Shown here piece by piece: positions 1 through 64,000 of a stretch of 64,000 nucleotides of DNA (its first letter is position 1; each line of letters starts with the position of its first letter). The stretch spans positions 74,041,428-74,105,427 of the forward strand of contig JARFYF010000112.1 of NCBI GenBank assembly GCA_030265395.1. Reading direction: 5' to 3'. A program made the translations under genes and the position numbers. This stretch comes from Rhina ancylostomus. Lineage: Eukaryota. Under the pieces are notes generated by a model. That model searched no databases. It worked only from the letters and a program-made list of their open reading frames with translations, and was not told the DNA's origin.

Positions 1-701
1 TCCTTGCAAGTGACAGGGTGGGAAGAGGTGTAGTCAAGGTAGCTGTGGGAGTCAGTGGGTTTGTAAAAGATGTCAGTGGTTAGTCTGTCTCCGGAGATGG
101 AGATAGAGAGATCCAGAAAGGGGAAAGAGGTGTCAGAGATGGACCATGTAAATTTAAGGGCAGGGTGGAAGTTGGAGGCAAAGTTGATGAAATTGACGAG
201 CTCAGCATGGGTGCAGGAAGCAGCACCAATGCAGTCGTCAATGTAGCGGAGAAAGAGTTGGGGAGTGTTACAGGTGTTGGCTTGGAACATGGACTGTTCC
301 ACATGGCCAATGAAAAGGTAGGCATAGCTGGGGCCCATGGGAGTGCCCGTGGCTATACCTTTGGTTTGGAGAAAGTGGGAGGAGCTAAAAGAGAAGTTGT
401 TGAGGGTGAGCACCAGTTCAGCCAGACGGAAGAGGGTGGTGGTGGAGGGGAACTGGTTGGGTCTGTTGTCCAGAAAGAAGTGGAGAGCCTTGAGGCCTTC
501 CCGATGGAAATGGAAGTGTACAGGGACTGCATGTCCATGGTGAAAATGAGGCAGTCAGGGCTAGGGAACTGAAAGTTGTTGAAGTGATGGAGGGCATACA
601 AAGTGTCACAAATGTAGGTGGAAAGGTACTGGACCAAGGGGGACAAAATGGAGTCAACATATGAGGACACGAGTTCAGTGGGGAAGGAGCAGGCAGAAAC
701 A
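1..701 (-). mobile_element. Penelope-like retrotransposon RT fragment
   Basis: Translates ISSYVDSILSPLVQ, IFTMDMQSLYTSI, KGIATGTPMGPSYAYLFIGHVEQS (PLE RT motifs A/B'); frameshifted. Confidence 0.85.
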
Positions 702-752
702 ATTTTGTGTGTGTTGCTCCAGATTCCAGCTTCTGTTGCTGCAGAACCTCTT

Positions 753-935
753 ACATCTCCATAGATAGAAGGCTCATTTGCATGATGAACCGGGCTGCAT
801 TCACAACTCCCTGCAATTTCTTCTGGTGGAGCAGTTGCCGTACCAAGCTGTGAAGCATCCAGCTGGGATGCTTTCTATGGTACATCTGTAAAAATTGATG
901 AGGGTCATTTGGCATCATTCCAAATTTCCCTAGCC
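753..935 (-). mobile_element. Rex1/Babar-like LINE 3' ORF fragment
   Basis: NFYRCTIESILAGCFTAWYGNC..KKLQGVVNAA; similar to the copy at 61080. Confidence 0.7.
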
Positions 936-1734
936 ATCCAAATGACATTTTCTAGCCATTTCAATGCTGTTTCTCAATGCTATTTTCCAGCACTAATCAC
1001 ATATCCTTTGATAGAATCAAAGTTGGAGTTTGTGGTGGATTTGGAATTTGTGACGTTTCTGGATTGTAAATACACTGAGTATGCAGGGAGAAGGATCAAT
1101 ATCAGCCTGTTGCCTCCTTGGAGTTGTGGGCTTTCAGATGTGATATTAGGCAGGATTTGTATCAACCTGTGCAGAAACATACAAATGATGGCATGTTGCT
1201 ACTTGAAGAAAAGCCGTGATAACAGGGAAAGCTAATTTTGGAGGTAACGCAAAATGAGTTTCGCAATCACTTTTTAAGATGGTGTGGGCTGTAAGCAGCT
1301 TTCCTGGTAATTGTCAAATGGAATTCTGGTAAGCTCATGGTGGATCAGTCAGTAGCTACTCATGGTTTCATACCAGTCCTCTGATGGAAGTCAAAGAGGA
1401 GACTCCAACCACATTTCAATCTTCCTTAAACATGTAAACTAAACTGAGGAAATTCAAGTCTGTTCAAGGGTAAACTGAGGTCAGTTAGTCTAATATCAGG
1501 CACAAGAAACAGTGGATCACGGCTTGGCTTTGGTGCGGGAAGCAGAAGCTGGAATTAAAGAGTAGCCAATCATAGTGGAAGAAGGTGGGCCGAGGTGAAA
1601 GTGTGCTGGCATGTTGTTTGGTAAGAAGGTGGCTGACACAAATCAGTACAAGTGGGTTAAATCACCATTGTTAGCAACACAACAGTCCCTGTAAGAAATT
1701 CAAGTTATTTTCACCCCTAACGGTAGATAATGGA

Positions 1735-2330
1735 TTTCCACAGGGATCAGTGCGGGGATCACCAAAATTCACAACTCACTTAAGCAATTGAGACTCAGGA
1801 ATCAAAACCATGATTTCTAAATTTGGAGATGATACTAATTGCTGTGGAGATAGTCCATACCGAGGAGCACTGCAACAAATTGCAGGAGGACATTAATAAA
1901 TTTGCAGAATGGGGAAATAGTTGGCAAATGAAGTTCAGCACAAAAAAACAGGGGAGTGCTAAGTTTTGGTAGGAAGGATAAACAAAGGAACCTTGGAGTT
2001 CAAATACACCAATCACTAGAAGTTGCACCTGTTAGCAGGCCAATGAAAAGGAAAACTAAACAGAATGGTTTATTTTCAGATGTGTAATTTTCAAAATGCG
2101 GCAAGTTATCCTAAACCTTTTTTGATCTTTGGTTTGGCTACTCTAGAGAATAGTAAAGTCTTGTTGCCATGTATTAAAATGCATATAGAGACACCAGAAA
2201 GGATGCAGAGAAGATGTACAAGGATACCACTAAAAATGTGAGGGAAGCCAAAGCAGGAAGGGATGATTGGACAGGGCCTATTAACAGAGATCTTAAAAAT
2301 TATGAAAGGTTTAGACAAAATGGATTCAGA
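1735..2330 (+). mobile_element. Degraded CR1-type LINE fragment
   Basis: PQGSV, ISKFGDDT, LQEDINKFAEWGNSWQMKF motifs. Confidence 0.75.
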
Positions 2331-3234
2331 GGGAGGGCATCCACTTGTGGAGAACAGCACTACTATATTCTTCATTATACGGAGACACAAGAGACTGCAG
2401 ATGCTGGAAGCTGGAGCAACACACAAAATGCTGGAGGAACTCAGTGGGTGATGCAACCATGATTATAAAAGGTAGGCACCAAAACATCCAGTCAGTAGAG
2501 GAAAAAAAAACTTCATTTAAGGGGAGACTGGAGAGGGAAGGAAAGAGATTGTCACACTGATAGTTTCAAACAAGGGAAGACAGAAGGATGCTCGAATGGA
2601 GCATAAATGCCAGAATGAGTTGTTTGGGTTGAATGCTGTTTCTTTGTTGTATTTTCTAACTAATCCTATGTAACATCTCTTGTGACAAGGTCTTAAGTCC
2701 CAACGATCCTGGGCTTTACAGAGAACCCCATGTGAGCAAGTAGGTTGTAAGAAGCCAATGAGTCCATCTCTATTTCACTGGCCCAAACTCAGAACATTTT
2801 CTGCCGCTGGGCTCCCTCTGAAGTTTTTTCACCAACCCCTCCCTTGTGCTGAATTCAGAGGGAGGGACAAAGCAGAAATACACCAGCTCTACATCATTTG
2901 CCATCCATACAAAGTATGTTAGTGAGATACAAATGTACAATTGTGTCCATGTGTAATTCCTACAAAATGAGGAGGTTAACAAACTTACTGCCTTTCATAC
3001 AGCAGCATATGAGCAGTGCAATTTTTTTTTCAAATATCAAACAGCACAACCTTTTACACACATACATAAATGTTCCAGCAGGAATCTTTAGATCTAAAAC
3101 TTTGGCTGATATCTCATGGCAGACATCACCTGAAACCACCCTCCGGACATCATCTAGCTCCAATTGGATCAAAATACCAAAATATTGCAACACCAGGAAC
3201 CTCCAGCACAGTGAACACAAAGATCTGAGACTTT

Positions 3235-6200
3235 AAATCTGAAGCAAGATTTATTAAAATGATCTGTACATTTCTGAGCAGATTGTTGAGAAAAATATAT
3301 ATTTTTAATATACGACAATATAAAAAACTTCCCATACAAATATTTCTCATTAGGTGCACATATTTTGCAGGAATACAACATATGTACAGTTGGCAACAAA
3401 ACTCATATGTTTAAATACCTGAGATCAGACGTATTCTCAATATTAAATAGAATCTCTGCCATTAGAAGTTCTTAAGACATTCCATTCCCTGAATACTCTC
3501 TCACACATACTTCTGACCAATACAGTACTCCACTAGCTTCAATATTTATAAAGCAGAACATACATGAACTCTCAGCAAAAGCATTCCTTATGTCCATTTC
3601 TTTCCCTAGATGAGAATACAAATACTGTACTAATGCTGGTATTACACAAACTGTGTGCGGTCTCTGCATTGTTTCCATCTGTTAACTGCAATAAACAAAA
3701 TATCACGGAAACTGCACTTGTGACTTCTCACTACACGATCCCAGCTCTCTGCTGAGAACACAGTTCTGTAGAGTTCAGTCATGGAATGCCAGCAAAATGA
3801 AAAAACAACTTGCCATTGTCCTTTTTACATAATGCCCTTTGCATTTCTTCATTTTATGAAGAGTGGTTGGTAACTTCAGAGTGCAAAAAAGGGGCTGGGG
3901 CTGAAAAAAGCCATTGTGAGACCCAACATATCATGAAATATGTATGCCAGGCACATGATCACTCAAAGTCATCTGCATAAATAGTTTCTAAAATCATTCA
4001 ATCAAAACTCCAGAACATCTTACCATACTTCTTTGATAGCTGCCTTCCTTTGCCTGACATTTCCATAATTATAGCATTTTGAAATTCATTGCCACATTAC
4101 TTCACATTTGTTTAATGCTAACTTAAATGCCGATTCACAGGATGAAGACATTTACTTTGAGAGAAGGTTCAGAGCTTATCAGGAGGCTAAAAGTAAATTT
4201 TTTACATTATCACAGTTTCTCATTCATAGAAATAGCTCTTGCGCCTGTTGCATCTCTAATGTTCTGGGATTGTAAACTTACAAACCCATCCTCCCCCTTC
4301 GAGCCTCCTTTAAATAGTTGGCCTCTCTTTTACTTTGAACCAATTAATTTATCTTCATTGTACTTAAAAGTTCAACTTATCTTTCCTGAGGTCTTTTTGA
4401 TCATCTTCTGGCTCTTAGATGCAAGTTAAGAACAAATAAGCTTGGGAACTGCAATAAAGATCTATCAGTCAAGCTCACACTTCTTGTCATTTTGTAACCC
4501 GAGGGCCAAGCCAAGGATTTGAACCTGGAGCAAATGCACTTGAAGTGAGGGGCAAGTCCAGTGTCTCAATTAACTTGACAAACTATTTTGGCTCTGAACA
4601 GCTGGATGAGTCTTGGTTTAATTGAATTGAACTGAAAGTAAAATTTCCAGGTGCTGAAAGGACCAGAGGGGCAATCACTGAGGGTAATTATAATGTTTTG
4701 TAATTGCCGCCTCATTGAAAGTGATCTCTGCTCAGCAGGATCATAGCCAATCAACACGAGTTGCTCTGTCTCAAACCAGTGCAAAGCTGTTAATACAATG
4801 AAAGCAAGGGCACATGATACCCAAAGATGGCAGAATTAACAGGAGTCCATTATGTGTCTTCAATCTCTGCTCTCAAGTCTTCTGCAACTGAATTTTAATT
4901 TAAGCTCCTCACAAAAAGACAAGCATTTCAAATTCAATCCCTCTAAGGACTGTGTCTCAGCCTATATCAGCTTGAATATTAGGTTAAACCAAGGAAAAAT
5001 GCCTCAGTAATTGATTTGTGAAAGAAACATGAAAATTAAATGTGAAGGCAATGCAAGAGAAATAAAATTTCATTGGGGTGGGGAGGGAGCATATTTTCTT
5101 CATTATCTGATAATTGAAATGCAGATGATAAGCCCTTCAAGCACTCAAGTAGCAAATCTTGTCTAGTCCTCAAAAAAAGGTAGCATTATAATATTTATTG
5201 CAAAAGATCGAACCTTTCAGGGTTCACATAGGAATCACCCTCCTGCTTGAGGTGTTGTCACAGCCAGGCCAGAGCAACATGGAACAAACCATTTACAACA
5301 CTGAACTAAATCAGTGGTAAAAATAACTAGAAGTATTTTCAGGGTGTTTGGAATGGTAGGATTAGAAATCCACTTCAAAATTCCACTCCTCCAGTCATAA
5401 TGAAATTTAAAACAAAACAGCAAAATAAATATCTAGAACAGGATAAGTAGTGGCAACAGGAAAATGTCACTGTATTTTGCTATTGGGATTGTGAGACAAC
5501 AAAACCACACCTCTGTGGCTTGCATTAAGATATGGGGTGGGTTGGTCCACCCAAGACTAGCTGAAATAAACAAACTGTTAAAAGTAACTAAGATGACAAA
5601 TTTAAAAAGTTAAATCAAAGTAGTAAAATGTAATGAAATGTCAAAGTTCTATCAATGCTCTTCCTTTATGGAAGACATCCAAAAGTAGAGGGATCAGGAT
5701 TATTTCAAGTCCTGAGGAAAAGTTCTAAAGGACCTTCTATTTTCACTGGAGAATGAAGGCTCCAATAGTTTTAGGTAATCAAAAAGCTTAGACAAGCTAT
5801 TTACCTCCATCTAGTAGGATGGAGGTGGAGTCTATGCAGAGACCCAAGAGGGAAGGGGTCTTTGAATTTTCCTTAGTGTTTGGCTTCAGAACTGCAAGGA
5901 CCTAGAGTTTCATTTGCCTGTTCCATACAGAGTAATAGTATAACCAATGTACAGAAAGAACAGGAAAAGGGAGACAAATACATGAACATATTTTGTACAT
6001 TTAGAAGTACACAATACCTGATACCCTATGTTAAGGTACCATGTCTGGAAAGGTTAAGATAAAATATTCGTGCAGCATTCCACAGAAATGGTAAAATCTT
6101 ATAAGCTTGAGGTTAAAAATAACCTCAAATAGTTTAAACAGCCAGATTTACTACAGAGAACAGCTTGTGTCACTTCAAATGGTATACGTCCACAATAAAT

Positions 6201-7036
6201 GCTCTAAACACATGACTCCACTTCAGTTAAGCAACTTTTCACATCGGCCACATCAGACTCTAGCCAACATTTCCCCACATACACAGTTAAAAAAAACTCC
6301 TGGACATTAAATTCTATATCCCCCTTGCACTTCCTTTTTTCCATTGTTTGACAGCCTCAACTCCATTTCAAGCCATTTCCTTTCATTTATATTTTTTACC
6401 AGCCGAATATGTTGCAAGCTACATCACTGTTGGCAGATTTACAACAATTCATACCAAACCAAGTCTGATAACAAAGTTAAAACAACTTTGAGTTCAAATT
6501 AAGATGCTTGTCTTCTTTGTTCCAAATGCATGGGTGCAAGAATTGTCAGCCAATAAGGGGTGGCAGCTACAGGAACAGACAAAATTCAACAAAGACACTG
6601 CACAGAAAAACAGTCTCTTCTTCCAGGGATGTCACCATCCCAACTATCATGTTAGGTTTATACTATAATCATTAAAAGGTCGAGGAGGATTTCAAAGATG
6701 GTGGTTGGAGCCAGAATACTCGATATCTGAAATAAACAGTTGGAAATTATTGTAAGAAATGGGTTGGAGGGCCACCTTCTTCTGAACCTGTGTTGCAACT
6801 TGTCTAGCTGGTATAGGTAGAAGACCAGTCACCAATCAATGACAGCTGCCACAATGCACACTCAAATAAACCATCTTTCTTCCATCTGAAGTGTCAGTTC
6901 ACTTCAGCAAAAACCATAATGATAATGACTAAATCNNNNNNNNNNNNNNNNNNNNNNNNNNNNNNNNNNNNNNNNNNNNNNNNNNNNNNNNNNNNNNNNN
7001 NNNNNNNNNNNNNNNNNNNNNNNNNNNNNNNNNNNC
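3235..7036 (-). other. Probable STARD8 3'UTR (~3.8 kb, interrupted by gap 6936-7035)
   Basis: Repeat-poor AT-rich stretch downstream of the stop; minus-strand AATAAA at 3250-3255 preceded by U-rich sequence and TGTACATA. Confidence 0.55.
3250..3255 (-). terminator. Putative polyadenylation signal AATAAA
   Basis: Minus strand reads TGTACAGATCATTTTAATAAATCTTG; typical 3'-end composition. Confidence 0.5.
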
Positions 7037-7133
7037 TTATGGATTTGATGGCAGGAAGGAGTCCCGTATCCTAGCAACCTCTACAGCACAAAGATATCCT
7101 GAGACCTTGTTGTACCATTCAGGAGTCCTGCCC
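7037..7133 (-). CDS. STARD8: STARD8 terminal coding exon (GRTPEWYNKVSGYLCAVEVARIRDSFLPSNP*)
   Basis: ttttccag|G; TAA at 7037-7039, 1 nt from a 100-N gap. Confidence 0.9.
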
Positions 7134-10100
7134 CTGGAAAATAAATAGGAAAGAAGAATGCAAGAAAGGTTGAGAACAAGAAAAGGCTATTAGTCCCCTC
7201 AAAGTCCATCCCATTGGTACCTTAATTTTCCCATTATATCATGTCCATCTACATTTCAAATACATCCCTAATGTTTCTCCCACTACAACTCCAATCCATA
7301 GTTTATTCTAAGCAGCCAGTAAGCTCCAGGTAAAATAATCCTTGTAAAAGCGGTTTTGAAATTAGCTGCCACTAGTTTATGTCTTCTAGATCTGATTTAT
7401 GTGGGAGCAATATTCGACAGTACTAATATTTTGTAAGGAATACTACTTGTTCTTTTTCTCCAGGATATTTGCACAGATATTCCACTGCAGTCATGATTGA
7501 AAATCAGGAGAATTTCAATCCCAAAATATTAGGAATGACAAGGACAGCTCTAGATAGCAATCGAACATCACATATTTTGTAGAGCAATCATGACCCAAAG
7601 GTACGGTGAACATTTCACAAACTATTTCAGTTGCATTTACTTGGCACCATTATGGCTAAACAAGTTATCAATCATTTGTAGATTTATACAATTCAGATTT
7701 GGACATCAGAAGACATATTGGATGATGGGCATCAGGTCCCATTTGAATCAATAAAGATCTACCACGAAATGAGTCTCTGGCACCTAAGCAGAGTAAAAAC
7801 ATTGCTCTGCAGGAGAAGGGGTAGGTGTGCTAAGACTGGGTTTCAGACAAGTACAAGTAGTTTTATTTATCTTCTAATGCTGTACTTGGCCAGAAGCTGT
7901 CAATCTGAAGGCAATACTCCTCATGTTAATGAGGAAAACAATCCAAATGAGAAGAAATTTTTGTAAAACATGCAACATTGTTACCTAACTCAGGGACAGA
8001 CCTCACACAGACTGCTCATCATTCTTTGATATGCAAGGCAATCCCAAAATATTACTTTATCAAGTAACCTAGATGAGAACTCCTGAAACTTTGCCAACAA
8101 TGGTTCTGATTGATAGGTGACCTCAGTGCCTAAAACCACCATCCCATGTGTTCACTTTCCTGTAGTTCATGCAGACAAAGGAAGAGAAAGAATGTAACAC
8201 ATACCTTAGGTCAGTTCGGGAGATGTATGTGAGCCGGGATCTACCTGAACCGCAAGGCTCAACCAAGTACTGTGAGTTTAGTACTACTGCTCTTACACCT
8301 CCCTCCAAGTGCACTGAGTCATGTTCAATAGAGACTGCTACCAGAATGCATAAGTCCTTTAGCAAATCAGCTCGCCAGGTCCTGAAACAGAAGCAAACAA
8401 TTAAAATGTAGTGGATTGGGAACTGGATATTTAATCCAAGATAATCAGTTCAATTTAATAAAATGAAAGCATCCTCTGCTCACTGACAGCAAGGGACCAT
8501 ATGAATTAAATTTGATGCCATTTTAGTTCTGTTCTTATTTGGAATCTGGCCTTAACACAAAAATCATATAGCTGGTGAATACCTTTAGTCAAACAGTGAG
8601 GCACGTTGTACTTGGACATGAAATATTTGTGGACAAGGCAACATCAGTAGAATCAGTACTTAACAAGTACTTAGATAAATAGTTGTTATGGTGTAAATAA
8701 TCAGGATACAGGCTAGATACAGGAAGTGGAATTAGACTAAAGACCTCTCTACAGGGCAGCTTCTCTGATTCTGACATTGTTAGAAAAGCAGGTTTGCACT
8801 TCAGTTTTTTTATTGTACATGATCAGTGCAGAGATGATTGGAATGTTCCAAAGTATGTTTTCAAGTTTTCTGCCATGCTGGGAGTTCGATAAATTGCTCC
8901 AAATGGCTTCTGATTTATAATGTCTTGATTTTGATTATTTTGTAGATTTATATATTTCCTCTATGATAATCAATAAGGTGCCAAAGGATATTAAATAGGA
9001 TTATAACAAATGAGAATGGGGTAAAATACTGACATGAATTGACAACTGAGTACAGAAGCAAAAAGAAAGAACAAATGGGTCATTTTCAGTTGAGAAACTA
9101 TGATTAGTGGTGTATCACAGGGATCAGTGTAGGGTTCTAGCTGTACATAATCCATATCAATGATTTGGAGATATTAAACTTGCTCCCCTTATTCAAGTTT
9201 GCTGAGTTTGCAAAACTTGGTGGCAGAGTGATTTCTGAGGTAAACACAAAGACTTCAGGGGGACATCAACAGGCTACCCAAATGGCTGAGGACATGGCAC
9301 ACAGCATATAATGTGAAAAGTAAGATGAACCACTTCGGTAGAGGAAAAGATAGAAAAGCACAGTATTATTAAATGGTGCAAGATTGAAAGTTGTTGGTGT
9401 CAGTGGCAAGTGAGTATCCTCATACATAAATCACTAAAAAACATCTAAGAACAGCAAGCAATTAGGAAGGTTAAAGACATGTTGGCCTTTAACACAAGTG
9501 TAAGGATATCATTCAGAAATTACACAAGGCATTGGTTAAAGTGCACCTGGAAAATTGTATGTGGGTCTGGACTCCTTTTAAAAAAAAGGATACACTTCCA
9601 ATAGGAGTGCCACAAGGTTTCTTCAGATTGATTCCTAGCATGGGGTGGTTAGTTCTATGAGGAGAAGTTAAGTAGACAGGGTCTTTGCTGTCATTTTAGG
9701 TGATATTGAAGTGTATACAATGCTTACAGTTTTTGACAGGTTTTATGCAGAGATTATTTTCTCCCCCTAGTTGGGATTTAGAATCAAGGGTCAAAATCAG
9801 AGGTCAGTTATTCAGGTCTGAGTTGAGAAAAGTCTTTACTCAGAGGCTAATGAATGCTATTTAATGAGGTTCAGTCACTGAGTATATTCAGGAGAGGGAT
9901 TGCTGGATTTTTGGAATCAAAGAATGTGAAATAATGAATTCAAAAATTTCAGATAACCTGTCTTTCCTGTTTGTTTCAGAATTGGTCTGTCTGATGTAAA
10001 ATCACCATCTCTAAAAGTAACTCTGCTTTTCTCTCTTCACTGATGCAACTGAGTACTTCCAGTGTTCTCTTTTACTTCAGATTTCAACTAACTGCTGTGC

Positions 10101-13100
10101 TATGCACCTTCCAGTTCCATTCTGTCCTCACCATCTCCCTGTAGTTACAGCTTCTCCAGACAGACCAGAAGTGATTAAAAAGCATTTGTCACCTTCTCTT
10201 AGAAAACACCAAACCATCACAGTGCTGAGCAAAGAGCAAGCTCACAGAGAACCCAAATGCAGCACACTGGTACAGGACTGGAGTCAGGATACTCCCTCGG
10301 GACAAAACACCAGCAGCAACTGGAAAGAATCTTGCCACAGAGTTCTGATTAGGAATCCCAAGACAAACTGAATCTTCAAACAGGGACAGAGAACACAGGA
10401 CTGCTCTAGAGTAGAGCACTCTAAACAGCCAGAGTATACCCAAAGGTTGACCAATACTCTGGCAACTAGTGCTAGAGAAACCCAGGTACTTATGCTAGAC
10501 CCCTGATGGGGCTCAGGCATGTATCATTATGCAACCAGTCCAGCATGGAATCCATGTGCTGTACAACAGGGCATCTAAGGAGCCAAATCAAGGGCCAGTA
10601 CTCAGAACCATGACACAAACAGCATGTGTATTACCTGCATTCCCTTGGTCTCATTCCCTTAGTTTTCTCTACCTCTTTCCCCCTTCCTGCAATTTAAAAC
10701 AAGCTTGTTTTCTCACTTTTCCAGTTCTGATGGAAGGTCACTGATCTTTACTTCTCTCTCCACACTTGCTGCCTGACTGCTGAGAGTACCTTCACTGTTT
10801 TCTGTTTTTATTTCAGGATTCTCAATATCAGTAATTTTTTTTTGCTTTTTAAGGGTTGTCAACATGTTTCTAGGTTATGAAAAATTTCAATTACATCACA
10901 GTAAAAAATGTTATGTGAATGAAAATCAACTTAAGCTAGAGTAAAATTATGTAATAGCTTACCAAGAGAATACTGAACAGAGTAAACCATTCATATAGCC
11001 TGAAGCCCAAATCTAATCACTCATACTCAGAAAAGGACATATAAACACAAACTGTACAAACTGCTTTTTCTTGCTGTGGCATGCATTGCAAATTACTCAT
11101 TACCACAAAATGGAACTGCTCAATCGTCGTCTTCAGCCATTTCCTGTGGCATGTTGAGCGTAAGTGAAATCAATCCTACACATCTGCTTTCAGGAAGTAA
11201 TGACTACCAGTCTAAACACTTCAGTTTGTTTTACACAATGTTTCAATTAAAGTTATCCTTAATTATTATATACAGTCTTCAGATGAGGATTCTTCATCAA
11301 TCACAAGATTCCTCAATTTGGTCAACCATAAATCAGGAGTGAAATCCAATTGCAATGAAACACACTATTTGGGGTATATAAAATTGCAATTTGCCAATGC
11401 ATTAACTGGCCATACCTCAGAACAACAAAGTCTCTCCTGGGATGTGGTGCCATGCTGTCCAGAACATAATGGCAGATATCGGTATTTTTGTCCAACTGTT
11501 CCACGATTTTTCCCATCAACACATCATCATCCCAGAGATGTCGCTCTCGGAGCAGACGGTTTAACACCAAGTTTGGGGGTGCTTCTATTTCAGTTGTTAC
11601 CTTCCACAAACGAATGGGATATCCATCACCAACCTACCAGAACAAGGAAAAGCAGATAAATGTTATGGTCACTGTACTGCTATTACAAATAACCCCTCAA
11701 ACAAAAGGCATTAATCACATCAGTGATCAGAGAATATCACTGCAATGTGCTGTTACACAAAACAAATTTGGATTTAATCAGATTCAATCTTCTCTAATTT
11801 CCTTTTCTCAAAATTTGACTAAGGCTGTTCTCTAAAGAGGTCTAGATTGTGAGACATGTCTGTTCACTTCTGGCAAAATTGCTCTTCAAATGGAGGACCA
11901 GTATCCCCAAAACATGATAATTAATTATTATGAAACAAGTTAAATGAAATACCTTTGCAGATTGTGATCATCATGTTTAAGGAATTTCCTGGATCTTCCC
12001 CATTTGCAAACTAGTAATTGCACCTCTTGGGTAATTCTATGTTTATTTCACTTTCCATCCCATTAAACTTATCAAGAATCTCCACTACACTACCCTAAGA
12101 GATGTGGAACATTTTTCTCTGATGCACTCATACGTAAGTATATAAGGGCACCAGACAGAAGACATCAATCACATAACTTAGGCAATTAGCAGTTTTCTTC
12201 CAATGTCTGAAGATAAGCACCAATAATCACATAACTGCAGTGTCAATGATTCTCACCCTTAGTCTATAGCAGTGGTACAGCAATCAAAATCAATCAGTTG
12301 AGTAACATTAATTAAGTAATGGGTAGGTTATATCAATAAATGTCCATGATGCATCATTACCTAGTCCTGTTAAAAGATGCCCCTGTCACAGAAGCAAGGT
12401 ACAAGTATTTTGTTGCTCTCTTCCTCAGCATAAAAATTGGGCCTCTTTAAACTTCAGTTTATGGACTTGCCTGTAGAGTTATGTAGAATTACTAAAAATT
12501 GATTCCACTTTTTAAATAAACCTGAGTTATATTAAGTAGATAAAGCTATAATGTAATCTTTTGTAATATATTTAACAGAAGTGTCATATTTAAATAGAAC
12601 ATCAGAGATTACTATTGTGTTTTACCTCATGTATACTTATTGCAGAGTGTTTATATAAATTCAAGAAGCTACTGTTACTAATATGTTGCTGCTCAAGCAA
12701 TTTTGGATTTTAATTGCATTCAATCTTCGCCACCATCATTCATCCATCTATTGCCTATGTGCTCCTTCAGCAGACAGGGTCTGCACAGGAAGAGATTCTC
12801 TTCAAAAGAGGTCTTGATTGTGAGACTAACTTTTAGACCTTTATTGAAACTCCTCTTCAAGATGGGATAAATTTCCCGAAAGCATGATGAGTAATCATTA
12901 TTGAGTAGCTTGGGGATTAGAAATGTTGTGGATATGTGGAAATGGGATAGTTCTGCTTGGTTGAAGTCCTGNNNNNNNNNNNNNNNNNNNNNNNNNNNNN
13001 NNNNNNNNNNNNNAAGAGACTGCTCTTTTTAGAATTAAGTATCTGAAGACAATTTTGCTTTGTTATGGTCAATGATTTTGTCTGAGTTGCACACTCGGAA

Positions 13101-16100
13101 TGTCTGAAATCACCCAATGTCTGCCCAGACAGAATGCCAAGATAAAAAGAAACTGGAAGTGATTCAAACACTCATTTACACAATGCGATTATCCCAGTGA
13201 GTAAGAAATGCAGAGTCTGTCATTATTTATTAAACAGACAAAAGCTTTTACTGATGTCCTGTTTTCTGCTAGTTTTCATGCTATCAATCACTCATCCCAA
13301 AGCTCAGTGGCGGTTTTGGACACATACATCCATTAGAATCCTCTGCAATATCCAGCAATTATAAATGTTTATGACTGGTGATTAAAGACATGTTCTGATA
13401 TATAGGCATATGATCCATGAAAGTCCCAGTCTGTGATAGTCAGGGTAGTTCTTGCTAGCTACTATTGCTGTGAACTAGGGAGATTAATTTAATCAGCTCC
13501 TGCTCCTGATCACTATCCATTGAAACTAGATGAAACTGAATGGGTATGATGCAGAGTGAGTAAAAAAAGAGCACTGGACATAAAGGGAGAGAATTGAGAA
13601 GATAGAAGATTGAGAGAGAGAAAGAGCCAGATGATAAATCGGCACTATTCATGCCCCGTAGCACTGTTCCAGGAGTATTATCTTCTGGTTAATGCTCCAA
13701 GTGCCAGCAGGAAGAGAAATATTAAAAAAAAATCTGATATATTGTAAAAAACAGTTCAGAGTGGAATTGATGAATGTCCATAAGAAGCAAGCTTTTCTTT
13801 TCCATTGGGACTGATAGGCAGCATGGTGGGAGCAGCAGACAGAAAGACAAAAGAAAATGCTGCACTCAAGCACCTTTTTTTGATTTGCATAGTCTGGAAA
13901 AGGTTGTTAAATACACATGGTAATAGATATCTAGAGATTTTTATTCAGTGTGAATTAAAATATGGTTTGATGGCCCAACACTTGCACAAAGTTTTAAGAA
14001 AGCGGGTCCAGTTTGATATTTAATTATGAAATAAAAAACAGAAAGTGCTGGAAATACTCAGGTCATGCAGCATCTGTGGAAAGAGAAACAGTTAACATTC
14101 ATGCTCTGGAACCTTTCATCAGAACTGAAGGGCAATAGTCATTTTTAATCATGTTCCTGGAATGGTACCTCAGATGGAAAGCATGCAAAATAAAGTTACA
14201 AATACATACGTAGGCATGTAAAATGTCATATCAAGATTCAAGTGAATGTTCAACTCTCTCTTTTGCAGATTGTAAATTCCAATCAGGATGGAGAAGCACT
14301 TGACAAACAAGATTTGGCCTGAAATAGCCCAAAATAAAAATTTAATGGACAATTTATATTTGGCAATTAATTTCAAGTCTTATCTTGCAAAACTCTATTT
14401 AATACCTTTTTGTAAGAAAGCTCTGTGTTCACAGGTCCTACTGTGTTGGTCCAGCCTTTAAACTTCTCTCCCGCGTTTTTTAATAGAGCCTGGATTGTGT
14501 CCTCCATGTGGGCCACATACTCCTTGACCATGCCTCCAGGATGTCTTCTGAAGACCTCCATGGGCAAAGGCTGAGCATCAGCTGCAATATAGGAGTTCCG
14601 AGACTGCACCATTATATCGTGGGGGATCTAATGAAAAGAAGAACTATTATGTAAAAACAACTTAAATTTCAGAACCACCTTAGATATTCTTTCAAGTAGA
14701 ATGATGCTGGTCGCTTCGTTAAGCACTCTAAGTACCTTCTATTTAGAATGCACCCATATTACTCAATATCCAACTACAAAACCGGATGAACAAGCAATAA
14801 ATTCAGTCCAATGTGGTCTTTACTGAATACCGTATCACCCTTTTGTACATTTTTCAATCATACCGAAAGGCAAATGAGACACAGGATCATTCAAAGACAG
14901 ATACGTTGTGTTATCTTGCGTTAAAGTTGCGTTAGTGTACATGTAAATGAAAATCAAAAACCTGCAGATGCTGGACATCTGAAACAGGAACAGAAAGTGC
15001 TGTAAAAACTTAGCAGGTCAGGCAGAAATTGTAGAAGGAGAAAAGTTAATGTTTCAGGTCAAAGTTATCTATAAACTGTTTCTCTTCTCACAAATGCTGC
15101 CTAATCTGCTAAATTTTTCCATCATATTCTGTTTTCATTGTATATGTAGCACGCAGGGTAAGAGGTAATGAAATCAAGGTCTTGATTTTAACCCAATCTA
15201 CCCTTCAAGAGAGTTCTAAGTTTCTCCTTTACCTTCATCAGATTCTTCCCACGCCTTCCAACACCCTCCCTTTGCAAAATGTTCCTAAGCACGTCATGGT
15301 TATTCCCTGGAATCTGTGAGGATCCATGTGGATGAGGTAAAAAATTTAATACCATTATTCAAGGAGGGTGAGAGGAAGTGGAGAACTACAGACCAGTTAT
15401 TCTGGCATCTGCTGTAACAAAGGACTTAAAAAAAAGATAAGATTAGGCAGACTCCACTTTGTTTTATGAAAAGAAGATCATGTTTGGCAGATCTAATGGG
15501 GTATTTTGCTGATATGATTTGGCAGAGTCACTCAGAAGGAATTTGTAGGTGCAGTATTTCTGAATTTCCAAAAGTCATTCGATGTGATGCTACACAAAAG
15601 GCCATTAAATCAAAAAGAACCCAAATAGTTAACAGGAACTGAGGATTACTTAACCTGTTTAGAAAAAACCACAATATCCTCATTATTGGGTCCATATTGG
15701 CAAATTGGCAAATTTGACAGATTGGCAAAGTGTTACAAGGGGTGCCACAGCATCAATCCTGTACTCAGATATTTACAATCTGTACTAACATCTTAGATGA
15801 AAGTACAAGATGTAACATACCCAAATTTCCAGACGATACAAGAATGGAAAGTAAACTGTGAGAATGACATGAAAGGAACATATCCAAATTAATTGAGTGA
15901 ACCAGAAGGTGATGGATGAAGTATAAAATGTGATGTTGTTCAGTTTGATAAAGAGAATAGCAAAACAGAAATGGAGACACAAGAGAATGCAGATGCTGGA
16001 TTCTGAGCAAAAAAAAGACAACTGCAGGAGGAACTCAGCAGACCGAGCAGCAGGGGGTGGGAAGGAATTGTCAAAGCTTTGGGTCAAGACCCTGCATTAG

Positions 16101-19100
16101 GATTGAGAATGGAGGGGGAAAGAGAGGGGCATGGGTGAGACAGGGGCTGGTAGGTGATAGGTGACCAACAAAGATTTAAGGATAATGGGCAGAAGGAGCC
16201 AAACTTGAGGCTAATATCAGCCATGACCCTGTTGAAAGGTGAAGTAAGCTCAAGGGACTGCATGGGTTATTCTTGCTTCTATGCTCCCTGGATGGTAGAA
16301 CCATGGAAGGAATGAGGCAGCAACTGCAAGAGACTATATAACCAAAACACACAGCAAGTAGAGTTGCTTAAAACTGCAGTGGAGTTAATCATAAAAGGCC
16401 TTACTTAAGTCACTTAAGTACAGTAAGGTATTCTTTATTAACATCACTTAGTTCATATTTCAAATTACTTATTACTGTCAGCCCTTCACTGTTGAAATGC
16501 CATGCTCTGAGCCCTAAGATTTGTTTTGAAGTACCTGGAAAAGTTTCTTGCACTCTGTGATCATGTGACCCAATCCCTTGGTTGCCGCCAGATTCTCACT
16601 GAGGTCCCTCTGATCAGGCTTACTTAGAACACCTCTCCTTCGGATCATCCTAGAATAAGGCCAGGAAAAAGGTGAGGATGTTCAGAAAACCCAGGCAAAC
16701 TTACATGAAACATAGAGCACATAAGTAAAACTAAATTGTATCAGTTGCACATATGATCACCTAAACACATGTATTCCACTTTTCACATCTGTGTGTGTAT
16801 TCAGATGGCCAATGGAGATGCAAGTTGTTTTTCTTTGATTAATAATTTTCTTTGTGTAGTGGTACAAATGTTATAAGTGTTGTTCTGTAACTCCTAATTT
16901 TCTAAATCAATAGCAAGCATGGGAGGGAGGTTAAGTTTTAAGTCAATCCACAACCCTAAATAATTTTTTTTAACCTTCTCTCCATTTATCTGTTTGACTT
17001 CCTTTTAATCTCTTTATTTTCTTTTTCTATTTTCTTTTTCCCCTGCCCATGTCATCGTCTTTCTCCCTGATCACATGAACTTGGTATTAAACTGGAAATA
17101 ATAATTCCAGGCAAGGATAATGAAGGTTGTCTTCACCTTGAAGATGACTGAGTGATAAAATAATGTCCCTTTTGATTTTGAGGAACTGGATCTACAGCTA
17201 TGTCCTGTGGTCAAAAATCACAATATTATAAACATTGCATATAAATCTAATGATCCATTTCCAGATTTGTCTCATTCATGAGCACTCTCCTTTCTCTATT
17301 CTAAGATCATGTATTTGAACCCTACTTTAGAACCTGGAATACATGATCTAGGATGGCTCTCCAATGAAGCATTGAATTATTAATTTCAAATACTCCTCTA
17401 CTTCTCTATTGTAAAATATCCTTTGTGGGTAGCTGCATGTGTAGAAGCCAGCAGCAAGGTGATGACTACTCTCTCAGCCTTTAACCAAGCACATTCCAAT
17501 ACATTAATTCTCATGCCCAAAAGAGAGTGGAGCAAATCAATGCGTAACACACCACATCCCACTTTGGTTCACTCTCCTAAAACTTTAAAATTTTAGAATT
17601 CCTTATTCTCTAAAGGCTTTTAAAATTCTACTCTGATATCAGNNNNNNNNNNTACTACTTCTTGATTTATTTTAACTTCATTCTTGTTCTTTACAGTCTT
17701 TGGAACCTACAAGATGCCCTTTGACCCACCGACTGGATTTCTTAATAACCAAGAAAATTCAGTCAAGGGGATTACTGATGATGGCATCACCTTGGTAGCA
17801 AGAACATCTTTCCTTCTGCAGAGCAGCAAAAATATAGCAAGCTACCAACCACAGAGTTCCAGCGAACCATAGAGCTCACCTTGGTGAGGAAGTTTCTTTC
17901 TTCAGCACATTGAGGTGGAATAGTGATGGTGCAAGGCACACGGCCAGGTTTCCAGCAGTCATCTGGTTTTGCTGTACAGATGCAATGTCACTTAGGAAGT
18001 ACAACAACGACTGAAAAACCTCACGGTTCTCATCTGGCATCAACACAATGGCAGCCTGAACGGCTTGGAGACGTTGATCCATTGGCACATCTGATGAAGG
18101 GAAAGAAAGATTCATACAGGCTGATCTCCACATCCTTAATGCTTTAGCATTTGCAATCAGGACAACTCCATCAAATAATTACTTCCAAATATGGGGTGAA
18201 ACTACAAGATGAACTTCCAAACCCAGTAAGGGTTCCTCTACTGTGGCTCCCAAACCCATAACCTCTACTGCTCTGACCTACAGTGGCCAGGTGTAAGGGA
18301 ACATCACCACTTCCAAATTACCCCAAACTGTGCATACTGTCCCGACTAGATAACTAATCACCTTTTGTGTGGCAATTCTGAATCAAAATTGTAGAACTTC
18401 ATCATATGTGTTGTGGCAGTCTCAGATGGAGGCTCACTACTACCCACAAGCAATTAGTGATAGGTCAATGAACAATATCAATGTTTCATGAATGAATAAA
18501 TGGGAAAGTAACTTTCAGAAATCATTGAAATAACTATGAACATCAACTCAAATCCAAGATTGTGTTAATCCTTGGGACACAGAATCTCAAAACAATATTC
18601 TGCACATGGATAATGTGGTTAAAGAGCTAATCTGCAAACAAGGATTTCACCTTTGATGTCATCAATTCAATGGTCTCCGTAGTCAAACTATGGAACACTA
18701 GATAGCTTTGGGAATTTAAAAACTGGAATTGTATCACTAGAGCATAACGTGATAACCAGTGATGCTGATGCAATGGAATTCTCTTTGTCCATTGGTTGTA
18801 TGGGATGTATGTGAATTGAGTGCAGGATGATCTTAATCCAATTCCTAGTGGGCATATCCCCACTGTAAAAATTAACACAAAAGTAACAATTATGGAAATC
18901 TCACAATGATACCGTAGGGACATTGCTACTTGAAAGAAGGGGGAGCTTCCAAGCCAAACACAACAAAACTGTGCTGTTACTGGTTCAAATCATCTAAAGG
19001 GAAAGTATTTTATCCCCAAGCACAGATACCTCCTATCTTGATACAACTCAATTACACAGGGAAAACAGATCTAAGTTTTTCAGAATGCAAGGCTTGGATA

Positions 19101-22100
19101 AGTCACTATAACTAATATTAAGATCAAAGCAGTAAAAGTAGCATTTTCTTTATTGCACTCACACTGATAGATCTGTAGAAAGGTTTCTGTCAGTTTGCTG
19201 GTGAAGATAGGTTCTGGAAGGTCTCGGAAATATTGCTTTAACAAGTCTGCTACATCAAACGCTGATTGACCCTGATAATTAACATTGTCAGGATTGTTTT
19301 CATTCATCTGCCTGAGGACCTGGATTCGTGATTTCACACCTGACTTCCTGAAGATACCAACCTGTGTACAACATATTAATGAAGTTAGAGTGCATATTTT
19401 TACTCAAATCAATGTAAACCATTTTTATTGAAGAGAACCTTTGTAAATATACAACACTAGCAGCAAGAAACTGGTCAATGCCTTCACATGCTGGAAGTTC
19501 TTTATGAGGCGGCAATGGGCATCCAAACACTGTTACAGCAAGGACAAGATTGCACAGGCCCAATGATGCTAGAAAGGTTACCACAGTCTATTTCAGGATT
19601 TGTCACTGGGAAGAACACAAGCTGCAATCCCTCACCAAAAAAAAAACAAGGGTTGTGCACTCCTCACCATCCTCTTCAGTGATAGGACCTATGTAGGAGG
19701 CACGGATTAATTTGAAACCTTGACATATCTCAATGAATTAGCTTAATCACATTACCCATGTGATGGATTGTAATGGTTCACAGCTGGCTATTCTTTTCAA
19801 TATAATTTCTCCCAGTTCTTTTTTCTGGTCTTTCCAAATCATTCACTAGCTAGATCCAATTAGGAATGCTCATGAATGACCTTTATCCCAACTTCAGTCT
19901 CTATCATTCAAGACTCAAGCACTGAGATTTACAAGACTTATTATTTTTCCTCTTTGTTTTCCTTCTTCCAAAATTAGCTAATGGCTGATCACTGGCACCT
20001 CAAACTCAACACATGGGAACACATACCTGCAAACCCAAGCCCAACCCCTCCAAACTGCTACACTATTGCACAGTAACATAGTGAACTATCACATATCCAT
20101 TAAAAAATACAAGGTACTGGCATTACAAGCTCATTATTTGTTGGTGCTTATTGAACATGTCCGTGAGACATTACCTCCGACTATTAATAAACTTCCCAAA
20201 CTCTTAACAATTATTCACATTCTCTTGACAACCTTACAGAAATATGATAGTCTCCCGGAGTCACCATGCAAATACTTAAAACTTTCTTAATGTTCTGCTG
20301 CTCAATGGTTTATAATATCATATTGACTAAACAACCAGCCTCTATCCAGCAATAAATTATTTTCAGTGGGTATAAAGAGTGAAAATTAATATATTAATAA
20401 CTCAACAATCCAGAAGAGATCTCATCACCTGAAGGATCACAATCTCTTTACAAACCCTCTACGATTTAGGGATCCCAGTATAAAAACAATGTAATACCTA
20501 ACAAAGTAATAGCCAGCTCTGTGTAACTTCTGGAATTAACCAGATCTAAAGAGAAAGCCTATTGAAAACACTACAACTGGTTCTGGATTTGTAGTACGAC
20601 ACAGAAACACACCTGGCCCATGCACTGACTACGCAAGTAGCGCATGGCTTGTTGAATACTTTGAGGTAGTGGCTGCCCTGACCTCTTGACGTTTATTATT
20701 GGTGGAACACCAAACACATTTTTGCCTCGGTAATCTGGTTCCTTGCTCCTTTTCATGAATTTGGGAACACCCCTACAGGAGCAAAAAAAAAAGCCATACA
20801 AATTAATAGAACACCAAAATCCTGTGAACTGGTTAAAGACAATAAACTTAATTGCTGACAATATACCCCCTTTTATATTATTTCTTTTCCATTCATTCTT
20901 GTGATATGGTCAATGATCTTGATCCTTTAACCCATCTCTCTCTAACATTGCTTCTCATAATTTTTTATCAGCATTTTTATTTCTCCGAAATTCTCATCAT
21001 AAAGACTGTTTACGAAATTAATTTCAGCAGCAGTTTCATGAGGGAGAACATCACATAGCATTGGATATTTTATTGATTTTCTCCTATTCGCTTACTGCTC
21101 CAGATAGCATAGGTCAGATACCTCATCAGGCAGAGTTGGGGCCAAGTAAGGTATACTGGACCAATGACGTGGCCTCTGGGTGCCTTTAATATACCTCCAG
21201 CAAGACTGGTGTTTACAGGTGGAAGGGAAAAGTAGAGCACAGCAGAAGGCCTGAGAGACCCCAAAGTCTAAGTATTAATGGGAGATGAGACATAAATGTA
21301 TCATCTCCCATTGGAAGCCCTCTTATTCTTGCACCTGGGGCAGAATCTCCAGTTTAAAGAGCCTCCTTGTGCAATACCTAGCACTAGATCCTTGCATCTG
21401 GGCAAGTCTGGTGTACATGCAGATGAAACTTGGAGGCTGTGAGTGTCCCCTCCCACCTCTCTATCATCAGAGCACAAACCATGCAGTGGAGACTTAGCTC
21501 CACCACTTTGTCCAATTTTCCTTTTCAGACACCAAGCAAGAAGAAAACCTGGCAAGGTGCTTAATGCAACCTAACCCCACTTGGTGGCCATGACAAAGTT
21601 GGATTTCAAGCCCTTCAGCCATCTGATTTCTAGGTTTTGTCCAGTGGTTGTTGGCCAACCCATTCCTTTCTCACAGGCTGTTTGCCTTTGTTTACAGTGC
21701 ACCCTTCTGACTGCCTTAACACAAAGAATTTCATTCCAAGCTGTTTCCACCCTTTGTGAGCTTTCAAACAATTTAACTCCCCACCTCCCTGATGCTCTCG
21801 GCTTCTGCCCTGTTTCCACATTTCCCCCTCTCTCACAGCTGCGATCTGATATAGCCTCTATCCACTCACTGAGGAAACCATCTGTAATATTCCAAGGGTC
21901 AAAAGGCTGTGCTTGGACAGACTCCAGGTCCTGTGGATTCCTGTTATTGTACATTCTTTGCCTGGTTGCAGTAAATGCGAAGGGACACAATAGCAGGGCA
22001 CATATCCAATTGGATGTTTTTTATCCTCAAGGAAACATAGGGGATGAATCCTCTCAAATCGCCAGGACACTGTCCAGTGACATTGTGTGTGGCTGGTTCC

Positions 22101-25100
22101 TGTGAGCGCTGTGGAGGTTTGAATTATCAAATGCACGAGGAAGGGACTGTTCCAGCAACTTCATAAATAATCTGATTTTACTGCCGCTCCGAGACCACAG
22201 GTTCAAATTTTACAAAACACCAACGGGTTACTTTGTGGAATAATGAAACATGGAGCAAAGCCCAAGCCCATGTGTCTCATACATTTCCTGCAGGTGAGAT
22301 TCACATCCTAAGTGGATGATGTCTGGCAGCAAAACAGCCAAAGTGATCATCATTCAGAAGTGGATTGATTCCTATTCTGCATTGAACATGCTGCACTCCT
22401 TTTGTTGAAGGCACTCCCACAGCACTTCAGGGAGGGACTTCCAGGATTTAGACACAGTGATGATAAATAAACAGGGATATTTTTCCAATTCAGGTTCGAC
22501 TTGGAGGCGAGCCTGTGGATGGTGGTGTTCCCATGATCCTGCTGCCCTTGGCCTTGGTGGTAAATGGCCCTTTCAGAATAGTCTAAACAAGTATTTGCTT
22601 GTTACATAAACTATCCAATCCATGAATTAGATTCTCATGTATTTGCTTTCTTCTGTATAAATCATTTAAATCTCTTCATTAAATCTCTCTGGCTGCCTAT
22701 TGCTCTGCATATGATTCTTTGAATGATGCACATTAGGTTTCATATAACAATCTCATACAAAGTGTCACAGAAAAGTACAGCGTGGAAACAGGTTTCTCGA
22801 TTCATTTATTCTATGTTGACTATCAAGCACCCAGTTACACTCATCCTATTTTTATTCTCTGCACATTACCCTCATCTTCCTCCAGATTCTACCACTCACC
22901 TACACTCTATGGGCAATTTTACAAAAGGCTAATTAACCTATCAAATTGCATGTCTTTGGACTGTAGGGGAAACCCGCATGGTCACAGGGAGAACATGTAA
23001 ACTGCACACCGACAACACCAGAGTTCAGGACTGAACCCAGGTCACTGGAGTTGTGAGGCAGTAGCTCAAGTAGCTGTGCCACCATCCACCCGATGGCGAG
23101 TTTTAGCTGGTGCTTTCCATGGATGCCATACATTTCAATTCTCATTATAGTTATTTGCAAGTCTGACTTAGCCACAAAAATCAAGCAAGTGTGGGACATT
23201 CCAATGTCTCTCTTAGCTCTGTTGCCTACATTCATAAATCTGTCAGATGCAGTAAATGAGACCTCTGGCCACCCTGTCTGTATCCTAGCTACTGACCAGT
23301 TCCAGCCCTGCTTGCTGCGGACAGTATATTTCTCCATGATGGCAGTCAATCGCAGTAGGGAGAATCGCTGCAGGAGGTTGAGTTGAGCTGCTGACTGTCT
23401 GTTGATTTCCATTGAAGCAGAATTCAGGCTGGGGCGGTGAGAGTTCTGGAAACTGTGCCAGCGCAGCTTCCTAAGGAAAGAAAATGCAAAGATTAACAAA
23501 GGAAGCCAAAGTCTGCAAAAACCAGCACCACACAGGGTCAAGGCCAGCATTCCTACAGATACCATGAAGGACCCCAGTTTAATTATTCCTGTCAACGACC
23601 TTTATCATTACAGCTATATCTTGAAGGGTCACAGACTAGGTCACACTAGAGAGTTGCACATTTTCCCATGGCACCTTAGGCCTCAGTGCAGATTTCCAGA
23701 ACATCATTTGGCATTCTTGTAAAAGGAATCTAATTTTTTTGCCTTTAAGTTACCATCTGGACAGGCTGCGATCTTACTTGTGAGAGCTCCAGCCTGATCT
23801 TCTCTCCATCTGACAGACATCCAGCCATCTTCAACAATGCCTGTGCTGGAACAGCAGGTCTTTGTTATAATTGATTTTTGGAGCAATAAAGCATCTGCTA
23901 TGAATGCCCACCAAACCACAGGGAGTGAGGTACCTTTCTGCTTGGTAATTGACTGCAGTAAGAGAAGAATGTGTACCTTAGAGAAAATAAACTTTCTATC
24001 TGCACTTTCAGTGTAAGACATGGGAGCACAGTATGTGTCAGAAGAAAATCATAAAGTACAGGAAATATAGTAAAGGGTTGCATTGAAGTGTTATGCGCCA
24101 TCTTGTAACAAATGGATTGTCATCTGATAATCAATAACATCTGTAGTCTGATGAACGCAAGGGTTATTCTGGAATCTCAATCTTTTGAATAAACATATAC
24201 TGCAGGACAACACTGCTATAGACTCTTGTCACAGGAAACTACTTGTTAAGATGAAGATGAGATTGAAAAAATACTCTTATTCAAAAAGTACCAGTGAACC
24301 TTTGAAGCCCACATGCAGGAGAAAAAAAATACAAAATATGAAATGTCATATTTTAATGCAAGGTTGCAATTTCTGTTCTTGTTTTTATCCTCTTCTCAGC
24401 TACCTCCCTGTTCTTCTAGAGCCTCTGATTGTCACTGGGATACCTTGCCCAACTGCATTTTCGCAAAATTTGAGTACTAAGGGATACAAGACCACTGGGA
24501 CAGCCCAGATAAAATCTGATCTTATCTCCATTCAACATCCACACAGGCAGAGTTTCCAAGATGCATCAATGGGCCATGACCAGGGATGGGAATCCTGGCT
24601 CATTTTCCCTCCTACCATGCCCACTGCAGTGCTGAAATGCTGGGAACAACTGTTATCCCATGACTGCTTCCTGTCTAAAACCAGCCAGCTCAGCATTGAC
24701 CAGAAGCAAGCCATTTCCAAAGCATTTTTGCAATCATACTTTGCTGAATTACAGTCAGTTATATGAATAGTCAGAAGGCAATAAGACTTGCATTCATGTA
24801 GTACATCACGCATTTCCAACTGCTCCATAAATAGAGGATTACTTTCAGACACACACTGCTATTACAAGCCATTTTGCACACAGGAAAATCCCACAAACTA
24901 AAGCAAAATTTTTCTTTGGTGGTGTTTACCTGCTGGGAACACTAGCCAGGACACCCTATCAAATAGTCATAGAGTCATACTACACAGAAACAGGTCCTTC
25001 AGCCCATCATGTCCATGCTGACCATTAAGTACCCATCTCTACAAATTTCATTTACCAGCACTTGGTGCATAGCCTTCTATGCCTTGGCAATTCAAATGGT

Positions 25101-28100
25101 TGCAGATGCTTCTTGTATGTTTGAGTACCTGCCTCCCCACCACATTCTCAGACCATGTGTTCCAGATTGCAACCAGTAAGTGCCATGAGATCTTTAATAT
25201 CAACATGAAGAACCTAAACAGAGCTCGTATTCAACATCTCAACAGAAACGCAACACAAGGTTGTCAGACTGTAGCAATTTACAGTCACTTGTATTGGGAA
25301 CCATTTTATATATGGCATATGTGTGTATTAATTCTTGAGCTGCAGTTTGCTGGGGGTTTCCATACTGAACTATCAGCATGTATTCCTACTGACTATCAGG
25401 AAGATGGGACTTCCACATTCCAAGCACCATCCGCTATTTGTCAGCTGCTCTCCAACAGCGGGCTCTCATGGAGCCCTGCAGAAGGCCACAAAAGTGCTGC
25501 AGTTCCTCACGAGTCCCATTGCGGTTTCCTGCCTTTACCTGCTTAGATCTAGTTTAGAAATGCAAGTCCATTCAGTTAAATGAAGAGGAACATCTGGCTG
25601 AAAGGTTCATGGATAAATATAATTTACACATTTCTGTGTTAATTAGGGTTGCTTAAATATTGTTAACTGTTGAAGTATTGCGTACATTTTCATTTTAGAT
25701 AATTCGAAGATTTTGTTTGTTATATTTGTTATTTATTTTCTTATTATTGAATTGACAGTTTCGTATTCACAGATCTTGCCAGGTTTGACAGCTGGCAAGT
25801 TCATGGGCAAGGCTCAGCCAGCTGTCAGTTTTTCTCGGCTGTGTTGTGGACAGAGCTGTGGTTTGTTCATATGAAAGCATTGTACCACATGAGGCCTTGC
25901 TGGTTTGCCAAGTCTCACCATTTTGAATTGGAATAGCTTCTNNNNNNNNNNNNNNAAGATAAACCCATAAAAAGTAAGTCACGTGTCTAAGTGGCAAATG
26001 TGGGCAGCTTGCCAGAGGTGAACCAGTTCGATGCTTTATGATGCAATACTTGAAAGGAAGGAAACTCAGGTTGGTTCTGTTACAGCAGGGAAAACTCCCC
26101 TCCAGATTTTCCTTTCTGCTTGCTGAACTAATGTTGTGTAACATCCAGACAGAACAGATGAAATCTATTCCATTTTAATACTCACGCACTATATCATGAG
26201 TGTGACAAATGATACACTGAATTAAGTTCCCTTCAACTGGGGAGCAAGGCATGGAATTAATTCAAACAGTATTTCACCAAGTGGTAACTCTTCACACACG
26301 AGTTTAATCAGTTAGTCAACTTATTAATGAATATCTCATAACTAACCTTAGGCTCTCCTCATACAATATTCACCATACAATCCAACAAGGAGTGAGTAAC
26401 TATAGATCTGAAGGAAGGCTAGAGTTTACCGTATTGCACCTATTATAAACTGAGCTAAGATAATCTAAATTGTTCCAAACCAACACCAAGCCACAGCTTA
26501 ACTGGTTCACAGTTCAATGACAAGCTGTGCTGAATAATAGAGACAGCCTACAAAATGACCTGTGTTTGATATCTGCAACTATCAACAAAAAGATCAGAAG
26601 TCTCTACCTGTTTGGTCTGGTTAACGAAGCCCCTACTCCAGAATCTCTCCGATCCCTCATCTCCATTTCTTCAGCTTCATTTAGTGAATTCCCAGTACTA
26701 TCAAAATCACTTGCAGTTGTCCCCACATCAGACATTGAGCGGTCTTCAAAATTCAAACCTTGCAAAGGAAAAACTGTTTCTCCAGTAGAGTCAGACTCAG
26801 TGTCATTATAATCAGTGCACATCATTTTTGACCAACTGTCTACTCTCTGCCGTAATCCATTGACATGCTTCAAAACATCATCTAGTTGTTTAAAGTAGCA
26901 CTCAGGTCCACCTATGCTATTGTACAGGTGGGTCTCAGGCACATTGTCATAAAAACTCTGCCTGCTGTCCACAGAGCTACAGGAATCCCTTCGTCCTTGA
27001 AAGCCCAGTCGCTGAAAATTGTTGCTGCTACCACATGTAGACATTCCAAAGGAGCTGTTTCCTGATCTCCATTTTACCAAATGGTTATCAGCACCTGGAC
27101 ACAAGCTTTCTATGGAGAGGGCTTTGGGGAAGGTTCCTAATTTGTGATTTGTTGGGATGCGAACAACATAATCTTCTTGAGAACACATATTGTCTCTTCT
27201 ATTATGATTGGAGGTCGTGAAGCCCATTTCATAATCTTCCAAGTACAGTCCACAATGCTTTGAGCCATGGCTCCTAGATTTGCCTGAAGAACATTCTGTA
27301 CATCCACAATCAGCCAGTGAAGGAATGCCAGATTGAGATAAGTTATTCATCAAGTTCTTGGGGCTCTGGTTCCCAGTTTTCAGAGGACTGGAACTCTGTA
27401 ATGGCTCATTGTATGGCTGTAATACTGTTTTGATACTTTTTGTCTCTTTATTCTTTGAAGCCATTTTGGCTTTGTTCCGAAGGGTTTTAAACCGAAGGGA
27501 TTCAATCCGTCTAAGAAAGCTCTTGGTCCGCTGTTTTCTGGGGTTCTCTGTGAAGTCTGGAGTGGTTTGATCTCCAGTGGGAACATGGCTATCAAGTGTG
27601 CAGTTGTGAGCCTGCTCTGCTGCTTGGGGATTAGCCACCAGGACTCTCCCAGGATCTTCCTTTGCCGCCAGCTGATTGTTCGAATTGTGACCCGCCAACG
27701 CTTCCTGGATGCTCCCAACACTGCTGCTGCTGTGCACAGAGCTGGCTTCTGGATCACTGAGCTCCGAGAGAACACTCTCACGGCTGGCCGACTCCTTCAT
27801 TATCGAGCTTAGGACCTCTGCCCGGTTCAACTGGAAATCAGCAACTGTCAGGCGAGACCATCTCCTGCTCTCTCGCTGAAATGCCCAACGATCACTAATA
27901 GCACAGACGTCTTCATCAGAATCATCATCCTAGAATGATAATAGCACAGTGTTATGAAATGGCCATATCGTAAGGAAAGCATAAGAGGGAACAATGGGAG
28001 TGATGGTGATCCTAAAGAGCACCTGATAACTGGAAGTTATTCCTCCACTCCTGAGAGGCACTGCCCTTAGTGATATACCATGCCTTTACTGGTATCCTCA

Positions 28101-31100
28101 TCCAACCATACTCTGTTACAGATAATGAAGGCTTTATTCAATACCTTGTACCAACCCCACTAACCCCTATCCCAACCTCTTTTGCAATATGTCTTGTACG
28201 GAGCCAAGTATGGAAAATTACTGCTAGCCATCTTAACAGCCGCTAAAGTCATTCACCTCCCTGTTCACTAAAATAACTTTCTGTGCCAGACTACTGGCGA
28301 TTCCCCTCCTCCTGACTATACCACTGCTCCAATGAATAAAAAGAGAAGCATTGCAGTCAAGAGAAGCCTCACTTTCCTCAAATTTCCATGTCTGCATTCT
28401 TGCCACCCACTTGTGGTTTCTATACCACAGTAGGTCCTTAACCTACTGCCTAGCAAAGCCACCTTGTTATCAGCTCCATGCGAGGCAGACTACAGGAGTG
28501 CTCAGTCACCCCTTGTGATACATACACACAAACACAAGAAAATAGGAGCCACTCAGCCCCTCAAGCCTGACTTGCCATTCAGTATGAACATGGCTGACCA
28601 ATACTGGCCTCAACTCTTCTTCTATACCAAATCCCCAGAATCCTCAGTTCGATGATCTTTCAAATATTTATCTATCTCTACCTTAAATATATCTAATGAT
28701 CTGGCCTCACAATGCTCAGGGGCAGGGAATTCCAGAGTTTCACTGCCCTCTGTGAGAAGAAATTTCGATGCACCTCATTTTTAAATGACTAGACCCTTAT
28801 TTTGTAGCTATGTCCTCTTTGATCATGACTCTTCCACTAGTGGAAACATTTCAACCTCCACCCCGTCAAACCCCCTTAAGAACTTACATGTTTGAAATAT
28901 GTCAGCCCTCATTCCTCTAAACTCTAAGGAATAAAAACCCAAACTGTCTTGCCTCTCTTGATAGGACAACCCTCTCATCCTAGGAATTAGCCTGCTGAAA
29001 TTCCTTTAGGCTGCTTCCATTGTTATTAGGTAGATTTTTAGGTAATGGAACCAAAACTATGCACAGTATCCTAGGTGTGGCCTCACAAACACTTTGTACA
29101 AATGTAGCGAAAACTCCCTATTCTTAAACTCCAACCCCCTTGCACTAAAGGAGAACATGCCATTTGCCCTAACTATTTGTTAGACCTGCCTGCTAACTTT
29201 CTTTGATTCATACTCTGGAACACCTAGATCCCTCTGAACTTCACTCATCTGCGGTCTTTCTCCATTTAGACACTGGCAGCAAAAGATGAAGGCTCTTAGT
29301 CACCTGCTGCACCAAGCTAAAGGAGGGCAGGATTACGACTATAAAATTAACTGCTACCACAGCACAAGGACAAGTCTTGCTAAGATTATAGCCATGCTAA
29401 ATTTATCAAGGATCACCAGTTTTATTATTGCACCATTGTGGTTGTAAAGATACAAAATCCAAGCATGGAGATGAAAATCTATCCTTGGTACAGTGTGGTA
29501 GTGGGAGACCAATTCTTTAGGATCCGGCCATTTACAGGGAGTAGCTGTATTGCTACAAAATCCTGAGAATGGGGGCTGTAGGTGGAGAATTTAACATTGC
29601 TTACATTGGTGTAATACTAGGATAGGTTGAACAGGGTCTCTCTATATTGTTTAGGACCCAAGGAAACACAAAGGATTTCAATTTTTATACAAAGTTCAAG
29701 AGGTGTAATTGGGATGTCTATAATGATACATAGCCCATAGAGCTGAATAGTTGTTCGTAGTCTGGTAATTTGCATTATAAGTGTTGCTCTGGATATAACA
29801 ACTTCATACAGACCCTGTTTCCATCATTGTGGGTTTTTTAAGCCAACTCAGCCATATTAAATGTAACGGAAATGTATGTTTCAAAAAGGATTTTGAAATT
29901 AACAGTTTTCGATTTTGAACACCCATATAGCAGGAAAATATAACAGTGAATCAATGCAGTCATTCAGATGTGCTTACCAATTTCCTGGTAGTGTTGCCAT
30001 CAGTCTTTATAAAGGTATATTTATTCAGAATCATCAGCCGTCTGTAAAAAAATATAAAGTCAAGTTAAATCAAGGATACTTCACTATAAACTGAGATACA
30101 GCAATGGCTGCAGCTACACTCAAGAAGAGCCCAACTGCTAATTCTCTTTAAACTGGGACTCATTTTGCACAGCAAGGATAGAATGTCATTGAGAGCCACA
30201 GGAGTCAAATATTTCCAGCAAGATACCTCCCACCCTCTCCCACTTTCGCATTGTTCTGACTTTGCCGTGGTATATTTATTATTAAGAAACCTACTCTCCG
30301 TAGACATCAAAGAAGCCATCAGGACTCATTGAACAGTGATCAGAAATAAAAGGTGTACTGGGCTGAGAGGGCTGAGTCCAATTCTGTTCTTATAATTATC
30401 TCAGCCAAGATTAGATAACCCAGCACAGACCAAAGATCAAACCTCATATTTTCTTGCTCTGCGTCACTCATACATTTACTCTTTTAGTCATCAGAACCCA
30501 CAAGTCCTCTGAATACTCCTTCATGAGAATTGCATAAATTTGGCAGGTTTATTTTCAAAATATAATTCCTGGTGAATGACACATTTCCTATAAAAAACAC
30601 AGGATAAATTCAAAAATTAAATACCATGAATACTCCATGCTCCCAGAAAGAGAACATAAATTCTACTCATGGCTGTTTCTCATCCAGTTTCTATCTCTAT
30701 CGGTCTGCTACAATCTGTTCCTGATCCTGACTTTTCAAATAACCAACTTTATCAAACTAACCTACTGACAAATAGTGCTTACTGGATAACTGGTTGTTTA
30801 TTTATTTACTGCTAGTTTAGCTTATCTCCTCGGTCATACTTTTGATAGTGGAGGTTGAAGGAGGTGACTAAGTTCTTTGCAAACCTGCATAAAGCAAAAC
30901 CCAGCAAAGAGTTGTGAGGAATCCTGAGAGTTCAGAAGCTCACAATGGCTGACCTGCCTGTTAACTGATTATAAATTAAAACATTTAGAGAAACTGATTT
31001 TGACATAAGATGCTACTTTCAGGTTCAAAATGTCAAATGCAGAAAATACCAGAAATATTCAGTAGATCTGTGGATAAATGGGACTAGTAGACCCTCAGTT

Positions 31101-34100
31101 AGAAGTGAAGGGGGTACACACAAAATATTAATTCATCTGCTCTCTCCATAGATGGTGTCTCACCCACTGGGCATTTCCAGCAGTGCCCAATTCGCTGAGG
31201 AAACCTTAACGTAGCCCTTATTGCATGCAACTTATGGACCATTCGTACACAGGAGTGGGCCTTTGAGTCTCTAGAAAGAATCCCCCCATGGTTTGGCATT
31301 TTAGAAACACCTTATAAATAAAATGTACCAGAAATGTGAGTATATACTACATACAATGTCTTTACCATTTGAAGTGGTCATCAAATTGTGCTGAGCTCAC
31401 AAGCTAATGATCTGCCAGTGTTCAAATAGGGGAAGTGTCAGCTGAAAACACAATTGGCCAAGGGATTCTTTGGCATCTAATGTATGAGTGATCTTAAGCT
31501 CCTCTTAGCACTGATAATTAATTCAGTTCTTTGAAACACAAATGTGAAACAAGTGCTTCTGCACGTGATGCATGACAGCCATGTCTGTGGGCCAGGCAGC
31601 AGCCCCCAGTAACCATTTAATAGAAATGCGAGCTTATCAATGCACAAACATACTTAACTCCATGATCAAACATATTTCACTCCAAGTGCCTCACTAAGCC
31701 TATCAAAGTTAAATTTCGGCATACACCCTTGGCTGAGAGATGATGATAAGGGAATAGATATCATCATAAGTTTCATGCATCGGTGCTGGTGTGTTTTGAC
31801 CATTTTCCATTCGTCTTAGATCAGCCCCTGTTGGTAAAGGGTTGAAATTGAAAGGCTAACCATGAATAAACCTCAGAACACAAGATCGCTGCAAAGTGTA
31901 CGATACTGGATTTCAAAATAACTGACGCGAATCATTTGCTGACTACAAGAGGACAGAAATGCCTCATGACAAAACCACAGCATAAAGCAAGAAGTAGGTT
32001 TTGCTTAGATCAAGATGAAAATCTAGTCTTCTAAAACAAAAGTACACAGAAATACACCTTAATAATAAAAAATGCAAATTTTCCTGTCAAAAATGGAGAC
32101 ACGGTCTATGAGACACAGTGAATGAGATACAGCAATGAAATGCACACATGCCAATGCCTGTTACAATATGAAGAATTGAAATTTGAAAGCTAACAAATCA
32201 CTGCTGTCTAAAGACAAAGCAAAAAACTGCAGATCTTGAGAACCCAAAATAGAAAACAAAAGAAATGCTGGAATATGGTTAGCAGGTCAGGCAGCAATTG
32301 TGAGACAAGATACAGAGTCAACATCTTAGATCACTGATCTCCCATCTGATAGACTAGAACATGTGTCTGAACAGGATGATTTGTATCATTAGGCACTTAA
32401 GTAAATCTGGTTTTTACAGTCTAGCCATTAATCATCTCTTTGCCTCAGAGACAGAAAAGCTGAAATGGCTGAGAGCTTCAGGGATCACAAATGAGACAGC
32501 CTGACTTTCATTTCACTAAATTATTGAAAGAACTCAATTGCTGGTTTCATTACTGTATGTATCTGAGGTAATGATCAATTCATTATTTTACCCCCATTCT
32601 GACTATAATCACACCAAACACCATTTCATTTCTGCTTCAGTCAGGTCTCCAAGGTTCTGGCTGGAAGCAAGCAGGTGGTGTTTCATGAATATATTAAAAT
32701 CAGGAACCCATGATGTCATTACATGTGTACAAGTTTTAATGTGGTGGAACAGAAGCCCCTCTCGATTGGCTAAGTATAACCCCACAGGATTGGCTCCAGG
32801 TTCTGACTCACTAGCTCAACATGAATATTTGGCACAGAACACTTTAAAAATATTTACTGCCAGCCATAGTAGTGCTGCAGTGATTTCCTTCTCCTGCCAA
32901 AGACTGACCACATGGCAGAAGTCATTGACAGTAGGAAATCAAATCATCTGGGGCCTGATCACAGACAAACACTCGATAACTTGGTCCCAATTCACAATTA
33001 CTCCCCAACAACAATCACTGACAGTAATCCTCTAGTATTTGGAGTACTTGTAACCATTTATGGAACAACAGTTTCATTCAAGGAACATACAGATGTAATT
33101 TTGGATATACAAAATGTTCAAGAATAGTTGTATACGCAGAGGAGCCTCAAGCACCTCAGGTTCACCAATGAATATGCAAAAGTGCTTCTGCAATGAGTGA
33201 GGTAAAGGGAAGAGCTCAGTGTGGCATGTAGCAACAATAGCTCACATGCAAAACAATTCAGCAACAGTACAGGAAATGGTCAAGGCAGTCAAACACACCA
33301 CACAAAGCAATTCAGTGCAGGGGACAGAATCATGATCGTACCCACAACATGCATTAGGAGCTAACCACACCTTCCACAGTACCCCTGGATATGTATATTT
33401 GATAATTAGTAACTTCCCCTTGCATTCTGTTAAAGTGCTGACCAACAATGCCAAAGGGGTCTTTACTTTCATTTTATGTTGAATCATCCCACTAAAAGTC
33501 TCACTTAAAAGCTGACTGCTCAGGGCATGCATTCCACCACATTTTGATGAAATCAGAGTGAAAGTTTGGGGTAACTAAAGGTCATTCTCGCTTCATGTGT
33601 ATTCTTTGAAGCAGAAGGCAAGTTTTGGCACCAGAAAGCAAACAAAACCTTAGCCTTCGCGCTCCCCGAGAGGAGGAAGCTTTGCTGATATTGAGGAAGG
33701 AGGCCATGTACAGCAGCAGAGATGAGGAAGTTTGAGAGCAGCTGCAGTTACAAATTCCTGATTACATTTTGGACTATTTCCATGGCACCCACATTGTCAG
33801 CAAATTCTAACATGAAACCACCTCAAACTCACCACAGTTGCTGAAAGTCACATGTAAATTCCATTCCTCCACCACCTGCTCCAATGTCTCTTCCTCTTTT
33901 CCTCCTCCAGAAATATCAGAAGAGGAAGAAATATCTGACCCACCTATACTTCATGGCATGCAACTTCAATACCTCCATAGCACCAGTCCAAATCTACACC
34001 AGAGAAATGGCTCTAGATGTTGAACAAATAAACAAGAGCATAAGGCTGAAGATGTTGATGACACAAGGTCATCCAATGGCTAAAAATCCCATTGGACATG

Positions 34101-37100
34101 CTTTCAAAAGGAGGAAGTTTCAAGTTTATGTGAACAATATGGTGCAGATGGGTCCACCACTTTCTCCCCAACAACAATCACTGACAGTAATCCTCTATTA
34201 TTTGGAGTACTTGTAACCATTTGTGGAACAACAGTTTCATTTAAGGAGCACACAGATGTAATTTTGGATATACAAAATGTTCAAGAATAGTTGCATGTGG
34301 AAGATTCTGATGAATGTTACCCAATATGTATGGGAATACCAGAGCTATTTGCAGCAGAGGCCACTACAAGAGTGCCCTAAAGACAACCTGTGCATCAATC
34401 ACACTTGCTCTGATACTGATGCCAATCACTTGACTGACCTAGACCTACACATGCAATTGGTGATTGAAGAAAAGTAATCCATTGTTGTCTATCAGTGATT
34501 CAAATATAGCCTACCTCACAATCTAAGCAAGCCGGCTCACTATTAGCCACTAGTGATCCAAGCTAACTGCCTTCATGACCAAATGAAGGGTCAAGGGCCC
34601 AGAAATTCTTCTGCCTTAAGCAATGCTACACTGGGAATGCATGCCAGATTCATTCCAGGACACAGGGATCATTAGAATTATGAATCCTAGGTTTTCTGCA
34701 CACAATTGTGTGCCAGTCCTAAAGTCACACACAAAGAGGAAAACTTTTGATTGCATGACTTCCCAGGATGGTAGGAGTTCTCAATGAAGATAATTCCGTA
34801 GCAACTTTAGGGCTGGTTTTCCCTTGAGTGGTGGGTGGTTGACAGGGATGGGCATCACACATCTCTTAATAGCTAATGGGATATAGTCCCACTGAGCAGG
34901 AAATATCATCATTGGAGGTCATCCACCCAATCAATGAAGAATATTTTAGCCTGACAATGGATGTGATTGGGCCATTTGCAATGTGTCCAGGTGTTGGTTC
35001 ACCAAGAGACTTCTGACACTGACTCACGTGGAGATTGTCTCTCTAACTAATGCAGAGGCAAACCTGCATACTCTAGCTCATTCCATTCACAAGGTATGTA
35101 TTGGTATAAGAATATCACAATAGAGACATCAACCATGCACTGCACACCGGAAGGCTCTACACTTAAGTGCGTCATTTGTGAACAGTGCCAAACTACGATC
35201 TTCCAAATCCAAAAGGTATTGTCAATTATATTTAGCAAAGAATTTTCATATAAAAGACCATGGCATATGACATAATAATGTGGCACTACTCTACAGAATT
35301 TCTAGCCAGAAATCTTTAAAAAAAAAAGGGAGAAGTGAAGAACACAATTACAAAGGCTCACAACAGTTACCTGCACACAGATTTCAAAGAATCCTTGTCG
35401 AGAAAATCATGATCGTTCTTGACAGCTGTGATGTCAATGGGAAACTGGGAGTCTGAAAAATAAGGGAAAAAATTTCATTTATCTATCTGTACCTGGTCTA
35501 CTCCCTCGGCCTGGTTATAGTGAACTAAATCTGCCTGCCCTTTGCTGAAAATTATTCAATCATATCTGGATCTCCATGTATCTTTCAAAAGATAACTTCC
35601 TTAAGGAATATCCAACCATCTTTCCTTTCACTCATCAGATTCTGCCTGATCCATTGACTGTTTCCAACATTTTGTCCCTTCTTCAGGTGCTGAAACACAC
35701 TGGGGTACAATTTCCAGATTCTCCCAGATGAAGAAGTGACCATTTTTCCACATCTAAGTGTCAACAAAGCTGACCGTTTCCTAAAGACATCCTTTGTGGT
35801 CAGTGTTCTAAATATTTTCATCAATGGTCAGGAAACAAAGTACACCATACAAATGGATGCATTTGTACCAGATGAGGGGAAAAGTCAGGGAAGGACCTCC
35901 AGTGAATGTCAGCAGGAAAAAATGCACGACAAAACTCCACTCTCCCCTACCATGTGTTGAGCCAATCAGATAATGAGGGAGAACTACACTATTCTCATAG
36001 TGCTTCAGCTAGATTCTCGGGATCAGTTGGTTATACAACTGTCATCAAAAATCTGAAGAGTTGTAAATGCAGCAAGTAAAATTAAAGAATTGTAACTACA
36101 TTGGTGTCACGGAAATCATTTAAATAGGACCAGTCTTGTTTTGTGCAATGCAGATTAAAAGGGACTGTCTAGGGCAGTTAGTGTCTCAGCATGCATTGAT
36201 GAAGTGAGGGAACAGCATGAGCACTGAGCAGCAGTCTCAGAAAAGAACTCCAGACGATGAAGGTTGCTTTGTATGGCAGTGAATAACGTCTGAGGAAAAC
36301 CAAAGGCCAACATAAGCACAACATAATTTCTGGGCTTTCAATTCCCCCAAACGTGAATGAAACCCAGTTCAAACAGAGATTTAACAAGTACCACACAGCA
36401 AAGTCAGGCAGCAATGAGTGGGAATTTTTTTGGGATGGAAGTAATTTTCCCCAAAGGGAGCAACAACATGTGCTTTCATTGAGGGGCAAGTTATTAGCCT
36501 GAGGGTGAAAGTTGATTAACAGAGAGGAGATTTGGCCAAAGATCATTTCCCAGTATGCTTTACTTCCAGTAATTGTTCCCTGCCGACCTTCCCAGGGTCA
36601 TTTGAAGTTACTGTCAAACCTTTATTGCACTTTAAATGTTTGCTTTAATTAAATATATAACATGCTCACAAAGGTTTTGAATAGAATTTTAAAACAGGAA
36701 GCTCCATTATAATAGATAATAAATATTTAAAACAAAAGTAGCTGTTGAAGTTAACCATTTGTGAACTCAGTTAACTCTGATTTATAAGATCTGAAAATAG
36801 ACAGCAGGCACAATGTGACTTTCAGGGATCTCTGTGCCACAATACATTGGTGCAGGAATTTCAATATACTAGATGAAGCAAAGAGGCACTTTTTTTTAAA
36901 TTGATACTGCATTCTAGCCAGTTCCAGCTTACTTTTACCTCCACCTATATCTCTTAAAGGGCAGGTGAACGCTGGCTGCAAATGAGGTAGTTCTTCTGAA
37001 GACAATGAGGACTGCAAGAATCACAAACAGTGGCTCTAGAGCACCTGCTGACACCTTGGAGGCCTGGTTAACGTGTTAGAAGATGAGGATCTAGATCTGC

Positions 37101-38267
37101 AACCCAGGTAGCAGAATGGCCTATAGAAAATACCACACTCACTAAAGATGGTTGCAGAATTCAATGCAAGGAGCTTAGCATTCAGGATATGGCCGTGACA
37201 CCAATCAATTTTTTGGGTTACAATGGACACCAGGGAGATACCAGAGGTTGCAACAGGTCAACTAAGTGTCCACATTCAAGAAGGATGACAAAACAAATTG
37301 GTAACTGCAGATCCATTAGTCTAAACCATATCCCACTTTAAGTAATTGAATTGATTATTGAGAGTAAATGATCTGTACAATAACTCTCCATGAATAACAC
37401 CAAAATTGATCTGGGGGGGAATGACCCTGCCTTCCACAACTTCTGAGTTATCTGTGAGAAGTCCCATGATAACTTCTGTGAAGTTATCTGTGAGAAGTCC
37501 CATGAGAGGCTAAACTGAGATTTACAGCTGGCCTTTTGCAAGAATGCATGTCAAGCCTATCACAGGAAATTTCCCCCAAACTGCCAATTTTAACAGGAGA
37601 ATAACAAAAAGCACATTTTTTAATCTATCTGGGATTTCTGTAGATTTTCCAGCTGAGTCTTCAAATCATTCAAGAACCAACTGGCTGCTAAAATGAGGAG
37701 GAGATAAGATGGAATTTCTGGGTTAGGATCTCTATGGGAAGGAGAATTAAGATGGGCAAAATGATCTTCCACATCCTTAAGTAACTAGTGAGCTTATGAA
37801 CTAGCAAATTCAAATGAATTCATTCACTTAATGGACTTGGGCTTTGCCAGTCTCTTATTGCCCGTCTCTTATTGCCCATGGGAAAGTAGTGGTGAGCTGG
37901 TTTAGACCAACAGCTCCCAGGCCACAAGGACTGTAATGTTACACTTCAGAAGTATTCTCATGGGCAAATATGAGAAGCACAACTGGAGGGAAAAGGAAGA
38001 GACACACAGACTGTTTCTGATTTGGGGGAACAACATCAAACATCCTGGAATAACAGGTGCACTATTGTCATCAGGTAAGTTTATATGTGGTAACTTTAAA
38101 ACAAATTTCTGTCTCATGGTCATGGTTTCCCATTTGTCCTCTCCCTTTCAGAAACCAAATCAAACAAATAAATAAGGAATTAAGACAACACCCACCTTCA
38201 TAGAGCTGTGCATACTGAGGAAATCCTGCTGCCCGCAGCCAATCACATGCATCCTTAGCTTCCTGCT
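7037..38267 (-). CDS. STARD8: StAR-related lipid transfer domain protein 8 / DLC3-like RhoGAP (SAM-RhoGAP-START); 13 coding exons, first coding exon not fixed
   Basis: Exons 38196-38267, 35371-35452, 29978-30041, 26608-27929, 23297-23470, 20613-20772, 19163-19361, 17880-18090, 16535-16649, 14406-14627, 11416-11633, 8205-8381 and 7037-7133 all have AG acceptors (GT donors except the terminal exon) and join in frame. Residues recalled as STARD8-type rather than DLC1/STARD13: RKLRWHSFQNSHRPSLNS, DYRGKNVFGVPP, QAMRYLRSQC, VGIFRKSG, DLLKQYFRDLPEPIFTSKLT, YFLSDIAS..NQMTAGNLAV, WYNKV. Confidence 0.9.
8205..8381 (-). CDS. STARD8: STARD8 exon, START domain (TWRADLLK...EPCGSGRSRLTYISRTDLR)
   Basis: 177 bp; gtttcag|G...AG|gtatg. 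Confidence 0.95.
8940..9930 (+). mobile_element. Degraded CR1-type LINE fragment
   Basis: SGVSQGSV, IHINDL, KFAEFAKLGG (KFADDTKLGG-like), followed by CR1 C-terminal region. Confidence 0.75.
11416..11633 (-). CDS. STARD8: STARD8 exon, START domain (VGDGYPIRLWK...RERHLWD...RDFVVLR)
   Basis: 218 bp; ctggtag|GTT...AG|gtatg. Confidence 0.95.
14030..14130 (-). repeat. Penelope-associated short repeat with minimal hammerhead-like motif
   Basis: Minus strand cagtt-CTGATGA-aaggttccagagcat-GAA-tgtt-aactg. Confidence 0.65.
14406..14627 (-). CDS. STARD8: STARD8 exon, start of START domain (IPHDIMVQSRNSY...EKFKGW...ELSYKK)
   Basis: 222 bp; ttcattag|ATC...AAG|gtatt. Confidence 0.95.
14945..15140. repeat. 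Fold-back (inverted) pair of the Penelope-associated short repeat
   Basis: cagaaagtgctg..agcaggtcaggcag.. followed by ..tgctgcctaatctgct..ttctgtttt. Confidence 0.6.
15290..15970 (+). mobile_element. Degraded CR1-type LINE RT fragment
   Basis: ENYRPVILAS, GVPQ, KFPDDT motifs. Confidence 0.7.
15973..16200 (-). repeat. Penelope-associated terminal repeat inserted at the end of a CR1 fragment
   Basis: gacacaagagaatgcagatgctgga..ggaggaactcagc; same family as 702-740, 2383-2450, 46345-46425. Confidence 0.6.
16535..16649 (-). CDS. STARD8: STARD8 exon, end of RhoGAP (MIRRRGVLSKPDQRDLSENLAATKGLGHMITECKKLFQ)
   Basis: 115 bp; ttctag|G...CAG|gtac; absent from ORF track. Confidence 0.93.
17880..18090 (-). 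CDS. STARD8: STARD8 exon, RhoGAP domain (YVPMDQRLQAVQ...NLAVCLAPSLF...SSPR)
   Basis: 211 bp; catcag|AT...AG|gtgagc. Confidence 0.95.
19163..19361 (-). CDS. STARD8: STARD8 exon, RhoGAP domain with arginine finger (VGIFRKSG...FLQIYQ)
   Basis: 199 bp; acacag|GTT...CAGT|gtgagt; catalytic Arg codon at 19347-19349. Confidence 0.95.
20613..20772 (-). CDS. STARD8: STARD8 exon, start of RhoGAP domain (GVPKFMKR...LRSQCMGQ)
   Basis: 160 bp; cctgtag|G...CAG|gtgtgt. Confidence 0.95.
22765..23092 (-). mobile_element. HE1-type V-SINE (tRNA-derived head, CR1-like tail)
   Basis: Minus strand ggtggcacagc..gcctcacaactccagtgacctgggttcagtcc..tgttctccctgtgaccatgcgggtttcc..cagtccaaagacatgc; A/B boxes and V-domain. 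Confidence 0.8.
23297..23470 (-). CDS. STARD8: STARD8 exon (RKLRWHSFQNSHRP...LLRLTAIMEKYTVRSKQGWNW)
   Basis: 174 bp; ttccttag|G...TG|gtcagt. Confidence 0.95.
24960..25170 (-). mobile_element. CR1/HE1 3' tail fragment
   Basis: catagagtcatactacacagaaacaggtccttcagcccatc, reverse of the shared elasmobranch CR1/SINE tail. Confidence 0.65.
26608..27929 (-). CDS. STARD8: STARD8 large serine-rich linker exon (focal-adhesion targeting region)
   Basis: 1322 bp; starts DDDSDEDVCAISDRWAFQRESRRWSR; contains GTFPKALSIESLCP, SFYDNVP, LDDVLKHV, RDRRDSGVGASLTRP; overlaps ORF 26604..27830. Confidence 0.95.
28520..29270 (-). mobile_element. CR1-type LINE 3' end
   Basis: Typical 3' tail (aaataggagcc..cagcccctcaagcctg..ccattc) followed by ORF2 C-terminal sequence (LVRPHLGYCA.FWF). 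Confidence 0.8.
29978..30041 (-). CDS. STARD8: STARD8 exon, end of SAM domain (RLMILNKYTFIKTDGNTTRKL)
   Basis: 64 bp; ttttacag|A...TTG|gtaagc; corresponds to the RLNTLNKCA exon of DLC genes; phase 2 to 0. Confidence 0.88.
33001..34293 (+). repeat. 130-bp direct repeat pair (33001-33130 and 34164-34293)
   Basis: 5 mismatches in 130 bp by manual alignment. Confidence 0.95.
35371..35452 (-). CDS. STARD8: STARD8 exon, SAM domain part 2 (DSQFPIDITAVKNDHDFLDKDSLKSVCR)
   Basis: 82 bp; tttttcag|AC...AG|gtaac; phase 1 to 2. Confidence 0.95.
38196..38267 (-). CDS. STARD8: STARD8 exon, SAM domain part 1 ((E)QEAKDACDWLRAAGFPQYAQLYE)
   Basis: 72 bp; ttgttatag|AG...GAAG|gtggg; classic DLC SAM motif; absent from ORF track. 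Confidence 0.95.
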
Positions 38268-41200
38268 CTATAACAAAAAGAATTCAGTAAATTAACTCTT
38301 GGAATGCCAAACAGCTTCAAGTTGCACTTTACAGTATCAAAACAGAAAAACAAAATATACAAAGTTTTTTTTTACAAAGGTGTGAGAGTCTACTGTACAG
38401 ATTCAGATCAATTGGCCTAACTCATCCTTAGCTCCACATAATCTTCTCCCCACCTCTCTTCATCTATCTTCATCAGAATACTCCCATTTTCCTTTTCCCC
38501 AATGTTTACAGCTTCTCTTTAAATTCCATAACCTTGGTGCCATATACTCTTTGCGGTCTTGCATTTCTCAGTGTTCTTCCTCATGCCCTTAAAATCATCA
38601 CAATATTTTCACTCTTTTCTTGGGATAAGAGCAGGTTAGAACTCCTTTCCTCTCTAATGCTTTTCTTTATGAAAGTTTATAATGTTTTAAAACCAAAACT
38701 TCCTGATTTCTCTTCTCTCCTCATTTTATCACTGTGTCTGGCTGTACACTGTTTGCAACTTCCCCATTAGTTCTTCAATTTACCTTTGCAGCAGAAGGAA
38801 AAAATGCTCTCAACGTGAACAAATTTACTATAATGGAGTAAGGATGATTGGACCTACTGATTGTTCTTGTCACGCATAAAAATTTGCTAAGGCTTATAAG
38901 CTATGGAGATACTAGTGTCTGCACAATGTCATGCAGACAGAGATACAACCATCATAACATGCAGAACGCACAGAAGCCTTATATATAGCACAGGAGGATA
39001 TACCACAATCAAGCCAATGATTTACCACAAAAGGCAATGATTTTTTTTTACATTTTCCCAGTTTCTGCTCTTCTTCTGAAGATGCTGGATGCAATTCCAA
39101 GATACTAGTCCATCCCCAGCATAAGCTCATGGACAGTCACAGAACGTGCAACCATTGAAGGACAACCACAAACTTTCACTTCTCCTAAAGTGCATGGAAT
39201 TGAGAGTTACAATTGATTTTTCTTTCAGCTTACAGAAATTACAGCACAGTGAAAACAACAGAGGCATGAAGTGTGACAGCACAGTAATAAATTTAGACAG
39301 ACAGGGAGATTAGGATCATGCCACAATGAAAACCAGTGCCCAGGATTACAGCACAGGGAGGTACAAGGATACAGGGCTGTGGCAACAAGATTAAAAAACA
39401 ATGAAGAATTAGAGAAAAGATGAGTTTAAAAAAAACATTGATGACACATATTACCAGATTTAGGGGTGATAAAATATAGCAAGGAGTACAGGAACAGTAC
39501 TAATGTTTTGTCTTTAAGAATCTGCCACCATTCAGAAGGATTAATCAATAGGAAGTAAGAGACTCATCTCACCAGAGGTCACAGTCCAGACCTGCAGTAT
39601 TAAAACAAAATTGTTCAGGCGGTACCCAGCCAACACCATTCCTATGACACCTTACCTAACCTTCCTCCACATTTAGATTTCATACCACCAAGGTGAAGGA
39701 AGTTGTTCAAAATTATCAGCATAACTAACAGAAGCCCTGGAGCATAAAATGATAGTTGCAGCTATATGCTTTCAATTTTATTACAAATCTGATGGAACTC
39801 AAGTGCATAATTTGTAATATTGTCCATATCCAACATCTCATCTTTACAAAAAGCTATATTAAACCTTGGTGGACTGATTTTTGTTCCACTGAGGGATTAG
39901 TTTCATGTTTCAGAACACACTTTAACCATGTGATAAAGTAAAAATTCTGACAGGCTTATTTTAAGGTAGCTATTGAATGGGTTTCTCAGTTAAAAGTAAC
40001 CGGCCATTGCACTCACTGCTAAAGCCATTACTTTAATATGATCTCAGTTTGCGTCATGTACTTAACACTGGGACCAGTTGCCTCTCCAATTCATCTGCTT
40101 TATTAACTAACACGAGTTCAGTAAATGTCTCCCATGCCACACAAATGGTATTTCCTAGATCTTTTTTTTAAATACTTCCACTCTGTAACCTACTAAAATA
40201 TGCGGCAGGGTCAGATGCATAATTGACGGTCGGGGTGGACATGATGGGCCAGAAGGCTTGTTTCAGTGCTGTATGACTCACTAAATTGAGGAGTTAGGAA
40301 GTCATCCTGTAACGTATTCCAACCACAGATATTTCTAAGGAGACAGGTAACCGGATACACAAAATTGAGAGAGCTCAAAATAGAATATTTTCCCATTTGT
40401 TAAGAATTCATACTACTGAGGACACAGCTAATATAAATAAATGGCATCAACTAGATGGCATTTTATTAAAGGAAACATAGGTTTCTCTTGGCAAGGATTC
40501 GGTGGAAAGGGGATTCACTGCATTACATGTGGAATTTGGAAAAACTAACAGTTTACCTCATCCAGCCAAGAAAGCAGTCATTCATCCAATTCCTTTCCCC
40601 TTCTCAGTGCACAAGTACACTCAACTGTTGCCAGGCAAATAATGATGTAAAAGGTTACAATTCCCAATAACTACCCAGGATGAGGCCTCTACAAATGCAG
40701 AAGGAAATGTGCTTCTTGCTTCACATTAGCAATAAAAATATGCAATATGTATATTCACCATTATTGCACCAGCTTAACTGCACACAGGTTTGGCAGTATC
40801 AAAGCCCTCTCTAAATTTTGGTTCATCTCATCTCTGCTAATTTTATCAGTGTCTATTTTATTGTACAGCTTCTGAAACAAAAGCTTTATTTCAATGAGGG
40901 ACCAAATATCTTGGAGTCATTTCAAGACCAATTCCCAAATCTTCAGCCTTCAACTTGTAAATTTTGGTCGCAAATTAGGAAATGGCTCTTCTAATCTGTT
41001 ACAAATGGTCCATTCTCTCTTCATTTTGTGCGCAGGGTGGCAGAACAGTCATCTTTCACCAGGAAGTTTTCCACAATTAGATCTTTTGGAAGACTGAATG
41101 CTCAGCATGCAGAATACAGCCACCATCAAAGAGACTCTCACAGAAGAATAATGGAGAGGTTCTTCTTGGTGATCCAGGCACCAGAAGCAACCATTCGACG

Positions 41201-44200
41201 TTACAACCAGTTAGTTAAGATTCTTGTAGAAACATGGGCAGGTGTGGCAACAAGGTTTGTGCAGTTTCCTTTATCACCACATAGCTGCATACAGCTTGCT
41301 GAACTGAGTGAATTACTAATGACCCAGTGGATAGTATTAAAATTGAAACACTACAACAGCTTACAATATTGATGTAGAATGCAATTCTGTTTGGTTGCAA
41401 AATAATTTTTTAAACCCATTGATCGGGTTGTAGATGGAACCATGGGGACCAGACTTGAATTGTCATCTTGGAGACATCTGCTGCTCTCTGCACCTTGGCA
41501 AAATGATGCACTGCTGCTGCCAGAAGGCTATTCCAAAACTGATGCCCTTTTAAGCAGCCTTGATAACATAGACAGGTGTCCTTTCTGCATTGAGTATTGG
41601 TTGATAGTGGTGATGTATGCTATAATTGCACTGGATTTCTTCAAATAAGAAAGGAATAATAACAGAATGGAATAATGGGGCAGAAGTTTATACAGTCTGA
41701 AAGCTGGAATTTCATTGCTTGAACCCACAAACTATCACTGGTGTTCACAGCTCAAATAATAAATATGCTTCCAGAAGGTGCTCTGAGCTACAAAAACTGG
41801 GGAACTATTCATGCTCATTGCTGTAAATGGATGGATGTTGAGTAAGGGGGCTCAGCTTTGCTGCCTATGTAATAGTCTGTTAATATCCCAGCATAGATTT
41901 TACTGTCAGTGATATGTTAATAATAACAAGAATTAGGTAACATAAGAAGGATTGGAAAATATAACTCAGATGAGAAAATCGACTCCTCGTTGTCCAAGCT
42001 CAAATCTGAAGAATGACTGCATGGATGAGGTATTAAGGGGATCTGGTGCCCAGTGAACTTTGCTGTAGCAAGAGCAATCATCTTTGAGAGAGAAAGGCAA
42101 GGGAGTAAACAAGTAGCATCTCAACAATGAATGCGGCCAGTGAACTTGGGCAGGAATGGGCTTGAGTTACTTGGTTGTTAGTGAACAATGGTCACCTATA
42201 TTTAAGGCATTTCATTTACTGTTACAAAAACAGGAGTTGAAACTTTTTCCTGCCTCCTTCAGTTCAAGTCAAACATTCAAGAAACAGATGTCATGGGAAA
42301 GGAAGCTCCAGATGTTTATGTAAGATTATAAAAGGATGCAAGCTCTTATCAAAAGGATGGTTAGAGGCAGTTGAGGACACCACAACATTGTTGGCTATAC
42401 ATCTGGTCTGTAAAAATCTCAACTTTCCACAAAAGCAGGCCACAAGTTTTCCCCACAGTACTGAAGTAGGCTCCAATTCAGGACTTCTTCAGATTTGTCT
42501 TTTCTAATCTTTTTGCTGGCAGACAACACACTATGAAACTGCTTCATCCAAGGTAGCCAGAATTTGGACAACAAAATTCCTGCTGGATATATTCCTAAAA
42601 TCCTTAAACTGAATATATTGCAGTTCTACAAACAGCAACAGTGCTTTGAATGAATATTAGATAACAGACAAATGCATACAACTCAAAGTTCTCGACAATG
42701 GAGAAATAATAACCACAACATAGATATCTGTCATCCATACTCTTTTCTCTCATTCCTACATACTTTTGCTATTTTACTTTTCCCTCAATATTTATTTAGC
42801 TTTGGGATTGGCCATTGACTTCTGTTGGAAGAAAGATCAATATAATGTTAATGGAGATACGATGTCTCAGCATCATAGTAAGGATAGTAAAAAAAAAATC
42901 TACTAAATTCACAAGGCCTATGCATTAAAGAGAGTCCTTTCAATGTCACCAAAGTGTTGATGAGCTTTTTTGCCCCAATGAGAAGTACTGGGAACATTAT
43001 CACAGCAATAAACAGGCCAGGACCGGAAGAAGAGAGGGCAACCCCTCACAAGCTCTCACTGTGCTAAGTGTTGGTAGTCTGGATAAGAGCTGAAAAAGAG
43101 ACTGAGAACACAACTGAGATTATGAACTCATTTTGCACATTGATAGCATAGGTGCTCTCACAGAGCCTTTATAAACACAAGAGTCTCCCAAATCTGACCC
43201 TGATAGCTGCTGTGAACACTGAGGAACTTGGAAAGTTATAGTTGGACTACGGATTATCCAGATCTTAAAACACCTCGTAGGACATAGTAGCTCTCATTCA
43301 ACAAACAGACCACAAGAAAACATGGAAATACAAGACTGCCTAACTCACTCTTCCCACAGATTATGTGCAAATCATTATGCAATTTGCATCATCCATTCAA
43401 TCTTCAGTGTTACTTATCCTTAATCACCATAATGTATGATCTACAAAAGATCATCAGACAAAAACTCCAGAATATTTATCTATCCTCAGATCCCCATTAC
43501 TAAACCTGGCCTTCAAGCAACATTCTTCTTCAGTCTTAGCAGCTCAGAAGCCACGGAAGCCTGTGAACAACTTCATTAGTCAATATCCATTCTATGAAGC
43601 AACTGTTGCACTGAAGCCAAATATTATTCAACTTTGCCATTAATCTTCACTGTACAATGTGCTAAGTTGGGAGATCTTTAGTCTTGAGGGAGAATTCCAG
43701 TTACTGGTTCTCGTGCAGCTCTCCAATTTATACAAACTAGGAAATATCATGGATTTCTCAATCCCTGTAGAGAAAATAGACACTTAACCAAGGAGAAAGA
43801 TATTTCTCAATTGTGTTAGCTGCTTATAAAGAGCATCAGACCTCATTCATACCAACCAGATCAAAGATATGAAACATTTTGTTCAGACAGCTGGTGTAAT
43901 ACTCAGTGCTGCTGAAATTAATATTTAATATCCTTGCACCTTTGCACAGTTTGAAGAATATTGTAGTCCAGTACTAATTTCCCTTTCTCATGGCTTCCCC
44001 TCTTTATCCTCTGTGATTGTCTGCAGTCAGAGCCAAGACAAAACTATAAACCTTAAACCCAACTGGATAATGAATTCTTCCATTCATTATTAGATGTCTA
44101 CAATTAGGAATGTCAACTTGAAAAAAATTCCATATCAGATTTTTAATTGATTGCCCATATCAAAGAGTCTGAAATCCATAAGATCTTTGAGCACAATACT

Positions 44201-45526
44201 GCATAACTTCAGCAGGATTAAGACACGAAGGCTATAAACTCTCCCTGCATTGAAAGGCTTGTTGTTGTAGTTCTTACACAGGCTAAGCCAAGATTCAAAG
44301 CCTCTGCTGAGGACCATCTAGGGATCTTGGCCTGCATAATCAATCCAGGCCTCCGAAAGTGTCATTAAAGTTCATAGTTTTGCCCATTTCCCTCATAAAT
44401 AGGGCCAAGAGGACAAGACAAAAATTTTAATCTTAATTGCTTTTCCCCCCCACAGATGCCATCTGACCTGTAAGGTATGTCCAGCATTTTCAGACTGCCA
44501 ACATCTGCAGTATTTAGTTTTTGAAATGACGTTAAGCAGACAAATGCTGATGTATGTGCAACATTTTCTATTTTTATTTCAGAGCCTGGGGACTATGGCT
44601 TGTCGACAGTAATTTTGCGAACCACAGCCTGGGTTCCGGTGAGATTTAAAACAAAGTTCCTATTTCCTGCCTAATCACCTCTATCTGGTCTTTAGAAGAT
44701 GCAGCAGAGACCCGTTCAAGCTGCCAGCTACCCCGTCCAGATAATCGCTACATTTTTACACCTACATTTTGCCTGCCAAGTATGTTCTAAAGCAACGANN
44801 NNNNNNNNNNNNNNNNNNNNNNNNNNNNNNNNNNNNNNNNNNNNNNNNNNNNNNNNNNNNNNNNNNNNNNNNNNNNNNNNNNNNNNNNNNNNNNNNNNNN
44901 NNNNNNNNNNNNNNNNNNNNNNNNNNNNNNNNNNNNNNNNNNNNNNNNNNNNNNNNNNNNNNNNNNNNNNNNNNNNNNNNNNNNNNNNNNNNNNNNNNNN
45001 NNNNNNNNNNNNNNNNNNNNNNNNNNNNNNNNNNNNNNNNNNNNNNNNNNNNNNNNNNNNNNNNNNNNNNNNNNNNNNNNNNNNNNNNNNNNNNNNNNNN
45101 NNNNNNNNNNNNNNNNNNNNNNNNNNNNNNNNNNNNNNNNNNNNNNNNNNNNNNNNNNNNNNNNNNNNNNNNNNNNNNNNNNNNNNNNNNNNNNNNNNNN
45201 NNNNNNNNNNNNNNNNNNNNNNNNNNNNNNNNNNNNNNNNNNNNNNNNNNNNNNNNNNNNNNNNNNNNNNNNNNNNNNNNNNNNNNNNNNNNNNNNNNNN
45301 NNNNNNNNNNNNNNNNNNNNNNNNNNNNNNNNNNNNNNNNNNNNNNNNNNNNNNNNNNNNNNNNNNNNNNNNNNNNNNNNNNNNNNNNNNNNNNNNNNNN
45401 NNNNNNNNNNNNNNNNNNNNNNNNNNNNNNNNNNNNNNNNNNNNNNNNNNNNNNNNNNNNNNNNNNNNNNNNNNNNNNNNNNNNNNNNNNNNNNNNNNNN
45501 NNNNNNNNNNNNNNNNNNNNNNNNNN

Positions 45527-46700
45527 AGGGGGAAATAAAACGAATGAAGGGCCAGCCTCTGAATTCGGAAAATTATGTTTTTTATTCTGCCTGATGAATC
45601 TTGATGCCGGTGGATGTTTTAAAGGAATAACTCCGCAATGAATTCAGGTCTGACTTACCGCAGTCCGTCAGAGTCATCCCACCATCCAGATTCACAGAGC
45701 TGCAGCCCTGAGAAGGAGCGGGTCAGGATCACCTTTCGGCTCCACACGTCTAATTCTGAGAGATAAACCGCCGAGAGATTCCATGGCAGAGCCGAGGAAA
45801 AAACGACCTCAGGCTGAGGGAATTCGAATGGATCTGGTAACACTGGTGGGAGTGACCTAACGCAGCCTACATCTCCCTCGCACACATCCACACCCGCACA
45901 CGTAGAGCCAAGCCCAGCTCGCACCAGCGGCAAGTCTGGCATCACAGCACAGCAAATCTCTCACCCAGGGCTCCCGGGCAGTGCCAAGACAGGGGAGCGT
46001 TGAGAATTTAAAAAGGAGTTTACAGTGTCATTCTAATAAATCCCTTAAACAATGTTAAACTTTTTCTTTGCTTTCTTTAACCATGAAACAGTAGGAAGAT
46101 GCTGGCTTTACCATCACACGAGCCCCGACACTCAAAGACTCCCAACTTAACCCAATACGCGACCCTTTCCTCACAAAAGTTGTCCTTTAAGTGTTTTCCC
46201 ATTCCCATTCAGTGGTGGATAGCGTTTCCAACACTTATTTTTCTCGCAGGACATCTGATGATCCAACTGTCCTGTAAAAAATATCCTCCCAACGTCTTTG
46301 TTCTTTCTGTGATCTTAAGTTCATGCGCGTCAGTTACCGATCCTGTGCAAAAAACTAACTGCTGAAGGAACACTCGGGCAGCATCAATTAGTTTCAGATT
46401 CCAGCATCTGCAGTCTCGAGTCTCCAATGCCGTGCATCCAGTTGTTCCAGGTGATCAAAATCCAACTCTGAAAATGCTTTATTCATCTTTGTTCTAATGA
46501 TGACACCCACCCTCCGGGGGGAATGAAATCTCTTATCCCTTACATCATCTCGGTAAGATTCTCTGACCCTTCCTTCCACGCCCAAGTTGTGGAACAAAGT
46601 TGGAGTGTGTGCGCAAGAGGTGGGAGAAGGGACATAGGTCTCCTTAATAATATGATGAGCCCGTGTGCACATCTGCATATAGTACACCTCAGTTTAAAGT
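45527..46700 (-). promoter_or_regulatory. CpG-enriched region with candidate STARD8 promoter/first exon (donor after 45659)
   Basis: Locally high CpG density next to a ~730-N gap; strong donor CG|gtaagt; ATG at 45675-45677 gives MTLTDC+G, phase-compatible with exon 38267. Confidence 0.5.
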
Positions 46701-49059
46701 GCCCCTTTAAAAGCTGTCAGATTTAAATCCCTCGCTTCTTTTATTTAATATATAACATTACACAGCGATGGGACATAAAATAGTACTGGAGAGAACGATT
46801 ACTGCAGAAATTAGTCTTCACTGAGCATACCTGCCAGGTGCAATGACTTTTTCAAATTGCCAAGATATATTGCTGCATGTGATAGCAGTGTTGAAAGGTG
46901 CCCAGAAGTCTTCTTGCTTCTTATAAGTCGAGATGGTACTTACTTTAANNNNNNNNNNNNNNNNNNNNNNNNNNNNNNNNNNNNNNNNNNNNNNNNNNNN
47001 NNNNNNNNNNNNNNNNNNNNNNNNNNNNNNNNNNNNNNNNNNNNNNNNNNNNNNNNNNNNNNNNNNNNNNNNNNNNNNNNNNNNNNNNNNNNNNNNNNNN
47101 NNNNNNNNNNNNNNNNNNNNNNNNNNNNNNNNNNNNNNNNNNNNNNNNNNNNNNNNNNNNNNNNNNNNNNNNNNNNNNNNNNNNNNNNNNNNNNNNNNNN
47201 NNNNNNNNNNNNNNNNNNTCCTCACCAGATAAGTGACATGTAAAAACAATGAGAAAACCTAACAACAGAAAGTGGGACTTATAGATTTTGGAATGAAGAG
47301 GAACGCCACAAACTACACAAAGGCAAATTGTGGAGTCCTACATGCCTTGATTGCCTTGGGGTTTTCCAATCATTCCCAAGTTGCTACTGCTGTAGGATGT
47401 AGATTAAGTCCCAAATTTGATGAGGAACTAGAATTAGCACTCCTCCTGGCCAAGGGGAAAGCAATTGCCAAGATTCTCCATTCCCAAATGCTGTTGAAGA
47501 GCCCTGGTGAAAGTGACGTTTAGTGCAAATCACCCACCATCAATCATCTTAACTTTTCAGCATTCTACAGAAGAGAGGAACTAGACCACCTTACGTAAAT
47601 GGAAAGTCAGAGTTTAGAAATGTGTACAGCTGTAATCAAAGCCTGCTCATCATACAGACAAATAATATATCTGGTTGAATCTATGCAGAAGAGCTACTTA
47701 AATTTATCATCATTAAAATTTATGNNNNNNNNNNNNNGGCCCATTAGTTAACAAGCTATTTCACACTGACCAATGTTTTCTTTACTGAGTGTACAGCTTC
47801 TATATCAAAAGAACTTAAACCAACATCGATTTATATTGGTAAGATCCAGATTCCAGAACTGGGCACCAATTGTTAATAGCTTGCAAGTAGCAAATGAGAA
47901 GCCAAAGGAATGACATGGTAACAGAAATGCCACCTTGGTGCCATGTTATACATATGGTAGGAGGCATTTCAGGATGATGCTTTTGGCGTAATATAGAGGG
48001 AGAAATTTATTGATCATCTTACCTCCAAGGACCCTATCTTACCAGACAGAATAGGTGGAACTTACTTTGGATGTAACCTGACACATCTGTCAGCTGCTGA
48101 TTTTGAAACACAAAAGCAAACACTACCCAGATGCTGCTGGAGGAAGACAGTTCAGTGTACACCCTGAAAATTGCTGGAAGTATGAACTAAGAACGGGGCA
48201 GATGGACTTTGGCAAACAAGAGTTCATCTCCTTAGCTACCTAAGGATTGAGAAATAAAAAGGAAGGAGGAAAGAGGGTGAGTAAGAATCAAATCAAAAGG
48301 AAAAAGGTTTGGGTTGAGAGTGAAAAATGAGACAGAAATTTTAAAAATCTCTAAAGTGTAATTTAGATCCAACCTTTTAAATTCTTTTCCACTGAGACCA
48401 GAGAAGTTGATAGGCATTTCAGGACCCTCACAATCTAAGTAATCTCCTCAACCTTCCAGAGTAAGTGAACCGATAATTAACATGCAAATACAGTGATTTA
48501 ATGAAACTCACAGGGACAATTAGTGCAAAAAGCTATATCTGCAAAGTCAAATACAAAGGGGGGAAAAATCATCCAGCAATTTGTCACAATTCACAATTTA
48601 CAGATATCTCTTTCCTAACACAAGTTACTGGACAATTTACTCATTATTAACTGGGTACGCATTAAATTTTGGAGGCAAATTCTTGTCCATTATCCAGACC
48701 TTTAATTTATCAATCAATAAATTAAAGCCCAGGACTGTGCACATGTGCATGAGCATGCATACATGCATGTATATTACACAAACACACACACAAATACACA
48801 TGCTCTCATACAAACACATACATTGTATTCACACAAAAACATATGCTCACAAAATCATGCACACATTCACACACAGACTTATACATACAAACATGTACTC
48901 ACTTTNNNNNNNNNNNNNNNNNNNNNNNNNNNNNNNNNNNNNNNNNNNNNNNNNNNNNNNNNNNNNNNNNNNNNNNNNNNNNNNNNNNNNNNNNNNNNNN
49001 NNNNNNNNNNNNNNNNNNNNNNNNNNNNNNNNNNNNNNGAAATTGCAACAAGGTTGAGA

Positions 49060-50569
49060 TGCACTCACACACACAACAAACTGGGTACAAAAAAATCAAG
49101 GAAGGAACAATACAGTGCCTGCCACCCCTTGATTCAGTGCAAGCATTGGCTCTACTCTCCCGGGAATCTACCTAGGACACTCCTAATCCTTGTGGAAGTG
49201 CAAACTCTTACCAATGGTGTCTTCAGCATTGTTTCACGATTCCTGGAGCAATCAAAAGAGAGAGAACCATGCACGTGTGGCATTCTTTATCGTGCTGGAG
49301 GGCTGGGTGGTCCAGCCCAGGTAATTCAAGCAAGCCAATGGCTCAAGGCCAGGTACAAAGGTGTTTACAGAGGTCCAAGGTCAAGTGTGAACTAATGGGT
49401 GGGTGGAGTCAGACTTTGATTGACAATGATGTGACTTTCGACCAGATTGTCAATGGTGTCATGTGACCAGATGGTCAATGGTGTCACCTTCAGTGTGTTG
49501 CATGCCACTCTCATTTCGTTAGCCAGCGTCTGAAGCATGCTGGTCATTTGGATGACCTCACGGGACAGTCGGGCCATGCCATACATGGGAAAGGCTATCA
49601 TCCAGAACCTCTCCACCTCCATGATAGCCCTCTTGTCCCGGTGGCTGCTGTATGCCAGGTCCTCCCTAAGGTCATCGGGAGTGTGGATATAGGGCACCAC
49701 AAATGCTGGAAAGCAGCAACCGTGCCAGCTCGTGGGGAGCCACAGATAGACACGATGGCCACAAATCCAGTGGGTCCCGTTCAAAGTCCAGGGAGCCCCA
49801 GCATAGCGGCACCATCGGCAGTGGTTGCTGAGGCACCCGGATACCAGTTTCACTTGCATTCACTGTAGCCAACTGAAAGCATAGAAGTCTGCTCATTCAG
49901 GAGTATTCCCGAGGCTTGGTCAGCAGCTGTGGAATGACTCGGAAGGTCGGGACTCAGGTGGAGGTCAAATTGTAGGGAAGGAAATACCAGTTCCTGAAAC
50001 ACCCACCCCACTGAGGATCACTGGAAGGGATATCCTGTAGTGGTAAGGGGAGTGGTCGGGAACTGCCATCTGCCACCACCCCCCCCCCCTCCAAACAGAT
50101 ATACCAAACCTGGCAGGTGTGAACAGTCTATGTAAGCAGTTCATTTGAAGATCATCCGAGGGATCAGTGTAACTGGTAGAGCTTCACCAGCGTGTACTGG
50201 GGTTCAGACACAAATCCAGCAGTCTGATTTGTTGGAGGTGTTGGCGAATTCATAGGTGATTCTGCGGAAGGTGTCAGCAGACGTTCCGATGCCAATCATC
50301 ACAGTGAACAGAAGGAGTGAGTGTAGTAGTGGCATTATCCTGTAGGGGTGGGGGGGGAGCGTTGAGGAACAGACTCATTTTGGCGGGTCAGGTGTTGGGT
50401 ATGAAGACAGGATAGGTTTGTGTGACCCGGAATCACGACCCAACAGGTGTCCCCGGAACCACACGCAATGACCTCTCCCTTCTGAGGGAGTCCCTGTGGC
50501 GGTCGGACCCACACTCTCCCTGAGTCTTCGGTCTTGGGGGGGTTTGGGGTCTTGCAAGTCGGGAGGTGG
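49060..50569 (-). mobile_element. Degraded endogenous retrovirus: integrase C-terminus + env + putative 3' LTR remnant
   Basis: pol end GRVWVRPPQGLPQKGEVIACGSGDTCWV (50335-50569); env from ATG 50333-50335 with signal peptide, CWIC, NGTHWICG..LPTSWHGCC, RDKR, fusion peptide; LTR-like sequence below ~49500. Confidence 0.85.
49500..50335 (-). pseudogene. env: Retroviral env pseudogene (gamma-type SU/TM)
   Basis: MPLLHSLLLFTVMIGIGTSADTFRRITYEFANTSNKSDCWICV* (CWIC 50210-50221, stop 50204-50206); frameshifts; furin site RDKR at 49629-49640 followed by AIMEVERFWMIAFPMYGMARLSREV. Confidence 0.85.
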
Positions 50570-50695
50570 NNNNNNNNNNNNNNNNNNNNNNNNNNNNNNN
50601 NNNNNNNNNNNNNNNNNNNNNNNNNNNNNNNNNNNNNNNNNNNNNNNNNNNNNNNNNNNNNNNNNNNNNCACACAAACACACATGCCTGCACACT

Positions 50696-50696
<1 letters not shown>

Positions 50697-50741
<45 letters not shown>
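50697..50741 (+). repeat. (CA)n microsatellite; degenerate CA-rich tracts also at 48740-48900 and 51180-51400
   Basis: Direct reading. Confidence 0.95.
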
Positions 50742-50745
<4 letters not shown>

Positions 50746-52619
50746 TATGAATGAAAACCAGCTGAAAGCAATCCTCTTTGGCAATGTCGACCCTACTATA
50801 GAAAAAAAAATTAGCAGCATCTCTGAATATTCCTTGGAACTGTGTACACCCCACAGGCTGCATCTCAAAGAAACCCCATCTGGAATTCTATCCAGATGCC
50901 TTAATGAAACTCAGTATTCATTCCCTGAGAAGTGAGACCCACCTTTTAATCAACCAGTGCTGTTTTATGTTTCTTCCCCCCAACACTTAAGGAGTGACCT
51001 CATTCATGGGAAGTGGAAAGTAAAAAAGATTTTATTTGAACGTAGTCATTGAGTCTTTATTCACACAGCTTGCTTCTAATTACGTGGGTCATCCTGGCGC
51101 CGGAGCTGAAACCCAGCCCAAAGCAAGCAGTGACCCAGAGTTTAAATTTAGATGGGCAGCAACCACTCTGCACTGCAGAGTCACACCCCCACACCCACCA
51201 GCCCAACACAAACAAACACATNNNNNNNNNNNNNNNNNNNNNNNNNNNNNNNNNNNNNNNNNNNNNNNNNNNNNNNNNNNNNNNNNNNNNNNNNNNNNNN
51301 NNNNNNNNNNNNNNNNNNNNNNNNNNNNNNNNNNNNNNNNNNNNNNNNNNNNNNNNNNNNNNNNNNNNNNNNNNAGATGCACACACTCACACAAACACAA
51401 TCTATTATGTAAGAACATAGGAATTTTTAGGAACAGGAAAAAGTCATTAATCTTAAAGCACTCCTTCACTCTGGATCAACTCCACCTACTTCCATCTTGA
51501 TCTATTCATTCTACAGAAACACATTTAATTATCACTTGTGAATCATTCTACCACCCCCAAACATTCAATTTTCTCCTCACCTCTTTCCTTCTACTACAAG
51601 GGGTTTGCTACAGTTAGGCCATAATTCCTTAGAAGAATTAACCTCTCAAACCTCAGCAACATAGTCATCCTTCCAGCATGAGCTCGCTCAGCATTGGCAG
51701 AATAGTTAACTGCAGATAACATTGCAGCAGATTCCTACGCTGCTCTCTTCCTTTTGATAGCAACATCCCACCAATCTGCCCCATCATGACTCCCAACCAT
51801 TTTCTAGATATTTTCAATAGGATGGAAGGGGCAGTGGCAAATCCTGAAGCAGAAACAAGGAGCATCATTATCATTGATTAAGGCACCTATCTCACCACCA
51901 GAATAGCCCTATTTTAGGTGAGATGCTAAAGGCCAGTGGTTGTGGCAGATGCCCTCATCATGTTTAAAATGTACCTGGATGTGCCTGTGTCCTATAACCT
52001 TCAAGGGCATAGACTGTGAGCTGGGAAGTTGGTTTAGTCCAAATAGCTCTATGTTTGGCTAGTATGGAAGTGATGGAATGAATGGCCCCTTTCTGTACTG
52101 TAAATTTCCATAAATTTCTGATTTCATGCCCCTCTTGATATTTAAGCATTGATGCGTTTCAAACTGGAACAGTATTGGAGCAGGCTATTCAAAGAACTGA
52201 AACATAAGGAAAATCTCTCATGAAGTGGTGATGTGTCCTTCTGAAAAAGTGTTTGGGGGAAAAAAAAATTCTTGATATTCTACCAGAACGGACGAGCGTT
52301 CCCAGGCAGTTTCCTTCCTTACTCAATCAGGCCAGTTTGAAGGCGGGTAGGGGGCAGGGGAGGAAGCTGCTCAGAATATTTTTGGCAATTATATTCAAGC
52401 TAACTGTCTTGTGAATCATGGGCCTCCGAAAGTGTGCACTGCAGACAAAGCTTCATAAATAGGAAACAGCCCCGGGAAGCACAGAGAAGCGGGAAGAGGG
52501 ATTTTTTTAAAAAAAGAATGTAAGAATTTAACTCTTTAGTTGCATTAATATCTTGGTTCAATTGACAACATTCAATGTTTTGTGTCAGGAGAGTGTGGGT
52601 TAGTCCCACATCAAGACTT

Positions 52620-52810
52620 AAGCAAATAAATTGATATTCCTGGATCACTTGCATACAATTCTGACCTGGAAATATATCAGTGGTCCTTCATCATCGAAGG
52701 CGCTAAATCCTGGAAATCCCTGCCCAACAGAACTATGGGAGTACCATCACCAGAAGGTATACAGCAGTTCAAACAGGTGGCTCACAACCACCTTCTCGAG
52801 GACTTGTATC
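52620..52810 (+). mobile_element. Old LINE 3'-end fragment (related copies near 18220-18490, 22380-22560, 59080-59240, 59620-59740)
   Basis: Shared sequence ctgacctggaaatatatc..ccttcatc..aaatcctggaa.tccct..cagcagttcaa..ggctcac.accaccttctc. Confidence 0.55.
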
Positions 52811-54289
52811 CAGCAGCCAGTTAGAAAATGGAACTCGATAATACATGAAGTGATATTATAGTTTCAATTAAGACAGCTAGGTAAGTCAACAAGGCTGAAA
52901 GCAATAGCAACTGATAAGGCTACCTGAAGTTTAGTGGAAGAATATTCACGTGAAGCATAAAACACCAGCACAAAACCCTTGAGCAGTATGATTTGCTTCT
53001 ATGTTGTAAATTCTATGTAATCCACCTCATTGATCTTGTTGAGATTTTAATGATGTAATTGTATTAATGTATCATTGCATTCCAAAGCATTAACTATATG
53101 CCAAGCAGTTTATTGCTCAAATCAAAAACATTGGTTCATTGGTAGAAAGGTTGCCCAATACATGTATTATTTCATTCCATATCACATTCAGGAAAAGCCT
53201 GAATGATTCAAACTAGGTGAAGAGTTACAGTATTGGAATATTGGAGTATATGTTCATCTTCACTGATGATAACCCACCGACCATTGAGTGGAAGGGTTCT
53301 AATGAGATTGGGAAATCCACTCAGATTAATGATCTCTTAGTGAAGATGGAATTTTTACCCACTTAAAGTTGCTGATGTTGTGTAAAATGCAACATAAGCT
53401 GCAAATGTTATTATGGCATAAAATGCTCCTGAACAAAACTGAGAAAGACTAGCAGTGAAAATCCATGCAAGTATGAAGGAAACATAGTCTTTGCAGTGCT
53501 CACTGATAACTAGCAATCTGTTAACAGAGTGATGGCCATCGAAAAAAGTGAGGTCTTACTTGGAGATTTGAAAACAATTATAATTATTTTGGTTCTTTTG
53601 TGTGACCACAATCAGATATTCATTAGGGCTGTACTATCCTGGAGTCCATTAGTCATTCATGCAGAAATAGATTTTCATTTAGTTAGTTATACAATACAAT
53701 ATTAGGATCAGACGAGTTGGGTTTGGATCTTTTAACTTTGTCAGCCAAGAAGTAATTCCAATACATACAGCCAATAGCCATCAGACCAGTTTTTACTCTA
53801 AACTTCAAGCAGTTTTCATGGAAATAGTTTACAAGGATATGATCAGGAAATTCTTTCAAATGGAAACACTAAGACAAAAGGAATAAGTTGGGTTAGTTTC
53901 TTCTTACAAGTTCATATTTACATGAATTTAGAAATTTAAAATGCAAAAAAATTTACAGGAAGAATTTAATACTGCTGGTGGGAAGGTTCATCTACTATAA
54001 TTCTTCCCATTTAATTGCACTTTATAACAATCAAAGAGATAACTTCCTATCCACATAATAACATACATCTCACTTAGTTCTTGCCATGTTCAGCTCAAAA
54101 GTTCAGTCATGACAGTGACCCTACAGTTGTGGTATCCATCATATTACTCATCCTACTCAGTGTTTCTGTGGCCTTTTACATTGCTCCCTCACTTCCAGGT
54201 TCTTTTCATGACCTGCTCTCAGTAGGCCTCGGGACCATGTCTGGTATCTACTATTTTCCCATCCCAGAACATCCTCATAAGGGGCTTAA

Positions 54290-54580
54290 AAAAATAAAGG
54301 AAAACAGAAGGAGAGATAAAAAAAAGAGATGAATCAGAATAAATTGATGAAGGAAAGTAAAGAGTAAAGAATATTAATAGGAGGGGGAGTGAAAAAAAGA
54401 ATGAGAAAAAAGGGAAGGGAAGGAACAACGGAAGAGTGTAAATCTAGATAATATATGAAAGAAACTAAACACAGAAAAATTGGAAAAAGGACAAAAAAGG
54501 TGTCTAAAGGAAAAAAAGACAATATGAAAAAGGGACAGAAAGTAACCAGTCAATATAAATGGAAGGTGAAAGGCAGAAGA
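54290..54580 (+). repeat. Purine-rich (A/G) low-complexity tract
   Basis: Strong A/G strand bias. Confidence 0.7.
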
Positions 54581-56399
54581 TGGTTAGACAGATATCTATC
54601 AAGATATATAGAAACACAGTAGACTTGGTCACGTTATTCTTTCCCTCCTTGTGCCGAGGAGGTTCAAGGTTAATTTTGCTCCCGAATAAACTTTGTAGAT
54701 TAATCATGATCAATGTTCACAAAACATAAATGGTTTCAATATAATATTCAACTCACAAAGCAATTCTCACAAATACTAGTTTGTTCTGGAATAAAAGATT
54801 GAAGCAAGAAACCGCAAATTGCTGAAATTCCAGCTCCAAATCCTGAAAAGCTTTGGCCATCATATTTGATAATTTTTATAACTGGAGTCCATGACACCCA
54901 TTGATTTTATCAGCGGTCCCAATGTTTGACCTGGCTGAACAAATTAATTCACACATACACCAAGTAAACTGGAAGCATTGGAAGAGTACCAAATGAGCCA
55001 AGAAATCAAATAGACTGCAAAGCACTGTTCCAAAATCAATGCTGAGTGTACCAAAATAACAAAGATTAACTGCTCTTTCCAGTTTAATATGATTATTAGT
55101 TTATATTAACCATTCCGCTTCATTGAATAACTCTTACTTTTAGATGGAATAGCTTATTAATTACCAATGGAATGCAAAGGCCAGCAGAATAATCATCATG
55201 AACAAATAGAAAACATTGCAGTTTGAACAAGTTAATATGCAACAAACTCTGAAAGGATCTGAAATGGAAATATTCCCTTTCCCAGTACAGAAATCACATG
55301 AATTCTCTTCCTGTTCTATTTGCTACAAATGTGAACAGTCACAGTGATTAACCCACATGCTGATGAATACATATCAGATAGTCAGTACCCTGAGAAATAA
55401 ACTGGAAGTCCATATCAATACACAGTAACTAATCCTTATCATGTTGATTGAATGGCCACTCAGCATAATTGCAGACAAAGTAGATTTTATTATAGTGTAA
55501 TGCTGTGTACATTATAGTCAAATGTGGTGTAACCCTAAATGTACCATAGAGCAGCAATATTTACTTGCACAGAAAAGGCTATGAATGGAGGAAAGCTAAA
55601 TTACATTCACGATCATACAAATTGGTTGCTTAAAGGGAAGTTATCAATGAATCTGTTTTCAACAGTCTATTAACCAATGCATTCCAGATCACAATTAACT
55701 GATAAATTCTTATCTCTTCTTAAGAATCCTGCCAATCAAAGAAATAAACAGCTTTCTATGGATGCAATGAGATTTTTCGGTGTATAGCCTATCCAATTTC
55801 TCCAACTAATTTGGTTCCCTTCTCCAGGATACCACTGCACATTCGTTATTGAGGACATCCAATAATAGAAACATGAAATACGCATAACAATTCGAAGTGT
55901 CATTTTGAAGATCTTTGCCCAATCAAACAATGGACCAAAACAACGATTATGTACAAGTTCTTGAATAATGTGAAGAAAATGCATTGCCGTTAAACAGCAT
56001 CTGTATCAAGGAGTTTAAAGTATGATAGATGCTACAAATAAGCTCTGTTATTTTATTGCTTCTGAAATTTTACCATCACAAGGCTCTCAGAGAGCCTCAA
56101 AGCCACTGTGAACATTGGACAGGCAGGGCACATATCAATCAGTGTAGGAATCCAGTGTCATTGCACTATGATATGCTACTCCAACTATGCTAAAAACTAA
56201 TTGGGAATAAACACTAGCAAATATAGTTGACTTTTATGGTACATGGGCATTGCTGGCAAGGCCAATACTTCTTGCCCATTCCTTGAGAAAAAGGCATCGA
56301 GTCAGGTGAAAGTACTCCCACAATTGGTAGGTAATTTCAGGCTCAATGACCTTGAAAAAATTGCAATATTTTTGCAAGTCAGGATAGTGTGCAACTAGA

Positions 56400-56870
56400 A
56401 GGGGAAGGCGAATATGGGGGTGTTCCCAAACCTTAATAAGTACCGACCAGTGGCTCTGACATCCACCATCATGAAGTGCTTTGAGAGGCTGGTCATGACA
56501 CACATTAACTCCAGCCTCCTGGAAAACCCTGACGCACTACAATTCCCCACCGCTGAAAGGTCTACAGTGGACGCCATCTCCCTGGCGCTACACTCATCTC
56601 TGGAGCATCTGGACAGTAAAGACATCTATATTAGATTGGTAGTTTATTAACTACCACTCCACCTCCAATAGCATAATTCCAAGCAAACTCATCACCAAAC
56701 TCCCAGACCTGGGACTCAACACCTCCCCCTGTAACTTCCTGACCAACAGAATGCAATCAGTGAGGATGGACAGCAACACCTCCGCCACAAATAGTCTCAA
56801 TGCTGGTGCCCCACAAGGCTGCGTCCTCAGCCCCCTATGGTATATGTGACAATAATAAACCAATTTACCA
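56400..56870 (+). mobile_element. Rex1/Babar-like LINE RT fragment, internally deleted and joined to its 3' tail
   Basis: [50 protein letters not shown], then tgtgacaataataaaccaat tail. Confidence 0.85.
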
Positions 56871-57144
56871 AACTTGGTCTGTTTTCATTTGTTTTCTAGC
56901 AACTGCAGATTTTTTTTAAATTTTCAAATAGGGCTTGTGAATATGGTTTAAAACCAAAAACTGGTGGGGAGGGATCAGTTGAGGCAAAAATTAGGAGGTT
57001 AGAGAAAGGGGGAGTTGATCATGCAGTCTGCGATCAATGGGCAATGATGACCAATGTGTAACAAGAAGGGGCAATGTACTTGCAGAGGTAGGGGAAAAAT
57101 GGTAAATGAACAAAATGCAAGGTTTTATCTGAATACAGCAAATT

Positions 57145-57418
57145 GACTTATTATTGTCACATATACTGAAGTACAGTGGACAAACTTTGTTTTGTATGTC
57201 ATCCACACAGATCACTACATCACATCTGTGTATTGAGGTAGTACAAGGAAAAAGCAATAACAGAATGCAGAATAAAGTGTTATAGTTACAGAAAAAGTGC
57301 AGATAATAATGCGCAAGGCCATAATGAGGTAGATTGTGAGGTCAAGAGTGCCCCCTTATTATACTAGGGGACCATTTTATAATCTTATATCAGTGGGACA
57401 GAAGCTGTCCTTGAGCCT
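57145..57418 (-). mobile_element. Rex1-like LINE 3'UTR, 5'-truncated
   Basis: Reverse complement of the 61490-61735 tail. Confidence 0.75.
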
Positions 57419-57949
57419 CCTGGATGGATCTTCACTCTGCGCAGGATTCCACATGGACGGGCCCATCCTCAGCCTCGCTGGTCCGTTCCATGTGGATCCG
57501 GAGGTCGGGTTGGTAGTTCATGCGCTCCAGAAGGTTGGAAGATCGCCAGACCTGCAAGTAGATTTAAAAGAACATTATTAGTAATACTTAGAGTTATAGA
57601 ATTTAGATTTAAAAGAGTATAATGACTATAATAGAAATAATGAGAGGATCTACAGAGAGCAGCTTGCAACAAGTCACCATGCTCCAGAGCCATTTTGCTT
57701 GATAGAAGAATTGATGGCCTAAATTGAAGTAAATGGGTACAATCTGATTGACATGAGCAATATATGGTTGTGAGGCAACCAAGGCTGAAAATGCTTTGTG
57801 GTGCAACATGTCAGAAAGATAGACAAAAATGGATTTAGAGTAACTTTACTAATAGAGGATGAGATCAGCACCGTAGTGAGAATGCTTTCTATTCATTAAC
57901 TAATCCTCCATCCATCATAATGTAACCCTGACTGCATGAGATCTTATCT

Positions 57950-58930
57950 TGTTAGGGCACTACTGACCTGTTAGCTTAATGTCAGTAGCAGGGGAAAATG
58001 TTGGAATCTGTAATGAAGGATGAATAACAGAACACTTGGAAAAGAATAATGGGTTTGAGCAGATTCAGCATGGATTTGTGAATGGAAAATCATGTTTAAT
58101 CTACTGGAGTTCTTTGAGTATGTGAGTAGTAGAATAGATAAGGAGGAATCAATGGTAAATTGGTTTATTATTGTCAAATGTACCGAGATACAGTGGAAAA
58201 ACATTGTTGTGCATGCCATCCGTACAGATCATTTCATTACAACAGTATATTGAGGTTGTACAGGGGAAAACAATAACAGAATGCAGAATATAGTGTTATA
58301 GTCACAGAGAAAGTCCAGGCAGACAATAAGGTGCAAGACCATAACGAGGGAGATTGAGGTCAAGAGTCCATCTTATTGTACTAAGGAACCTGTAGCTGTG
58401 ACACTTTATTCTGTTATTGTTTGTACTACCTTAATGCACTGTGTTATGAATTGATCTATACGAATGGTATGCAAGACAAGTTTCAAGTGACAATAATAAC
58501 CCAATACCAAAACCGTTCAATGGTCTTATAACAGTGGGATAGAAGCTCTCCTTGAACCTGATGCTATGTGCTTTCAGGCTTTTGTGTCTTTTGCCTGATG
58601 GGAGGAGGAAAAGCGAGAATGTCTGGGGTAGGTGGGATCTTTGATTATGTTGGAAATATTTGGATTTTCAAGCATTTGATAAGTTCCTGTGGTCACAAAG
58701 TTGAAGTGGGGGGTAATATACTGAGATGGATTGAGAATTGGTTGTTGGGCAGAAGGCAGAATGGGCATATATGAATCTTTCTCAGGTTGGCGCCACAGGG
58801 ATCAGTGTTTGGATCACAGCTGTTCACTCTCTATAGCCTGAGGGAACCAAGTGTTATATTTCCAAGTTTGCTGATGATACAGAACGAGATGGAATTGTGA
58901 CTCTAGGGGAGCATGTAAAGAAAGTTCAAT
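57950..58930 (+). mobile_element. CR1 fragment containing nested Rex1-like insertions (58155-58652)
   Basis: QHGFVNGKSCL..LLEFFE and KFADDT motifs flank two Rex1-like tails in opposite orientations. Confidence 0.75.
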
Positions 58931-61079
58931 GGGNNNNNNNNNNNNNNNNNNNNNNNNNNNNNNNNNNNNNNNNNNNNNNNNNNNNNNNNNNNNNNNNNNN
59001 NNNNNNNNNNNNNNNNNNNNNNNNNNNNNNNNNCATGGAATCCATGTGCTGGACAACAAGGCATTAAAGGAGCCAAATTGAGGGCCAGAACCCAGAACCA
59101 TGACAGTTATAATGATGATGAAGAATCAGTGATATGTTTCAAAAGCTGGATGATGTGTGACTTGGAGGTGGTGGTGTTCTCAAATGACTCATTCCCTTGT
59201 TCTCCTAGGTAGTAGAAGTGATGGGTTTGCAAGGTAAACTTCCATTAAAGTTCATGCAAATTCACTAGATTATGCCCTAAGCTTAACTAGCTAACTCATG
59301 AGTAAACATGGCTTACACTTCTTGCTTTTAAGATGATCAGTAACCTATTGAAGAAATTTGAAACATTGAAGATTTTAGAATCATAGACACTGAGGAACTA
59401 TTTCTTCTGACTGGGAACCCAAAGTGACACCATCTTTAAGTTGAAGCTAAACCATTCAGGAGTACAGCGATGAAGCATAATTTCACAGATGGGAGAGTGA
59501 AAATCTCATCCTTGGACCCCCAAGTATCTGTGGGTATTGGATCAAATGAAATGTTCAAGACCAAAATAAATATAGTTTTGTTCGGCAAGTCTCTCATGTC
59601 AGGCAAATAGACCCACAAACTCTACCATCAGGAAGGACAAGGCAGCAGGAGCATGGAGACAGTATCAAATCTAGGTTCCTCTCCAAGTCATATACCACCC
59701 TGTCTTGGAAATAAATCACCAGTTCTGCACTATCATTGAAAATGAATTTTTTTTAAAAATACACATTTGCAACTATCCAATGAAATGGGGGATCAGACTT
59801 GAGAGGCTGAATTTTTCTGGAAGGAGACTGGAGGAAAAGCAACATGAATTGACGGGTAAATGGGGAAAAGAGTGTTCAGATTTAACAGGGGAGCAAGGGG
59901 AATGGAATGCACCTCTGTTTTCTTCTTATTGGCTGAACAATTATAAATGATTGAAAACATAAATGTGTATCCTGGTAGCAATTTCTCTGCAAAAAAATTA
60001 AGGAAAGCCCATATCCATTTTTAAGCATATATTTGTACATATTATGACATCTTAAATATTCTTGCAATGTGCAATATAACAAGCCTGTGCAGTACATCTC
60101 CAAGGTAGGTGTCGGACTGTTTTAGAGCTGTCGGCATTTTTGGAAGCCATTCTGTTGTTCTCCAGCCTGGCACATCAAGCTCTCTCCAAATCACACATAT
60201 GAAGAAGCAATGCTTTCAACGATGTTAAGTTCTTATCAAAGTGAATTTCCATTCCCGCAACTGCTGTCAGGATCACATTTAACTGTGACCACAGTGCTCA
60301 GAAAGAAATTGTTGTCACAATATTAACACCATGTGATGCGTTTCACAGCTCACTGGAAGGTGTTAATTTTCCTCCCAATAGGCATTGTCAGGCTGGCCAA
60401 GTATTCCTCAAGATCCAGCCATTAGGCTCTCCCCTCTGTCAGCTGTTGCATTTCTCTACACATTGGTATTATCACTCCTCGTTTCACCCAGCTCAGCTCT
60501 GATCGTCCATGTGTGTTCCTACCAATCAAATCATACTGGCCTGAGAGTTCAGGACACACACTAACCATTTTAAGCTGCCTCTGGTAAAATGTAGACCAGC
60601 AGGAGACTGCTGGAGATATCACTTTGCTTATTCTCCTGGGAAAAATATTAATTTTACATAAAGGTCCTTGATTAGAATTGCTGATATCGTTCACAAGGAA
60701 ATCAATTCTATATTTTAACCACTCCTTGAATAAAGAATTAAACTATTTTGTACTGGTGGTACAATATTTAATGCTTAAATGAGACATTGTATCCTTTAAA
60801 GTTTACATAGTTTTACATTTCTTTAAGGCATTTAAGTCTGAAGTGTGCTGATTTAGCATTTGAAACCAATCATTTCTTTTAGAGCAGATATTAAATATTT
60901 AAGTGTCATTACAAATTTCAGTTGACTCTTGATTTTTAGACAATCAAAAAGTAACATCCAAGCTCACTCAAACCAGACATTAAAAATCTAGTTGTATTTC
61001 ATCTTTGCTGATCTTCCAAGGTCAATTTAACATAAAGTGCATTTATGTTCACAGATGGATGCCAAGTTACATAATGAAA

Positions 61080-61735
61080 GTCCAAACATGTAGACACCAC
61101 AGCAAGAAAGCTCACCAGTGTCTCTATTTCCTCAGGAGGCTAAAGAAATTTAGCATGTCCCTGTCGACCCTCCCCAATCTTTATCGATGCATTATAGAAA
61201 GCATCCTGTCCGAATGCATCACAGCTTGGTATTGCAACTGCTCTGCCCATGACCACAAGAAACTGCTGAGAGCTGTGGACACAACTCAGCACATCACAGA
61301 AACCAGCCTTGCCTCCATGGACTCTGTCCATACTTCTAACTGCCTCAGTAAAGCAGCCAAGCACCCAGAAGAATCAAAGACCCCACCCACCCAGGACATT
61401 CTCTCTTCTCTCCCATCGGACAGAAAATACAAAAGCCTGAAAACACGTACCACCAAGCTCAAGGACAGCTTCTATCCCGCTGCTATAAACTACTGAATGG
61501 TTCCCTAGTATGATAAAATGGACTCTTGACCTCACAATCTACCTCATTATGACCTTGCACATTATTGTCTACCTGCACTGCACTTCCCCTGTAGCTTGTG
61601 ACACTTTACTCTGTATTCTGTTATTATTTTTTACCCTGTACTACCTCAATGCACTGTATAATGAATTGATCTGTACGAACTGTATACAAGATAAGCTTTT
61701 CACTGTACCTCAGCATGTGACAATAATAAACCAAA
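61080..61735 (+). mobile_element. Rex1/Babar-like LINE 3' end (ORF C-terminus + 3'UTR)
   Basis: KKAHQCLYFLRRLKKF..LYRCIIESILSECITAWYCNC..RTTKLKDSFYPAAI; tail tgtgacaataataaacc. Confidence 0.88.
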
Positions 61736-63363
61736 GCAAAAACCTCTGCAGCCCTTGTATTCTAGGTGGTAAAGTTTGTGGGTTGGGGGCTGATGTTGAA
61801 GAAACCTTGGTGAGTAACTGCTGTGCTTTTTCTAGATAGCATACACTGAACCACAATGCTCTGGCGGTGAAAATTTAACAGTCAACATACACCAGAAGCT
61901 TTTTACACTGGGAGACACAAATTAATCCATAAACATGGAGATACATGGGTGCAATACTGTAGTAACTAAAGGGCAGTGACATATTTGAAGACCACTTTCA
62001 ACAGTAGAGGAGACCCAATCCATTCTGGCAGATCAGAAACCAAATATTAGAATGGATAAAACAGTCCAGAGTATTTTAGAAATCAAAAGTCAAGTTTCAG
62101 TACATAGACTAAATAATGATTAATGCATGTAGAAAAATTATACAAAGGAAGCCTATAAAAATATCCAAAAAATTAAGATTTAAAATATAAGCAACCCACA
62201 AATCACAGCTTAATTACACCAGGTTTATTTTCTAATCTACAGAATAGTCTTAGAGTGCCATCAGATTGGATATGGGAAGGAGAGTTCAGAGAATGCATGC
62301 ACATAGAATCATGCTAGAACATAGAGAAAATAAAAAGGGTTGAAAACAAAGCAACTTCACTGCTGTTCATTCCAAATTTCAATTATAATTGGGCAATAAA
62401 ATGTACTTTTTACAAACAGTGGTCCTTTGACATATCTTGCATGTAGAGCAATGTTATATTCACACAATAACAATGATTCCATATCCACGTTCAACTTTGA
62501 TAAATACAGTCATTTGTTCTCATTTGCATTGCTGTTGTACCATAGGTTATAATGGGTCATTACTGCTCTATGTAGTAATGACGTCAATCTCTTATATGTG
62601 CATTAGAAACATATTGAGTAACATAATTAGTGGTAATTTCCAGATCTCCATAAAAAGAACACTGAGAGCACTCAATGGCAAGAACTTTAGAACCAGAGGG
62701 AAAACTGGCAAAAAAATATTGATTGGCAAAAAGGAGGAATGGGTTCATTTGTAACTTTTGGGTAAATCTTGTAACAATTTGTTTATAGGTTTCAGGATTA
62801 TAAATCATATAGTTATTACCAGATAAGGAGTGGGCTAAATCCTTTAACCCCAATCCCAAGTTGATTTGTTCCATTCAGGAGCTGCTCCCTGGAAATAGTT
62901 TTAAGGAACAAGTATAAACTTCATTGATTGCACGCTAGATATTATGAAAAGTTGAACACTGGTTAAAGAGACTTTTAAAAAATGTATTGCTGCCCCTCTT
63001 TCATGCAGGCACAAACAGCATTCTCCTCTGGCGACCTTTTGACTGCAAGGAAATTGGAATCAAAGAGCCCACTCACAGGCTGAACTTCTCACAGGAAATT
63101 GGAAAGAGACGCAGAGACGGCCCATGAATTACCTATTGACAGGATCCCAGAACAAGGGCTGCAGTGTGTGAAGCCAAGGATGACAGCGCCTGCTCATTCC
63201 TTCAGCATCTGAGAGCCTCATTGTCGGTACAGTGTTTGCAAGAAGTAAAGAACATGCCAATTTGATGCAGCAAGGAAGAGGCTGACTCAAAAACAAAATA
63301 CCAAATGCACTTTCCCCTCTCCTTCCTATTTCAGGTTGATTTACATCAGACCTGAATACTCAC

Positions 63364-63435
63364 CCAATGCCTCAGAGGCCACCCTGTTTGGTACTGACAT
63401 GATGAGACCAATTTTTGGAATAAACTGGATCCCAT
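63364..63435 (-). CDS. Candidate alternative upstream STARD8 exon (..MSVPNRVASEAL)
   Basis: gccacag acceptor, TTGG|gtgagt donor, 72 bp, phase 1 to 1 with no stop; ATG at 63398-63400. Confidence 0.35.
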
Positions 63436-63519
63436 CTGTGGCAGCAAGACAATTGCTTGTACGTATAACTTAGCCAAGTGTATTGCTCCTCATAACCATC
63501 CCTGTTGCAAGAAGTGCAT

Positions 63520-63720
63520 GCAGACTTTGAAATAAAAACAGAAAATGCTGGAAAAGGTCAGCAGGACCTGTCTCTCCAGTCCTGACACAGAGTCATAGAC
63601 CTAAAACATTGACTGTTTCTCTTTCCACAGATTCTTCCTCACCTGCAGAGACATTTTCCAGCATTTCCTATTTTTATTTCAGATTCCCAGCACCTGCAGT
63701 TTTTTTTTGATTTCCAATTT
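63520..63720 (+). repeat. Fold-back Penelope-associated short repeat with decayed hammerhead motif
   Basis: aaataaaaacagaaaatgctggaaa ... ttttccagcatttcctatttttattt inverted arms; cagtc-ctgacac-agagtcatagacct-aaaacatt-gactg. Confidence 0.65.
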
Positions 63721-64000
63721 TCGTGGAGGGTTTGGTTGTGGATAGAAATGGACTCAGCTGCATAGCTACCTAAATTTGGACCGCTCATGCACAAATGCAT
63801 GTAAAAAAAAACGTGCCCACGTGGGTAAGGCCTGTTCCCTTTTAAGGAGCAGAAAATGAAAACCATAACCTTCAATTCAAGTGAAATGCGATTATGATTG
63901 AGAATAAATTTCAGTAGTTTGATGTGCTAAACTATATGAATGTAGGCAGCTGTTGGCCTCACAAGGTATAAGACTCCCCCTGTTCTCAAATAGGAAAGGT

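Follow-up and report, generated by a model that had tools for sequence, protein, structure and literature searches.

This locus raises the question of how the end of a class III (ERV-L/S-like) pol gene comes to stand directly ahead of a gamma-type env. The window, that is, the whole stretch of 64,000 nucleotides of Rhina ancylostomus DNA that was analyzed, carries both on its minus strand, and the parts of the element are as follows.

49039-50569, minus strand: whole element remnant, a decayed 3' fragment with integrase tail, env, and part of the 3' LTR
50375-50569, minus strand: pol end, a short linker and the integrase C-terminal domain (RVWV..P..GEV); the same peptide is found in sister copies
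50340-50372, minus strand: predicted env splice acceptor, a pyrimidine tract plus AG four bases upstream of the env ATG, from the comparison of junctions
49629-50335, minus strand: env SU, about 235 codons interrupted by stops and frameshifts, with a signal-like leader, CWIC, the NGTHWICG..CC block, and the furin site RDKR
49483-49628, minus strand: start of env TM, a fusion-peptide-like hydrophobic stretch and the beginning of heptad repeat 1
49467-49483, minus strand: deletion junction, with about 480 to 500 nt gone (483-nt gap relative to copy L034)
49039-49467, minus strand: 3' LTR remnant, about 430 of about 600 to 680 nt, ended by the 133-N run
48906-49038 (133 N) and 50570-50669 (100 N): N runs bounding the element

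As argued below, this remnant is very probably the 3' part of one copy, now dead and with an internal deletion, of a multicopy endogenous retrovirus (ERV) family with a pol that groups with ERV-L, ERV-S, and XtERV-S, a gamma-type env, and a likely history of reinfection of the batoid germ line.

The minus-strand frame ending at 50335 reads GRVWVRPPQGLPQKGEVIACGSGDTCWVVIPG. The env ATG lies at 50335 and is followed by a hydrophobic leader, CWIC at 50221 to 50210, the NGTHWICG..LPTSWHGCC block, and RDKR at 49640 to 49629 with a hydrophobic stretch after it; the pol-tail and env peptides quoted in an earlier, sequence-only reading of this DNA were all present where it had placed them. That reading had let the element span 49060 to 50569. 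Its pol tail and env stood, but the segment from 49039 to 49467 proved to be the 3' LTR remnant and not env: it is 86% identical to the 5' LTR of copy L043 and matches both LTRs in two-LTR copies. The stop at 50335 to 50337 is not the pol end of the family either: at 15 of 16 sister junctions the pol stop codon lies about 40 nt ahead of env, and the window frame overruns this usual stop through a frameshift. The window env is split over three frames, with stops, and keeps only CWIC and the furin site of the gamma-type marks. Sister copies match positions 1 to 1085 and 1103 to 1510 of the window query separately, with about 490 extra bases in between; lost in the deletion are the ISD, CX6CC, the membrane anchor, the polypurine tract, and the LTR start. 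The three window peptides alone matched no family in a Pfam search, and the window copy is today without a coding function. Because its own 5' part is N, it is linked to reverse transcriptase (RT) by family likeness. As 43 of the 110 N runs in the fetched loci are 100 nt long, more than of any other length, the missing gag-pol of the window copy may be an assembly gap.

The same gaps bear on another explanation, namely, that the fragment is real but does not belong at this locus, having been scaffolded as a 1.5-kb contig between two gaps. This is favored by the N runs of 100 and 133 nt on either side of the element, although masked gaps and true gaps look alike, and by the GT-rich ends of the element. 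A 3781-nt contig of organism B (run X2) also bridges both flanks, joining 48902 to 50803, the letters between not being known; among the matches listed, it holds no long piece of the element. The copy may be absent there, lost, or misplaced in the present assembly, but an absence in organism B also fits later insertion or loss, and the flank at 50745 to 51220 is single copy in the genome. An empty site in organism B, if confirmed, would help in dating the insertion. We consider misplacement unlikely. In run X1, the flanks matched without differences and no long identical piece of the element was seen (0.18 of the element words); since a hole in X1 coverage proves nothing with the method used, this run was set aside as evidence.

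The neighborhood contains exons of a RhoGAP-START gene (DLC1/STARD13/STARD8 family) at window positions 11322 to 27929 on the minus strand, with START at E 4e-14, RhoGAP at E 1e-13 and 2e-19, and a 441-codon serine-rich frame at 26604 to 27929. The ERV lies about 21 kb 5' of these exons, on the strand that carries them. At 56399 to 56849, 57140 to 58500, and 60984 to 61700 there are decayed remnants of LINE-like RT and of repeats, of a kind typical for this host.

Copies and layout of the family

When the genome was searched at the DNA level with the window element, 40 of 2674 candidates were scored and yielded 64 matches, and the best 15 loci were 78 to 84% identical to it over about 1.05 kb; with so many genomic matches, the window peptides are not a product of chance. 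An RT query matched at all 150 scored candidates of 796 found, and an env query yielded 128 matches from 123 scored of 1519 candidates, both counts being lower bounds for the family. In four studies of four related organisms, contigs that match the element at an identity of at least 85% number in the thousands; among the sequencing runs listed with element matches, none is RNA.

Regions of up to 10 kb were fetched, 20 of them anchored on env and 20 on RT. Fuller copies (L048, L036, L021, L017, L020, and L045) are organized as LTR-gag-pro-RT(HYIDD)-RNase H-integrase-env-LTR, with a full length of about 7.5 to 7.7 kb when the duplicated 1.1 kb of env in L048 is left out of account, and their natural frames matched RVT_1, RNase_H, rve, and TLV_coat in Pfam (TLV_coat, E 4e-11). 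The joining of pol to env is the native junction of the family, as seen at 17 sister junctions. A pyrimidine tract plus AG stands directly before the env ATG at 17 of 18 junctions, the window included; this is a predicted splice acceptor, and env would be expressed from a spliced RNA as in known retroviruses.

The LTRs have TGT..ACA ends. A primer-like site follows right after the LTR end at 16 sites, a 17th match not lying behind an LTR, and its complement occurs at 11 genomic places, with a tRNA T-loop; ARAGORN called tRNA-Ser (Ser-TGA/CGA) in three of the six such places that were examined. Reverse transcription would thus, by known retroviral biology, be primed by tRNA-Ser. Target duplications are of 5 bp, with one exact, three at 4/5, and one at 3/5 among five assessable copies. 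Nine LTR pairs are 86 to 94% identical over 250 to 570 sites (K2P, 0.066 to 0.155). With a mammalian rate, the median K2P of 0.115 translates to about 26 My, and with the rate that the available part of PMC4422223 assumes for sharks, to about 260 My; given ages tenfold apart, no insertion date is claimed. Between gag and pro, 16 of 23 sites carry an in-frame stop codon and the other 7 a sense codon. As some sites carry sense codons, readthrough is inferred from the majority of copies; Gag-Pol would be made by readthrough of this stop, as known for retroviruses.

Six copies (L023, L026, L029, L045, L047, and L053) have one and the same sense codon at the gag/pro site, which may mark a sublineage with a fused Gag-Pol. 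Internal tandem duplications were observed in L048 (about 1.1 kb of env), L022 (integrase-env), and L036 (gag/pro junction). Signs of a second subfamily were found in L040, L044, L046, L049, L051, L052, and L054; the direct repeats of L046 and L049 do not match the window LTR, and the env of L040 and L046 is only 35 to 51% like that of the main group.

Affinity of the pol gene

The class III (ERV-L/S-like) nature of the pol end, proposed at the outset, was upheld by the match of the window tail and by the linked RT and integrase trees. Against 282 proteins gathered by their likeness to class III Pol or RT, the window integrase tail best matched ERV-L/S-like Pol C termini (phmmer, E 7e-7). Profile and phmmer searches of a 170-protein set with this tail gave nothing significant, and class I-like Pols with MLVIN_C tails were absent among the integrase-tail matches listed. 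In the family, the tail begins about 75 to 80 nt after the integrase core, compared with about 200 residues in dUTPase-bearing relatives, which indicates that the family has no dUTPase. The RT motif is YIDD (HYIDD type) in 10 of the family's own 21 rows, the others being decayed or cut, and YVDD in none. No CX2CX4HX4C zinc knuckle was found in Gag in 39 oriented loci, where decay could hide some, and the ERV-L-like gag blocks of the family have a match (E 1e-7) in a class III Gag from a caecilian. A gypsy element was set aside on the basis of the domain order with env, the best RT matches, and the PDB matches.

For the careful RT tree, 44 rows were taken from 84, with 264 columns. The trees were built without named SnRV, HERV-S, MuERV-L, foamy, or gypsy sequences, and their labels denote likeness to file 1 of PMC8278194. 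Within the available part of that file, P0172 of X. tropicalis corresponds to the XtERV-S RT row except for a three-residue deletion and was therefore used as XtERV-S; by eye, the Talpa and P0185 rows look like the ERV-S rows of that file, and those of the P0044 group like the ERV-L ones. In the RT tree, the family forms a clade (100/99) that is united with the Pol of Narcine and a second Pol of Hemitrygon in a batoid clade (98/88), and the latter is sister to the ERV-L, XtERV-S, and ERV-S-like rows (94/89). The integrase tree recovers the batoid clade with an SH-aLRT of 87 and has an open fork above it. Hence the fuller copies, examined in separate RT and integrase trees, group with ERV-L, ERV-S, and XtERV-S. 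A union of pol with epsilon or gamma retroviruses, named beforehand as the result that would speak against class III, did not emerge: forcing the family together with class I was rejected in the AU test (p-AU 0.031), although this rejection is itself modest. Union of the batoid clade with the ERV-S-like rows was borderline and not rejected (p-AU 0.051). Overall, these comparisons support class III membership of the family pol, whereas its placement among class III relatives, i.e., its exact sister, is loose.

Among named proteins, the nearest are all from stingrays, namely, a Hemitrygon RT (67%) and Hypanus envs (75 to 76%), relatives that point to an elasmobranch host. This Hemitrygon RT fell inside the family in one quick tree and as its sister in two others; in the quick RT tree, 99 of 150 proteins were kept, the others being too short. 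The sister in both the RT and integrase trees is a second batoid class III lineage, with P0188 from Hemitrygon akajei and P0276 from Narcine bancroftii as its members. Because P0188, annotated as a Gag-Pol of 1520 residues, belongs to a cluster of 13 sequences, it may be younger. Separately, a class III-like Pol of 1374 aa (P0023) is combined with thymidine kinase, thymidylate kinase, and dUTPase domains (PF00265, PF02223, and PF00692), which is an unusual gene-capture architecture.

A different affinity must be weighed here, in which the family would belong not with the ERV-L/S-like elements but with the class III type related to SnRV, where CmiERV lineage I and ERV-SA.a-Ppe have been classed. 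The best RT tree leaves the YVDD group outside (96/89), but a union of that unnamed group with the batoid clade was not rejected (p-AU 0.062); the SnRV label of these rows is, for its part, inferred. SnRV-like and epsilon-like lineages of the elephant shark are reported in the available part of PMC4422223, and the accessible text of bioRxiv 2021.11.23.469661 calls all its class III gamma-env ERVs, ERV-SA.a-Ppe included, SnRV-related. Nevertheless, the HYIDD-type motif with YVDD in no row, the ERV-L-like gag blocks, the lack of a zinc knuckle in the 39 loci, and the integrase-tail matches to ERV-L/S-like Pols all point away from SnRV, and we regard such an affinity as quite improbable.

Envelope, spread, and decay

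The gamma type of the env, also proposed in the sequence-only reading, was confirmed at the level of the family, where CWIC, the furin site, ISD, CX6CC, and a membrane anchor are all present. The family env spans about 405 to 410 codons from ATG to stop and has a short tail. In 25 env rows (24 loci plus the window, with matches outside env dropped), CWIC was found in 13, CX6CC in 12, and an exact ISD in 7. An N-x-T glycan site at the heptad stutter, a mark of the nonmammalian subgroup of gamma-type Envs, compared by eye with the available part of file 7 of PMC8278194, is present in 8 of the 15 env matches at that site. By known retroviral biology, SU and TM would be joined by a CWIC-CX6CC disulphide. 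The best PDB matches of the family TM are syncytins and filovirus GP2, and the env Atlas neighbors are TLV_coat clusters. Four protein relatives of the env were found; those of Hypanus bear the automatic NCBI names "PABLB env-like" and "syncytin-B-like," given by similarity only, and no scored genomic copy is more than 79% identical to the Hypanus env.

To follow how the family multiplied, variants were classed per codon column, with CpG-prone sites excluded and 60 more short regions added, and a variant present in at least 15% of copies was counted as shared. Among 68 env copies (233 columns), which are best-scoring copies and not a random draw, shared variants comprised 41 synonymous and 9 nonsynonymous changes and no stops, versus 49 synonymous and 221 nonsynonymous changes and 9 stops among singletons (Fisher p 3e-18). 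The corresponding synonymous-to-nonsynonymous counts in RT (43 copies, 150 columns) were 48:5 for shared variants and 35:116 for singletons. The variant classes suggest that purifying selection acted on env during the multiplication of the copies and that env would have decayed neutrally after insertion. Since the shared env variants are mostly synonymous, like those of RT, the family likely spread by reinfection, i.e., by repeated infection in the batoid germ line.

The family could instead have multiplied mostly inside cells, by retrotransposition or trans complementation, with env as a passenger. Many copies, L023, L026, and L038 among them, have large internal deletions and yet keep both LTRs, suggesting packaging in trans, and several RT-anchored loci show no env. 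However, shared env variants that are nearly all synonymous and include no stops, as in RT, argue for selection on env in the copy-producing lineages, with which an extra spread of deleted forms is still compatible. Intracellular multiplication as the main route therefore seems fairly improbable, and reinfection is preferred.

Rays include live-bearers, and an env kept as a domesticated, syncytin-like host gene was also considered. The syncytin-B-like and PABLB env-like names of the two Hypanus relatives reflect similarity only, and at one locus an env frame with N on its borders runs for 392 codons without a stop, but that frame is without the furin, NGTHW, and CX6CC patterns. The rare env variants are mostly nonsynonymous in all 68 copies (N:S, 1.2 to 6.0), and stops, frameshifts, and the missing membrane anchor rule out the window env itself as a domesticated gene. 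Six loci with long stop-free env frames were checked for domestication within the 123 scored of 1519 env candidates, and nothing was found. Domestication thus appears extremely improbable.

Comparison with known class III elements

Cartilaginous fishes are thinly sampled for ERVs, and we know of no infectious counterpart of class III ERVs of such a simple type. This large ray family, Ser-primed, devoid of a dUTPase, and with an env selected during its spread, brings a known type of virus to a host that has been little studied, and it adds to the evidence for infectious, env-bearing class III viruses in the deepest branch of jawed vertebrates. The question of codivergence versus host switching of ERV-L/S becomes testable with existing shark and ray genomes.

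According to the available part of PMC6001957, class III falls in clade Huo, which is present in all major vertebrate groups, and the viruses of cartilaginous fishes are not basal; in its S2 Fig, the whale-shark Rh_ty_ERV3 adjoins No_fu_ERV1, HERVL, MuERV-L, and HERVS. Within the first 400 letters of its printed sequence, the Rh_ty_ERV3 Gag looks by eye like that of the ray family and that of Hemitrygon P0188. The ray family, the second stingray lineage, the electric-ray lineage, and probably Rh_ty_ERV3 may form an elasmobranch-specific lineage that is sister to the bony-vertebrate ERV-L, ERV-S, and XtERV-S. This arrangement is allowed by the best RT tree and rests on one short domain, and we advance it tentatively, as a possibility of low probability. 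If true, the lineage would mirror the host tree and move the ERV-L/S radiation back to the split between cartilaginous and bony fishes. The ancestor of ERV-L/S would then have been env bearing, infectious, and primed by tRNA-Ser, with the env-less ERV-L derived.

In the available part of bioRxiv 2021.11.23.469661, gamma-type envs are described from six cartilaginous fishes, and ERV-SA.a-Ppe has a class III Pol. It is therefore, like the ray family, an anamniote ERV with a class III Pol and a gamma-type env, and it could be the ray family itself or its sister, as compared by description only; our guess is that the host code "Ppe" denotes a sawfish. A published account of a batoid family of this type was not found, and supplements or repeat libraries may hold one.

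ERV-L has a Leu primer. With ERV-L (HERV-L and MuERV-L), the ray family shares the HYIDD RT, ERV-L-type Gag blocks, the 5-bp target duplication, and membership in the same radiation. As described in the available parts of PMC8278194 and PMC4724089, however, ERV-L has no env and carries a dUTPase after the integrase, and the ray family is the opposite on both counts. The family is thus not ERV-L proper, since env is present and dUTPase absent.

HERV-S/ERV-S, HERVL32, and HERVL66, as given in the available part of PMC4724089, have a class III pol, no dUTPase, and no Gag zinc fingers, like the ray family, and every credible class III env found there was class I; PMC8278194, in the part available, likewise describes ERV-S with env and without dUTPase. 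The tRNA-Ser primer, class I env, and lack of dUTPase that characterize HERV-S are all found in the ray family. The HERV-S group env is related to PABL/PRIMA41 (PMC4724089, available part), and a Hypanus relative of the ray family received its PABLB env-like name automatically. In contrast, the best RT tree separates the ray family from the ERV-S-like rows (Talpa and P0185), with the borderline p-AU of 0.051 for their union given above, and the hosts of the HERV-S type are amniotes, whereas that of the ray family is a fish.

XtERV-S, as described in the available part of PMC8278194, combines a YIDD class III gag-pol with a class I env, a tRNA-Ser primer, TGT..ACA ends, a 5-bp target duplication, an in-frame gag stop, and no zinc knuckle, all of which recur in the ray family. 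The envs are also alike in being short, with an early CWIC, ISD, CX6CC, the heptad-stutter glycan site, and a short tail (441 aa in XtERV-S versus about 405 to 410 in the ray family). The two differ in that XtERV-S has a dUTPase-like segment after the integrase and an env that overlaps the pol stop, whereas the ray family has no dUTPase and its env begins after the pol stop, at the interval of about 40 nt noted above. XtERV-S is, moreover, intact and recent, while the ray copies are old and dead, and the family RT is about 45 to 50% identical to Xenopus P0172 (taken as XtERV-S), on a separate branch. The combination of a class III pol with a gamma-type env is already known in HERV-S, HERVL32/66, XtERV-S, and ERV-SA.a-Ppe, with frogs and humans among the hosts. 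Overall, the architecture of the ray family is not new, and the family works like XtERV-S and HERV-S.
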